A stretch of 63,941 bases of DNA, filler included, from Reclinomonas americana ATCC 50394 (lineage: Eukaryota): assembly GCA_048213135.1 (NCBI GenBank). It is 15 parts of 15 records of this genome, joined end to end, with 100 filler letters (N's around TTAATTAATTAA, not from the genome) between each part and the next. Parts side by side here need not be neighbours in the genome. Positions count along the whole stretch, not along the records: positions 22,186 to 29,335 come from AFZH01019003.1; 14 more parts are not named here. One strand, 5' to 3'. Position numbers and translations under genes: made by a program. Within the stretch, counting starts at the first letter, position 1; every line of letters begins with the position of its first letter. The notes under the pieces are model-generated. The model made no database searches. It saw nothing but the letters and a program-made list of their open reading frames with translations, and had not been told where the DNA came from. Positions 1-63,941 of the stretch are shown in pieces.

Positions 1-7
1 GGGAGAA

Positions 8-820
8 TCACATCACGTACCCCAAATGGCGCCGCAGATTGCGGCGGTGCGTGGCAAGAGCGCGCTCCTTCTCGCCACGGACTTGCTTGGCATACGGCGA
101 GAGCTGGCGCACTTCCTCGCTCACGGCAAGGATGCGCTGGTGCTTGGCAAAGGCAAGACGATCGCACACTGCCACCGTCTGCTTGATGTGGGCCTCGTTG
201 GCGTGGAATTTGTGCGTCTGCTTGACGCCCAGCGTCTTCCGGGCGTGGAGCAGTGCCTGGGTGGTGAACGGAGTGTCGGGGTTGTTGTAGCCGAGCTTCT
301 GCAATACGGGAGAGAGAGGAAGCGCGCGCGCGCGCGGGAATCGTGAGGTCAGCGAACTGCAGGTGGTGATTCGATGCGCGCCAAAATTAATAGACACGCA
401 CGATGCTGTAGTCGCGGTGCTGGCTCTGGGCGCCGCGGTGGCCATTGATGGAGGTCATGTCGTGGTAGATGGTGTAGTAGGCGACGCTGCGACTATTGAC
501 ACGGTGCACGGCGTAGGAGGCAAAGGCCTTGTCGATGTGCTCGTCATCAAAGCACCTCTGCACGGCAAGCTCCTGCTCTTCAGCATCACGGTACTTCGCT
601 GCGGTGGGCGCACTGTGAGAACACAGTGGTACCAGGGGGAAGAGCAACACGGCGGCGAGCACGCACCCAGTGGACAGTAGTGTTCGCGGAGAAAAGTCAT
701 GAACTGCTTGACCATGATCTGCTGGTTGCGCAGGGTGTTGGCCTTGTTCTGGTGTGTGCGCTGCCACTCCTCAAGCTGCTCGTGGATGCGCCGCACGTAA
801 TCATCCGCCTCCTCGCTCAT
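8..820 (-). CDS. Multi-exon gene running off the window start; resembles the N-terminal core-binding domain of a tyrosine recombinase (DIRS/Crypton/Cre-like)
   Basis: ATG at 820, GT-AG intron 666-599 and a further intron. Spliced protein: MSEEADDYVRR...NKANTLRNQQIMVKQFMTFLREHY...AYYTIYHDMTSI...KLGYNNPDTPFTTQALLHARKTLGVKQTHK. This resembles the recalled YR pattern 'NT...F..F / TI...SI...G..NP...L...R+..G'. No catalytic residues are visible in the window. Confidence 0.4.
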
Positions 821-992
821 GATGCGCTCTCTGCAGCAGGAGGAAATGCAGTGAGGGTATAATTGGCTGAAACTAATGGCGAGAGCGATTGGTGAAATAC
901 ACAGCGCGTGCTGCGCGTTCTCCTGAAATACGCAGCGCGTGCCCTGCTCTTTCAACTAATCCAGAACCCCTCTGATTCTCCTTAATACTCAC

Positions 993-1279
993 AATGTGCT
1001 GGCCGTCAGGAGTGACAGTGACGGAGATCACATTTGCAGTGTGTCCCACCAGCCGTCGCACTTCCTCTCCGCTCGCCAGCGACCACACACGTACCGACCC
1101 GTCATAGCCCCCACTCACGATAAACTGACCGTCGGGAGTCACAGCGACACCTCGCACCGCGTCTGTGTGACCCCGCAAGACCTGTGTCACACGATGAGAT
1201 GTACGCGTATAGAGAGAGCAACAGTCAAACACACGAATCCCTCACACGCACACACATGTGAGCGCACCTTGGTTGCCAT
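993..1279 (-). pseudogene. Truncated WD40 gene, array copy 1 (about 1.6 repeats); possibly the 5' part of a fusion transcript
   Basis: Exon 1 ATGGCAACCAAG (MATK, 1279-1268), intron GTGCGC...CAG (1267-1182), then VLRGHTDAVRGVAVTPDGQFIVSGG...TPDGQHI. Similarity to the other copies stops abruptly near 990. Confidence 0.75.
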
Positions 1280-3601
1280 TGGAAACGAGGAAGCATAAAT
1301 GTCACTTGTGCCCTCTCTCTCTTTCTGGTTCGCTTCTGTTGACTTGCGCTCTTCGGAGAGCAAGCCACCTGCGGTACTCTGCTGTGGTAAACGAAGAGTC
1401 TGTTCTTATCTCGTGTGTGCGTGTGTTATGTGTGTTTATGTGTGATTGCTCGCTCGGGATTGTCACCGTTTCCCGCCTTTCTTCTCCCACCTTGCTCCAA
1501 GACGCTGTCCATCCGTCGCCAGGCTGCAGCCAGTACCCCACTCAGCATACAGCAGTATGAGAGCGATGTGGCTTCTTTGATGCGTGCGGGCTTTCGAAGA
1601 CCGACACGGGACTCGTTATTGCGAAATCGGCAAAATGGACATGCTGGCGACACAAAGTGGCGCTCCACTGCATCGCGCTGCTGTCCAGCGACATTTCATT
1701 GCGACTGGCCTGCACTATCTCTCAACGAGGACTGGCATGTCGTGCTGCTTGGATGTGCAGTTGCGGCCCTGTTGTGCTGATGCCACGTCACACCCGAGAA
1801 TCCAATGAGCAGCGGGTCTGCGAAACCTCACCTCCTCGGATCGGTCCACAGCGAGGTTGAGGTGAGACAATGAAGAAAAGGAGTCACAAGGAACAGGAGA
1901 GGAGCAATAAGCAGCGGTGGAAGAGGCAGCTGCGTCGTGAGACTCGCTTCCTCTCATCCAAGTCACAATCAATGCCTCGCGCTTTCAATCACACTCACAG
2001 TCGGTCGGTGCATTGTCTCATGCATGTACTGTGACGCATGAAACCACGTGTTGCCCAGTGGCCAATCACTTGCCAGCACGCGCGCCTGTGACACAGAATG
2101 GAGTCAGTCAATCTCCAAGTCTCACCAACTTACTCCTCAACGCAGATGCAGAACACGTACGCACCAGGCTACGCGCGCGTCTGCAGTCTCCCATGGCCAC
2201 CACCATCATCACCAGGCAGTGACAGCAGCAACCAAGGTGCTCACATCATCGATCCGCTCCGACTTGCCAGCCGGATTGAAAACGATCCACCGACCAGGCC
2301 ACCGGCACACAGCACGGCACGCAGGTGTCCAGCTGCAGCCATGAGTAGATTGCCGAGCACGCGTCTGCAGTCTTCCATGGCCACCAGTATCATCACTCGA
2401 CAGAGGCAGCAGCAACCAAGGTGCACACATCATTGATCCGCTCCGACTTGCCAGCCGGGATTGAAAACGATCCACCGACCAGGCCATCCATCGCACATCC
2501 ACCCAGCCGCGCTCTCCATGACGTGCACGGCTTGCATAATTGAGGTGAGTGGGAGGGAAGGAGGAAAGAAAGATCACGCCGAACAAGTCCACACACCTGC
2601 TCAGTGCAGGGTGGGATGCGAGTGGGGAGCCGAGTGAGTGAGGTGACGGTCGACAACGGGCAATGCACATCACGCCTGCCATTACCACGACATGCTTTCC
2701 ATGGTCTCTGCATGGCGGTGTGCTGTGAGCGAAAGAACGGAGAAAGGAGAGAGAAATCTGCTGCTCTGTCTCAATGACGAACACACCGATCAGCACCTGA
2801 TACCAAAACGCGTTTGGTCAAGAGGCAAGGCGAGGGATGATTCAGCACACACATCCATCCTGCAAAGGAGAGGGAGAGAGAGAGAGAGAGAGCGAGCAGA
2901 GTCAGTATGCAGGTATGCCACCTCACACACTTCGGCATCGGGAAGCTCACCATGATAGACTGGCAGGATGGCAATCGGAACACGGTGAGCGGACCAGCAT
3001 GCTCGGCCTCGAGCGTGTGCGGGAGGGATGGGGTGGATGACTGGGGAGGCAGATGAGCGCACAAAGGAGAGAGACGGTGGGGAAAGAGAGAGACTCTGCA
3101 GGAGGCAGGAAAAAGAGAGCTGAAAGACAGGCATTCTTCGGGGCGGAAGGAGAATGTCCACGGCGCACAGGCACAATGGGAAGCAGAGCAGTGATGCCAA
3201 AGTGGTACGCAAAAGAAGACGCGAGGAAACAAACATCGATATCGGTGACTCGCTCTCCTGAGGCACATATATGCACGACTGAAGATGCACGCACAACAAA
3301 TATCACAACGAGACAGAAAGACACACTAGACTACCAAGTGATTCATCTTGCTCGCACACACAAATAGAGGTGATAAAGAGACACGCATGCAGAGGGAAAC
3401 GTGCTTCACGCCCGCACAATCACATTCATGTGACAAGAAAAAACCGACGGGAGAGCTCCTCGTAAACAACAATCTCTGCCTTCCTCTGTCATTCTCTCTC
3501 CCCACCTGCATCCCGCATGCTCACCAACTCTCCCTCGCAAGACACGAAAACAACTCACAATCACCAACAGCCACCGCTCTCCCTTCCTTCGACTCACCGA
3601 C

Positions 3602-4764
3602 TCAGCACCGGAAAAGGACGACCTCGGCATCCTCGGCGATGAAGCAGCGCAGAACCAGCTCGGGAAGGCATCGTGAATCTACTTCTTCCTCGACCACCTG
3701 CATCTCCAGCACAGCCGGCATGGCCGAGCGCGCAGCGTCGAGCTCGAGGCGAGCGAGGCCACGCGGCGCGGTCCACACTCTCACGGTCTTGTCGTAGCCA
3801 CCCGCACTCACAATGTGCTGACCATCGGGAGAGACAGCGACAGACGACGCCCATCCAGTGTGTCCCTCCAACCGTCGTACTTCCTCGCCACTTGCCAGAG
3901 ACCACATCCGAATTGTGCCGTCTCCGCTCCCACCAACGATGTGCTGGCCATCGGGAGTGACGGTGACAGACGACACCCATGCAGTGTGTCCGTCCAACCG
4001 TCGCACCTCCTCGCCACTAGCCAGAGACCAGACCCGCACAGTTTCGTCTCCACCACCACTCACAATATGCAGATTATCAGAGGTGGCGGAGACAGAACAC
4101 ACTCGATTTGTGTGCCCCGCCAGCCGTCGCACCTCCTCCCCACTCGCCAGAGACCACACCCGCACTGTGTTGTCGAAACTGCCACTCACGATGTGTTGAC
4201 AATCGGGAGTGACAGCGACTGACCACACCTTTTCGGTGTGGCCCGCCAACCGTCGCACCTCCTCCCCACTCGCCAGAGACCACACCCGTACAGTCTTGTC
4301 GAAGCCGCCGCTGACGATGCGCTGACCATCAGGAGTGACTGCGACAGACATCACCATGCCGGTGTGGCCCGCCAACCGTCGCAGCTCTTCCCCACTCGCC
4401 AGTGACCACATCCGCACTGTGTTGTCTCGACCCCCACTAACAATCTGCTGGCCATCAGGAGTGACGGCGACAGAAAACACCACATCAGCGTGTCCCCCCA
4501 GCCGTTGCACTTCTTCGCCACTCGCCAGAGACCACACTCGAACGGTGCCGTCCTCACACCCACCAACAATGTGCTTGCCATCGGGCGTGACGGCGACGGA
4601 TCGCACCACTGCGAGACTCTGAATGATCTGCGTCGATCACTCGCGGTGAGACGCACACACAAACATGAACACAAACAGCAACCACACACACGCACGAGCA
4701 CACGAATGCATGCACAGACACCAACCACGCAAAAGTGGGCACACATTCACACCTTTGTTTCCAT
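3602..4764 (-). CDS. WD40-repeat protein with 7 repeats and a SOCS-box-like C-terminus (copy 2)
   Basis: Exon 1 METK (4764-4753), intron 4752-4628, exon 2 in frame: IIQSLAVVRSVAVTPDGK... with seven 42-aa GH...TVRVWS repeats. Stop at 3602. Confidence 0.9.
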
Positions 4765-6910
4765 TCTCCGTGTGTGGTGAGTGTGTTTTGCTCGCTCTGG
4801 ATTGTCACCGTTTCCCGCCTTTCTTCTCCCGCCTTGCTCTGAGACCTCGCCAGGCTGCAACCAGTACGCCACACAACATACAGAAGTATGGCTTCTTTGA
4901 TGCGTGTGGGCTTTTGAAGACCACCAGGGGACTCGTCGATGAGAAATCGGCAGCATGGACATATGCATGCTGGCGACACAAGGTGGCGCTCCACTGCTCC
5001 GTGCATGCCCAGCGACACTTCATTTCGACTGTCCTGTATTCTCTCTCAACGAGGACTGGCATATCGGGCTGCTTGGGTACGCAGCTGTGGCCCTGGTGTG
5101 CAGGTGCCATAGCGCACCCGAGAATCCATGGAGCACCGAGTCTTCGAAACCTCAAGCCTCCTCGGATCGGCCCACAGCGAAGCTGACGAGGTGCACGTCA
5201 TGACTGCACGACGAAGAAGGAGAGTCACAGGGAACAGGAGAGGAGAGACCAGCACAGCAGCACAACGATGGACGAGGCAGCTGCGTCGTGAGGCTCGCCT
5301 CCTCTCACCCAACTCACAATCAATGCTTCATGCCTTCAATCACACTCACAGTCGGTCGGTGCATTGTCTCATGCATGTACTGTGTGGCACGGAACCAAGT
5401 GTCTTCGCATGCCAGTGACGAGTCACTTGCCAGCACGCTAATCACACAGAATTGAGTCAGTCAAATCTCCATGTCTCACCAACTTACTCCTCAACGCAGA
5501 TGCAGAACACGCACGCACCAGGCCACGCGCGCGTCTGCAGTCTCCCATGGCCACCAGTATCATTACTTGGCGGCGACAGCAGCAACCAAGAAGCGCACAT
5601 CATCGATCCGCTCTGACTTGCCAACCGGGATCGAGAACGATCCACCGACCAGGCCACCCATCGGGAACACGACACGCATGTGTCCACCCATGAGTAGATT
5701 GCCGAGCACGCGTCTGCAGTCTTCCATGGCCACCAGCATCATCACTCGAGAGACGGCGGCAGCCAAGGTGCGCACATCATCGATCTGCTCCGACTTGCCC
5801 AGCCGGGATTGAAAACGATCCACCAACCAGGCAATCGCATATCACGACACGCATGTGTACATCCCCCCACCACGCACTCCTTGACGAGCACGGCCTGCAC
5901 GAATGAGGTGAGTGGGAGGGAAGGAGGAAAAGAGAGATCACGAAGAACAGGGCCACACAACTGCTGGGATGCGAGTGGGGAGCCGAGTGAGTGAGGTGAC
6001 GGTCGACAACGGGCAATGCACATCACGCCTGTCATTACCACGACATGCTTTCCATGGTCTCTGCATGCCGGTGTTCTGTGAGCAAAGAATGGAGGACGGG
6101 GAGAGATATCTGCTCTGTCTAACTGACAAACACACCGATCAGCATCTGATACCAACGCGCGTTTGTCAAGAGGCAAGCCAAGGGACGTTCACACAACCAT
6201 CCTGCAAGGGAGAGAAGGAGCAGAGTCAGTATGCAGGTATGCCACCTCACACATTTCGGAATCGGGAAGCTCACCGTGATGGACTGGCAGGATGGCAATT
6301 GGAACACGGTGAGCGGACCAGAATGCTCGGCCTCGAGCGTGTGCGGCAAGGAGGGGCGGATTACTGGGGAATCAGATGAGCGCACAAAAGCAGGGAGATG
6401 GCGGAGAAAGAGATAGACTTTGCAGGAGGCAGGAAAAAAGAGAGCTGAAAGACAGGCATTCTTCGCAGTCGCACGTGCACAATGGGAAGCAGAGTATAGA
6501 GGTGCCAATGAGGTGTGCAAAACAAGACGCGAGGGAAACAGATAACGGTGACTCGCTCTCATGAGGCACGTATATCAGCGACGAAAGATGCACACACAAC
6601 AGACTTCACAACGAGGAGAAAAGAAATCACAGACTCCCAAGCGATTCATCGAGTTTGCACACACAAATGGAGGTGAGAAAGAGGCACGCATGCAGAGGGA
6701 GATGTGCTTCACTACCTCTCTCTCACTCACATGATAGGGCAACAAGCACAGAGAACAATTCTGCATCATCCACGTCGACTTCTCTCCTCTCGTCTGTCAT
6801 CCTCTCTTCCCCCACCCACACCCACATGATCACCCACTCTCCCTCGCAAGACACGAAAGCAACTCACGATCACCAGCAGCCACCGCTCTCCCATCCTTTG
6901 GCTCACCTTC

Positions 6911-8575
6911 TCAGCACCGAAAAAGGACGACCTCGGCATCCTCGACGATGAAACAGCGCAGAACCAGCTCGGGAAGACATCGTGAATCTACTTCCTCCTC
7001 CTGCATCTCCTGCACAGCCTGCATGGCCGAGCGCGCGGTGTCGAGTTCGAGACGGGCAAGGCCGCGCGGCGTGGACCACACTCGCACGGTCTCGTCGTAG
7101 CCACCCGCGCTCACAATGTGCTGACCATTGGGAGTGGCGGCAACAGACATCACCAGGTCCGAGTGTCCCTCTAACCGTCGTATTTCCTCGCCACTCGCCA
7201 GAGACCACACCCGCACGGTACAGTCCCCACCCCCGCTCACGATATGTTGGCCGTCGGGAGTGACGGCAACAGACCACCCAGGGCGAGTATGTCCCTCTAA
7301 CCGTCGCACTTGGTCTCCAGTCGCCAGTGACCATACTCGCACGGTGTTGTCCCCACCGCCACTCACAATGTACTGACCATCGGGAGTGACGGCGACAGAC
7401 CACACCATGCCAGTGTGTCCTTCCAATCGGCGCACTTCTTCGCCGCTCGCCAGAGACCAGACTCGACTGTGTTGTCGAAGCTGCTGCTGATGATGTGCCG
7501 ACCATCGGGAGTGACGACGACAGACAACACCCTAGTGTGCCCCTCCAACCGCCGCACCTCCTCCCCATGTACATGTGACCACACCCGCACTGTCTTGTCG
7601 AGGCTGCCACTCACGATATTCAGACCATCGGAGGTGACTGCGACGGACACCCGTATTGGAGTGTCCCTCCAACCGTCGCACCTCTTCTCCGCTCGCCAGA
7701 GACCATACCCGCACGGTGCTGTCCTCGCTCCCACTCACAATATGCTGACCGCTGGGAGTAACAGCGACGGCGCACACCCTTCCAGTGTGTCCCTCCAACT
7801 GTCGCACCTCCTCACCACTTGCCAGTGACCACACTCGTACTGTGCAGTCCCAGCTCCCACTGATTATGTGCTGACCATCGTAAGTGACGGCAACAGAGTA
7901 CACCAAGCCAGTGTGTCCTTCCAACCGTCGCACCTCCTCCCCACTCGCCAGTGACCACACCGCACTGTGTTGTCTTCACCGCCGCTCACAACGTGCTGAC
8001 CATCAGGGGTGACGGCGACACAATACACCCATCCAGTGTGTCCCACCAGCGGTCGCACCTCCATCCCACTCATCAAGGACCACACACGCACGGTAAAGTC
8101 TCCGCCCCCACCGACAAAAAGCTGACCATCAGGAGTGACGGCGACAGACGACACCCCGCCAGCGTTTCCCACCAGCCGTCGCACTTCTTCCCCACTCGCC
8201 AGAGACCACATTCGAACGGCGCTGTCCTCACATCCAGCAACAAAGTGCTTGCCATCAGGGGTGACGGTGACAGACCACACCGTTCTAGAGTGTCCACCCA
8301 GTCGTCGCTCTTCTTCCCCACTCGCCAGAGACCAAATTCGGATGGTGCCGTCGTCACACCCACCAACAATGTGCTTGCCATCGGGAGTGACGGCGACGGA
8401 CCACATCGCAGCGCGACTCTGAATGATCTGCAGCTGTGCCGATCACCCGCGGTGAGACGCACATGTACATGAACAAACACAAAGAACAACAACCGCACAC
8501 ATGCACAAGCACACGAATGCACGCACAGACACCAACCACGCAAAAGTGCGCACACATTCACACCTTTGTTGTCAT
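6911..8575 (-). pseudogene. WD40 gene copy 3 with 11 repeats and three frameshifts
   Basis: Exon 1 MTTK (8575-8564), exon 2 from 8427. The repeats are split over ORFs 7864-8406, 7532-7960, 7363-7734 and 6911-7435, with frame changes near 7960, 7650 and 7465. Same C-terminal tail as the other copies. Confidence 0.8.
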
Positions 8576-10748
8576 TCTCCGTGTGTGTAGTGTATGTGTG
8601 TGTGCGTTGCTCGCTCGGGATTGTCATCATTTCCCGCCTTTCTTCTCCCGCCTTGCTCCGAGACGCCGTCCATCCGTCGCCAGGCTGCAGCCAGTACCCC
8701 ACACAGCATGCAGTAGTGTGAGAGCAATGTGGCTTCTTTGATGCGTGTGGGATTTTGAAGACCGATATGAGCCTCGTCGATGCGAAATCGGCAAAATGGA
8801 CATGCTGGTGGTGACGACACAAGGTGGCACTCCACTGCACCGTGCTGCTGTCCAGCGACACTCTCTTTCAACTGATCTGCATTATCTCTCAACGAGGACT
8901 GGCATGTCGGTCTGCTTGGATACGCAGTTGTGGCCCTGGTGGGCAGATGCCATGGTACACCCGAATCCATGGAGCACCGAGTCATCGATACCTCAAGCCT
9001 CCTTGGATCGGCCCACAGCGAGGTTGATGATGGTACGATGAAGAAGGAGAGTCACAGGGAACAGGAGAGGAGAGACCAGCACAGTAGCACGTGCACATCG
9101 ATGGAACAGGCAGCTGCGTCGTGAGGCTCGCCTCTCACCCAAGTCACAATCAATGCCTCGTGCCTTCAATCACACTCACAGTCGGTCGGTGCATTGTCTC
9201 ATGCATGCACTGTGTGGCACGGAACCACGTGTCTTCGCATGCCAGTGACGAGTCACTTGCCAGCACGCCTATCACACAGAATTGAGTTAGTCAATCTCCA
9301 AGTCTCACCAACTTACTCCTCAACGCAGATGCAGAACACGTACGCACCAGGCCACGCGCGCATCTGCAGTCTCCCATGGCCATCATTATCATTACCTGGC
9401 GGCGACAGCAGCAACCAAGAAGCGCACATCATCGATCCGCTCTGACTTGCCAACCGGGATCGAGAACGATCCACCGACCAGGCCACCCATCGGGAAACAC
9501 GACACGCACGTGTCCACCCATGAATAGATTGCCGAGCACGCGTCTGCAGTCTTCCATGGCCACCAGCATCATCACTTGACATAGACGGCGGCAGCCAAGG
9601 CGCGCACATCATTGATCCGCTCCGACTCGCCAGCCGGGACTGAAAACGATCCACCGACCAGGCCATCCATCGCACATCACGACACACATGTGTACATCCA
9701 CCCAGCAACGAATTCCACGGCATGCACGACCTACACGACTGAGGTGAGTGGGAGGGAAGGAGGAGAGAGAGATCACGACGAACAAGGCCACACACCTGCA
9801 TCGTGCAATGGTGGGATGCGAGTGGGGAGCCGAGTGATTGAGGTGACAGCCGACAACGGGCGATGCACACCAAGTCTGTCATCGCCACGACATGCTCTCC
9901 ATGGTCTCTGCATGCCGGTGTACTGTGAGCAAAAGAATGGAGGACGGGGAGAGAAATCTGCTCTGTCTCAACGACGAACACACCGATCAGCACCTGATAC
10001 CAACGCGCGTTTGTCAAGAAGCAAGCCAAGGGACGCTCACACAACCGTCCTGCAAGGAGAGAGAAGGAGCAGAGTCAGTATGCAGGTATGCCACCTCACA
10101 CACCTCGGCATCGGGAAGCTCATGATCACCGTGATGGACTGGCAGGATGGCAATCGGAACACGGTGAGCGGACCAGCAGCTCGACCTCGAGCGTGTGCGG
10201 CAAGGAGGGGCGGATTTCTGGGGAATCAGATGAGCGCACAAAGGCAGGGAGATGGCGGAGAAAGAGATAGACTATGCAGGAGGCAGGAAAAAGAGAGCTG
10301 AAAGACATGCATTCTTCGCAGTCGCACGTGCACAATGGGAAGCAGAGTATAGCGGTGCCAAGGAAGTATGCAAAGCGAGACGCGAGGGAAACAATCATCG
10401 GTGACTGGCTCTCATGAGGCACATACACGCGCGATGAAAGATACGCACAACAGACATCACAACGAGACAAAAAGACACAACAGACTCCAAAGTGACCCGT
10501 CGCGCTTGCACACAAAATAGAGGTGAGAATGAGACACGCATCCAGAGAGAGATATCCTTCACGCCCACACTCACATTCACATGACAGGGCAACAAGCACG
10601 GTGAGCAATAACAACGATCTCTCTGCCTTTCCTCTGTCTTCTCTCTTCCGCCATCCAGCACTCGCATGATCACCCACTCTTCCTCGCAAGACACGAAAAA
10701 CAACTCACAGCACCAGCAGCCATCTCTCTCTCCCTCCGACTCACCAAC

Positions 10749-11934
10749 TCAGCACCGGAAAAGGACGACCTCGGTATCTTCGACGATGAAGCAGCGCAGA
10801 ACCATCTCGGGAAGGGATCGAGAATCTACTTCCTCCTCGTCCTCCTGCATCTCCTGCACAGCTTGCATGGCCGAGCGCGCGGCGTCGAGTTCGAGACGAG
10901 CGAGGCCACGCGGTGTGGACCACACTCTCACGGTCTTGTCGTAGCCACCCGCGCTCACAATGTGCTGACCATCGGGAGAGACGGCAACAGATATCACCAG
11001 GTGCGTGTGTCCCTCCAACCGTCGCACCTCCTCGCCATTCTCCAGAGACCATACCCGCACGGTGCTGTCCTCGCTCCCACTCACGACGTGCTGGCCATTG
11101 GAGGTGATGGTGACAGACGAGACCCATCCAGTGTGTCCTTCTAGTCGTCGCACTTCTTCTCCACTCCTCAGTGACCACACTCTCACCGTTTTGTCCCTAC
11201 TGCCACTCACGATGTGCTGACCGTCTGGAGTAACAGCGACAGAAATCACCCAGTCAGTGTGTCCCTCCAACCGCCGCACTTCTTCGCCGCTCGCCGGCAA
11301 CCATACCCGCACTGTCTTGTCTCCACCCCCACTCACAACGTGCTTGCCATCGGGGGTGACTGCCACAGACCACACCGAAATAGCGTGTCCCTCTAACCGT
11401 CGCACCTCCTCGCCACTCTCCAGCGACCACACTCGCACTGTCTTGTCGAAGCCGCCGCTGACGACGCGCTGACCATCAGGGGTGAAGGTGACAGACATCA
11501 CAGCATTGGTGTGGCCTTCCAGCCGCAGCACCTCTTCTCCACTCTCCAGCAACCACACACGCACGGTACGGTCTCCACACCCACTCACTAACTGCTGGCC
11601 ATTGGGGGTGACGGCGACAGACCACACCGAACCAGCGTGTCCATCCAGTCGTCGCACTTCTTCCCCACTCGCCAAAGACCACACACGAACGGAGCTGTCC
11701 ATGCACCCACCAACAATGTGCTTGCCATCGGGAGTGATGGTGACGGACCGCACCGAAGAAGCGAGACTCTGAATGATCTGTGACGATCACTTGCAGTGAG
11801 ACGCACGCAGTAGCAATCAAAGACAACATAACAACACAAAGAACAACAACCGCACACGAATGCACAAGCACACAAATGCACGCACAGACACCAACCACGC
11901 AAAAGTGCGCATACATTCACACCTTGGTTGTCAT
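10749..11934 (-). CDS. WD40-repeat protein with 7 repeats and a SOCS-box-like C-terminus (copy 4)
   Basis: Exon 1 MTTK (11934-11923), exon 2 from 11777 in frame with ORF 10749-11753. Confidence 0.9.
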
Positions 11935-12914
11935 TCTCCGTGCGTGCGTGTGTGTGAGTGAGTTGCTCGCTCGGGATTGTCACTGGTTCCCGCCTTTCTT
12001 CTCTCGCCTTGCTCTGAGGCGTCGTCCATCCGTCGTCAGGCTGCAGCCAGCACCCCACACAGCATGCGGTAGTGAGTGAACGATGTGGCTTCTTTGATGC
12101 GTGCGGGCTTTCGAAGACCGATACGGGACTCGTTGTTGCGAAATCGGCAAAATGGACATGCTGGCGACACAAAGTGGCGCTCCACTGCATCGCGCTGCTG
12201 TCCAGCGACATTTCATTGCGACTGGCCTGCATTATCTCTCAACGAGGACTGGCATGTCGTGATGTGCAGTTGCGGCCCTGTTGTGCTAATGCCATAGCAT
12301 TCCCGAGAATCCAATGAGCAGCGAGTCAGCGACACCTCACACATAGGATCGGCCCACAGCGATGCTGACGAGGGCACGATGATGGTACGACGAAGAAGGA
12401 GAGTCACAGGGAATAGGAGAGGAACGACCATAACAGCAGCACAGCAATGGAAGTGGCAGCTGTGTCGTGAGACTCGCCTCCTCCCACCCAAATCACAATC
12501 AATGCTTCGTCCTTCAATCACACTCACATTCGGTCGGTGCATTGTCTCATGCATGCACTGTGTGGCACGGAACCACGTGTCTTCGCATGCCAGTCACTTG
12601 CCAGCACGCCTGTCACACAAAACTGAGTTAGTCAATCTTCAAGTCCCGCCAACTTACTCCTCAACGCAGATGCAGAACACGTACGCACCAGGCCACGCGC
12701 GCGTCTGCAGTCTCCCATGGCCACCACCATCATTACTTGGCGGCGACAGCAGCAACCAAGAAGCGCACATCATCGATCCGCTCCGACTTGCCAGCCGGAT
12801 TGAAAACGATCTACCGACCAGGCCACCCATCGGGAAACACGACACGCATGTGTCCACCCATGAGTACATTGCCGAGCACGCGTCTGCAGTCTTCCATGGC
12901 CACCAGCATCATCA

Positions 12915-13014
12915 NNNNNNNNNNNNNNNNNNNNNNNNNNNNNNNNNNNNNNNNNNNNTTAATTAATTAANNNNNNNNNNNNNNNNNNNNNNNNNNNNNN
13001 NNNNNNNNNNNNNN
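12915..13014. other. Artificial gap linker, first of 14 (others start at 17008, 22086, 29336, 31628, 33133, 35489, 38071, 40296, 47567, 52895, 56683, 58420, 60844)
   Basis: 44 N + TTAATTAATTAA (stop codons in all six frames) + 44 N, identical each time. Confidence 0.98.
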
Positions 13015-13749
13015 GACATCCTCCGCCACACACTCCTGCCTTTCCTCGGCATGGACATTGGCAAGCGCGGTCTCTGGCGTGTCTCCACCTCTTTCTGTCG
13101 CCTGTGGGAGTCAAGCTCGATTCCCTCACCTGTCGCGTGCGCCGATTGTGGCCAGCAAGCGGGCAAATCGCTGGGCGACTTGGTGGAGGGCGCATCGACT
13201 GGTTGCCCCGGTCACTCGCGATCACCTGACGGAACCGGAGGACACCCGTGCTGCAACCTGCGCGTGTGTCGCCAGTGCAGAGAGCAGCGTCCGCAGAGCG
13301 ACGGTGAACTTGCTGGTCGTCTGCTGGCCAGCGGGGACCTGAAGGAGTGCTCTCAGTGTCATGAGCGTCGCTGCTGCGCCAAGCATTGCGAGGTGAGCTG
13401 GACCGAGTGCGCCGGCTGTGAGGAGTGGCGCTGCGACGACATGTGCACGGAGGGGATGGCGGAGTGTCAAGTGTGCGGCAATCGATACTGTGATGAGGAC
13501 TGCGCGCGAGGCAGCATCGTTGGTCAGTGCCACAGGTGCGGGCGATTCGCGTGCGAGGATTGCTGCACAGAACTGAAGCGCTGGAAGCTGGAGTGTGCGA
13601 TATGCGGGGGGTGGAGCCGGCGCCGGTCCGCGTACGACGATGAGGAGGATGGGGAAGAGGATGAGGAAGAGGATGAGGAAGAGGAAGAGGATGAGGAAGA
13701 GGAAGAGGATGAGGAAGAGGAAGAGGAAGAAGAGGAGGATGAGTACTGA
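13015..13749 (+). CDS. Intronless F-box-like protein with many CxxC motifs and a poly-acidic tail (5' end lost in gap)
   Basis: Reads DILRHTLLPFLGMDIGKRGLWRVSTSFCRLW, followed by more than 10 CxxC pairs and a D/E tail. Clear paralog of 15921-16571. Confidence 0.75.
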   Translation, partial: DILRHTLLPFLGMDIGKRGLWRVSTSFCRLWESSSIPSPVACADCGQQAGKSLGDLVEGASTGCPGHSRSPDGTGGHPCCNLRVCRQCREQRPQSDGELAGRLLASGDLKECSQCHERRCCAKHCEVSWTECAGCEEWRCDDMCTEGMAECQVCGNRYCDEDCARGSIVGQCHRCGRFACEDCCTELKRWKLECAICGGWSRRRSAYDDEEDGEEDEEEDEEEEEDEEEEEDEEEEEEEEEDEY

Positions 13750-13896
13750 GGTCTGGCCAGCGTAAACATAGTGGCCATTGTGTGTTGCGTGTTGTGAGCA
13801 GCGCAGCGTTGTTGCTTGTGTGAAGGAAGGGAGTACAATCAATCCACCCAATCGAGAAAACAACCAATCGGCATTTAATTGAGCGCACAGCACACC

Positions 13897-15688
13897 ATGT
13901 CACGCGGTGCACTGTTGCTTGCGCTGGTGGCACTCTTCCTGTGTGCTGTCACGTGTGTCCCTGATGCCGGTACGTGAGATGTGGGGAGCTCGAGAGTGTG
14001 TGCCACTCACTTGATGATTTTTGTTGTTGCTGTCTTTCGCAGCTGACGCACACGAGTCGAAGACATCGCTTGAGAACATGCGCATGTTCTTTGTACACCG
14101 CACCATTGCCACACGTTGCGCAGCGTACACTCTGTCTGCGAACATGCTGGTTGCGGGTGCTGATGCTCATCGTGTGATGCACCGCTTTCGCGCCATTTTT
14201 GTGTGAATGCAGTATATCACGGCATGGACCACTTTGATGCACCGGTGCGCTACAGGGCATGCTCCTCTCTCTTGCGAGTATTGACCATTATCAATCCTCA
14301 CGAATTCGTGTTGACTCCTGGCAGTACCTCATGTCACTTGTTGAGGACTTGTTCGACCCGGAAGAGGGCGCTTTCCTCGCCGACTTTGGCGCCCACCTCG
14401 GCACCGCATGCAACGACGGGAAGTGCACCGGGGCCACGATGCTGGAGAAGTTTGCGGGTGAGTGATCACTCCCTTTGATGCAAGTAACATTTCGAATTCC
14501 TCACACACGTTTCCTTTTTCCTCGTCGTCGTTGGAGCAGGTCTCAAAGAGTTGCGATTCTCTGCTGCGTATGGCTCCGTCTGTGTCGCTCTGCTTGTTCA
14601 CACACACCGCACTTGTACAACAGCGGCGCGTTCACTCGTCGGGTGCCAGTTTTGTTCGTGGAACCCAACCCTCTCAACTTCGAGCAACTCCTGGAGACTG
14701 CTCAGTCACGACGGTGGTTCGATGCCGGTGCTGAGCTCGTGAACGCTGCTGTGTCAAACTTCACTGGCGAATCGGTGTTCTACACGTCTGGTGAGTGTCG
14801 CCACACAATATTGATTAGCGGCTGCCCTGCATTTCATTGTTCTCCATCAGGGGTCGTCGGCGATTATCTCGGTTCTGTGGGTGCGCGAACGGTGGCATCT
14901 GGTGAGACGGTGGTGCCGGTAACCGTCTACAAGATTGACGACCTCCTGCGCAAGGTCAACCTCTTCCATCGCCCGTGCTTCCTCATGAAGCTGGACTGCG
15001 AGGGAAGCGATCCGCTGGTTCGGCGATCTGTGTTTGTTTCCCTGCGTGCGGGCGTGCGTGGTGTGCTTCTGACGTCCCACTGGCAGGCACTGGAAGGAGC
15101 CAGCGAGTTCCTGCAACAGCGAACGACACGCTTTGTGATTTTCGAGTATGGCAACTTGTGGAGCGACCTGTCGACACACACACTGCAGTCGGTCGCGGCG
15201 ACCTTTTACGAGAAGTACGGCATGAAGTTGCGTGCCGTGAGCGGGTGGAAGGAAGGGACCGCAGTTCCAGCGGTGCACTCACTCCCTGCTGCAGGTGCTT
15301 CTTGATGCATCGCTTGTTGGTGCCGCTCTATGGACCGTGGTGGGCTCCGCAACTGTACCTGGATCCAGCGATCATGTGCGTATTCTGCGTCACTCGCATG
15401 CCGCCACCGCACACTTTGACCTCATATCCATGTTCTGCATCGTGTCGCCACACACATACAGGCAGTGGAGGTGAGCGACACGGGAAAAATGCATATGTGT
15501 GCTTGCCAAATATTGGAGACAACTCAACTCATCTCCCCTCCTGTTGCAGCAACGTAATGTGCATGCGTGCAGATGACAGCCACTTCTATGATGTTGTGCG
15601 GCGCTGGACCCCTGATCTGTATTCGTCCACGGTGGAGCGCTTCATCGAGCTGGACCGCGAGCTCGACGATTCTGCACACAAGATCTAA
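13897..15688 (+). CDS. FkbM-family (Methyltransf_21) SAM-dependent methyltransferase with an N-terminal signal or anchor, multi-exon
   Basis: MSRGALLLALVALFLCAV; motifs ADFGAHLG, FVEPNP, NAAVS, KIDD, LMKLDCEG, LEGA and FEY. Confidence 0.8.
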
Positions 15689-15920
15689 GGCGCCAGTTCT
15701 GCATAGATAGAATCGGCTGCAACCGCTCTACTGTATGGCCGCGACATATGCAGCAGAACGCACATGGGCGTCGACAAGAGCAGTGAACGAAGCGACATGT
15801 CGACATGTCGACATCGATGTCGACCGTCGACGTCTACTCACTCAATTTTCCCTTCTCCTGCGCGCGCACACACACTGCTCTCACCCCACCTCCCCTCTCT
15901 CCCTCCCTCCCTCTGTCATC

Positions 15921-16571
15921 ATGGACCACGACTCTGCGCCCGCCCCTCATGCTGTCGACATGCTCTCGCGCTTGCCTCCCGACGTCCTCCAACACACACT
16001 GCTGCCATTCCTCGGCGTGGAAGTAGGCACGAAGGGTCTCTGGCGCGTCTCCACTTCCTTTTGCCGCCTGTGGGAGTCGAGCTCGATTCCTGCGCCCATT
16101 GCGTGCGCCGATTGTCGCCAGCAAGCTGGCAAGACGCTGAGCGACATGGTCGAAGGTGAGGCGGCCGGCTGCCCTGGTCACGGGGCATCGGCAAGAGTCA
16201 TGAGAAGGCGTCCGTGCTGCAACGTGCGCATCTGTCGCCAGTGCGTGGAGCGGCGCTCGCTGGATGGAGACGACGAGTCCATGGAGGATGATCTGGTGGC
16301 CAGCGGAGAGCTGACGGCGTGTGCTTGTTGCCAAGAGCACCGCTGCACCAAGTATGCCACGTCGCGCTGGCTGCAGTGCGATTCATGCAACATCCGGTTC
16401 TGCGAGGAGTGTTCGAGGGAGTTGTCGGAGTGCGAAGTGTGTGGTATGCGCTACTGCGACGAGAACTGTCACCACCACATGGCTGGCGAGTGCAACTCCT
16501 GCGGGCAAATTGTGTGCAGGGACTGCGCCTCAGGAGTGCGAGGAAGGCTGACGTGTTCCATGTGCGATTAA
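15921..16571 (+). CDS. Intronless F-box-like, CxxC-rich protein
   Basis: MDHDS...MLSRLPPDVLQHTLLPFLG...LWRVSTSF (F-box pattern LP..V...IL.FL...L..VS+.F), followed by repeated CxxC motifs. Confidence 0.75.
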   Translation: MDHDSAPAPHAVDMLSRLPPDVLQHTLLPFLGVEVGTKGLWRVSTSFCRLWESSSIPAPIACADCRQQAGKTLSDMVEGEAAGCPGHGASARVMRRRPCCNVRICRQCVERRSLDGDDESMEDDLVASGELTACACCQEHRCTKYATSRWLQCDSCNIRFCEECSRELSECEVCGMRYCDENCHHHMAGECNSCGQIVCRDCASGVRGRLTCSMCD

Positions 16572-16741
16572 TGGCGAGCAGCAACCAGGCATATGCAATC
16601 TCGTCTCCTCGTTAGTGTGGGGAGGAATGTGGAAAAGTGTACTCACGTGTCGTCAATAACGTTCTACGCTCGCTGCGACTCGCGATGCTTTCCACCGCAG
16701 AGAAAAACGCCAAACAAATCCACAGCTGTACACTTCCGATC

Positions 16742-17007
16742 TCATGTCGAAGGGAACGACCTGAGTATGGTCTCCTCCGTCACCCTGCCGGCCTTGAACG
16801 ACATCTCCACCGTGTTCATCAGCAGGTGTTCCATCAGCATCAGGAACTCCTCGTACTGCACACACACTCGGGTAAGAAGAAGAAGAAGAAACAAGAAAAT
16901 GAACACAAACACAGCATTGACAACGCAACGTCCACACGCGTGTCGCGATCCTTGTCCACCGCTGCCAGAGTACACGCAAAAAAGCGATCAGACACGATGC
17001 ATATGTG
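16742..17007 (-). CDS. 3' end of an EF-hand protein
   Basis: Splicing GAC|GTTGCG...GTGCAG|TAC yields VDKDRDTRVDYEEFLMLM, an EF-hand loop. Stop at 16742. Confidence 0.55.
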
Positions 17008-17107
17008 NNNNNNNNNNNNNNNNNNNNNNNNNNNNNNNNNNNNNNNNNNNNTTAATTAATTAANNNNNNNNNNNNNNNNNNNNNNNNNNNNNNNNNNNNN
17101 NNNNNNN

Positions 17108-17511
17108 GACATCGATATCGCGCACCTCGACGAATCCCGAGTGATCTCTGTCGGCTGCCTGAAACGCCTGCGTCGACATGGTCAAGAAGTTCCGACTCTT
17201 CTTCACGAACCTGCGAAGACCCATCGTGAGGAAGGTGGAGGGGTGTTAACAGTCCACTGTCACGCACAACGGAACGCAACTGCTGCAACTGTGTCTGAAT
17301 GCGCGGCCACGCACTCGTGTCCACATCCGCTCGCGCTCGAGTAGCCTGTGTGCGCGCGCGCGACACAATGAAGACAACACGTGAGGTCACACATTGACGT
17401 CGCACGACGACAACTTCCGCGTCTCTGCGCAACATCGTTCAACCGCGAGGCGACCGAGGAGACGTGCTCGGGCGACTTGGCCACTGGTGGACGCGATGTT
17501 CCGCAGCCCAT
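17108..17511 (-). CDS. 5' part of a protein with a myristoylation/palmitoylation N-terminus; may be the same gene as the EF-hand fragment across the gap
   Basis: Starts MGCGTS (MGCxxS dual-acylation motif). Same strand as, and adjacent to, the EF-hand fragment. Confidence 0.5.
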
Positions 17512-17568
17512 CTTATCTCTGTCACCAACACTGAATGACGCAAAACACTAGCAGGACACACGACTTTA

Positions 17569-18510
17569 ATGCGACGAGGGAGCGCGCTGTCGACCCTCCT
17601 TGTGATTCTCGCACTGTCGTTGCTGGTGGGCGGTGAGGAGGATGACTTTTGTCCGGCGGCCACGTCATGCGAGGAGTGCATGGAGGCCGGTGCAGGGTGT
17701 CAATGTTGCGAAACGTGCTTTTTGACAGCTTGCAATACACACGGCACTCATTGTTGGTGGTCGCAGGGTGTGATTCCAGCAGCAAGTGTGCACAAACCTG
17801 CGCGTGCGGAGCCATGAAGTGCGTGACGGAGGCGTGTCCAGCTCTCTGTTGCGTTGCACGTGATGATGTGTGACTGGGAAGTTTTTCCGTTGTGCTTACA
17901 TACTTGCGTGGAGCAGGGATTACGAGTGCAGTGAGTGTGTGACTTGGGTATTTTGTTGCTGTTGTTGCAAGAGAGGTCTCTCTCATGGCGCTGTGTCTTG
18001 TGCTAGGTCGGCATCAGCGTGCTGGTCATGTCGTCCGCTGTGCTTGTCTCCATCATTGTTGTTATCAGTGTGCTCGTTGTGAGAAGGAAGCGACGACGAC
18101 AGGCCTCTCGTGCTCTCCTGCTAAACACTGATCCAGGCGGTTTCGTCGCGCACCACGCGTTCTCCCCCTCCCTGCTTGTGTCTCATCTCTCTCTCGATGC
18201 AGAGCGCAATCTGCCGGGTCGTGCCTTTTCGCCGACAGCAGCGCAGGGCAGCACGTGGCACATCCCCTCGTCTCCCCCCATTCTGACATCGACCAACACG
18301 TCGGCGGTGGCGCTCGGTGGCCGAGCGCGGTCCATTTCCAGTTCCGGTGGAAACTCGTACCAGACGGCGACTCTGCCGCAGTTCACAGATTCACCACCGC
18401 TTCTGTTGCGTCTATCGACACGCTCCCGCATGCCTATACATGTCTCACGCTTCCCTCGTTTGTGCGCAAACAGAGGCAATCGCCTTCCCTCGTATCCAAA
18501 ACGGAAGTGA
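17569..18510 (+). CDS. Type-I membrane protein with a Cys-rich (PSI-like) ectodomain
   Basis: Signal peptide MRRGSALSTLLVILALSLLVGG, CPAATSCEECM, and TM segment VLVMSSAVLVSIIVVISVLVV followed by RRKRRR. Exon boundaries and 3' end are uncertain. Confidence 0.55.
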
Positions 18511-18543
18511 AACCAATGTCGCGTTCAGTCGTTCTATTGTTAT

Positions 18544-21500
18544 TCACCAGTACGCAGAGGAGCCTAGCGCGTCGGCCCACGAGGCTACATGCGTCGGTAA
18601 TGTCGCACGCAGTCGCAAGCACATTCTACACGGTGCACGAGTCAGGCACGTCAAAATCGGCAAGTAGAAATAGTTGGTGTACCTTCGCAGTTCGTCGCAT
18701 CGCAGATCGAATGCAAAGGTGCGGTCGGCGGTGCTGACCTGGTGCACCAAGCCAACGTCGGCGTGCAGTCGCTGGAAGCACCGCCGCAGCACGGTGGGTG
18801 TGTACGGTCGCCCGCCCTCCGTTGCAATCACGTCCCTCAGTTCAGTATTCGTGCCACGCTGTTGACAGAGGAGTCAGCAACAACTTGTGCACATGGAGGG
18901 CTGAGAGGACGTACTCCTCTCACTCTCCCTGGCCCCCACCACTCACCTTCTTGCCAGTGGCCAGCTCCATGTAGTCAGTGTACACATCCTCGAAAGCAAA
19001 CGCTGCCTTTTCGCGCTCGTGCAGTCGACACATGCAGATGCAGAGAATGATCTCGGCCACCGACAGCGCTGCGAGTGCACGGCGCTGAGCGACTCACGTG
19101 CACGCACATGCAAGAATGACACACTTGAGGATTACCTTCCACAATCCGCTCCACTCCCGGTTTCCGACTATCTCGAACACACGCGAGGAACCAGTCGGCG
19201 GTCCATGCCGACGCTGCTTCCACTCGTTGCAGTAGCGCCAACTGCACGGAGGAAGAGATGAGCAAGTGGTGCACTCATTTTTCGTATCCGGTACATCGCC
19301 ACGCAACAGCCAGTCGCTGAATCTCGGCCGCCACACATCCCTCGGCAATCCACGTCTCCAGTGCATCCACGACTGCCGGCTCCTCCAGACACCGAGAGAT
19401 GCCTCGGGAGGCCGCCTTTAGCAGCGCTTGCTGCGCGCCGTCGCTGCCGACCACATTCGCAGGCGCAAAGTAGTGCTGTCACAAGGGGAAGCGAGTGAGA
19501 GACAAAATCAGCAGGTTGGGCGCATCCACATAGACTCACACACACCCGCAGGAGCATCATGGGGGCTCCGGCCGACTGGAACTCAGTGAAAAAGATCTGC
19601 CGATGAGAGAAGCGACTCTTGACGCGCTTCTCCAACAGGTCCATGGCATTCTGTTGCGTCAGTCATGGTCAGTTCTGCAGAACTCACTCTGTCACCACTT
19701 CGCTTGATACGCAACTGGCCGCAAGGCGAGACCCGCGACAAAGATACACGCCTGCATTTCGTGCACCACATCGAGAAGCGCATACAGCGTCTTGCCGCAG
19801 GTGGTGGCGATCAACTCAAAGTGCTCCAGACTGATCACAATCGGGCGGTCGCACTCAATCACCATGTCCGTCATCAGCGTCAACTAGCGAATCACACAAC
19901 GTTGCGTTAACAGGCGTTTCTGATTCTCTCCCTCTCGTGCCAAAAAACGGACACGCACCATGGCTTGCTCCGACAGTGTGGCTGCATCGTCCAGTGTCGA
20001 ACGTGACGAAAACACCACATCGCTAATCGTCTGCCGCTTGCCCTTGTCGATGAATGACGGTGGTGGTGGTTTGCCAGAGCTGCCCGCTGCAGCCGACGAC
20101 GCCGGCGCTTGCCCCTCCGACGCCAGTTGTTCCTCTGCAGGGGAACAATGAGTACGGGGGTGAAGGCAAGGGAGGAGACAGCGACGGTGTGGCCGTGAAG
20201 GTGGTGGCGGAAAAAAAGGGGGGAAGGGGAAAGGGGAGATCCTCAAAGGGACGGGAGGAGAAGCGCTCTTCTCTGAAACATTAAGAGTCCTGTTGAGGGA
20301 AAAATGAATGCCGCACGCACCAATGTCTTGGGCAAACTTGCAAAAGGGCGCAATGCCGTTGCACACGGCGCGGGCCAGCGATCGATTGTCGGCGTGCGTG
20401 AGACCATTGATGCGAACCCACACAAACGCGTCGCTCTTGACCTCGGCTTCCTCTTGCACCTTGCGGAGACAATACTCCAACACCGACGACTGCATCGTGC
20501 GAGAGGCGATAAAGTGGGCGAATACTCACATGCACACTCACAAGTCAGCGATGTACTCCACACCTTGGATGTTCCGTGCCCGCCGGTGAGCAGCACCGAC
20601 GCATTCTCCTTGTTGGTGATCGAGTGTCGCAGCATCTCCAACAACGCGCTGCGTGTGCACAGCGCAAAAATGAGTGGAAACCAACACATGCTCCACACAG
20701 CAGCTTCCCGTACCCAGCCTGGTAGTCCACACCGGCGAGGCATGTCGGATGTGGATCGAGAATACGCCGACGAAGGAATGACAGCGCATGATCCACCACA
20801 GTTGCACCCTCGTCACCCTGCGACGAGGAGAAGTAACGAGTGAGCTCTCCCCCTGATGGACTTCCCGAGTCAGTCACCACAACCAACCGCGCGTCTTCGC
20901 TTTTGCGGTGGTTCCGGTACGCCGTCGCCTGCTGCTGCTGCTGTTGCTGCTGCTGCTGTTGTGGTGGTGGTGGTGGTCGTCGTCGTCGTGGTTGCCGCCA
21001 ATTCCGATTCTGCAGCGGCACGCCCTCGTTTCCTCCGTGGCACAGCTGCTGCTGCAGCTGCAGGTCCAGCATCTGAAGCCTGCGAATCAGGCACCAGTGC
21101 GACTGTGATGATATCGTGCGGGTCAGTGTCCAGCAAACGACAGGCGATCGTGCTGGTCGCATGCGCAACGAGTGTACTTGTCGTACAAGTCCTCTGCTTC
21201 TTCGCGACTGACGATGGCCACCTCGGCCTGCCGGAAACCCACCGATCCTGGACGCGATGCGGCGATCAATCAATCATTCGATGCACTCTCACACGCACAC
21301 TCACGCACCAGGAAACGACTCGCGCAGAAACGCCAACACACGCTTCACCTCGTCGACATCGACACGGGCAGCGGTCGCGCACGCCTGCACACAGTGAGGA
21401 TTCCTGCATTCACGTACCACGCACAGCGCAACACTGACCTCCAGAAACTCATTGCCATACTGCTCTGGTCGGCGTTTGAACACCAGCGACGTGCTGTGGG

Positions 21501-21549
21501 CCTTGAGCTCGTGCAGGATGGCCTTGACCAGTGCGCACCACGCCTCCAT
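18544..21549 (-). CDS. ORC4: Origin recognition complex subunit 4; the 5' exons (21549-21140) are uncertain and may be a separate small gene
   Basis: ENASVLLTGGHGTSK, VRINGLTHAD, TLYALLD, DLLEKRVKSRFSHRQI, winged-helix LSVAEIILCICM...FAFEDVYTDY, and C-terminal LPTHVASWA. Confidence 0.85.
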
Positions 21550-21595
21550 TTGTTACGACGACAAGGACGAGGACAGACAACTATCCACATTCACT

Positions 21596-22085
21596 TCACT
21601 CCTCATCATCGCCTCCCGTCATCTCAAAGTCACTCGGCTGCGCCGCCTCGGCGTCGTCGTCCATCACCACCGGAGCGCCACTTCGTGTCACTGTCGGAGG
21701 CGGTGGGCTGTCGGCCGCTCCTGCTGCTGCGACGGTGGCGGCGACGGCGGCCGCCGCCGCACCAGAAGGCACACTCGGCGTGTCAGACGACACCTCCAGG
21801 TCATCGTCGTCGAACTCGTACTCCATGGCCACGGCATCGGCGGCCGACGCCGACGCTCCGCCACTGCTGTAGGTAATGTCGACCGGCATGGCCTTGCCGT
21901 CCTTCTCGCGCTCCTTGAAGTACGACAGACTCTGCGCAAAGTACTGGTTCGGGTGATTGATGGGCTGCGTCTCCTCCCACGCACGTGGGTGCGTCAACTG
22001 GAAGAACTTTTTGCACGCCAGCTGCAGACAAGGAAAACACACACGAGTCAGCTCCCAACCAGCCACTGCGCGCAGCGTCACTCCT
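21596..22085 (-). CDS. PRIM2: DNA primase large subunit, last exon
   Basis: LACKKFFQLTHP...INHPNQYFAQS matches the C-terminal motif of PRI2/PRIM2; acidic tail follows. Confidence 0.8.
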
Positions 22086-22185
22086 NNNNNNNNNNNNNNN
22101 NNNNNNNNNNNNNNNNNNNNNNNNNNNNNTTAATTAATTAANNNNNNNNNNNNNNNNNNNNNNNNNNNNNNNNNNNNNNNNNNNN

Positions 22186-22904
22186 ATCAGCATCGTCGTC
22201 GCCACCACCGCCCGCGGAGAAACGCAGTAAGCAGGCGACAGAAGAAGAGGAAATGCTGGAGGATGGAGTCGAGGAGGACATGTCACACCCTGTTGTCGAC
22301 GACGACGATGAGGAGGAGGATGATGACATGCTGGGGTTGCCGAAGCAGTGGGTGGACCCCACCCAGTGTTGCGTTCTGGGGCATGACCTTCTCTCTCTCT
22401 CTCTCTCTGTTGCTGACTGGAGTGTGCAACATTAGATCGACTGGTGAAGCGAGCTCCGTTGCGCGGGCCTGCGCGTCGCGGCACCATGTACATTCGCCAT
22501 CGCAGTAGCGTGCATGCGCTGTACAATCGAGTGTGTCGGCTGTTTGTGGACCACGGGTGTGTTTGTTTTGGTCGGAGAAACTTGTGTGTGTCGCTCATTG
22601 TGTGCTTGCCATAAGGCTCAAGTCGGTGCATGTGCACGCGCTGGGCGCGGCGGTGAACAAGGCTGTGGATGTGGCGTTGATGGTGCGCGATCGTGCGCAG
22701 GTGGGCAAGGTGGAGCTGCGGCCGCGCACCACGACCGAGGTGGTGATTGATGATTTCGAGCCACTTGTCGATGTTGCGTTTCTCCTCTCGTCTCCTCACC
22801 TCTTCTATTGTGCTGCTGACCCTCCGCTGCACGCACAGGGCTTGCCACCGCTGTCGCAGCGCCGATACACCACCGGCATGCACATTGAGATCGCGCGTGT
22901 GTGA
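22186..22904 (+). CDS. POP7: RNase P/MRP subunit POP7 (Rpp20), Alba fold
   Basis: RLVKRAPLR...MYIRHRS, VHVHALGAAVNKAVDVAL, TTTEVVIDDFEP and RYTTGMHIEI. Confidence 0.75.
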
Positions 22905-23294
22905 TCGGATAAGGAGAGAGACAACGGGCTGGCCGAGGTGACGACGACGACGAATCAGGTTCACTCGGTCGCGATTGAGACGACGAGCGCTCTCAACACC
23001 AACACACACACATATACGCACGTACGCACGCACGCGCAGCGTGTCGCACGCAGACGACACGCCCACCACAGAAAAAATACGAGTGTCGCGACAGCGGCCC
23101 GACGAGGCCGCAAGTAAAAAAAAGAAAAACACAAGAAGAAGAGCGAAAGAAATGCATATATTTGCCGAGAACGAGACGGTTTGTCGGGTCTCGAGCAACC
23201 GATATGTAGAGCGCGAGAGAAAGAGGGAGGAAGGGGAGAAGGGGACAGATACAGCACACACACACACACATACAAGGGGCAAGCGACATCTGAA

Positions 23295-24600
23295 TTACTC
23301 AGACGGTGCGGCGAACACGTAGGGAGCCGAGGCGGCGTACACGTCCCTCAGCGACTTGGGTGGGCGACCGAGAATGGTCTGCACGTCGTTGTTGGGGCGC
23401 GGGCCCTTGTTGTTCTTGAACAGGTCCAGCAGCTCCACCATGCCGCGTGCCTGCCACTCCGGCATGCCCATGCCCTTGAAGCTCTCCACCACGGCATTCG
23501 GGTCCTCCACCGACTCGTAGGTGATCTGCGAGTTGGCCAGCTCCGACAGCGTCGACGCAATCTCCGCGCCCGTCAGTGCATCACTCGACGTCAGCGTGTA
23601 CGTCTTGTTGGCAAACTTGCTGCGGTCGGCCTCGGTGGCCACCTTCCAGATGCACGCACCCACATCCTCCAGCGAGGTGCCGGTGATGGAGCCCTGGCCG
23701 AGGAACATGTACAGCTTCTTGGAGGCCTTGATTCCCTCCGCAAAGCCGTAGTAGTTCTCGAGGAAGAAGTCTGTGCACAGTGTGAGGAGCGGCGACACAT
23801 AATAGGAAAGTGAGAAGGGGAGGAAAAAGTTACCGAGACGGAAGATGCTGTAGGGCACATGGCAGGCCTTGACGGCATTCTCGGCCTTGGCGAACTGGCG
23901 CTGGAAGAGGATGCTGCCGTCCTCGAGAGCGCCGGGGACGGAGATGAGGATAATGTGCTTGCACGCCGACGAGCGACCCGCTGCCGCCGCAAAGCGCTCC
24001 GCAATGTCACCGCGGTCCTCGGCACCCTACATCGCGAGAGTACGAAGATGAGTATGTAATATATATGTGAAGAGAAGCAATTTCCTTGTTGCTCACTCAC
24101 CGGGGGGATAATGACCAAGACCTGCGCGCCCGCAATGGCGGCATCGATGGAGGCAGGGACGCGGTCGTCGACTTGCACGACATTGGCACGCGGAAGCGCG
24201 TCAGTGATCTTGTCGGCGCTCTTGCTCACATCACGAGTCGACACGGTCACGTCGACGCTGTAGTCCTCCGCAAAGGCCTGCAGTGCGGCCTTGCCGACGT
24301 AGCCACTGCCGGAGGTGATGAACACTGTTGACGGGGAGTGAGTGGGAGAGAGAGGGCCCGACGGAAAATGTCCATGTGCGCGGAGAAGACACAAACACAA
24401 ACAAACAAAGCAAGCTGCGTTGCACATTGCGCGGTTACCTTTGGTGGGGAGAGGAGCAGAGTTGTAGGCGCCTGCAGTGGTGACGAGCAGCGAGAACAAA
24501 AGGTAAGTAATGCATGACGGGGCGGAGTAGTTTTTTCAAGTGTTTGTTTGTTCTGCGTGCGTTTGTGTCAAGAGCAACTAACGCGTGCGTACTAACCCAT
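23295..24600 (-). CDS. NmrA-like NAD(P)-binding Rossmann-fold protein with a predicted myristoylation site
   Basis: A 4-nt first coding exon (ATGG, 24600-24597) splices to give MGAYNSAPLPTKVFITSGSGYVGK. Later motifs: FFLENY, DVG, YTLT...LTGAEIA, ILGRPP. Confidence 0.8.
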
Positions 24601-24720
24601 GGTGGTGGTGTGTGTGCGGAGTGGATACTCGAAGAAAAAATGATGAAGTGGGACGGGACGAGGGACATGTGTTTTCAATGCGCCGTTCGTCGTAATCGCT
24701 CACGCACGCTCCTGTGTCTC

Positions 24721-24957
24721 TCAGAACGAGATGACGGTGTCCGGCGGCTGAGTGGTCGTCGTGGTGGTCGACGTCGAAGTGGTGTGGGTGGTGGTGGTGG
24801 TCGGAACTGCAAGAAAGAGGAAACATCAGCATTGGGGCATTCCTCTTGCCTCATCGTTGGATGCTACGCAACTCTGCTCCCAGCTGGTGTAGGTGCCGGC
24901 AGTCGGCCAGGACTGAGTGCCCGTGGTGTCAAGGTGGAAGCCGCCGAGGTAGTTCAT
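24721..24957 (-). CDS. Microprotein B (56 aa), YxSWEQ family
   Basis: Exons 24957-24873 and 24806-24721: MNYLGGFHLDTTGTQSWPTAGTYTSWEQIPTTTTTHTTSTSTTTTTTQPPDTVISF. Confidence 0.75.
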
Positions 24958-25686
24958 GATCTACGAATGCCCAACGTCAGTCAATACAACCCGTGCGAAT
25001 CTGGACACACGTCGAGCCAGCGAAAAAGTACATCACGCCCTCTCTCTCTTACGAGTAACATAAAGAAGGAACAAGAGAACGAGGAGGAGAAGAGCGAGAG
25101 GGAGAGAAGAGAGCGAACGAACAGAGGGAATGGCGGGTGATGTCAACACACACACTTCCCTCTCCGATGCCACCCCGATGTCGCAACAAGAGCACGCAAG
25201 CACACACGTGACAGGTGCGCACATCAGCTCTCTGTCTCACACAGTCTCGTTTCGTTCTCTATCGACACGAGGGAGTGAAACTGGACATGATGACGAGAGG
25301 CAAGAAAGAGTGAGCGGCGCTATCCTTTGCACAAACACACACAGGGAGAGGGAGAGAGAGTGTGTGATCACCACAGGAGGTACACAGAGAGAGAGAGGAG
25401 TATGGGAGAAGGCGATCGTGATTGTTTCGGCTCGTTTCTCACGACAGACAGATGCGCGTCACTGCTCTCACTCTCTCACACACAGCGCACATAGGAGTGG
25501 AGTATCGTTGTGCCTCTATCCCTCCAAGCGACCCACGCTGCTCACCGGAAGCACAGGAAGAAACTCGTGATGATACGTCCTGCGACGTTAACGCGTTTGT
25601 GATCCTTGACCCTTCTCATTTCATTTCAAGTCGTTGCGCGCAGCGTTGGTTGTGATTGGATCCCCACTGGCGCGTTTTTTCCCTCT

Positions 25687-25894
25687 TTACCATGCCATTG
25701 GTGTGCCGGAGCTGCCGCTGTCGACTGCCGGTGCGGGTGACGCGGGGGCGGCGGTCGCAGGCTCGCCTGTCGGGACTGCAGGGAACAGGTGAGGACGAGA
25801 GAAGGGGAGTGAGGGGAATAGGCGACGGACCTTGCTCCCAGCTCGAGTAGATGTTCTCGTAGTAGCACGTCGTCTCAGTGTAGCCGCCAGACAT
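25687..25894 (-). CDS. Microprotein C (50 aa), YxSWEQ family
   Basis: Exons 25894-25831 and 25775-25687: MSGGYTETTCYYENIYSSWEQVPTGEPATAAPASPAPAVDSGSSGTPMAW. Confidence 0.7.
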
Positions 25895-25983
25895 GATGCG
25901 TGCGTTCCTGCAATGGCGAAGATGAGTGAGGACGGGGGAAGGGAAGGAGGGAGGGAGGGGGGGGAAGGGAAGGAGGGAGGAGG

Positions 25984-26052
25984 GGGGAAGGGGAAGGGGA
26001 AGGGGAAGGGGAAGGGGAAGGGGAAGGGGAAGGGGAAGGGGAAGGGGAAGGG
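25984..26052. repeat. (GGGGAA)n microsatellite within a roughly 800-nt purine-rich tract
   Basis: Directly visible hexamer run. Confidence 0.9.
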
Positions 26053-27152
26053 AGAGGCCAAGAAGAGGCAGCAGAGAGAAAAAAGAAAAAGTTGGCGTGT
26101 GGAACAGTGCAAAAGTCGGAGTGCACGAGAGGCAACAAGAATGAGAAGAGACAAGAGGGAAGAAGAAGGGGAAATGGAAAGACAGAGATAAAACACGAAA
26201 GAGGAGAGAGAGCGCCGCGATAGAGAACGAGGCAAGGGGAGCGGTAAATTGAACAGGTGCACGGAGAGGCAACAAGAAGGACAAGAAACAATAGGGGAGA
26301 AGAGAAAGAGAGAGAACTCAGCGAGAAGGGGAACATAAGAGAGAGAGAGAGAGGACATAAAAGACAAGGGGAAGAGGAGAGGAGGAGACAGAACGCAGAG
26401 AGACAGGAGGAGGCGAGGAGAACGGTGAAATAAAACGTGAGTGTGAGAGGAAAAGAGAAAAGACAGGGAACGAGAAGGGGATATGAAGCATGAGAGATAA
26501 CACACGAAAGATGAGAGGAGGAGAGAGAACGCAGAGAGACAGAAGGCGTGCATGAGAAGCAAAGAGAAAGACAAGACACAAGAAGGGGAACAGAAGAGAG
26601 AGAGAGAGAGAGAGAGAGAGGAAGAGAGAGAACGCAGCGAGAGAGAATGAGACAGAAGGAGACAAGGAGAACCTTGGAAGAGCAGGTGTGCAGAAGAGGC
26701 TGCAGAGAGAAGGAGAGCGGAGACTCGCGAGTATGGGGAGGGAGGCAGCAAACATCGCGTCTCGCTTCGTGTAACACAAGCCCACGACGACGAGCAACAA
26801 AGAGTGGATCCTCGAGCATCAGCAGGGGAGAAGTCTGTTGTGGATGACGAGGACCCAGAATGAAAAAAGTGACAGCGAAGGCGAGAAAGCAGTCGCTCTG
26901 ACGTTCGAATGAGGATGCCCACAAGATGGTTCATGACTCGAAGGGAAGGGGCCGCGAGGGAGCAAGATATGGCTCACGACGAATGCGCTTGGGGGAACAA
27001 GTCATCAGAGAGTGCGACTGAAGTGAGTGTTCCCTCGTCGTCGTCTGCTTTCTCTCTCTCTCTCTCTCTCGCAGAAAAGCACATGCAGTCTGTCACGAGT
27101 CATGACAGGTCACTCCACACAGCGCACACCATAGCTGCTGGCGAGTGCTCTT

Positions 27153-27195
<43 letters not shown>

Positions 27196-27679
27196 ACTCA
27201 ACGGAAGAGAACAAGCCGTCAGAACCAAGACAGACGCTTGATGTCCACTGCGAAACGACGACACATCGCACACACAACACAGAGAGGAATGCACTGCATA
27301 AGAAGTGCTCTCTCTCTTTCCTTCACACCGTCATCGTGTTCGGTGCGAGAACTATGTGTGAGCGAGTGAAAAGACAGCCATGGTCGCCTTCCCTCCCAAG
27401 AAAACACACACACACACACACTCTCTCTCTCACACACACAGCAGCATCGTGTGCGCGCGTAATCACACAGACAGAAAGGAGGCATCCTTTGCTCAACCAA
27501 CCTTACAAAAAAACAAATGAACGACGAGTGAAATTTTGCCGCGCCTGCTTGCAATTGCTGACGATGCATGCCCCTCTCATGCGTGTGCACCAAGAGACAT
27601 GCAGAGCAGTTGATCAACACACACGACTAGTTTTACAAAAAAAAAGAGCATTCCTTTTTTTTCTTTTCTTTTCTCTCTC

Positions 27680-27918
27680 TCAGAACGAGATCGTAGTCTC
27701 GCCTCCCGTCGTGGTCGTCGTTGTGGTCGTTGTAGTCGACGTTGTTGTGGTCGTCGTGCTGGTGGGGGCTGCACAAAGAAAGAAAACAGTAATCAATACC
27801 TCCGTTGCGCACACCAACTTTTTTTTTGACATGGAGAAGACGCACTCTGCTCCCAGCTCAGATATGAGCCCACCACCGAGGTGCTGCCGCCGTTGAGTGC
27901 GTTTGAGATGATCTCCAT
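27680..27918 (-). CDS. Microprotein A (53 aa), YxSWEQ family
   Basis: Exons 27918-27846 and 27768-27680: MEIISNALNGGSTSVVGSYLSWEQTPTSTTTTTTSTTTTTTTTTTGGETTISF. Confidence 0.75.
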
Positions 27919-28575
27919 GATGATGCTGCACACAGACACACAAAACCCCCAGTCAAAAAAGTTGGACAGGCGCTGTGATTGACTGCGTGGTGACCGGCAC
28001 ACAGACAGAGGGAGGGAGAAAGAGTGTGTGTATGCGCGCGCGTGCGTGAGAGAGGAACAGGAGCGCGCGCGATGGAGATGTGCGTGACATGACACAAAAG
28101 AAGACACCCTCGCGCTCTCTGTTCTCTCTTGCTGATGTCTTGCGCCTCTCCTTGCCGCCCAACAACACGCCGAGCGCACGCACAGAAACGACAGCAAACA
28201 ACAACAATCACACACAATTGGCGCGAGACCGAATCTCTGCACCAATAAACACCCCAACTCTGCGTCGCCTTAACACGCACACAAGAGGCACACAGAGAGA
28301 CAGAGAGCAGAGAGGGGGGCCGCAGATGGCGCACAAACCTTGCGTGAAAATTGTGTGAGTGAGCGAAATTTCACGCTCAACGTTCATCCTTTGTCCCAAC
28401 ACGAGGAGCGCGCGCGCGTGTCCCTGGCTCACGCACACAGACACACGCAGACACACACACGTACACTCTCCCTCACGCACAACGACCAAGGTGAGCGGGC
28501 GCGCAGAGAGAGCGAGGACGTTGACATGTCCGTAGTTAACGCTCACTTGTCGTCGCCTGCCCATCAAAGAGAGAG

Positions 28576-29288
28576 ATGAGCGACGAGGACGACTTCTGGG
28601 ACCGCGTCGAAAGCAACGGCCTCGCTGGTGATGACGTGGAAGCGCGAGCAGCAAACGGCAGCCTGCGACTATCGCGACCGAGCTCGGCTTCCACGACAAT
28701 GTCAACGCGTGTGCGCACTCCGCGTCTCGATCTCAACATGCGTGCGCTGCGTGCGATTGAGGGCGTGGAGGGCAGCCTCGAGGGAGTCGCCATTGAGGAG
28801 TACTTGAGTGAGGAGACTCTGGTCTGTACACACGCACGCAAAAGTCAGTTTCCTTGTTGCGCACGTTCGCGTTGTTGATGTTTGTGTTGCTTGCTGGGTA
28901 GCGTGAGGTGACGGGTCAGATGGATTTGTCGTGTGTGCGCAAGCTGGAGCTGGTGATTGATATCACGGAGAACTCGATTGGGAATCTGGGAGTCAAGCTG
29001 CCGAACTTGAGGGAACTCAAACTCAGCAATAGTGTTGTGCATTCGTTGAGGTGGGTTGCGGGCAAGGGTACTACGGAAACGATGTTGTCGTGATGGTGTG
29101 GGGAACAGGGCTTCTGCTTGTACTGCTTGGGTTTTCTGGCTTGTCCTCATTCTCGCTTGTCGACTCTCTCTTCCTCTCCCTCTGCGCGCGCCGTTGGTCA
29201 CAAAGCTCTCTGCATCTGCTTTTGTCGGCAACACCTGTATACTCGGTTGTCGCCGCTCACAGTGCGCTTCACGCATCGTCTTTCCCTT

Positions 29289-29329
<41 letters not shown>

Positions 29330-32300
29330 ATCTAGNNNNNNNNNNNNNNNNNNNNNNNNNNNNNNNNNNNNNNNNNNNNTTAATTAATTAANNNNNNNNN
29401 NNNNNNNNNNNNNNNNNNNNNNNNNNNNNNNNNNNCGTCTCCTACGCTTTTCCGTTCCCTACCTCTCCCCTTTCCCTTCCTCCTTACTTCACCCTTCCTA
29501 CTCTCTCCTTCTTTTCCCTTCCTCTCTCTCTCTCTCTCCTCTCCTCTCCTTCTCTCTCTCTCCTTCTCTCACTCTTCCCCCTCTCTCCCTCTTCCCCTTC
29601 TTTCCCTTCACAGAGACCTCGGCACCTCCCTACCACACGTGGAAATCCTCTGGCTCTCTCGCTGCAACATGCAGGAGTTGGACGGCATCTCGGGATTCGC
29701 CGATCTGCGCGAGTTGTACGCCAGCTTCAACGACATTACCGATCTCAGTCCATTGGCGCTGGCGGAGCACATTGAGACGATTGATTTGGAGGGGTGAGAG
29801 ACTGCCATGGTTTTTTTCTCTGCCACTGTCTTTCTCTCTCTGCCCCTCATGCCTATCTTTGCGAAAACAGCAATCGCATCGACGACATTCACCAAGTACA
29901 ATTCCTGTCGAGCTGTCCGCGCCTCACCTCCTTGTCGCTGGACAGCAACCCGATGGCCTCACACCCGCAGTACCGTGCGGTGGTGGTGCATGCACTGGCG
30001 TCGCTGGACTTCCTCGACGATGTGCCAGTGACGAGAGCGGAACGCGAGCGAGCCGCCAGTGTGGTACCCGCGCTGCTGAGTGACACGAGATGGGCGGGTG
30101 TGTCGACGGCGGGCGCCGACGAGGAGATGGAGTTGGTGAAGGATGGTATCAAGTACGCGCGTGTTGGACTCGATGCCGTGGCAGTGGGGTGCGTTCACCT
30201 GTGGAGCATGGTGGAGGTTCAGGAGAAACTGACGGTCTCTTATCGCAGCGCCACGGTGCTCGTGTCGACACCGGGTGGCGGGTCAAGACCCATGACCGCC
30301 ATTAGTGCTGAGGATGCTGCATCGATTCACCGACCACTCACTGCGCGGCATGTGAAGAGGTGCGGCGAAGAGAGAGAAAGGGAGGGAGAGCGGGAGGAGA
30401 GAGAGAGAGAGATGCGCTCTTGTATTAACCGCAGCTGTTTCTTTTCTTCCCAACTTTCTCACCTGTTGTTACTTGCAACCGTTCATTCTATACTATAGCG
30501 CTCCACAAGATTTATCGTCTCTTATACGTGCAAACACTCCGTATCTTGTTACCAGTGTCTTCTCTTCGACGCATCTCATCTTTGCTGTCTTTTCATATCT
30601 CTTCTCATCTGTTCAACTGTGTGTCCTACTTGCCTGGCATTTCAAATCAGCTCATATGTTCTTGCACTCTTCCTTGTCGTCACTTCCTTCATTCTGCGCA
30701 GCAATCTTGCTGCATTCCTTCTTATCTCTTGCGCCGTTTTCTTCTTCGCCCCCCTTCCGTTCAGTTGTTTTCTCTTCATCGCGCGCAACAAATATTGTTG
30801 CCTGCTGCATTGGGGAGTTGTTCTTATATTCTTTGTTCCCCTATATGCAGCAGTCCTGCAGCGTTCGCTCTCTTGCCCATTCCCCTTGCTTTCCGCTTCC
30901 TACTCTTCTTACCACTCCCTTCGCTGCATTCTCACTTTGTCGATCGTTTCTCTGTATGCTCCTCTTGTCACCCTCTTCTTTCCCCTTGCCCCCGTCCCCT
31001 TCCCCCCTGCCCCCTTCCCGCCCTCATCACTCTTCCCACACGCAGCCGCGGCACGGCAAGACCAGGCTCAGCCTCCGGTCGACCTGGCTCCGCCTCCATG
31101 TCGCGCGTGGCTTCGGCGGGCGCACGACCGGGGTCGGTGTCCGGGGCCGGTCGACCCGGTTCAGCAGCCGGTCGACCTGGCTCCTCTGGTGGTGGCGGTA
31201 GTGGTAGTGGTGGTGGGGCACGGCCTGGCAGTGCGCGCATGATTGCGGCGGCCACTGGTGCCGCCACTGCCAGATCCAACATCACACAGCCGTCGGGGAG
31301 CTTTGGCAGCGAAGAGGACGATGGTGCAAGTGATTTGACATATGGTGAGTTTGTTGGGAGTGTGGGGATAGAGAAAGAGAGGGAGTGCAGCGAGTGAGTG
31401 ACTGGCGAGTGATAGCACTGTGGATATTGGGGAGGCGTGCTGATTCTTGCTCTTCTCTGTCGCAGGCTCTAGTCGTGTAATATGTGGCAATCCGGTCAAG
31501 TCGTTGCGCTCGAGGAAAATCGAGGCCCCTCTACCATCGGAGATGCCAGCACCCGAAGTTCCGCCGTCGCCCACACTGCTAAGGTCAGTGAGCGCCAGCA
31601 GTACCATTTCTTCTTCTCGTCGTCGTCNNNNNNNNNNNNNNNNNNNNNNNNNNNNNNNNNNNNNNNNNNNNTTAATTAATTAANNNNNNNNNNNNNNNNN
31701 NNNNNNNNNNNNNNNNNNNNNNNNNNNGTTTGATGCCTGAATTGTGATCCCCGCAGACTGGAGACAAGAGAAGACATTCTGGAGGAGCTGCGTTTGTACA
31801 AGCTGCAGACGGCCGACATGGTGATGCTTCCCGACGACACGGATCTGGTGTTGGGCGACATTGGCGAGTTCAGTGACGCCTTCACACTCGATACGTTGCC
31901 GCCGGAGGTGGCCGACGACGGCTTGTTTGATGCGGCTGATGGCGGCGATGCGCGAAAGGTGTGGACGTGCGCTACCCTCCGCGATGCAACTCCCCACTCG
32001 CTGACTTCTTCTCCTTTTCCTCGCAGTCTGCACAACGGGCACTCAATCAGGCGTTTGTCAGCTCCGATTCGGATTCCGATGGAGTCGATATTCCCGTGGA
32101 CGACGCCTACCTGGACGAGAAGTTGGGCGAGATCGAGAACCAGCCGCCCAATCGCAGCTCGCTGCCGTCGTCACAGACGCAGCTGCCGACGCGCAAGCCA
32201 CCACGGCCGACGACACAGTCGGGCCAGTCCTCATCCTCCTCCGTCTACTCCTCTTCCTCTTCCTCGTCGTCGTCGTCTTCCTCATCGTCGTCCGCCATCT

Positions 32301-32485
32301 CGGCATCGTCGACGATGAAGCAGGCACCGCTGCCGCGCTCCAGCTCATCCGCCAAGGCCGACTTTGTGCTCAACGCCGGCGCCTCCTCCGAGGACCCGCT
32401 GCTGGCCACGCCTCCAGTGGCGGTGGGTCGCCTCCGACCAAAGAGTCGCGATGCCGTTAAAGTGGCTCGTGAGCTAGACTTGTAG
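28576..32485 (+). CDS. LRRC56: Leucine-rich repeat protein LRRC56/ODA8 (axonemal dynein assembly/transport); spans two gaps
   Basis: IEEYLSEETL, LPNLRELKLSNS..SLR|DLGTSL..LWLSRC..LDGI..LRELYASFNDI.DLSPL, an LRR cap, RPGSA repeats and SDLTYG..ICGNPVKSLR. The last exons (after 31728) are less certain. Confidence 0.85.
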
Positions 32486-32728
32486 TTTGTGAAGACAGAG
32501 AGAGAGAGAGAGGTGCAGCATGCATACTTGATTTGTATCGCAATATTAAAAAACAAGCAAAAACACTATTGAGCAGGGGAGCGAGACGGTAGGCGTTGCG
32601 CCGCCGCAGACGACATATTTTCCCCCGAAGTCAGTTTCCTGAGCGCGAAACGCATTCATTTGTATACGGGAGAGCAGTTTTTATTTGCGCGAAAAGTCAA
32701 AGTCTATAGACCTCGCAGCGCCTGTGTA

Positions 32729-33042
32729 ATGGCTACTCACGGACACTCTCCACTAGGCGTCTCCCCGACTGAACGCCTGCTTCCTCCATCTATCACCAGT
32801 GCGCTCTTGCGGCCTCGCGATGCCACCGCTCGCACACTTGTGCAGCGTGCGGCCTCTGCTGCTGCCTTAGCTGCTGCCTCTTCGCCTTCATCGCGACTGC
32901 CCTCGCGTGCGGCCTCCACTGCGCGCTCGGCGACTCAGTCGCCCAGTGTGGTCAGTGCGAGGTCGACGGCCTCGGCCAGTGCAGTGCTGGAGGTGAGAGA
33001 GGGAGAGAGACTTGCACACAGACACACACTCTGTCTCTCTCG

Positions 33043-33131
<89 letters not shown>

Positions 33132-33132
33132 G
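32729..33132 (+). CDS. First exon of an unknown Ser/Ala-rich protein, followed by a (GT)n tract and a gap
   Basis: ATG at 32729, open to a GTGAGA donor near 32992. Confidence 0.4.
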
Positions 33133-33274
33133 NNNNNNNNNNNNNNNNNNNNNNNNNNNNNNNNNNNNNNNNNNNNTTAATTAATTAANNNNNNNNNNNN
33201 NNNNNNNNNNNNNNNNNNNNNNNNNNNNNNNNTCTCGCATTCAGAACACAACACCAGTGGTGGACGCGAGTGCC

Positions 33275-34481
33275 TCAGCGCCGCTTGCAGATGGACGGCT
33301 TGGCCAGCGGGCCGCGATACATGTCGCACACGTGCTGCACGAGATCGTCGGGCTTGGGGCTCTGGCAGTTGGAGGTGCCCCATACGCACCACAGCCTGTA
33401 TCGCACGCACACACACACAACATGAGATACGTACTGGGGAGGCATGCAACGAGAAGGAAGGCAAGAACGCAACTCATTGTTGACGGTAATGGTGGCGCTC
33501 CAGTCCCACCCCTGGCTCTGCGTCCATGCGGCACTGCGCGCAAGCAGGCCACCGCCCTGCGGACCATACGCACACGTCGCTATCTCATCCCTGTGCATGC
33601 ACGCGCGATGAGACACTCCAACAAACTCATTTCCGTGCGGCCGAGTGCACGCAACGGGGACAGCCCCACTTCAGCCGCGCATTGCAAGACGGCCGGCGGG
33701 AACTTCTTCGGCAGATCCTCCTCAGGCATCGGGTCACGAGCATCGCTGACACACTGCATAAAGGTGAAGTAGGCGCCGAGCAGCGCATTGTTGGGCACCG
33801 ACAGCAGGCGATTCTGCACACAAATCTCCAGCAAATCGCCCACGACATCAATGGTGCCACTGAAAAGCAAGTAAGCAGCCGGTGGGCGAGACAGGCAGGC
33901 AGCGCATATACACATACCCATCACTCCAGAACCCATAAGGCGCAGTGGCGTTTTGCCTATTCAAAACAAAACGTGATTGCTGCTGTATGAGTACGGATTC
34001 CAAGATCCCTCGTGTGATTGCTGCTGCTGCTGGTCAGGCCACACTCACCGAGCCATGTAATCCGAGCGGTAGATCATAATGGGCGCAAGTGCAGTGGCCA
34101 TGGGGAAGAACTCCAGAGTAAAGTTGCTGCATAATAACATAATGGGTATTGTCGTCATCACACGAGCGGATAGTGAGAGCACATGGCGTGCGTTGGTTAC
34201 CTCCATGCCGTGCAGATGCTCATCATAAAGGCATCCACTGTGTGTGTGTGTGAGTGGAGAGTGTGAGAAGACCGAGACACACACTTGACTGTGTGTTTTT
34301 CGCACTCACCAACAACGCGCGGGTCGTCGGCGAATGGGCGTGACTTGTGATGGTGGTTGCGGCCTTCCTCCTCCACTAATGCGCCACCACGCAGGAGAGA
34401 TGAGTGGTCAGTCACATCGAGTGTGGCGGCCAGTGTGGCGAGCAGACACAGTGCGAGAAGCAGCAGGTGAATGCGCATCAT
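33275..34481 (-). CDS. Secreted GILT-like thiol reductase, multi-exon
   Basis: Signal peptide, VDAFMMSIC, FCFE..GDLLEIC, FTFMQC, LQCAAEVG and C-terminal LVQHVCDMYRG...KPSIC. Confidence 0.55.
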
Positions 34482-34498
34482 GATGTTTGGTGAGGAAG

Positions 34499-34530
<32 letters not shown>

Positions 34531-34673
34531 TCTTGGGAGTGAGCACGGATGGCGACGAGCGCGCCCGTGAGCGAAAAGACACACGACAGGGTGGATTTTC
34601 GTTCGTCGACTCATGTGTTCATCAAGAAGGGTGGTCGAGAGGGACCCCCACCCAGTGTGTGGTGAAAGTGGGA

Positions 34674-36580
34674 TTACTTCTTCGAGTCGTCAGTGGATGG
34701 CTGCGATCCGGGGACCCATGTCTCGGCGCGCTGCTTGGCCCAGCCGTAGGCGCGCACGTTGGGGCGCAGGAAGTGTCCCGCGGGCAGATATCGGTCGTCG
34801 GTGCCCGACTGGTTGCCGGTGTGTGCCTCCTTGAAGAAGGGCTCCATCGGGGGTTTCTGGGGGGAGAGAAGAGGAATGAGGGGAAGGGATGGGGGGGAGA
34901 GGGGGAGGAAAAGGGGAAGGGAGGAGAAGGGGAAGCGAGAGAAAGAGCGAGAGGGATGACGGAGGAGGGAAGAGGGAAGAGACACGCGATCGTCTTGCCA
35001 ACAAGCATGACGATTACAGATGCATGCTGTCTCACTACAATGAAGCTGCCTGATACGGCTTGTCTCTGGATCGTGCGCTGCAGCAGCGGGAGTTTCTCAA
35101 TTGTTCCTGCTGTTGTCGATAACACAGTCCTCTCTCTCTCTCTCTCTCTGCTCAATTGTTTCTGGATGATGAGTTACTGCAACTGACATCTTCCACGCTC
35201 TCGCACTTCTATACTTGCCGTGTGCAGACGCAGCGAGCTCATCCTTCATCTTCCTCCCCTCTCTCAAGCGCACAAGCATCCCCTGTCACCGCAACAGCGA
35301 TCTTCTTCATCCACTCAGCTTCTCCTGCCAGTAGCTCGCAGCCAGCGTGAGCTCATCCTCTCTTACCCCCTCTCACACACAAACATCCCTTGTCTCTGCA
35401 ACTGCGACCCTCTTTCATCCACTCCCCCCTGTGCCGTTCACAGACGCAGCGAGCTTCTCTTACTCCGCTCTTGCTCTCTCTCTCTCTCNNNNNNNNNNNN
35501 NNNNNNNNNNNNNNNNNNNNNNNNNNNNNNNNTTAATTAATTAANNNNNNNNNNNNNNNNNNNNNNNNNNNNNNNNNNNNNNNNNNNNGTCGTTTGCAGA
35601 CGCAGCAACCTCAGCATGCTTCTCTCTCACGCTGTTCATCTCCGTAGCTCGCAGATGGTGCGAGCTCATCCTCCCTCTTCCTCCCCTCTCTCAAGCGCAC
35701 AAACATCTCTTGTCTCCGCAACAGCGACCTCCTTGAACCCACCCTCCCTGCGTCGCTCTCAGACGCAGCGAGTTCAGCATGCTTCTCCTCTCTGTCTCTC
35801 TCACCCTGCTCGTCTCCATAGCTCGCAGCCGGAGTAGGCTCAGCATGCTCCTCTCTCTCTCTCTCTCTCATTCCCCCACAAGCGCCAGTCACCGCAACAG
35901 CGGCCTTCTCTCATGCACTCCCGGTGTCATTCACAGGTGCTTGCTCTTTCACACACTCTCCCTGTCTCTCTCAAGCGCACACTGTGCTTGTCTCCACATC
36001 AACGCCCCTCTTCATCCTCTCCCTCTGCCTGCTTGTCGTTCACAGACGCATAGTGCACCTGCTTCTCTCTCTCTCTCTCTCCCTCTCTCCATCCCTCCCT
36101 CTCCCTTGCCCTTTATATCCCCATTGCATCTCCCTTCGCCCTTCACCGCACCTTTGTTGGCGTATCATCCGTCATGCGATGCAACCACATGTGCCACTCA
36201 GGCGGCACCTGCGATCCATCATAGTTGCTGCTGGAGTACTCCACCCAGCGATCACGGCCTTTTCACACAAGAGTGAGTCCACGGCCACGTCATTTCCAAC
36301 TCTCACACAGAGGCACGCGCGCACCTACAATCTCCTCGTCACCTCGTGCCACCTCATAGTACCTGTTGCCCATGGCATCCTCACCCACCAACAACCGCGA
36401 GGGCTTCTCAAACAGCGCGTCCCTGGCTCGAATCACCGCCAACAAACCGTCCTTGATGGACCCTGTGAGTGACACACACGTGTGAGCACACACACACACG
36501 CGCACACTTACTCTCCCTTGCGCGCGCGCACCTCGTTCCTCCACAGCACTCTTGATGTTTTGCAGAATGCGTGATGCCAT
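34674..36580 (-). CDS. NDUFA12: Mitochondrial complex I subunit NDUFA12; last intron is long and contains a gap
   Basis: [35 protein letters not shown] and [12 protein letters not shown]...ETWVP. Confidence 0.9.
35220..36050. repeat. Degenerate ~110-130 bp repeats in the NDUFA12 intron
   Basis: Recurrent CAGACGCAGCGAG(C/T), CTCTCAAGCGCACA and CCGCAACAGCG blocks. Confidence 0.65.
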
Positions 36581-36636
36581 TGTCGCAACGAGCAAGAATG
36601 ACGGACAGTGCTTGATTGCAGGACATTACAAACTTT

Positions 36637-37860
36637 TCACTGCGCTGTGGTTACATCAAAGCTCTCGCCGTGCTTGGCCAACCCGATACCGACCCGACTG
36701 CCGTCGGCATCGTACACGGTGTAGAACTTTCGCAGGAACACGTCGCCCATAATCCACATGCCGTCGAGATCCGGCGGCAGTTGCAGCGGCATAATGCCCA
36801 GCACGCAGTGCTGGCGTCCGCTCGGCAGCGTCGACTGCAGTACGAGATCCTCGGGTGTCAGCGTAAAGTCACGCCCGCCCAGGTTCACCGTCAGCGACGG
36901 CAGGATTTCGCGGAAGTTGTCGCACGTCACGGTGCGACCGTTCACCTCCGACAGAATGCGCTTGACGGCCGCTGGTGGACCGGTGATCTGCGAGGCGTGT
37001 CAGTCAGTCATCATCACCATCACACAACACATGCTTCTGCGCATTCAACGCAACGAGACTCGTGCCCGTGTCCAAAATGGCGCGCTGATTGGTGACCAGC
37101 GTCTCGCTGCCGAGGCTCAACGACTGCATCGGCACCATCCAGAAGCGCGGGTTGTTCTCCACCTGCACCGGCAACCACTGCAGGCCGTGCAGACCGCCCT
37201 CAATGAACTCCGGCTCGATGCCGCCGAAATTGAGGCGCGACTTGGAGGTGCCGGCCCGCTTGTCGAGCCACACGGAGAAGAGAGCGCGCGAAATCTGACC
37301 CTGCTGCTTCAGGTTGTGCAGGAACGACATGTCCTCCCTGCCCGCCGACAAACATTACGTCAGCATTCAAGACATAGGCAAAGGCAGAGTGAGCGGTGAA
37401 CGCACTTGGGGTACTTGTACGCCAGGCCGACAATGCCGTCGAGGTGGGCGAGGCGGAAGACGCGGCCTTGCTCGAGTGTGACGAGGCCAAGTGGCTGCTC
37501 GCGCACCTCGACGAAACCAAGCGTGACGCGCTCGCGAGCGGCAATACCACGCACGCGACCCGAGCCGTACTTGATGTCGAAGGAGCGGTGCAGGTCGGCA
37601 AATGTGGCCGACTTGGACTCCACAAACTGAGCGTGCGTCAAGCAGCTCTCCGTGGCGCACGACGACGCCGGTACCCACTGTGTACGGAAGAGGAGATGTA
37701 AGCAGGCAGGAGGGGAAGGGGGAGCAAGGGATGGTGAACGCAACGAGGAATGTCGAGCCCGAGTCGAACACCACACGGAACTTTTGCGGTGGCGTACCGA
37801 CGCCGATCTCACCGCTGTACTCGGTCTGCGTTGGTGGGAGAGGGAGAGGGAGGTGAGCAC

Positions 37861-37891
<31 letters not shown>

Positions 37892-37919
37892 AGGGAGAGG
37901 GCGAGGGAGAGGGAGAGGG

Positions 37920-37960
<41 letters not shown>

Positions 37961-38202
37961 AGAGAGAGAGAGAGAGACGAGAGAGAAGAGAGAGAGAGTA
38001 GAGAGGAGAGACGAGAGAGAGAGAGAGAGAGAGAGGTAGAGAGAGGAGAGAGAGAGAGAGAGAGAGAGAGNNNNNNNNNNNNNNNNNNNNNNNNNNNNNN
38101 NNNNNNNNNNNNNNTTAATTAATTAANNNNNNNNNNNNNNNNNNNNNNNNNNNNNNNNNNNNNNNNNNNNAGCGTGGGCGGAGAGAGCCGAGAAGGAGGA
38201 CC

Positions 38203-38248
<46 letters not shown>

Positions 38249-39370
38249 AGAGAGAGGGAGCAAGCACAGTGAAAGGCGATAAGAGAGATATGAGGGTGAG
38301 CACAGGAGAGACAGACAAGGGGCGATGCTGTGAGCGGAAAGGAGTGCAAGAAGAGAGCATATGCAAGGAGAGGAGAAGAGAGAGAAGAGTGAGAACGCGC
38401 AACGTGAAGGCGGGAGGGAGGCAGGGAAGAGAGAGAGTAATGTGCAACGAGAATAGAGGGAGAGAGAAGGGGGATGGAAGCACGAGTGAGAATGCGTAAC
38501 GGCAATGAGAGAGAGAGTGAGAGAGAGGGATGGAAGTAAGGGAAGAGAGGAGCGCAGTCACAGAGAGCGCGCGAGAGAAAGTTAAAAACAGTGAAAGGCA
38601 ACGGGAAGAAGCGGAACGAGAAAAAGCAGGCTCGAACAGACAGGCCTCCCTTTTGTGTTTCACAGAGATACCAACTTGCGCGCCTCACAACAACGAAAGA
38701 GACAGAGAGAACAAGAAAGAATCGCGCCTCTACACAAACACACAAAACAAAACGCAACGTTACGGAAATCATCAAGTCGCACATATCCATGCCGCTTGCC
38801 AATGGCCGACAGCAGCAGCTTATCCTGCGGATCCTGCCCAAACACCATCGACGGAGTGGTGCTCTCGCGGAAATCCACGTCACTGTCGCTGTTGCCGCGC
38901 AGGCGGTACTCTGGCGCCGGGAACTCCACTTGCTCCTCAACCGCCTCGTCTTCCTCCTCTTCCTCCTGCTCATCGTCGTCCATGACATACTCGTCTTGCT
39001 CGCGATCATCATCGAGCACAACATCGCGCTGTGTGTCAACGAAAAAACACATTGAGTCACGCGAGTGTAACGTTCGACTTTTCCTTGCGTGTGTCACACT
39101 GACCATTTGCGCCAACCACAGTGCCTTCTCCTCACGCAGCGGCTCAAAGTCGTACTTGACAGGCGCCAAGTGCGCATGAGTGTGCGCCACACGCGAGAAC
39201 AAACGATGTGTGTGCTCTTCGTGTTGGTGATGACCACCATGACTCTTCTCCTTGCGGCCCATCTCCACAACAATCGATCGGTGTTGCTCGTTCTCCTCTC
39301 CCACTGTTGCTGCGGCAACGACAGCGAGAAGTGTGAGGAGGAGTGTGAGAGTGACGGCCAAGGGCGTCAT
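36637..39370 (-). CDS. Pepsin/cathepsin D-like aspartic protease (A1) with signal peptide and long acidic propeptide; spans a gap
   Basis: YSGEIGVGTPPQKFRVVFDSGS, IKYGSG, DGIVGLAY, AILDTGTS and WIMGDVFLRKFYTVYD. Confidence 0.92.
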
Positions 39371-40587
39371 AGCCCTGGCGCGACACATGTGTGCGTGTGT
39401 TGGAATTGTACCGGTTATCTCGCGCGAGCGGCGATGGGACAGTCTGCTTCGCGCGCGCTCTCTGCTCTCTCTCTTCGCTCCACCGCCCGTTTCCCCACCC
39501 GCCTGCGTCATTGGTGGGGCATGGATGCGCCGAGTCGCCGAGTCACCATTGCGGCAAATGCTCGAATTTCGAGTTCGAAGTCATGCGAGACTCTCTGTTG
39601 CCCACGCGTCGGCTTGATGGCCACCACCTCCGTTGCATCGGTGTGCTTGCGGTCCCAGGCATCGCGCTGCTCCGAGCCCCGTGGCTGGCGGCAATCGGAA
39701 TTTCTTTCGTTGTTCGATCATGACCCACAATCCGCGGGGACACTCGGCGGTCTGCGCACATATGATGGTCCACGCAACCCATGTAAAGTCCAGGAATGCC
39801 GGGGTGGCCGGGCATCTCCAGGGGCCCTACCCGGGTGAGACGCAACTCATCCGGGCGGGCTGCCTGTACGTGTCATGTCATCCCGTTGTTCCTTTTTGCA
39901 TCTTCTTTCTCTTTTTTTGCCAGACCACAAACCACTGCCGGAGAATCCGGAACCGCCGCTCAAGTCACCACCGCAACAAGACTGCTTCCACAGTGGAGAG
40001 GTAGCTGCTTGTCTCTGCCACTTGCACCCTGCAGCGCCGATCCGCCTGCAGCCTCGGCAGGTGGTGGGCTGGCAACTCTTCTCTTTTTTCCTTGCTGGTC
40101 GAAGAAATATCATCATTATACACTTACACAGCTCATAGTAAGGGGCGCGCCAGCTCGCCTGGCCTTCGCTCCAACTCTGGGGGGAACGCAATGTCGATGG
40201 CTGTGCGATTTCGTTGTGCGCGCCCTCTCTCCTCGTCCTCGTCGCTGCTGTCGTCCGAGTTGAGATCGTCGACGAATCGTGGACCGCTGTCGTCCNNNNN
40301 NNNNNNNNNNNNNNNNNNNNNNNNNNNNNNNNNNNNNNNTTAATTAATTAANNNNNNNNNNNNNNNNNNNNNNNNNNNNNNNNNNNNNNNNNNNNTGGAG
40401 GAGGTGGCGGAGGAGGAGGAGGAGGAGGAGGGCGTATAGTGCTCAGCAACGCCACCAGCGCCGATAACCCGCTGGCCACCAACGCGCACATGACGGCGCC
40501 GCACCCGATGCGAGTGGGCCGACGAAGAATGTAGCTCTCAGAGAAGGGTCTCTTCTGTTCGCGATAGGATAACAGCGTGTCAAACGC

Positions 40588-40669
40588 GCGTCGGTGGCCG
40601 AGTGGTCTAAGGCGTCCGACTCAAGTTCGGATCTAGCGATAGGCATGGGTTCGAATCCCATCCGACGCA
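40588..40669 (+). tRNA. tRNA-Leu(CAA), intronless, long variable arm
   Basis: Acceptor stem GCGTCGG/CCGACGC, D arm TGGCCGAGTGGTCTAAGGC, anticodon arm TCCGA-CTCAAGT-TCGGA, T arm ATGGG-TTCGAAT-CCCAT. A T6 run follows at 40674 (Pol III terminator). Confidence 0.95.
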
Positions 40670-40812
40670 ATCATTTTTTGCTTTTTTCTCTCTTTTTGCA
40701 TGTGCGTGTGCGACAGTCCCGATGCCACGGACTGGATTCGCACTGTCTTTGGGCAGTGTGTGTTGCGTGCAACGCCTTGCCATGATGCGAGGGGAAAGAG
40801 AGTCCCTCATCA

Positions 40813-42502
40813 ATGACTGCGCAGCAACACTCCTTTGCAAATGTTTGCTTTCTGGCTCGGCCTGAGGTCTGCCACTGCGTGTGTTGCATGTGCTGTTGCC
40901 TTTTGCACTCACACACATGCACTCGCCGTGTGCACAGCTCAATCGCAGTTGCGTTCTGTTCCACGAAGATGCGTGTGTGCTCGAAACCCTCATGCGTGTG
41001 TGATCGCCGTGCAGATCTGGCTTGTCGCCACGTTGCCGTTGCGTGTACTGCGCATCGATGCCTTCTCTCCACACACACATGCCCTCAATCCACACGTACA
41101 CACAGTCAGTTCATCAGCAACTATCGGCTGGGACGAGCCGAGCACTTGCATTGGCTGTTTCTTCTGCAGTGGTTGATGGGCGACACGGCGAATTTTGTTG
41201 GAGCCCTGATCACACTGCAGCTGGGCACGCAGGTACACACACACACACACACACACACATTGCGCTGTGTGAGTCTGGCTGTTGCTGACTTCGTTGATGA
41301 TAAGATCGCCACCGGTGCCTCGTTTGTGGCCACCGACTGCCTACTCATGACGCAGTTCCTGTATGTTGCGTGAGCTCGCCATGGTGCGTGACCTCGTGCG
41401 CGCGCTTATCCACTCGCAACGCAGTACCACTTCCGCGACAAGAGACGTCGGCGGCGCGAGGGCGAGTTGCTGCCGCTTCTGCATGGTCCTAGGTCTGCTC
41501 CGGTCGGCGCTTGTTGCACTCTGCTTGCTTTCACACTGACCCTGTCGCTGTTAGTCCGAGTGAGACCGTCTCTGTGGAGCCGTCGGCGGTGGTGAATTCG
41601 ATTCTGTTGCCACTGGTGCTCACCACCGGCGTGCTGTTCTCGGTGTTTCACGTGTTCCACGGCGCCGCGGAACTGCCGGTCAGCGACGCGACTGGTGTCG
41701 GTCGGCGGCAGTTGCTCACACTGGGCGATATGCCCAACAAGGCACGTGCATGACCACGAGAGATCACTCGGTGCATGCCTGCACTCATTCTGTGCTTCAT
41801 AGTGCGGTGACATTCCGGCTGGCGAGGAGTGGCGACGCATTCCGGGACTGGTGAGACTACGAGAGGAGTGAGAGAGCACACATTGTTCGCCGACGTGCCA
41901 TCCTCCGTCTCTGCAGATCATTGGCTGGTTCGCCGCCACATGCTCCATGCTCTCTCGCATTCCGCAGCTGGTCAAGAACGTTTCGTGTGTGCGCGTGTCG
42001 GTGTTGCTTGTCTCGCCGCAACGCTGCGTTGAAGGCACATCGCATTCAATCGTAGGTGCGGCGCAAGTCGACCGAAGGCCTCGCACCAATGCTCTTTGTG
42101 TTTGCCGTGTGCGGCAATGCGTTGCGTTTTGTCGCCCCAACTCACCGCCTCCGCGCGCAAGCAACCTCTCATCTTTCACGTCGTGCAGCACATACGCCGC
42201 CTCGGTGTTCATCAATGGCTCAATTCTGAATTCGCTGCCGTGGCTGGCCGGCAGGTGTGCATGTGTGTTTTTTTTTTGCGATCGGCACACCTCTGCAGTG
42301 ACTGATCATGAGTTGTCGTGTGTGTGGCACGCGCAGTTGCATCCCCATGATGCTCGACTGTGTCATACTGACACAGATCTGGTACTACACACGCCGGAAC
42401 AAGCCGCCAAAGGTGCCGGATGTGGACGAGAGTATGCAGAGCATGGCGTCGTTCCAGCCGCAGTCGTTGGCCGACGACGATACCGACACGAAGCGGGATT
42501 GA
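40813..42502 (+). CDS. PQ-loop lysosomal amino-acid transporter (PQLC2/SLC66A1-like); start uncertain
   Basis: IWLVATLP|QFISNY...FLLQWLMGDTANFVGA, second loop SRIPQLVKN..KSTEGL, LPWLAG and LDCVILTQ. Confidence 0.85.
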
Positions 42503-43114
42503 CACATAGTAGCTGCCGATGCCATTAACAATTAATAATCGAACCTTGTAGTTGTACATCTACCGGGCATGTGCCCCACCAAGTGCAGGAGTGGTGACCC
42601 GGCGATGCCATGTCCAGCGGGAGTCTCCGGTCGACCGCACTGCACCGGTCACTGTCTACGGTGGCGCGTTCATCGCTCTTTCGTGGTACCTGGCTTGTTC
42701 TCGTGAGTGCCCACCATCCTGCGGCCGTATTCATCGTTTTGGAGATCGAGAGTTTCCAATCTCGCAAGCAATGTGATATTCGAACTTCGCTACTCTGTGT
42801 CGTTGTCTTCGTCGTCCGACAACTCTCTCCCTCCTCTCCACCGCCATCTACCACGCTTCTCTGCAACCGCAGGCGGTGAAACGCGCCAACTCGACCGAGA
42901 CTTCGCGCGCAGGACAACCCCGTTCCCGCCAATTTTGTGATTGTCATTCACACGCGGAGACAGGGTCGGTGGTGTGCACGTGGAGTTGCCAGTCCGCACC
43001 CTTCCCCTCGAGGAGCAGCACGTCTGGTTGTGTGCGCGCGTGTGTGCGTGTGTGTGTGTTGTGTGTGTGGTCGGTTTCCCCCACGCACACACACTCCACT
43101 TGCAACTGCACACA

Positions 43115-46100
43115 ATGAGTGAGCAAGAGAGCGTGCCGCCGCCGGAAGACGCCAGCTCACCACAGTCATCGTCACCGCCACTGTCCTCGGTGGCAGTGCC
43201 CGCCGCCGCCGGAGAGGCGATTGTTCGCGTCAACAGCAACAGCAGCAGCAGCAGTGGCAGCGATGAAGACGATGACGATGAGGAAGAGATGGTGGCGATG
43301 ACCGCCTCGCTCTCGCCCACCATGGTCAACGGAGCAGCTGCCGCCGCCGCAGCTGCCGCCGCCGCCGCCGCTCTGTCGGGGTCGACTGGCGACGATTCAT
43401 CATCGACTCCATCCACGGCGACAACGACCTCCTCGGCGTCGTCGACTGCGGAGAGCTTCACGGGGTTCCGGCGGGTGAAGCTGTACCAGTTGGATGAGGA
43501 CGGGCAGGTGTGTGCGCGTGGTGGGGCTTGTGCATGTCAATGGCCATGTGCTCTCGGGACTCCTCACACACACGCACACACACACACACGCGCGCGCGTT
43601 TTCTCTCTCTCGATCATGTGCGACATTTCGCTCTTGTCTCTGCGCTTTGTGTTTGTGCGCTGGTGGTCGGGTGTGTGTGTGGGGAGGTGCTGTTGGGAGA
43701 GCGCGTGTGTGTCCGCGCCACTGCTGCGTCCCTCCAATCAACCCGTATCCGTCTTGTTCGATGTTGCCACACTCACACGCTCGCATCTGCGCTGTCTCGA
43801 CTGCTGCACGCTGTTCTCTGTCTTGTCGGGCGTGCAATCTGACGACTGCGCGCGTGTCTGTGTTCGCAGTGGGATGACAAGGGAACTGGCCACGTGACGA
43901 TCCGCGTGGGCGAGGTGAGTGCGGGGTGGGAAGCAGCAGGCGCAGAGACGCGGGAGGGCGTGGCACCACTGGCGACACAGATGCACAGTGTCTATTCGCA
44001 GAGCGCAGGGGGGAGAGGGGGAAGAGGGAGAGATAAGCATTCCACTTCCGCGTTCTCCGTCACATTGCATCGAGAAGGCGAGAAGTGAGGGAAAGCAACG
44101 AGCATCCCGCACCTTGGAGAATCTGTGTACGCTCTGTATGTAATCCTTCTCGTCACTGTGCAAGCACACGGTGTATATGTGTGTGTTTGTGCACCTATCG
44201 CTGCAATGGTTTTGCATCGCACGTCTATCCTTGCTGGCTTTTGCCGTCGCCGCTGCGCCTGTGCATGCTGTTGGCAGTGTCCATGCTGTCGGGAGTCCTT
44301 GATTCTCTTTATTTCTTCTCGTTCATCTTCACTGCGTCGCATGTCTTTGTTCGAAACTGACCCATGTGGACACACCAGACTCCTCGTGATGCCACGGTGG
44401 TCATGTCGCTGGAGACGACGGGAGAGTCGTTGTTCGAGGGCAAGGTGTCAGAGGAGGACATTTACCAGCGACAAGGAGGTGGGTTGTGCTCTCTGCCCGA
44501 CAGCTGAGTGAGGGCGTTGCTGACGGAAACACGCAGAAACTCTCATTCTGTGGACGGATGCGGAATCGGGGATTGACCTGGCACTCAGTTTCCAGGAGGC
44601 GGAAGGCGCGCAAGAGATATGGCGTCAAATCAGGCAGATCCAGGGGCGACCCGATCTACGTTGCGCTTCTCATTGTTGTCGCTCGCTGCATGCTCTTGCA
44701 CAGTCGCTGAAACCTGTCGTGATTAGCAGCGGAGAGCACCGTCGAGGAGGTTTCCGAGTCCATCCTCCCAAAACCTGAAGTTGGCAACCTGGCCGAATTG
44801 GCGGAGACGCTGGCCTCGTTGCCCCCTTACCAAAAGGACGACGTGGCACAGCAGTTGCTCAATGAGGTGCGAGAGAGAGAGAGAGAGAACATCATGGCGC
44901 CGCGTTCGTGCCGCTGTGTACTCATTCCATTTGCTCTCGCTACTCTTGCATTCCATCCACAGCAAGGGTACATGGCCAAGTTGATGGAGGTGTTCCACAC
45001 GTGCGAGGACCTGGAGGATACCGCCGGTCTGATCCACCTGTACCAGGTGGCCAAGTCAATGGGTGCGCGCGTCCGTATATCTCGAGGCATGCCGTCGCTC
45101 GCTGGACTGACTTCTTATGTGCACAGTGATGCTGAACAATGCGCTTCTGGTGGAGATGTTGTTGGGCGAAGAGTTCGTGCTGGATGTGATGGGAATTCTC
45201 GAATGTGAGTCTGTTTTCCGTCCTTCCCTGTTGCACTGCATGGTGATTGACGCCACCGCAGATGATCCCGAGAGACCGGGCGGTCGCAAGGCGTCGTACA
45301 GGGAGTTTCTGACGCAGCAAGCAGCATTCAAAGAGGTTGGACAGAGTGGTGTTGGCTCACGCGAAATCACTGCGAAGTACTCACTCGCCCACGCAGGTCA
45401 TCCCCTTCAAGGACCCAGAAGTAATCACCAAGATCCACATGAATTTTCGTATCAACTACCTCAAGGATGTGGTGTTGGCACGTGTGCTGGACGACACCAC
45501 CTTCAACCTGCTGGGCAGCATTGTGTTTTACAACAACCGCGACATTCTGGTGCACATTCACGAGGACACGCAGTGGCTGAACGAAGTGTGAGTAATGCCC
45601 GCTCATGCCCGTCGTTGCTCGGATGCTGATTGCAATCGCTGCCAGGTTCAACGCTCTGCGATCACCTTCGACTGGACGCCAAGAATACGTGGATCTGATC
45701 ATGCTGCTGCAAGAGCTGGTGAATCTGACCAAGACAGTGCAAGTGGCGCGCAGCGACTTGCTGAAGGCACTGTCAGAGCGCGGCCTCTTTGAGGTGCTCA
45801 GTACATCGCTCTCCGACGCCGCCGACGATGTGAGGCAAAGCACGTTGCGTTTCATCTCCTCCTGTTCTCGCTCTCCCTCTCTCTCTGTGTGCGATGAGAG
45901 AGTCTGACCCCGCGCTGTTGATGGACACTGCAGTGCCGACATTCTCCTAATCTGTGCAAATAATGAGGCGTCGATCCTGCGCTCGTTCGTGCTGCGGGAG
46001 CGGCCCGTCTATAATTTCTTCTCCTGCCTCGTGAGTCGACTATCTCTGGAACGCGACGTGGGGCTAATCTCGCAATACGTTGACATTATCCGCATGCTGC

Positions 46101-47566
46101 TGGACGCCGACTCCATGGCCATGGTGAGTGCATGTTCTGCGTAATCCCACGAAGATCATCGTTCACTCATTCACTCGCTGCGTGGTCTGCAGACGGAGCG
46201 TGACGACTTCTTGAACATGTTCTACGAACGGTTCGCCGCCAAGCTGCTCGACTGCTTCAGGAAGAGCACGGCGGAAGACGAAGGTGCGCGCGTGTTGGTT
46301 GATGCATTTCTTGTGGTGGCGAGAGTGCTGATTTCAACGGTGTGCTGAGCAGCGACTCGTGAGTCTCGTGAGAGGCTGAGCACGCTGCGCATCCACCTGT
46401 GCGACCTGCTGGCGTACTGCATCCAGGCGCACTCGTTCCGCAGTCGGAATTTTGTCATCAAGCACAATGTGCTGTCTCTGGTCCTGTCGCAAATCTCACT
46501 GCGAGACAAGCCTTTTGCCCTTGGTGCGTGCATGCATGTATGCATTGCGCGTGTGTGAGAGATTCCACTGGTGTCGCTCACTCTTGCTCCACACAGCGGG
46601 CATTCGGCTGTTCCGTTCATGGATTGGACTGAAGGATCCGACGTGTGCGCGGCACGTGTTCCGCAACGACCTCTTCGACCCGATTGTGGCGGTGTTTGTG
46701 GCCAATGGTCCCAAGTACAATCTCCTCAACTCGGCAATCATCGAGCTGTTTGAGTTTGTGCGAAAGGTGATTGCCCTTTAGTCTCACCGCGACCCTGGCT
46801 GCCGCGAGTTGTTTGACTAAAGTTGTGGTGGTGGTGGTGGTGGTGGTGGCGCTGCAGGAGAATGCGAGGACGGTGGTGGAGTATGTGGTGGAGAAGCACA
46901 GAGCAGCATTCGAGGGCATCAAGTACGTCTCCACGTTCACGGATCTCATCCAAAAGTACGAGCAGACGCATGAGCACGCGACCGCTTCGGGGACCACGGT
47001 GCGTGAGAATCGCGCGCGACAATGTGAATCATCATCAGTCACTCACGGTTTTGCGTGCAGTTGTCGTCGCCCGTCAGTCCCTCCATGTCCGTCACGGCGC
47101 CGTCACTGTTGCGTCTGGCGAGAACACGCTACGACTTGAAGAGACTTCCCGACGACGATGAGGACGAGGCGTACCTGAACGACGAGGATGCGCCGGCGGC
47201 CGCAGCTGCCGACGAGACCTTGAGCCGGTTGAGCCAGTACAGTGGCGACGAGGATGCCGAGGGTGGCGGTGCTGGCAGCGGCGCAGCAGCAGCAGCGGCG
47301 GCGGCGGCGGCTGCGGCTTCAGGAGAAACTTCCGAAAAGGGTCGTCGTGACGCTGATGGTGGAAAGGAGAATGTGCCAGTGTCGAGCGATGATGGTGCGT
47401 GACTCGTGCGTGTGCTTGCACATCGCTTGCGTACTCATCGACCCGTGTGTGTCATGCAGTGTCGTCACGTGTGCTGGGCAAGCGAGCACGGCACGCCGAC
47501 TCGGACGATCTTGGCGACTCACTGTTGGCACTTGCTTCATCCTCGTCGGCCTCCTCCTCCACCACA
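43115..47566 (+). CDS. PPP4R3: Protein phosphatase 4 regulatory subunit 3 (SMEK/Psy2); 3' end at gap
   Basis: RRVKLYQL..WDDKGTGHV, YQRQ.ETLILW, DLALSFQE, KIHMNFRINYLKDVVLARVLDD and NGPKYNLLNSAIIELFEFVRK. Confidence 0.93.
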
Positions 47567-47666
47567 NNNNNNNNNNNNNNNNNNNNNNNNNNNNNNNNNN
47601 NNNNNNNNNNTTAATTAATTAANNNNNNNNNNNNNNNNNNNNNNNNNNNNNNNNNNNNNNNNNNNN

Positions 47667-48283
47667 ATCCTCCTTCTCCTCCTTCAGCTGTCAAACCGTC
47701 TGTGTGCCACTGGTGAGACTGATCTCTCGATGCAGGAGTACCCACCGGGTGCCGAGGTGCTGCCACTGATTTACTTGTTCACCGAGTTGTCGACTCCGTT
47801 CGTCAACTTCCGCTACTGGTTGCTGGAGACAGACATGAAGGAGTCGATGCTCTACATTGTCAATGTTGCGTCTGTGTCCGTCGTGTATCTCCCTTTGTGT
47901 GGGGAGAGACTGACAGCGGCACGGGGAGCAGGGCATTGCCATGGCGATTGCATTCTTTGTGTTCCGCATTCTCGTCATTCCCAAGCAGCTGGAGTTCTCC
48001 TGGTGGATCGCCGATCGTATTGCAAACGAGATTGGCTTGTGGCCTGGTGCGGGAACAACGGCACCCTCTGCTTTCTTGTCGTTCGCTCGTCCTCACTGTG
48101 CGTTTTTTTCGCTGCGCAGCGTTTTGTATGAGTTTTGGCATGCTGGCCGGCGGCTGTCTGAACATCTTCTGGATGGCACTCATCGTCAAGGGCTTTGTGG
48201 AGCGCTTTGTCACCAAGGGCGAGGAGACCACCGAGTTTGAGAAGCTGAAGGACAGGAATGCCGCCAAGCTGCGCACCGAGTAA
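47667..48283 (+). CDS. TLC-domain membrane protein (TMEM56/TLCD-like), 3' part
   Basis: LFTELSTPFVNFRY, LYIVNG..MAIAFFVFRI and LNIFW. Confidence 0.8.
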
Positions 48284-48312
48284 CTACGTAACACCCCTAT
48301 TGTATTTTTCAG

Positions 48313-50218
48313 TCATGTTTTACGATTATGCATCACCGCCACCTCCGCCATCCTCCTGCTCTCCTCCGTTTTCCTCGCCACTTTCGTCGCCGTCTTCACT
48401 GCCGTCGCCGTGAGTGGACACGGACGATGACGACGACGATGATGACGGCGATGGTGGTTGATCGTCGTCGTCATCGGCACTCTGCCTGCATTGCAATCGA
48501 TGCCGTTGCAGCACACTCGTGTCAGCAGGCATGGATGGTACGCGGGGCAGCAGTTCTCGGCGGCACGCTCACGCAACACTTGCTGCACCGTCACATTGAG
48601 GAGGTACTCGGAGAGCTGTCGTCGCTTCTCCAGCACCTCGTCAATGCTGCGACTTGCGAATACACCTAGCGGACCACGTGCCAGGAATGCAGGTGGCAGG
48701 AGTGCTAGTTGTGGTTCATCCAACACCTCTGCCAACTTGCGCAACACCTGTGCGGTGCGAGTGGGCACATGCATGATTTGATATAAGGCCACCTCCTCGT
48801 GACGCAACGGCAGCTCCATTCGGCAGCGACCCGTTCCCTGGATGCAACGTGAGCACATAGCCGGCGAGTTCGCGTCGCCGAGCCTCGCTCTCATCGACCG
48901 GTGGCGGCAACGCCTCGGCAATATCCGCTGCGCCAACCACAAAATCAGATCTCCACATTCCTCTCCAGCCACATCGCGGTCAGCACGCACCCTCATATCC
49001 CATCTGCTTGGCCACGGTGGCCACCACATCAAACGTCATCCGATGCGTCTTGCTCCACATCGACTGCAGCCATTCAAACTCGGTAATGGTGGCATCCGAT
49101 ATGGTTACCGGAAGGCCGGCGGCCTCCAACCGCTGCTTCATGGCTTCGCACTGCTCCGCCGGCCCCACATGCAAACGCACCCGACCGGTTCCGCGCGCGT
49201 ACCAGAACAGCTGTTCGTGACGAGTGAGAGGAAGAACAACAAGTTGGCGGTCTCGCCTCCTCCCCACTTCACGAACCACATCGGCCTGGGCAAACGACGG
49301 CCATCGCAGCACCGCCCGCAACGCCGTCACCGTCTCCCGATTCAGTTCTCGCAGTGTATCAGCGTCGTCCACATTGGAGCGCCCATCCATCCACACGCAC
49401 TTGTACTCGGCCGGATACAACGGCACATCCTCGCAGGGCACGTCTGCGATTCCCGTGATGAGGATGGGAAGGGGGAGCAGGAAACCCCCAAAAACGCTCA
49501 CCAAGCTCCGCGCAGTGCGCGATCGCAGGCACGCCATATTGCCGCACAATGGCTGCTACGCGGAAGCATCCGAGCACCGACATGCTGACAACGCAGTCAG
49601 CACTCGCACAAACAGACACAACCAACACGTGAGCGATCCGCGCAACGTTGTCACACGGCAACACCCCAGCGCCTCTGCTCGACGAGCGTAGAAGATGGTG
49701 TGCTCGTCAGGAATGTGGCACTCGACACGCAGCGCCTCCTGGACTGCGCGATTCTCAGCACGAGAGAGACCGAGAGTGGAGAGCCCCGATCAGACAACAC
49801 ACACACACACCATCACCAATGTTGACGGCCTCACAGTTCACCAACAGCACGTGACAAGTGAGTCCTAACCAGCGTACACACCGTCAGTGAAAGAGAGAGA
49901 GAGAGGAAGAAGAGCGCACGCAACTCAATGCTCGTGCAACGCTCTTCGGATGCACTCTTCGACCCGTGCCGAGCACACCAAACCCAAAGTGCGAGCGACA
50001 TAAGTGCTCCCAGCACACTGGCAACTACTCGCACGCGCACGCACACACAAGGGAGCCTCAGCAAGAGTCACAAGCGCGTCACTGCAGACATCAATCACCT
50101 CTGCAGCCTCATGCCACTGCCGACACGTGCACAGCACAGACGAGTACAGGTCGCGAATGGATAGCCATGAGAAGCACTCGGCCCAGAGCTCAGCAGGCAG
50201 CCGCACCTCACTGCTCAT
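48313..50218 (-). CDS. F-box protein with two putative ClpS-like domains, multi-exon
   Basis: MSSEVRLPAELWAECFSWLSIRDL..VLCTCRQW and WEHLCRSHFG; downstream exons as described in the findings. Linkage of all exons into one gene is inferred. Confidence 0.55.
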
Positions 50219-50277
50219 CACTCACTCACTCACTTATGTGACGAACCGATGAAAAGCCTCACACCTCATTTTCGTTC

Positions 50278-52833
50278 ATGCACACGCGCACAAGCAGCCT
50301 TGTGCTGCTGCTGCTCCTTGTCGTCGTCGTGTGTTGTGCAGTGGCAACACGTGCAGTTGCGCCCTCCTCTCGTTCTCTCTCGCGCTCTGTGCACGTCTCA
50401 CTGTTTGCGCGCGCGCAGTTGCCCGCACGCGAGGAGGTGCCGCCTGCCGCTGTGTCACTGGTGTACCAGTCGACTGAGAGTGTGCTCGATGAGGTCATGC
50501 GATTGGCCGAGAGTCGAACTGCGCTGTGGGGCTTGAAGAGCGACGTGGACCGGAGAGTAGAGCGCGGTCAGTCTCTCGCGCTTACTCACGCAGCAAGTCA
50601 TCATTATAACACGCACACATTGGGCAGATGAGTTGATGCACTGGCTGCAACCTGGTGCCGACGAGCTGGGTGTGACGCTGCGGTTGCGAGAGGATCCGCG
50701 TACGCGAGTCGTGCGCTGTGCGTCGTCCAAGGTGACACGCGTCTTGTCGGTGCGCTGCGCCGCCAACGTGCCAGGCAGCGATCTGTGTGTGCCAGTTGTG
50801 CAGTGGCGCATTGCGTTGGAGCCGGGAGCGTCTGCACCACGAGAGGACGCAGTACGTGCTCTCATTGTGTTTGGCGAGCACGGACGGGAACTCGTGTCGA
50901 CCGAGATCGGCATGTCGCTGCTGGATCGAGTGCTAATGGCCACCGAGGGTCCCTGTGACCTCGACCAGGAGCCACTGGATCGGTTCCTGTGGGAGCGTGT
51001 GGAGTTTACAGTTGCGTAACCTCGGCGGTCGGTCATCAGTGCCACACCAAACTGATCGATGCCCGCCGATAGATCTTTCCGCTGGTCAACCCGCACGGGC
51101 ATCGCACGGCGCGCACCAGCAACGCCTGTTCGCGCACCAACAGCAATCAGGTCGATCTCAATCGCAACTACGAGAAGCACTGTTGAGTGGTTCTTGTTGT
51201 CGGCTTGGTCGCGAGGGGAGTTTGACACATGACTGTGCTCGTTACAGGGCGACCGCAACATGAGCCCGGCCACGAGGAGTACTCGGGCCCATCGGCATTC
51301 AGTGAGTTCGAGTCGCGTCTCGTGCGCCAAGCCGCCATGGCCTTTCGGCCGCACCTCTTTGTGTACGTCGTTGCATGCATCGTGGCCGCCGGCTCCGGAA
51401 CGAGATCTCTTACATGTGCTTGTTGTCCGCACAGCAACGTGCACTCGGGCGAGTTCTCCTTGTACTCGCCGTACGATTACACGAGAGATCCACTGCCACC
51501 GGCATTCAACGTCATGAAGGAGATCCTGTCGGCGGCCGCTAATCAAGTACCGTGCCCACGCTGTGTGATTGGTGCCGGCGGAGCGGCATCGACCTATGTG
51601 GCGTACGGCACCAGGTGCGTCTGCCATCCCTTGTACGTGCGACAACCCTCGCCTCATATCTATCTCTGTCTCTCTCTCCGCACCTGCATAGCATGGACTA
51701 CATGTACGAGGAGATTGGCGTGCCGATGAGCGTGACTCTGGAGGTGTACAGCCATTCGCAACTGCAGACATGCGCCGGCTACTTCAATCCACTTTCTATT
51801 GAAGAGCTCAACACCACCACCTCCTCGTGGACGCGCGGTTGCGTCTCTCTGTTTTCCCCCTGCATTCACCACCTTGCCTTCTTTCCGTCTATAACACGCA
51901 CGTGCAGCGATTGTGGAGCTGGCGGTGGGCGTGCACGATCGCCTGTTCGGCAGCAAGACTCTGCCGCTTCCCGGCGGCGACAACAGTGCGCACCATCGCG
52001 TTGCTGAGCAGGTGGTCTCCGCCGCAGCACTCGGCAGCCGGGATTTTGTCAGTGGCTTGTGCGGCGCATCCGACTGCCTGCTGGGAGAGACGCCCATCAC
52101 GGCAGAGTGGTACACGTACGTGCCGGCTGTGTTGGGACGCTCTGCGTCGTCTCTCGGTGATTCGACGACTGGAGACTCGTTGCTGGTGGGCGAGAAGCTC
52201 CATCGGCAGCAGTTGATCATCCGCACGCTGGCGGCCATCTCGCTGGGAGCGCTTGCGTTGTTGAGCTATGCCATTTTGAGCACGAGGAGATCTGTGGGCT
52301 CGGTGAACGGCAGTGTGACACTCGGCGGCGGCGGTGGCGTCGGTGGTGTCGGTACCGCTCTGTCGTCCACGCGGCGTGCACCACCACTGTCGCGCCAGTT
52401 TTCGTCGCGAACATCACAGTCGTATGCTGGCGGCAGTGGCTCCTTTAGCGGCAGCAGTGGCTCACTGGGTGGCGTGGGAGGTGCGGCTGGTGGAGTTGGC
52501 GGCAGTGCCGTAAGTGGCGGCTTGCGACCGGCCAGCTCGGCCACCGCACTGTCATCGCCTCCGACGCATAGCGTGTTGCGCCACGAGCGTGGACCAGTGG
52601 CAATGGTAAGACCAAGCGGCAGCAGCGGGGTGCTGGTGGGCGGAGGTGGTGGTGGCGGCGGTGGCGGCCCTGTAGCCATTGGCAGTGTCGGCGGCTCCAT
52701 CACCGTGCTGCCAGAGGAGACGCCGGTGATCGTGGCCGACGACAGTCTCTTTGACGTGCACCATGTGGCGCGTGGTGTGCCGTCGAGCCAGTACGACGCA
52801 AGTGGCTCTCCATTACGACCATCCAACGTGTAA
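50278..52833 (+). CDS. M14 zinc carboxypeptidase with signal peptide, C-terminal TM helix and Gly/Ser-rich tail
   Basis: GEHGRE (HxxE), PLVNP.G, VDLNRNY, YSGPSAFSE.E, NVHSG, SMDYMY and TLEV. Confidence 0.88.
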
Positions 52834-52994
52834 TAGTGAAGACGTACAACAAGAGGAAAGCAACATGCAGCTGTCGCGTTTTATTCCACAGGTTNNNNNN
52901 NNNNNNNNNNNNNNNNNNNNNNNNNNNNNNNNNNNNNNTTAATTAATTAANNNNNNNNNNNNNNNNNNNNNNNNNNNNNNNNNNNNNNNNNNNN

Positions 52995-55900
52995 GGACGA
53001 GCGCACAAAGTGCCATTTCAGTGCACGCGATCGCGGCATGCCCAGCAAGCGTCGATTGCAAGTCAACAGGATGCGGTGCTCTCTACGTCGATCACACACA
53101 CACGCAGTGAGCTCGTACAGTGTGCGCCTCCGCAAGCATGCCAGCAACACACGAACCGCACAGCCAGTGCCACCAGCTCGGCAATGCTGACGCCCGGGAA
53201 GAACCAAGTGTCGATACCACAATGCCGCATGCGCCGGCCACTTCATCCGCCACGTAAGTGAGACAAACAGGCGAATGATCACGCATCGCACGAAGGGAAC
53301 GCAACAGTCGACGGAGTGTGGAATCGACGACAAACTTGTGCGGTAGGCCAGCGTAGTCACCGGGCGATGGCATGGGCGGAATCACGTACACTTCGGTGGA
53401 GGCCGCACTGTTGGTGGAACAATGAGCACCCTCGCACATAACATCACACCTTATCGGTGCGTCACGCACTTGGCCGCTGTCAACACCGCCTCGACTCGAT
53501 GTCTACCGACGGTCTCCAGCGACATGTCTCGGATGCAGGAGGCCAGCGACAAACCGAGGTGTGAAGCACACTCGGCCATCGAGTCAAATAGCGGCAACTA
53601 CACGAGTGTACGGCACGAGTGAGCAGTGCTGCTGTGCATGCACCGCGCGCGCCAAGCAGAACGCAACCAGACAGTGCGCATCAGTGCTGGCATACATGCG
53701 CTGCTCGGTAGTCAGGGGTCTGCAAAGAGATGAGAGACTGCGTGAACACAAACGCGTGCGTTTCCCCGCCCGGTCACACGAATAACCTGCGTTCCCAGTT
53801 GGAGAGTTGCTGCTGCTTGGAAATGTCGCCGCCGAGGTACACATGACACAGCTCCGACAGCGACACCGGATGTCGCCGGTTCAGCCGGCTGCGCAGATCC
53901 AACTCGGGCAACGCGTAGCCTTCGCGCAGATTGCCGAGACTGAACTCAAAATCGGCAAACACCAATTGCTCATCGGCATCTGCCTGCTCATCCGCCGAAC
54001 CAGATCCAGACGCCGAGGTCGACGAAGTGATGAGATTCGCCACCTCGGCGAGATCAACAAAGCACGCGGCGCGCTGAAAGCACGGTGCATGTGGATATGA
54101 GCTGCATAGCCGCTGCAAGTCATTGTGGAAGCGGTACCCTGCGGCGACGTGGAATGTGAGGTGAATACCTCAAGGCGCAGAGACCACAGTACGTACCGAC
54201 TTTGAGGAGAGAGTCACACTCGAACAGACCGGTCAGCAACTCCGTTGTCTCCCGCATATGTGGATTGCTGGCGCTACTGCATTCTGCACCAGCCTCTGCC
54301 GTCTCCTCGGCGCTCTCCATCTCCACAAACGGGCTGCGTGCCAACAAGCGCGGCAGATCCACCAAATACACGCTGTTGGGTGTCGCAATTTGCAGTAGCT
54401 GCGCACAGAGAGATTAAGATGGCTGCAGAGAGAGAGAGAGAGCACGCCCCATGCACTGTCACACACGCACTGCCACTCGCGAGTTGGGGAAGCAATTCAG
54501 CGCCGGCTTCCACTCGGCATCCATGGCCGCAATCGGGGCCTGCAAAAGGTAACACTGTGCCGTGAGCGCCATACACACAAACAAGGCACTCTCAAAAAAA
54601 CACGCATTCACACCTCGAGACACGCAGCCACCATCTCCGCCACCTGTTCGTGCGTTTCGACATTGTGCACCGTGACGTGCGCCGGAAGTGCCAGCACCTT
54701 GGTTCCCGGTTCGTCACTCTCCTCGTCTCTGCATACTCGCCATTGAGTGCAAGCATGCGTCACCATCAATGGATAGGCCACCATCGAACCTCTCCTCTGC
54801 ATCGCCCGTGGGGCGCATGTCGCCAGTGGAGATGACAGTCATCATACCGGTGCAGAGAACCTCGGGTTGACCGGCGGTCAGTTCGCCGGGCGCTGCCAGA
54901 TTTTTTCGCTGCAACATCTCCACCGAGTTTCCGTGTGCCCAAGCCGCACGACGAGCGTGCTTCGTACCAGAGACACCCGGTGGCGGCACAGCATCGCCAG
55001 AAGACATGTCCGCGATTGCGACCTCAATCTCCAAATGCGCCAGGTGGTCCACGTGGAGGATGAAGGCCTCCACTTGCGACACCAGGTCGCCATCACCTCT
55101 CGGTTCCACCAGGCCGTCAGCAAAGGCTCGGTGTACCACCTGTCGGGCGTGGCTCGACTGTCCGCAGCGCACCAACTCGGTGGCCACCGCCTCCAACATG
55201 GAAGTGCGCCAAGCCGCAATCGGGTCGCTGCTCGAACAGTTTTCACAGTACCGACGCGGTGGTTGGTCGCCCACAAACCCATACAGCATCTCCACATTGG
55301 CACCGGAGTTGATCAGTCGCTTGGCCACATACCGTTGTGTGTACGACACCAGCTGGGCGGTGGGCGAGTGAGTGTGGGGATGGGTGGGTGAACAAGGATG
55401 TTGAGCGATGCACAAATCGTACCGCAGGAAACGCGCACTCCTTGTCGTGGAGACCAAACTCGTGTAGCATGCGACGCGAGGCCGGCAGCTGCACCGAACA
55501 GAGTTGGAATGCAGTTGATAGCGGCCATGATGAATGAAGAAAAGAGAGAGATTGAATCACCTTGTTGACTCGGATCAATGCCTCGATCACTAGTTGCGGC
55601 ACTCCGCGCTGGCTGTACGTGCGAGCAAACTCCATGGCCACATCGTGACGATCCTGTCGGCACACACCAAGTCAGACGCTCGGCGATCCGTGGTGATCAC
55701 CACACTCAAGTTTCCACGCACCAGCGCGACAATCTCGCGAACCAGCGTCGCCACATCGACCTTATCAAACAACTCCTCAAAGTGTGCAACATAGGCCGCC
55801 GCTCGTACACAACCGTCTCGCGACGCCTGCATCACCGCGGTCACAATGTCCAACAGTGACACACCTGCGTGATCGTATGAGTCTCGCAACACACGACCGC

Positions 55901-56495
55901 GATGCGCGCTGTGTGTGTGTGATTGCAACTGCGCATGTGCTCGTCGCCGTAGTAGTGCACCAGCATGACCCGGAAGACCGCCGGGTGCACCTCGCGTGCC
56001 AGACGAGCCAGCGCCACTTCCGCGTGGAACCATCTGCGTCAAGACAACTCGCAGCTCAACACGATGCATGCACAGCGTAGAATGTAGATCGACCGCAACT
56101 CGTTCCACGACGGGTGCACAGCGTCTGCCTCTCGCATGACACGAGGCAGCACGGCTCTGCACACGACAAAGAACGCCTCGTGCAACTCGGGCAACTGCGA
56201 GGGGTGCGCACAGACAGTCACATTCCAGCTCACACACACGCTGTGCTGCGGCGAGGCTAAATACCTTGGAGATCTTGGCGGCGTACTGCACAAACAACTC
56301 GGCGTCGTCGCGACAGTGCGGCAACACACTGGCGGCACTCCATTCACACAACTCGTCGACGCGATCCGTGGTCGACTGGTGGTCGCGCAACACACGCAGC
56401 CACTCTCGCAGCAGCTTGCGACGACACAACTCGACCGCGTCGGGCACTTTGGTGGCGCTGGAGCCACTGGTGGCTGCAGCGGCTGCGTCGCTCAT
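52995..56495 (-). CDS. EXD3: MUT-7/EXD3-like 3'-5' exonuclease with Mut7-C domain; 3' end at gap
   Basis: MDAEWKP, LLQIAT, SLSELC...ISKQQQLSNWERR|PLTTEQRMYASTDAHCL, then KFVVDSTL and RILLTCNRRL. Confidence 0.8.
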
Positions 56496-56811
56496 GGACC
56501 TCTTCGTCGAGTGAGGTGGGCCAGGGGACACGAGGACGATGGCATGTACATTCACTCTTGTTTTTACATACACACAAAGACGACAGACAAGTCGACGGGA
56601 ACCCCACATTACGCCGCAGAGAGCGTAGCGTTCAAGGGTGGAAAAAGTAAACATCATTCGTTAACAACAACAACAACAACATNNNNNNNNNNNNNNNNNN
56701 NNNNNNNNNNNNNNNNNNNNNNNNNNTTAATTAATTAANNNNNNNNNNNNNNNNNNNNNNNNNNNNNNNNNNNNNNNNNNNNCAACAACAAAAAACAAGG
56801 CTTTTCTGTCA

Positions 56812-58387
56812 TCATGGCTCGTCGAGGCGCTGGTCACGAATGGACTGCACCAGGTCGAGAATTCGTTGGGTAGGACCGGCTTCCTATAATCACACAACCA
56901 AAAGAGAGACGTCAGCATTCGCACACAAATAGAGAGAATTGAGACTGGCAGCGCACCCGTTCCATGAGCTCCGCCAGCTCTCGCAGCGAGTACTTGGCCA
57001 TCGACAGCCGCTGCAGGGACGAATCCATGTCGGCGTACTGCTCGCGTTCCCACGCACTCGACGGCTTGAAATGTGGGAAGTCGGAGAAGAGTTCTAGCTC
57101 ACGCAGCATGTTGACCTGCACGCAACCAGCCACATGAGCAACAGGCGATCTCCTCACTCTTCGGCGAAAGGAAAGCCCCACATACCTCGCCCACAATGTC
57201 GGCACTCCGGTAGTCAGCCGACTGCACGCATACGCACACACATACACGTGAGAAAGAGGAGGGAGAGTGTGAGGAGGAGACAACACAACGCACCGTGCTA
57301 AAAGTGATTAGATTGTCGAGACATTGCAGGGTGGTCTTCAGCTCCTCCTCCATCAACAATTGGTACTGCACCGCGCGAGCTCACACGTGTGAGTAACTGA
57401 TATCAAGCAGGACGAGCATGCACGCGCACGCGCACACAGACCTCTTCAACACGCTGGCGCGATTCGGGATCCACCACCAGTGGTTTGGGCGCCGCTGACG
57501 TCGGCGTCGACGCGGCCACACGCTGTGGCGATGCTGCCGCAACGGCTGGTGCTGGTGCTGGTGCTGCCACCGGCGGTGGTGCATGGTTCGACGACGAGAA
57601 CGACACCGCCTTCCGAGCTGAATCGTCGCCATGGCCATTGTGTGAGGCCGGCGACTGTTGTTGTTGCTGGTGCGGCGGCTGGCCACCACGCGGCGTTGTC
57701 TCGCGCGATGTTTGCCTGCTGTGCGACCGGCTGCCATTGGCGCTCCGGTTGCCGCTAGCACTACCATTGGTGTAACCATGAACTGGTGACGGTGACCGCC
57801 GAGTGGGCGACGGCACCGGCGAGTACCGTGGTGGAGTGGCGGCGTGCGACGAGCGGCTGCGACCCTCGTCGGACTCGATCACGCGTCCGTGATTCTGCAT
57901 CACGTGAAGTTCCAGTTGATCCTTGAGACGAAGCAAATCGGTGGTGTCCACTGCGTGCCCATGTTCGGCAGCCTGCGCACACACGCCCTCCATCAGTGAG
58001 ATACACACACACACACACACACAAAGAGTGACAAGGGGATCGCATTACTCGCTCACCTTGTCCATCAGCGACACTGCTTCACGGAGCGCCTCCTGCGTCT
58101 CTGCCAGCTGCTCCCGCAAGTCTTTTTCTGATCGCACAGGCACCTCCGTCTGCATTTTTCAGCCACCACGAATGAGTACACACAGTGGCGGTCGTGCTCG
58201 CACGCAATCCCGCAAGCCACACGAAACCTTGCGCAATGCCGACGCCAGCGTCGTCTTGGTTCTCTCCAGATCGTCAGTGACAGCCTTGAGTTGCAGTTGT
58301 TGCTTGGCCACCAGATCGATCTCGGCCAGATGCCTGTGAGCGCACATGCGTGAGATTTTACGTGTGGAGGTGGAGCGAGTGACATTG

Positions 58388-58419
<32 letters not shown>

Positions 58420-58816
58420 NNNNNNNNNNNNNNNNNNNNNNNNNNNNNNNNNNNNNNNNNNNNTTAATTAATTAANNNNNNNNNNNNNNNNNNNNNNNNN
58501 NNNNNNNNNNNNNNNNNNNTTGTTGCTGCGGGTGTTGTTGCTGGTGTTGGCCAAACGCCGCAAAGGAGCTCACGTGCAGCGCGTTTGCGGTGGCGTTGAA
58601 GGAGGGTGAGAAGGGGAGCGAGTGGGAGGCGGGCGAGGAGAAGGCGGCGAGTGGGTGAGCATGGCGACTCGGCGAGGCCGTTGGCCGCTCAAACAGCACC
58701 GGGGTGCCGACAATCAGCATGTCGTCCGAGGGCCACATCGAGGAGGCTGCTGAGGAGGAGGAGGGCGTGCTGCTGCCACTGGAGGTGATGATCCCCAGCG
58801 AGAGTGCCGTCGTCAT
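56812..58816 (-). CDS. Unknown coiled-coil / low-complexity protein spanning a gap
   Basis: A chain of GT-AG-bounded open exons (for example LREQLAETQEALREAVSLMDK and LQRLSMAKYSLRELAELMER). No family recognised. Confidence 0.5.
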
Positions 58817-59404
58817 TTGCGTTTCAGATCAAGAGTGAGAGCGGCACGCGTTTTGCTCTCCAAATTCGGTGACTGAAAAAAAATATGTACGCGCACGGTT
58901 TACGGCGGTTTCATATGCACAGGTGGCGCGTCGTCATGGGACTTTTTTCTGTTCGTGCTCTGTCTCTCCGGGTGCACGCGTGGCGCTTGTTTTGTGTGTG
59001 TCGTGTGTCGTGTCGTGTGCGCGGGCACGTGGATCGGAGAATTGAATCGTTGGTTGCAATTGCGCGAAGGGCATGATGGCGCCTCAAATTGAATTCGGAT
59101 CTGAGCGCACGTCGCGTGATGAGGGGTGGTGGATCGCAGTAGCGTGCGCAGTGGAGCTGGTGAAGGGCGGCTTTGGCTGGCCGGTTTGCCCCGCAAAGAT
59201 CCGGATCCGGACACGCACGTCGTGAAAAAATCAAACAATCGGGCCGTCGCTTGGCGTTTCCTTCCCCGTCGTACACGTTCTTCCGCGGAACATATCTCCA
59301 GTGGAAGTGTAGGTCGCCCAGCCTCTCTCACTCGTCGACAATTGATCACGTCCCGCACTGCGTCCCACATCACATCACACGCTGCAGCAGACGACAAGGA
59401 CGCG

Positions 59405-60843
59405 ATGAGCAAGCTGAAGGGTGAGTGAGGTGCACAGGTAGACAAGCGTGCCTCGCAGTGCATTCTTGCGTTGTGTGTTCTTCCGCGGCGGGACATCACG
59501 CGCAAAACACGTGGGCGCAACATGACGCACGCACGCACTCTCTCTCCCTCTCTCACACACATGCATGCACACAAGACAGCCATTGACTAGCTGCACTGTG
59601 CATTTATGTGTGCGCGCGCGCATGAGATTCACACTCCTGTCTACATTTCTCTCTCACACAAAAATGTTCTCACTCACTCGCACGCAGGATTGCTTGGCCT
59701 CGGGCCCTCATGCGCGGTGGAGATCTTCTTTGACAACTGTGAGAAGCGACGCACAGTGGATGTGCAAATGGAGGAGCGCGTGGACACGCAGTATGTGTTT
59801 CAGGGACACGAGCCGATCTCGGGGCGCGTGGTCATTCGCCCGAACCCCGGCAAGAAGATTGAGCACACAGGTGGGCGAGAGAGAGGGAGGGAGAGATGTG
59901 AGGGGAAGAGGAGAACAGAGCTAATAATGCAATCATTAGTGAGAGGCTGCAGATTTGAGACGAGTCAGAAAAGGATGCAAGGCGTCAAGGGAGCGAGCGA
60001 GACGAGTCGATGACGCACTCTTGACACGAGACGAGAGAGATAAGAATGCAGGATCAGTGACCTAGAGGATCAAGGTGTCGATGCAGTAGAGACACATGAG
60101 AATGCAAGGTGTTCAGAAAGCGAGAATGACGAGTGAGGAGAGTCAAGGGTGCAGGGCAGTGCATTCAAGGGAGCGAGAGGATCAAGTTGCAGATGCAGTC
60201 GAGACACATGAGAATGCAAGGTGTTCAGAGTGCGTGAAAGAAGAGTCCTAGACGCACTCTAGACGCGAGACGAGAGAGATAAGAATGCAGGCGTACATAG
60301 AGTGCGAGAGAGACGAGTTGCATTCGTAGTGTGTACGGAATGTTTCATGTTTCATCACTCCTGATTGTCGACTGGGCAGGCCTGCGCGTGGAGCTCATTG
60401 GCCAGATTGTGTTGACGTACGAGCGCGTGGAGCGACAAGACTTCACGTCGGTGGTGCGTGCACTGGAGGCGTCGGGCGAGATCTCTAGCGAGTCGGCGTA
60501 CGCGTTCGAGTTCCCCACGGTCGACAAGCAGTTCGACTCGTACAACGGCATCAACGCGCAGCTGCGCTACTTTTTGCGCGTGACGATTGTGCGTCCGTAC
60601 TCGACGAATGTGGTGCAGGAGCAGGAGTTCTGGGTGGAGAACTTCTCGAGGGAGCCGCCAGCGCTGCAGTCGGGCCCCATTGCGGCCACGCCGGCGGAGA
60701 CTGGCGTCGCGGCCCTTGCCGGTATCAAGATGGAGGTCGGCATTGAGGATTATTTGCACATTGAGTTCGAGTACGACAAGTCACAGTTGCGTCGTCCACG
60801 TGTGCGGCGACGGCGGTGGGATGCTGACATCGCCACTCCTCCA
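59405..60843 (+). CDS. VPS26: Retromer subunit VPS26; 3' end at gap
   Basis: PGKKIEH.GLRVELIGQI, SYNGINAQLRYFLRVTI and IKMEVGIEDYLHIEFEYDKS. Confidence 0.95.
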
Positions 60844-60943
60844 NNNNNNNNNNNNNNNNNNNNNNNNNNNNNNNNNNNNNNNNNNNNTTAATTAATTAAN
60901 NNNNNNNNNNNNNNNNNNNNNNNNNNNNNNNNNNNNNNNNNNN

Positions 60944-63460
60944 CGCCTCGTTTTCTGTCGGCGCAAAGGTAGGGGAAAGGGTAAGCGTACAAGAATGTGT
61001 GGGGAGGGTGGTGGGAACAACGCACCGAGCTTCTCCGTGAAAAAGTCCACCTTGCCGCTCTGCACCGCCACTCCACTCGGCTGCACAATGTACATTTGCG
61101 CCGAGTACCGACGCCCCGGCAAGAGCGTGCCGCCCAACTCCATTCGCTCGTCGGCCACGTGGCCGACGGCATATGCAACGGGTGTCTTCATCGGGTTGAC
61201 CGTGTCCTGTGATGCGGACAGTGAGCATGCAGGGAGAGGAGCAGGGGGTGGATTGATAAATGTGCGATGAATGTGAATCTCAATTGGAGATGACGTACCA
61301 AAATCGCTGCAATGCACGGCGCCCCGTCGACCGTGTGCGGTGGCAGCATCCACGTGATGGTCACTCCGTACGGTGTGGTACGGTCGACCTGCAACGACAT
61401 GGGCTCTGCGCGAGACACACAGTTGTCAGCGAGAGGCGCAGACTTCCAGAAACGACGGCACGGCGCACCTTGGCACTTCCACACACGCAAACGCCGATCG
61501 TCACCACCCGTGGCCAGCGCGAGCCCATCGGGGCTCCACTGCACCGTGTTGATGCCGCCGCGGTGCGCGTCTTCGATACATTGTTGCTCGGAGTACGGGT
61601 ACGATGCGTCCCACTGTGATGGCGGTGCTGATGAGCAAGAAATGAAGACTTGTGTGGCGCAGTACCTGCAGAATGCCTCTATGACTGTGACGGACTGCAG
61701 TGGCGCACTGTCTGCTCCTTGTATCATCTATTGACACACCCCATCGTCAGAATTCGTGGTGCGCTGTCTACGAAGCGCCACTTCTACGGCTACAGCGAGT
61801 CGCCGGCATCATCGCGCACTCTCTGAAAGTGTCTCTATGACTATTGCGGAGTGCAGACTTTCGTGGTGCACTGCGTGCTCTTTGTGTTCCTAACAGCGCA
61901 GCTCATTGCCAGCATTCGTGGTGCACTCTGTGTGCAAAGTGCCCCAACCACAACTACATCGTACGCAGACTCATTTCGTGGTCTACTCGGTGCCAAGCTC
62001 TACGAATACGGCGGACTGCAGACATGCGTGGGGTGCACTCTGTGCAAGGAGACTCCTCTGCGAACTGCAAAAAGCTTGCGGTCCACTGCCTGTTCTTTGT
62101 GCTCGTGGTTCGCTATCTGCAAAGCGTCCCTTCCTGAACTTCAAACATTCTCCTTCCACACAAACACACACATCCTTCTCACTACCGCCACGCACCACTC
62201 GCAAAGTCCGATCCAGTGAGACGGATGCGATTCGTGTACCGTCGTGTCGCAATGACACGCCCATGATCGCTTCCTGTGGCACAGGGTGAGTACACGAACT
62301 GTAGTTGTGATGGGAGAGGTAGGCTCGAAGATGCACCTTGTGGCCGACAAATGTGGTCAGCAACTCGCCCGTTTCGGCATTCCACAGCTTCAGCTGTCGA
62401 TCGTACGAGCCCGACACGCAGGTGGGCACCCAATCACCCGCCGACTGAACGAGTGCGGTGAGTGTCTGAGTGGTCACAAAGTCACACGAGAAGCGACTCG
62501 ACTTACCGACTGCTGCAGAGCACCCGACACGGTGGTGATACCGGCAGTGTGGGAACGCAGCACGTGCAGCGACTCGGCGGAGCCACGCCGCGTGTCCCAC
62601 ACTCGCAGTGTCGAGTCCTCGGAGCTGCAGAGGCGCAGTATGAGCAACCTCGATGACATTCATCACCACCAGGAGCCCATGGCCACTCACCACGACACAA
62701 TCAGGTGATCCTTGTCGGCCCATGTCACGCCCGTCACCGCCAGTGTGTGCCCCACCAGTTTGGTGGCCTGTTCTCGCGACCGAATGTCCCACAGACAACA
62801 CATGTTGTCTTTGGAGACAGACGCCAGCAGCGACTCTTCACGTGGGTGAAAGGCGACGCCCGATACTCCCGACGTGTGCCCGCCCTCGAGCGTCACCGGT
62901 GGGGTGTCGGCCTGCATGACAGCCACAGAGAGGGAGAGAAAAACGAGACACGGCCGTTGGCATTGCGGAGGGATGTGCACGCCGACGACGATGATGCAGA
63001 AGCTCACCACAGGCTGCGATCCAAAAGTCCACAAGAGAATGTTGCCGTCCTCGGAGCACGTGGCTGCAAGAAGGAAGACGAGTCACAACAAAGCATACGT
63101 GTGGACGGTGTGCCGAGTTACGCACCCAGCATTGCTCCCTGCACATCCCCATGATGGGCACGAAATGAGCACACAGGAAGGCTGCAGCACGCGGAATGAC
63201 GCACACAACGCACCGACACGCTCCACGACATCGACCGCACATTGTTGGTGTGGCCGTGCAGGGTGTCGGCCAGGCTAAACTCACGTCCTCGCGCCAGCAA
63301 CTTGGCACGGTACTCGACGCTGGTGGCGACCTGTCAGACGGGCGGTGAGGAGATGACGGACACAGAGAGAGAGAGAGGTAATCAAGTAAACCTCGTCGGG
63401 TCGCGATGGAGGCGCCGAGTCCCACACAGTGACGGATTGATTGTGTTTCAGCAGTCCTGC
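60944..63460 (-). CDS. WD40-repeat protein followed by a fibronectin-III-like domain; both ends incomplete
   Basis: Divergent WD repeats (GHTNNVRSM, GHTSGVSGVAFHP, GHTLAVTGV, AHRGGINTVQWSPDG), then EPMSLQV...VTITWMLP...LLPGRRYSAQM. Confidence 0.75.
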
Positions 63461-63844
63461 GATGGGAGAGGAAGGGAGTGAGTGAAACCGCGAGAAGAGG
63501 AAGGAAAGGAGCGAGATCTCTCTCTCTCTCTCTGCAGACTCTTATCTGTCGTTTCTCTCTTAAGAGAGGAGGAGTCACGAGAGGTGAAAAGAGAGGGCGA
63601 GAAAGTGAGCGCGAGAAGAAACCAGGGAGTCACAAGGGCGACAGAAACGACAAAGAGAAGGACAACGCTGAGAGAAAGAGAGAGTACGGGCTTCTCTCGC
63701 CGATGTGACTCCCTGTTCTCTCACTCTCTGTCCACCTTTCTCATGTCGCTTCATCGCACACTGTCCTGCCCTCGCCCTTGTGACTCCCAGTCTCTCTATC
63801 ACTCCACCTTTCTCTTTCCCCATTTTCTCGTTCCTTCTCCCTCC

Positions 63845-63894
<50 letters not shown>

Positions 63895-63941
63895 CTCCTC
63901 TCTCTCTCTCTCCTCCTCCTCTCCTCTCCTCTCCTCTCCTC

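What the first reader, a model, noticed from the sequence alone, without database searches (positions are those of the whole stretch)
3602..11934. Tandem WD40 genes with homogenised repeats but hypervariable top-face residues
Seen: the 42-aa repeats keep a near-constant scaffold (GH-x-x-x-V-x-SVAVTPDGQHIVSG-G/S-x-D-x-TVRVWSLASGEEVRRL), while a few positions change in nearly every repeat. These are the pair before V (DV, GM, EK, NR, AW, GW, NA, IS, DW, HL, RT), the residue before SV (F, M, W, C, S, I, Y) and the residue before D (R, F, G, E, W, L). Established: this pattern characterises the Podospora HET-D/HET-E (NWD) recognition WD40s. Here the propellers stand alone, with no NACHT domain. 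Inference: a rapidly diversifying non-self or pathogen-recognition family in a protist.
Basis: partly seen in the sequence, partly recalled or inferred. Interest (0 to 1): 0.75.

Follow-up and report, generated by a model that had tools for sequence, protein, structure and literature searches.

The report
Tandem stand-alone WD40 propellers, variable top face
A protist contig carries a tandem array of small propeller-protein genes whose framework is kept constant while the residues of the usual binding face change faster than neutral, a pattern known from fungal self/non-self receptors but here without any signalling domain.

Summary
On the minus strand of the first contig (1-12914) lie three copies of a 3.3-3.8 kb unit and one truncated relic. 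Genes A and C each encode a 7-bladed WD40 propeller plus a conserved 55-aa tail. B has 11 repeats and three frameshifts.

In 26 repeat units, positions 4, 5, 7, 23 and 25 of the 42-aa repeat carry 2.4-3.3 bits of entropy. All other positions carry at most 1.97 bits.

In the AlphaFold model these five positions sit in the d-a loop/start of strand a and in the b-c turn. These are the top-face hotspot positions, and four of them equal the positively selected codons of Podospora NWD genes.

They change faster than neutral: omega is 1.3-2.6, and 38 of 51 codons differ against 27.5 expected (P 0.006). The scaffold has omega about 0.2.

"Homogenised" is wrong. Repeats are about 70% identical in DNA, dS is about 0.8, and same-gene similarity shows no excess. 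Selection keeps the scaffold, not concerted evolution.

No NACHT or other domain lies in the unit. The tail has one relative, an EST-derived ORF. A recognition or immune role is untested.

Verdict: a new variant of the known highly repetitive WD40 class. Interest is moderate.

The parts
3602..4627 (-). Gene A, main exon: 7 WD40 units, C-terminal tail and stop codon
   Evidence: ORF; Pfam WD40 E 9e-76. An in-frame TGA lies 4 codons upstream of a conserved acceptor ..CAG|ATC.
4753..4764 (-). Gene A, proposed 12-nt first exon ATGGAAACAAAG followed by the donor GTGTGA. The proposed intron is 4628-4752 (125 nt).
   Evidence: ATG-N6-AAG|GTGTGAATGT is conserved upstream of A, B and C and is in phase with exon 2. 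Inferred; no RNA evidence.
3602..3772 (-). Gene A C-terminal tail (56 aa after ..RVW) and stop codon
   Evidence: Tail dN/dS is 0.11-0.38 among A, B and C. Pfam and PDB give no credible match. In the model of C it is a low-confidence helix followed by a disordered end.
6911..8427 (-). Gene B, main exon: 11 WD40 units and the tail. It is out of frame at about 7960/7961 (-1, in a G run), 7651/7652 (-2) and 7465/7466 (-1), and has an in-frame 3-nt deletion at about 7531/7532.
   Evidence: Unit lengths are 125, 124 and 122 nt for B4, B7 and B8. The tail is still under purifying selection. It is either a probable pseudogene or carries assembly errors.
8564..8575 (-). Gene B, proposed first exon ATGACAACAAAG. 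The proposed intron is 8428-8563 (136 nt).
   Evidence: inferred
10749..11777 (-). Gene C, main exon: 7 WD40 units, tail and stop codon
   Evidence: ORF; Pfam WD40 E 3e-79. AlphaFold2 model: mean pLDDT 89.6, 7 blades. Foldseek: 5yzv TM 0.96, rmsd 1.0.
11923..11934 (-). Gene C, proposed first exon ATGACAACCAAG. The proposed intron is 11778-11922 (145 nt). Position 11934 is the end coordinate of the finding.
   Evidence: inferred
990..1172 (-). Copy D: a truncated relic of 1.5 WD40 units at the edge of the array. Similarity to the repeat ends at ..CACATTGTG|AGTATT.
   Evidence: Its upstream spacer is homologous to the others (K 0.19-0.21), but the mini-exon is not kept.
4765..6910 (.). Spacer between B and A. 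The equivalent spacers are 1233-3601, 8576-10748 and 11935-12914.
   Evidence: Spacers align along their whole length; K is 0.11-0.14 among A, B and C. 0 of 140 ORFs of 45 aa or more match Pfam at E <= 0.01. No Rfam family reached gathering score and no tRNA was found.
12915..13014 (.). 100-bp contig linker (44 N, TTAATTAATTAA, 44 N). The array is cut here by the end of its contig.
   Evidence: 14 such linkers in the window

Best explanation
What it is. This is a lineage-specific, tandemly duplicated family of small stand-alone WD40 proteins. Each intact gene (A, C) probably starts with a 4-codon mini-exon and a 125-145-nt intron. It encodes a 7-bladed propeller closed by its N-terminal strand, followed by a conserved ~55-residue tail of no known family.

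How it evolves. The propeller framework and the tail are held by purifying selection. The framework includes a complete Asp-His-Ser-Trp network in nearly every blade. Five positions per blade, all on the top (ligand-binding) face, differ in every blade. Between related blades they are replaced faster than neutral.

Most likely mechanism (inferred). Each paralogue offers a different binding surface on an identical rigid scaffold. The invariant tail connects all of them to a common partner or location.

How the family grows. It grows by birth and death: duplication of the 3.3-3.8 kb unit, gain and loss of 126-nt units (7, 11, 7), and decay (frameshifted B, truncated D). It does not grow by concerted evolution.

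Shown: anatomy, fold, selection pattern, absence of other domains. Inferred: gene start, ligand binding, role of the tail.
For: - Array: units are 80-85% identical including the spacers.
- Fold: pLDDT is about 98 over 7 blades. Strand a spans positions 6-11, b 17-22, c 26-31 and d 37-42. Foldseek gives TM 0.96 and rmsd 1.0 to PkwA WD40 (5yzv); 2ymu, WRAP-T designs and WDR5 follow. phmmer to 2ymu gives E 4e-134.
- Variable positions 4, 5, 7, 23 and 25 lie in the d-a loop/second residue of strand a and in the b-c turn. Positions 5, 7 and 23 are the R1-2, R1 and D-1 hotspots (PMC3419727, passages). Positions 5, 7, 23 and 25 equal NWD codons 7, 9, 25 and 27 (PMC1805685, sections 9 and 10).
- Scaffold: omega 0.16 over all pairs and 0.21-0.28 in independent pairs. 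Tail: omega 0.11-0.38.
- Variable sites, 13 disjoint pairs: omega 1.64-1.71, bootstrap 95% interval 1.25-2.33.
- Positions chosen on one gene and tested on the other two: omega 1.30 (P 0.13), 2.56 (P 1e-5) and 1.69 (P 0.016).
- Neutral simulation at the 4-fold-site rate: 48 of 63 codons differ against 33.9 +/- 3.8 expected (P 0.0005).
- The same simulation with position sets fixed from the literature: 38 of 51 against 27.5 (P 0.0055) and 29 of 38 against 20.4 (P 0.0065).
- With pairs matched without using third codon positions: 44 of 51 against 33.0 (P 0.0015).
- Trp makes up 13 of 128 residues at the variable positions. That fits a binding surface better than drift.
- Unit turnover: 7/11/7 units. 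The interior of the array diverges more between A and C (p 0.21-0.29) than the spacers do (0.04-0.19) or the anchored ends (0.11-0.16).
- A relative is transcribed. P0121 is an ORF that its source derives from an EST. It is 67% identical over 107 aa including the tail.
Against: - No RNA evidence for these genes. The start codon and mini-exon are inferred only. The three introns seen in another gene of the window are shorter, about 65-70 nt.
- One of the three full-length copies is out of frame. The assembly is a draft of 2-13 kb contigs, so errors or mosaics inside repeats cannot be excluded.
- The selection tests compare paralogous repeat units within one genome, not orthologues or alleles. 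Pairing of units is by similarity, and the sites are treated as independent.
- One of the three cross-validation splits was not significant (P 0.13).
- With the variable codons' own, noisy synonymous rate, omega was 0.77-0.91.
- No ligand, partner or phenotype is known. The tail has no recognisable family.
Confidence: 0.58

Rival explanations
1. The array is a propeller-only immune or allorecognition repertoire. It would be functionally equivalent to the WD40 sensor domains of fungal HET-E/HET-D/NWD receptors. The variable propellers would sense non-self molecules and signal through a separate partner recruited by the common tail.
For: The same four codon positions evolve fastest as in NWD genes. 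Replacement is faster than neutral. Unit number varies among copies, and broken and truncated copies exist, as in NWD loci (PMC1805685 section 8 and figure 1 legend). The tandem family is restricted to one lineage.
Against: No NACHT, HET, TIR or other signalling domain lies in the genes or spacers. There is no concerted evolution. No population data, expression data or link to any incompatibility or infection phenotype exists. Diversified top faces on a conserved scaffold are a general trait of highly repetitive WD40 proteins (PMC5587647, passages).
Confidence: 0.15
2. This is an ordinary young, repetitive WD40 family in which the top-face positions are simply unconstrained. The apparent omega above 1 would come from the choice of sites, the pairing of units, an underestimated neutral rate, or exchange of units between non-orthologous positions.
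For: With the variable codons' own synonymous rate, omega is 0.77-0.91. One cross-validation split gave P 0.13. Units are clearly shuffled, which makes divergence times uncertain. The class is already described, with diverse hotspot sites (PMC5587647).
Against: Position sets fixed beforehand from two papers still exceed the neutral simulation (P 0.0055 and 0.0065). The excess remains when pairs are matched without third codon positions. Non-coding spacers diverge less than synonymous sites, not more. Trp and other hotspot-type residues are enriched at these positions.
Confidence: 0.2
3. The array is decaying or artefactual: pseudogenes, or a misassembled repeat in a draft genome.
For: B has three frameshifts and D is truncated. 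No gene has an ATG in its main exon in a conserved place. The window is glued from small contigs.
Against: A and C are open over 1 kb. Scaffold omega is about 0.2 and tail omega 0.11-0.38, including comparisons with B. The only tail indel seen among A, B and C is a multiple of three (6 nt). Units differ by 15-30%, too much for collapse by an assembler. A transcribed relative exists.
Confidence: 0.05

Closest known systems
WD40 domains of the Podospora anserina NWD/HNWD genes (het-E, het-D, het-R and relatives)
   Same: The repeats are 42 aa with a very conserved scaffold. The fastest-evolving codons are the same structural positions: a pair flanking the conserved Val at the start of strand a, and a pair flanking the conserved Asp of the b-c turn, both on the top face. 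Unit number differs among family members, and broken copies exist.
   Different: There is no NACHT NTPase and no N-terminal HET or other effector domain. Repeats are about 70% identical in DNA rather than up to 100%. There is no concerted evolution (units group by position, not by gene). The genes lie in a head-to-tail array of 3.3-3.8 kb units, carry a conserved C-terminal tail of no known family, and sit in a non-fungal eukaryote.
Highly or moderately repetitive WD40 proteins (Hu et al. 2017, PMC5587647), e.g. Nostoc punctiforme 2YMU and Thermomonospora PkwA 5YZV
   Same: The repeats are consensus-like with the full Asp-His-Ser/Thr-Trp network. Hotspot positions are diverse on a conserved scaffold. 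These are the best matches in sequence and structure. The closest database proteins share the scaffold V-x-SVAVTPDG...VSGS-x-D-x-TVRVW.
   Different: Internal identity here is 0.64-0.73, around the 0.7 cut-off. Those proteins are mostly bacterial and are often fused to kinase, STAND, TIR or other domains. Here the propeller stands alone with an orphan tail, in a multi-copy tandem gene array in a eukaryote. Bacterial species representatives reach only 28-44% identity.
WDR5-type single 7-bladed WD40 adaptors
   Same: Stand-alone 7-bladed propeller of about 300 residues that binds partners by its top face. TM is 0.85-0.92 normalised to the WDR5 chains.
   Different: WDR5 is single-copy, slowly evolving and has dissimilar blades. 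Here the blades are near-copies, the family is multi-copy, and the top face diversifies.

Membership tests
WD40 beta-propeller (Pfam PF00400) | Tandem ~40-aa GH...WD repeats that fold into a 7-bladed propeller of four-stranded blades | tested here: met
   PF00400 E 9e-76 and 3e-79 with 7 and 6 matched stretches. AlphaFold2 model with 27 strands in 7 blades plus an N-terminal closing strand, pLDDT about 98. Foldseek TM 0.96 to 5yzv.
WD40 beta-propeller (Pfam PF00400) | Asp-His-Ser/Thr-Trp hydrogen-bond tetrad in the blades | tested here: met
   In 20 internal units, H2 is kept in 95%, S20 in 85%, D24 in 100% and W30 in 100%. Assigning these columns to the tetrad follows PMC3419727 (passages) and is my mapping.
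Highly-Repetitive WD40 proteins (Hu et al. 2017) | Internal repeat identity of at least 0.7 (0.4-0.7 counts as moderately repetitive) | tested here: inconclusive
   Mean pairwise amino-acid identity is 0.64-0.65 over all units and 0.69-0.73 over internal units. Their exact measure was not reproduced.
Highly-Repetitive WD40 proteins (Hu et al. 2017) | Conserved repeats with diverse predicted hotspot sites | tested here: met
   PMC5587647 section 'Highly-Repetitive WD40 proteins' (passage seen)
Fungal NWD/HNWD (HET-E/HET-D) NLR-like family | Central NACHT NTPase domain | tested here: not met
   The genes match only WD40-type families. 0 of 140 spacer ORFs of 45 aa or more, on both strands, match any Pfam family at E <= 0.01.
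Fungal NWD/HNWD (HET-E/HET-D) NLR-like family | N-terminal effector domain (HET or other) | tested here: not met
   The exon starts 4-6 codons after an in-frame stop, and the only conserved upstream ATG gives 4 codons.
Fungal NWD/HNWD (HET-E/HET-D) NLR-like family | Concerted evolution: repeats up to 100% identical that cluster by gene or species | tested here: not met
   DNA identity is 0.695 within genes and 0.699 between genes, with a maximum of 0.85 within a gene. dS between units is 0.83. 5 of 26 best matches are in the same gene; I estimate about 8 expected by chance. The tree groups first, last and A3/C3 units across genes.
Fungal NWD/HNWD (HET-E/HET-D) NLR-like family | Positive selection at the codon pairs flanking the conserved Val and Asp (their 7, 9, 25, 27) | tested here: met
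   At our positions 5, 7, 23 and 25, 38 of 51 codons differ against 27.5 +/- 4.1 expected under neutrality (P 0.0055). Omega is 1.3-2.6. The test is within one genome on paralogous units, so it is weaker than the site models the authors used on 69 repeats of one strain.
Fungal NWD/HNWD (HET-E/HET-D) NLR-like family | Repeat-number polymorphism | tested here: inconclusive
   7, 11 and 7 units among paralogues. Polymorphism among individuals could not be tested because no run was listed.
WD40 + SOCS-box proteins (WSB type); considered for the tail from recall only | C-terminal SOCS box recognisable by profile | tested here: not met
   The tails of A and C gave 0 Pfam families at E <= 10. B's tail gave only RRM_1 at 0.013, below its cut-off. 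A profile of four tails found nothing credible in the PDB (best E 0.63).

The most novel reading that the evidence does not exclude
A recognition repertoire made of propellers alone. The variable top faces would capture diverse (possibly non-self) ligands, and the invariant orphan tail would hand all of them to one common downstream partner. That would be an NLR-like sensor logic split into separate polypeptides. It would have evolved in a protist without a STAND NTPase and would be diversified by birth and death rather than by concerted evolution.
Probability: 0.12. Interest if true: 0.75.

Novelty: new variant of a known kind. Interest (0 to 1): 0.45.

Why it matters
Conserved-scaffold, variable-face repeat proteins are the raw material of several innate recognition systems and of designed binders. 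In WD40 proteins this pattern with demonstrated positive selection is documented for fungal NLR-like genes. There it is tied to a NACHT domain and to concerted evolution.

Here the same codon positions diversify faster than neutral in propeller-only genes of a non-fungal eukaryote, while the repeats have not been homogenised for a long time. If it holds up, two things follow:
- Diversifying selection on the WD40 top face does not need the NLR architecture or repeat homogenisation.
- The family is a small, tractable system (a 340-aa soluble protein with natural variants) for asking what such surfaces bind.

If it does not hold up, this is one more lineage-specific repetitive WD40 family.

Tried and rejected
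- Whole genome: none is held for this window, so family size in the genome is unknown.
- Sequencing runs: none was listed for 3400-12900 and no RNA holder was listed. Expression, splicing and read-level variation could not be examined.
- Earlier findings of the scan: nothing by place or by sequence.
- Generic homology search: only generic WD40 hits, best identity 57%. It gave no information on the family.
- Tail searches: none among proteins of 183-585 aa. Two hits in 1.84 billion representatives, of which only P0121 is real; the other is a repeat protein at E 3e-5 with 32% identity. None in metagenome contigs: 75 pattern matches, 0 confirmed.
- Bacterial donor (horizontal transfer): 29 loci in species representatives at 28-44% identity. 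No close donor was found, and the idea was not pursued.
- First guess at exon 1: a conserved ATGCATGAG...ACT|GTGAGT about 830 nt upstream. I set it aside in favour of the nearer mini-exon, because the introns seen in this organism are short.
- Trypanosomatid-like, intron-less reading: rejected after seeing GT-AG introns in an ordinary WD40 gene at 61188-63082.
- Sawyer-type permutation test for gene conversion: the sum of squared fragment lengths exceeded all 500 permutations. This cannot be interpreted, because variable sites are clustered along the repeat, so it is not used.
- Non-coding RNA in the spacers: one sub-threshold miRNA-model match (E 0.083, 28 bits against gathering 100) and no tRNA.
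- Cluster look-up of P0121 was switched off. The protein atlas was unreachable twice.
- No complex prediction was sent, because no binding claim is made.
Full report
**Setting.** The window has about 56% G+C. It contains 14 linkers of 44 N, TTAATTAATTAA and 44 N, so it is a chain of 15 small contigs. The finding lies wholly in the first contig (1-12914), whose right end cuts the array. No whole genome is held. No sequencing run was listed.

The organism is a eukaryote with spliceosomal introns. An ordinary WD40 gene at 61188-63082 is split by three GT-AG introns of about 65-70 nt, with donors GTGAGT, GTAAGT and GTGCAT.

**Anatomy of the array.** Self-comparison shows a head-to-tail array of a 3.3-3.8 kb unit on the minus strand. 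The copies are 80-85% identical over genes and spacers alike.

- Gene A (3602-4627) and gene C (10749-11777) are open. Each encodes seven 42-aa WD40 units followed by a 55-56-aa tail.
- Gene B (6911-8427) has eleven units. It loses the frame three times: -1 in a G run at about 7960, -2 at about 7651, and -1 at about 7465. It also has an in-frame 3-nt deletion.
- Copy D (about 990-1172) keeps only 1.5 units and then leaves the repeat. It marks the edge of the array.
- Next to D, a different gene begins at about 820 on the same strand.

**Gene starts.** In A, B and C an in-frame TGA lies 4-6 codons upstream of a conserved acceptor YAG|ATCATTCAG. The main exon therefore cannot be read from upstream, and it has no conserved ATG.

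A conserved ATG-N6-AAG|GTGTGA lies 125-145 nt upstream in all three genes, in phase with exon 2. I take it as a 4-codon first exon. This is inference only. The C copy of this ATG is at 11934, the end coordinate of the finding.

The spacers hold nothing recognisable:
- 0 of 140 ORFs of 45 aa or more, on both strands, match Pfam at E <= 0.01.
- No Rfam family reached its threshold, and no tRNA was found.

The propellers do stand alone.

**The repeat pattern.** I cut 27 units and aligned them at DNA level. The partial unit D2 was dropped, and codons of B that touch a gap were treated as missing. The numbering is G1 H2 T3 x4 x5 V6 x7 S8 V9 A10 V11 T12 P13 D14 G15 Q16 H17 I18 V19 S20 G21 G22 x23 D24 x25 T26 V27 R28 V29 W30 S31 L32 A33 S34 G35 E36 E37 V38 R39 R40 L41 x42.

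- Entropy in the 20 internal units is 2.38, 3.30, 3.01, 2.44 and 2.72 bits at positions 4, 5, 7, 23 and 25. No other position exceeds 1.97 bits.
- All 26 units have a different combination at these five positions. Trp makes up 13 of the 128 residues there.
It missed position 25.

**Structure.** An AlphaFold2 model of C was built from an alignment of 22 sequences. These were the two open window proteins and 20 of the 120 listed homologues, mostly those at the higher identities in that list (45-59% identity to C in the alignment).

- Mean pLDDT is 89.6, and about 98 over the propeller.
- There are seven blades. The N-terminal residues act as the closing strand.
- A lower-confidence helix spans 290-313, and the end (321-342) is disordered.
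- Foldseek finds PkwA WD40 (5yzv, TM 0.96, rmsd 1.0 A), 2ymu, the WRAP-T designs and WDR5. phmmer to 2ymu gives E 4e-134.

In the model, strand a is positions 6-11, b 17-22, c 26-31 and d 37-42. Positions 4 and 5 therefore end the d-a loop. Position 7 is the second residue of strand a. Positions 23 and 25 flank the Asp of the b-c turn.

By the established topology of WD40 propellers these elements form the top face (PMC1805685 section 10; PMC3419727 passages). Positions 5, 7 and 23 are the R1-2, R1 and D-1 hotspots of Wu et al. I had no coordinates, so clustering in space was not measured directly. It rests on the secondary structure of the model plus that topology.

**Comparison with NWD genes.** Paoletti et al. 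2007 (PMC1805685, sections 7-10 read) found four codons (7, 9, 25, 27) under strong positive selection. These flank the conserved codons 8 and 26 and lie on the top face. With an offset of two they are our 5, 7, 23 and 25.

**Is the scaffold homogenised? No.**
- Over all pairs of internal units, scaffold pS is 0.50 (dS 0.83) and omega is 0.16.
- Mean DNA identity is 0.695 within genes and 0.699 between genes. The closest same-gene pair reaches only 0.85.
- The best match of a unit lies in another gene for 21 of 26 units. I estimate that about 18 would be expected by chance, so same-gene similarity shows no excess.
- In a maximum-likelihood tree the first units (support 100), the last units (100) and A3+C3 (88) group across genes. 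Only C2+C4 (87) is a supported same-gene pair.

The constant scaffold is therefore kept by purifying selection on old repeats, not by concerted evolution.

There is unit turnover all the same. The copies have 7, 11 and 7 units. Between A and C the interior units differ more (p 0.21-0.29) than the spacers (0.04-0.19) or the anchored first unit, last unit and tail (0.11-0.16). This is best explained by gain, loss or exchange of units since the genes duplicated.

**Selection on the variable positions.**
1. With 13 disjoint nearest-neighbour pairs, omega at the five positions is 1.64 (bootstrap 95% interval 1.29-2.09). With the 8 closest pairs it is 1.71 (1.25-2.33). The scaffold gives 0.26-0.28.
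2. To avoid choosing and testing sites on the same data, I picked the five most variable positions on one gene and tested them on pairs from the other two. Omega was 1.30 (P 0.13), 2.56 (P 1e-5) and 1.69 (P 0.016).
3. A forward simulation let the codons mutate at the rate and transition bias seen at 248 four-fold sites of the same pairs.
   - All five positions: 33.9 +/- 3.8 amino-acid differences expected in 63 codons; 48 were seen (P 0.0005).
   - NWD-equivalent set, with the uncertainty of the four-fold rate resampled: 38 of 51 against 27.5 (P 0.0055).
   - Wu hotspots: 29 of 38 against 20.4 (P 0.0065).
   - Scaffold: 99 of 478 against 243.
   - Pairs matched on first and second codon positions only: the excess remains, 44 of 51 against 33.0 (P 0.0015).
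4. Against this reading, omega computed with the variable codons' own few synonymous sites is 0.77-0.91. All tests use paralogous units of one genome. A per-site tree-based count could not be made.

I conclude that replacement at the top-face positions is at least neutral and probably faster than neutral.

**The tail.** The sequence ..TPRGLARLELDAARSAMQAVQEMQ(ED)EEEVDSR(C/S)LPE(M/L)VLRCFIVED(A/T)EVVLFRC is conserved among A, B and C. Omega is 0.11-0.38 at dS 0.22-0.30, and the one indel is 6 nt. It has no credible Pfam match at E <= 10 and no PDB relative.

In 1.84 billion representative proteins only one true relative appeared, P0121 (116 aa, E 3.6e-11). Its source names it as an ORF from an EST. 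It is 67% identical to C over 107 aa, covering the last blade and the tail. The family therefore has at least one transcribed member elsewhere and is otherwise unseen in public protein and metagenome data.

**Relatives of the propeller.** The best database hits are generic WD40 proteins from metagenomes, bacteria and fungi, up to 57% identical in the search listing and 59% in the alignment. They share the same scaffold and the same free positions. Bacterial species representatives reach 28-44%.

Hu et al. 2017 (PMC5587647, passages read) defined highly and moderately repetitive WD40 proteins by internal identity of at least 0.7 and at least 0.4. They found them in prokaryotes, protists and fungi, and noted that their hotspot sites are diverse. 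Internal identity here is 0.64-0.73. The general pattern is therefore a known class property.

**What is particular here.**
- The architecture is propeller-only with an orphan tail.
- The genes form a tandem array.
- There is evidence for faster-than-neutral change at exactly the NWD positions.
- Concerted evolution is absent.

My literature searches turned up no description of such a family in a protist. These were four keyword searches of open-access text only.

**Verdict.** The most likely reading is a birth-and-death family of small WD40 binders with diversifying top faces and a common tail (confidence 0.58). Novelty: a new variant of a known kind. Interest: 0.45.

Noticed in passing
window 12915-13014 and 13 further sites (17008, 22086, 29336, 31628, 33133, 35489, 38071, 40296, 47567, 52895, 56683, 58420, 60844): 100-bp linkers of 44 N, TTAATTAATTAA (stops in all six frames) and 44 N. 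The window is a chain of 15 small contigs, so genes on different sides of a linker need not be neighbours in the genome.
   Followed up: yes
window 13051-13749 (+) and 15735-16571 (+): Two paralogous Cys-rich ORFs on the second contig are 49% identical over 187 aa. They share ..GLWRVSTSFCRLWESSSIP..ACADC.QQAGK.. and many CxxC pairs. The second has an upstream LPPDVLQHTLLPFLG stretch that looks F-box-like (recalled resemblance only). The first ends in a Glu/Asp run encoded by a (GAGGAA)n repeat at 13645-13743. No Pfam match.
   Followed up: partly
window 61188-63082 (-): An ordinary WD40 gene with dissimilar repeats, split by at least three short GT-AG introns of about 65-70 nt. It shows the intron style of the organism.
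   Followed up: partly
window 1233-3601, 4765-6910, 8576-10748, 11935-12914: The non-coding spacers of the array diverge less among A, B and C (K 0.11-0.14) than synonymous sites of the tail (dS 0.22-0.30). They contain an internal 180-nt tandem duplication (9359-9700). Either the spacers are constrained, or they were homogenised more recently than the coding repeats. Unexplained.
   Followed up: partly
window 8-955 (-): Just downstream of the array on the same strand a different gene starts (MSEEADDYVRRIHEQLEEWQ...). It probably has an intron. The one piece scanned (455-955) has no Pfam match.
   Followed up: no
window 5350-5376, 9180-9206, 12528-12554, 1999-2025 (-): A 27-nt ATG-started stretch followed by a consensus GTGAGT donor is conserved in all four spacers, about 830 nt upstream of the WD exon. 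It could be an alternative first exon or a relic. Unresolved without RNA data.
   Followed up: partly

Follow-up and report, generated by a model that had tools for sequence, protein, structure and literature searches.

Three tandem two-exon genes probably encoding related microproteins free of lysine and arginine in Reclinomonas americana

A 7.15-kb contig of Reclinomonas americana ATCC 50394 (AFZH01019003.1, assembly GCA_048213135.1) carries three short, co-oriented open reading frames, each of which appears to be split by one small intron. The locus raises the question of whether these are genuine genes for a family of very small proteins and, if so, what such proteins might do. The window referred to below is the whole stretch of DNA that was analysed, 63,941 nucleotides with filler, in which this contig occupies positions 22,186 to 29,335; all positions are counted along the window.

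Gene models and splice signals

The three genes, here called A, B and C, are minus-strand two-exon ORFs with spliced products of 56, 50 and 53 amino acids, respectively. Their parts are the following.

24873..24957, minus strand: gene A exon 1, ATG at 24957, preceded by ATC and by an in-frame TAG directly upstream; ends with S-W-E-Q plus 1 nt
24807..24872, minus strand: gene A intron, 66 nt, phase 1, GTTGCG...CTGAT...TTGCAG, with 16 pyrimidines in 20 nt before the acceptor
24721..24806, minus strand: gene A exon 2, I-P-T, Thr-rich spacer, C-terminal ISF, TGA at 24723-24721
25831..25894, minus strand: gene B exon 1, ATG at 25894, the first in-frame ATG of a frame open from 26317
25776..25830, minus strand: gene B intron, 55 nt, phase 1, GTCCGT...CTCAC...CTGCAG
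25687..25775, minus strand: gene B exon 2, V-P-T, Ala/Pro/Ser-rich spacer, C-terminal MAW, TAA at 25689-25687
27846..27918, minus strand: gene C exon 1, ATG at 27918, the first in-frame ATG of a frame open from 28269
27769..27845, minus strand: gene C intron, 77 nt, phase 1, GTGCGT...TGTGCAG
27680..27768, minus strand: gene C exon 2, T-P-T, Thr-rich spacer, C-terminal ISF, TGA at 27682-27680

These models match exactly the three microprotein ORFs of the original prediction, including its splice junctions 24872/24807, 25830/25776 and 27845/27769. As had been proposed, a phase-1 GT..AG intron lies right after S-W-E-Q in all three, its position and phase being identical across the copies, and the spliced products share the motif Y-x-S-W-E-Q-[I/V/T]-P-T and an aromatic C-terminus. 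ATC precedes the ATG in every copy, which places an A at position -3 of each start context. The last exon measures 83–86 nt and is rich in Thr or in Ala and Pro. A linker of 27–28 residues with this composition had been described, of which the composition was borne out and the length was not: the part following Gln comprises 28, 29 and 29 residues in A, B and C, including [I/V/T]-P-T and the C-terminal motif, and the spacer proper between the central and C-terminal motifs is about 22–23 residues.

The splice signals (donors GTTGCG, GTCCGT and GTGCGT, acceptors of the form YYGCAG with 16 of 20 pyrimidines upstream, lengths of 55–77 nt) match those of introns anchored by homology elsewhere in the window, which are listed below. 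Indeed, the donor hexamer of gene A is the same as that of the aspartic-protease intron.

PP4R3 intron: 64 nt, GTGCGC..CTGAC..CACAG, phase 1, joins Pfam profile positions 58 and 59
Aspartic protease intron: 67 nt, GTTGCG..ACACAG, splicing restores ...DSGSTFLWVP...
Vps26 intron: 509 nt, phase 1, anchored by homology
NmrA-like gene intron: 74 nt, anchored by homology

A further acceptor-like AG had been noticed upstream of each start codon, and such dinucleotides are present in all three copies.

24961..24962, minus strand: AG 3 nt before the gene A ATG, a putative 5'-UTR intron acceptor or trans-splice site, with a CTGAC branch-like element 17 nt upstream
25908..25909, minus strand: putative acceptor AG 13 nt before the gene B ATG, with about 700 nt of CT-rich sequence ahead of it
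27926..27927, minus strand: putative acceptor AG 7 nt before the gene C ATG

They are, however, weaker than the internal acceptors, with 10–15 pyrimidines as opposed to 16, counted in the 20 nt preceding the last 3 nt of each acceptor. Their presence, with branch-like elements, only 3–13 nt before each ATG could mean that the genes are mis-modelled, in which case the ATGs would be internal and upstream coding exons, for example for a signal peptide, would be spliced to these AGs to yield secreted mini-mucin or arabinogalactan-like peptides or the tails of a larger protein. The frames of B and C are open far upstream, and phase-compatible upstream ORF pieces that contain hydrophobic stretches and have a GT donor number 6, 13 and 7 for A, B and C, although these candidates sit in CT-rich tracts, where Leu, Phe and Ser arise by composition, and are dissimilar to one another. 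An upstream exon would need phase 0 in the case of A and phase 2 in those of B and C, which argues against a homologous upstream coding exon or a common donor. Moreover, an in-frame TAG overlaps the gene A acceptor, a stop occurs at the same aligned place in every unit, and Pfam recognises no minus-strand gene farther upstream on this contig. Mis-modelling of this kind is judged improbable, and it is unlikely that the exons are alternative 3' ends of one larger protein.

Downstream of gene A lies a neighbour that is outside the microprotein family.

23295..24600, minus strand: NmrA-like NAD(P)-binding protein gene, five-exon model of 309 aa, with weak Pfam NmrA/NAD_binding_10 matches

Its ATG is located 120 nt past the gene A stop and the model contains no internal stop; a protein search with the ORF of this neighbour returned nothing at E ≤0.001. 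The only Pfam matches on the 7.15-kb contig are a weak NmrA-like one, Alba/Rpp20 and a weak LRR, while Rfam identifies a single tRNA in the whole window. For the Vps26 exon elsewhere in the window, the best match among database proteins of the "longer" length class is an unnamed protein at 50% identity, and the named matches, from Balamuthia and Toxoplasma, are at 44%.

Copy number, coding signature and constraint

The 15-nt pattern AGCTGGGAGCARRGT occurs three times in the window, each time exactly and each time at one of the three gene sites. When up to two mismatches were allowed in 100 shuffled sequences, the mean number of occurrences was 0.58 and three were reached in one shuffle of the 100. 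Both a peptide scan and an nhmmer scan found no fourth copy in the window. The 11-mer AGCTGGGAGCA, at the end of exon 1 and adjoining the splice donor, is identical in all three genes, Ser and Glu codons included.

Similarity between the copies is restricted to the exons. Exon 2 is 0.56–0.73 identical in pairwise comparisons, as opposed to 0.43–0.61 for introns and flanks, the latter range being taken, with no unrelated-sequence control, as about that of a global alignment of unrelated DNA. Outside CT-rich low-complexity sequence, no 11-mers are shared, with one mismatch allowed, in the 730–800 nt upstream or the 420–590 nt downstream of the three genes. Of the three codon positions, the second is the most alike in every pair (0.65–0.71 identity) and the third the least alike in two of the three pairs. 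The dN/dS ratios of the three pairs are 0.71, 0.39 and 0.28, at dS values of 1.0–2.7, which are saturated; the ratio of 0.71 belongs to A and B and represents weak constraint. GC3 amounts to 0.78–0.89 in the three genes and 0.69 in 1665 homology-supported codons, and the proposed frame scores best for synonymous codons in each gene, by small margins of which the smallest concerns B. A shared frame on the plus strand is excluded, since introns of 55, 66 and 77 nt shift the frames of exons 1 and 2 differently in each copy; nor is there GT..AG on the plus strand at any of the three intron sites.

About half of each product is of low complexity, which inflates the identity at position 2, makes the alignment arbitrary there and allows frames to be kept open by composition alone. 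Tandem Repeats Finder reports imperfect arrays of period 3, 9 and 12 in the second exons of A and C, and no tandem repeat in that of B. The Thr runs of A and C draw on three to four different codons: the 21 Thr codons of gene A exon 2 comprise 13 ACC, 4 ACG and 4 ACT, and those of gene C exon 2 6 ACC, 9 ACG, 4 ACA and 2 ACT.

The low complexity of half of each ORF also leaves room for the view that the locus is not translated and represents duplicated non-coding or decaying sequence, or else an RNA element in which the exon-end 11-mer serves splicing or RNA structure. The strongest conservation is, in fact, at the nucleotide level, in the AGCTGGGAGCA stretch beside the donor, and RNAalifold pairs the purine-rich end of the exon with the intron's 3'-terminal pyrimidine tract in all three copies. 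The consensus fold is nevertheless weak (-10.8 kcal/mol for 270 columns; covariation term -1.3), and no Rfam family is found at the three loci. Period-3 conservation, the retention of start, stop, phase and exon 2 length at saturated dS, and the lack of Lys and Arg codons would be unexpected without translation, and we regard a non-coding locus as rather unlikely.

At the level of sequence, the three copies are paralogues with an intact gene structure and constraint of the coding type, and they are probably real coding genes for related proteins of 50–56 residues. The claim that conservation argues for selection is supported by the splice signals, the codon-position conservation, the exon-restricted similarity and the frames intact at saturated dS, but the constraint between A and B is weak, and the comparison is one among the three copies in one window. 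That the motif and the spacer are preserved at saturated synonymous divergence speaks for a function that is old and has been maintained, and against the recent birth of an ORF de novo.

Predicted products and the families they resemble

Lys and Arg are absent from all 159 residues of the three products, compared with 9.7% in the supported exons of the window, and the predicted proteins are acidic, with a pI of 4.0–4.5, and contain 13–29 Ser plus Thr residues each. The predicted ORFs, for which the lack of a signal peptide had been asserted, indeed contain neither a signal peptide nor a membrane segment: the highest 9-residue Kyte-Doolittle mean is at most 0.82, and within the first 20 residues it reaches 0.39, -0.59 and 0.82 in A, B and C. 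As they lack Lys, Arg, a hydrophobic core and a signal peptide, the products should be disordered and cytosolic or nuclear.

None of the searches, made at the level of exons and of unspliced ORFs, returned a relative, in agreement with the initial impression that the family is not a recognisable one. Pfam gave no family for the six exon translations (pieces of 21–28 aa) at E up to 1. A protein search with the unspliced ORFs from each ATG (41–45 aa) yielded no candidate of 22–79 aa with three 5-residue words in common. Two matches among 1.84 billion representatives to the unspliced 43-aa ORF of gene A were judged spurious; the proteins concerned, 475 and 587 aa long, contain internal repeats and were aligned over many weak stretches. 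A scan of metagenomes with the peptide pattern gave 20 stretches, none of them confirmed, and the DNA pattern TAYNNNAGCTGGGAGCARRGT gave 83 metagenome loci, none with the architecture of the family. One metagenome locus, L009, was considered as a weak candidate relative and rejected. The best protein-atlas score for gene A exon 1, 0.82, was at noise level, and no occurrence of the motif strings of the family was found in the literature.

Functional LIRs usually lie in disordered regions, as the motif region of these proteins should. The products could accordingly be imagined as adaptors whose W-E-Q-[I/V] core occupies the two hydrophobic pockets of Atg8 and tethers something to autophagic membranes. 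Like LIR/AIM proteins, they would present an aromatic residue in a disordered acidic context, and in A and B the Trp is followed by an acidic residue and, three residues after the Trp, by I or V, so that the core fits the minimal LIR definition quoted in PMC5119064. The same paper warns that the minimal core produces many false positives, and this core is indeed very common by chance. The [WFY]xx[LIV] pattern is found at the conserved Trp in only two of the three copies; in gene C the last core position is occupied by Thr, so that the supposed key residue varies, unlike the flanking Y, S, Q, P and T, which are conserved and belong to no LIR definition of that paper. The xLIR and cLIR expressions given there match none of the copies. 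The Atg8 idea put forward in the original prediction is consequently weak, and we consider it very improbable.

PMC10169902 reports that lysine-free stretches are frequent among disordered proteins of the ubiquitin-proteasome system. The predicted products are like the lysine deserts of PMC10169902 and PMC10665810 in the complete absence of Lys from a disordered protein; those deserts are long stretches in large proteins of known function, whereas here whole proteins of 50–56 aa are affected, which are also free of Arg.

The three genes presumably also resemble small eukaryotic precursor-peptide families, and the products could be precursors of modified peptides in which the conserved motif is a recognition or cleavage site and either the Thr/Ser/Pro part is glycosylated or the variable N-terminus is released. 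Amanita MSDIN-type and lipopeptide pheromone precursors are very small ORFs that occur as paralogues, combine a conserved block with a variable one and lack a signal peptide, all of which is shared by A, B and C. A short conserved motif beside a hypervariable segment in multi-copy tandem genes, the complete absence of Lys and Arg and the abundance of Ser and Thr are in line with this reading. In A, B and C, however, the conserved block is central instead of forming an N-terminal leader, and the CaaX box, a feature of a-factor-like lipopeptide pheromones, is absent from all three, which end in ISF, MAW and ISF. Kex2-processed fungal repeat-peptide precursors possess a signal peptide and dibasic processing sites; no KR or RR site occurs in A, B or C, and they lack a signal peptide. 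No prolyl oligopeptidase or other tailoring-enzyme family was recognised among the ORFs of at least 130 aa on the 7.15-kb contig, which is weak evidence as the contig is short. On balance, precursors of modified peptides seem an unlikely identity.

The Thr runs of A and C and the Ala-Pro and Ser-Pro of B are reminiscent of Thr/Ser/Pro/Ala-rich linkers and of mucin-like or arabinogalactan-like peptides. The latter two are glycosylated on their way through the secretory pathway and released from the cell, unlike the predicted ORFs, which have neither a signal peptide nor an anchor signal. The W-acidic pattern of kinesin light chain ligands, [L/M]-x-W-[D/E], is found only in gene C, and no published pattern that was tested against the central and C-terminal motifs matched in all three copies. 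Orphan tandem small-ORF families likewise lack detectable relatives and show tandem duplication, fast divergence and low complexity; unlike them, A, B and C have retained, at saturated dS, a motif split by an intron of unchanging phase and a spacer of constant length.

A possible two-ended ligand

The explanation that we propose, to which we give an even chance of being right, is that a lineage-restricted gene was triplicated in tandem long ago and that its copies encode disordered, acidic microproteins with two short aromatic motifs joined by a flexible spacer of fixed length. Each copy would be spliced once in its coding region, where the phase-1 intron splits the codon after S-W-E-Q, and would be translated into an acidic, disordered protein of 50–56 residues, cytosolic or nuclear. 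The parts under selection would be Y-x-S-W-E-Q-[I/V/T]-P-T, the C-terminal T-x-[I/M]-[S/A]-[F/W], and the length and composition of the spacer, the latter drawn from residues whose codons have C in second place (Thr, Ser, Ala, Pro).

Among the functional ideas, a tether with a linear motif at either end appears to fit this anatomy best. The two aromatic motifs, some 22–23 flexible residues apart, would dock on one partner or bridge two, the absence of Lys may prevent ubiquitylation while the protein is bound, and the variable N-terminus may set the specificity of each paralogue. We infer translation, disorder, binding and the existence of a partner; the manner of binding and the role of the missing Lys are suggested by analogy.

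It is also conceivable, as a long shot, that the products form a new class of eukaryotic ribosomal peptides, without a signal peptide and free of Lys and Arg, for which Y-x-S-W-E-Q-x-P-T is the docking site of a cytosolic modifying enzyme. Such an enzyme could be an O-glycosyltransferase that has the Thr/Ser/Pro spacer as its substrate, or else a protease freeing the variable N-terminal part, and the outcome would be cytosolic "mini-mucins" or signalling peptides of a poorly sampled protist lineage.

Should the three genes be transcribed and their transcripts translated, they would show how a linear motif of 9 residues, together with a constant spacer length, can persist over long periods in proteins whose remaining sequence is free to change, and the motif could provide a peptide bait for fishing out its binding partner in a poorly known eukaryote. 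Proteins of this kind escape standard tryptic proteomics because they have no Lys or Arg, and they are overlooked by ORF-based annotation because they are short and spliced. Under the same condition, A, B and C would illustrate a class of proteins that routine pipelines overlook.

Structure of the genes and their introns

The three microprotein genes, A, B and C, are built alike, with an ATC-ATG start, 21–28 codons up to S-W-E-Q plus one base, a GT..AG intron and a last exon of 83–86 nt up to the stop:

Gene A: minus strand, ATG at 24957 preceded by ATC, intron 24807-24872 (66 nt), stop TGA 24723-24721, product of 56 aa ending in ISF
Gene B: minus strand, ATG at 25894 preceded by ATC, intron 25776-25830 (55 nt), stop TAA 25689-25687, product of 50 aa ending in MAW
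Gene C: minus strand, ATG at 27918 preceded by ATC, intron 27769-27845 (77 nt), stop TGA 27682-27680, product of 53 aa ending in ISF

The motif Y-x-S-W-E-Q-[I/V/T]-P-T, common to all three products, spans the splice junction. The original prediction of three co-oriented two-exon units is confirmed, and its three junction coordinates match the gene models exactly. The introns were compared with those fixed by homology in the same window:

PP4R3 intron: 64 nt, GTGCGC...CTGAC...CACAG, phase 1, links positions 58 and 59 of the Pfam profile
Aspartic protease intron: 67 nt, GTTGCG...ACACAG, restores ...DSGSTFLWVP...
Vps26 intron: 59871-60379, plus strand, 509 nt, GTGGGC...GGGCAG, phase 1, restores ...EHTGLRVELIGQ...
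NmrA-like intron: 74 nt, GTGAGT...ATGTAG, between two Pfam-matched pieces

The microprotein introns fall within the range of these anchored introns. Their donors are GTTGCG (A), GTCCGT (B) and GTGCGT (C), the first identical to the donor hexamer of the aspartic protease intron; 16 of the 20 bases ahead of each YYGCAG acceptor are pyrimidines, and branch-like elements are present (CTGAT, CTCAC and ATTAC). The gene models are probably right. The lengths of the homologous introns, 55, 66 and 77 nt, step by exactly 11 nt.

The restored Vps26 stretch EHTGLRVELIGQ aligns with solved Vps26 structures, relative to which the product carries a 15-residue insertion (query residues 126–140). The 509-nt intron is GA-rich and, by eye, contains a unit that recurs once, at a distance of about 240 nt. 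Three more introns of the NmrA-like gene (125, 114 and 63 nt) are inferred purely from signals, and the model with all four yields an unbroken 309-aa product.

The acceptor-like AGs reported upstream of the three ATGs are plausible as putative 5'-UTR introns or spliced-leader addition sites, although they are weaker, with 10–15 pyrimidines in 20. They bear on the possibility of a hidden upstream coding exon spliced to each gene, for which phase-compatible hydrophobic candidates exist in all three cases; however, these stem from CT-rich tracts and are mutually unrelated, and the phase needed in gene A differs from that in B and C.

A 15-nt pattern, AGCTGGGAGCARRGT, has three exact matches in the window, each at A, B or C, where about 5e-4 would be expected by the authors' own arithmetic (not tool output). 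With up to two mismatches, 100 shuffles gave a mean of 0.58 matches, and one of the 100 reached three. No fourth copy was found in the window by a peptide scan or by nhmmer profiles of both exons, the next-best E-values of the profile scans being 1.1 and 0.055.

Setting in the window

All three genes lie inside one contig (22186-29335). The window is joined from contigs of about 1.4–7 kb by 14 identical linkers N44-TTAATTAATTAA-N44 (12915-13014, 17008-17107, 22086-22185, 29336-29435 and 10 more sites), which place a stop in all six frames. An LRR-like ORF (28920-29093, plus strand) at the end of one contig and an LRR_9 match (29785-30495, plus strand) early in the next suggest that the contig order in the window may be true. 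The DNA is eukaryotic, with a GC content of about 0.51–0.60, and Pfam matches on ORF fragments reveal split genes for Vps26, PP4R3, an aspartic protease, WD40 proteins, a PQ-loop protein and others.

The microprotein contig also contains an Alba/Rpp20-like fragment on the strand opposite to gene A and, downstream of gene A on the same strand, the NmrA-like NAD(P)-binding gene (23295-24600, minus strand). The first two coding exons of the latter are probably of 4 nt (ATG+G) and 33 nt, and its predicted N-terminus, M-G-A-Y-N-S, resembles an N-myristoylation signal. With just 120 nt between the stop of gene A and this ATG, the two genes may be packed very tightly, co-transcribed or processed through a spliced leader.

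Upstream of gene B, the coding strand carries about 700 nt of CT-rich sequence (25935-26700, minus strand). Within it are a (GGGGAA)n array (25935-26052 as read on the plus strand) and a 103-nt unit present twice (26444-26647); the tract gives rise to long spurious ORFs reaching 428 aa. Elsewhere, a cluster of ORF pieces with regular, very high-scoring WD40 repeats (3605-12238, minus strand; seven repeats each in 10752-11786 and 3605-4636) may represent one or several large WD40-repeat genes. A single tRNA-Leu (CAA) gene (40588-40669, plus strand) is the sole Rfam or ARAGORN match in the window.

Conservation between the copies

Similarity between the copies is confined to the exons. Exon 2 identity is 0.56–0.73, and that of introns and 100-nt flanks 0.43–0.61 in global alignments, taken, without a control alignment, as roughly the level of unrelated DNA. 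Beyond CT-rich low complexity, no 11-mers (one mismatch allowed) are shared within 730–800 nt upstream or 420–590 nt downstream.

In the exon 2 alignment an invariant C recurs at each third base, corresponding to codon position 2 of Thr, Ala, Pro and Ser. Identity at position 2 is the highest in all three pairs (0.65, 0.71 and 0.67), a value inflated by the low complexity of about half of each ORF, through which the alignment there also becomes arbitrary and frames stay open. Position 3 is the least identical in two pairs, the exception being A-B, where position 1 is lowest. Nei-Gojobori dN/dS is 0.71 (A-B), 0.39 (A-C) and 0.28 (B-C), with dS saturated at 1.0–2.7. GC3 is 0.89, 0.78 and 0.79 in A, B and C as compared with 0.69 across 1665 homology-supported codons, and the proposed frame has the top synonymous-codon score in each gene, in gene B by just 0.06 bit per codon. 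Thr codons are mixed in gene A (ACC 13, ACG 4, ACT 4) and in gene C (ACC 6, ACG 9, ACA 4, ACT 2). In genes A and C, Tandem Repeats Finder reported only imperfect arrays of period 3/9/12 (65–90% matches, scores 32–60), and in exon 2 of gene B no array.

Coding on the opposite strand was rejected as the source of conservation, since the relative frames of the conserved blocks there differ in each copy because the intron lengths differ by 11 nt; GT..AG signals are absent on that strand. A purely RNA-level role is a weak alternative: in the RNAalifold consensus of all three loci, the purine-rich, conserved end of the exon is predicted to pair with the 3' pyrimidine tract of the intron, but this fold is weak in energy. 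Genes A, B and C are likely to be real and translated.

Products, relatives and possible function

All three products are acidic (pI 4.5, 4.05 and 4.05), with 13–29 Ser and Thr and 3–6 aromatic residues each. Not one of their 159 residues is Lys or Arg, as compared with 9.7% in the supported exons of the window (naive probability 8.5e-8). Mean hydropathy over nine residues never exceeds 0.82, indicating no signal peptide or membrane segment, in agreement with the original prediction as regards the signal peptide. Their composition suggests that the products are disordered. Conserved among the copies are a Gly-Gly close to the N-terminus, the central nine-residue motif and the extreme C-terminus T-x-[I/M]-[S/A]-[F/W]; the spacer is conserved in type and length, not in sequence, being Thr-rich in A and C and Ala/Pro/Ser-rich in B.

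Relatives were sought with exon-level queries only. The unspliced ORFs from each ATG (41–45 aa) gave no candidate among proteins of 22–79 aa. The 43-aa ORF of gene A gave two matches among 1.84 billion representatives, both rejected as repeat proteins aligned through many weak stretches. A metagenome peptide scan returned 20 unconfirmed stretches, none of the 83 metagenome loci with the DNA motif has the family architecture, Pfam gave no match to the six exon translations, and the motif strings were not found in the searched papers. Thus these exon-level protein, metagenome and Pfam searches, like the first reading, yielded no known family. The closest relative of Vps26 among proteins of at least 318 aa is an unnamed protein with 50% identity (the named matches, from Balamuthia and Toxoplasma, reach 44%), and a protein search with the NmrA-like ORF gave no relatives; the proteins of this genome therefore seem absent from the searched collection, which limits the meaning of negative searches. 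No relative appears to be known, and since the searches were shallow, confinement to this organism is not implied.

The originally favoured role as Atg8-interacting adaptor peptides is not supported: the xLIR and cLIR patterns, as quoted in PMC5119064, match none of the products, and the minimal LIR core is kept in just two. CaaX, dibasic sites, PTS1 and W-x-x-x-[F/Y] are absent from all three; [L/M]-x-W-[D/E] occurs in one, and Y-x-x-hydrophobic in all, provided Trp counts as hydrophobic. The products may possibly be modified-peptide precursors, but no enzyme neighbour is found within the short contig.

A, B and C would rather be real genes of an old tandem family. Their products would be small disordered proteins, each a tether or two-ended ligand that uses a pair of short aromatic motifs with a flexible, fixed-length spacer between them. 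The gene-level part of this two-ended-ligand reading is supported by the tests, and binding would proceed through the two motifs. In disordered proteins, lysine deserts have been proposed to protect against ubiquitylation (PMC10169902), and the lack of Lys perhaps does the same here.

By sequence, A, B and C appear to belong to no known family. Poorly sampled eukaryotes commonly have orphan families of small disordered proteins. This one is distinctive solely by its total lack of Lys and Arg and by the conserved phase-1 intron that splits its motif.
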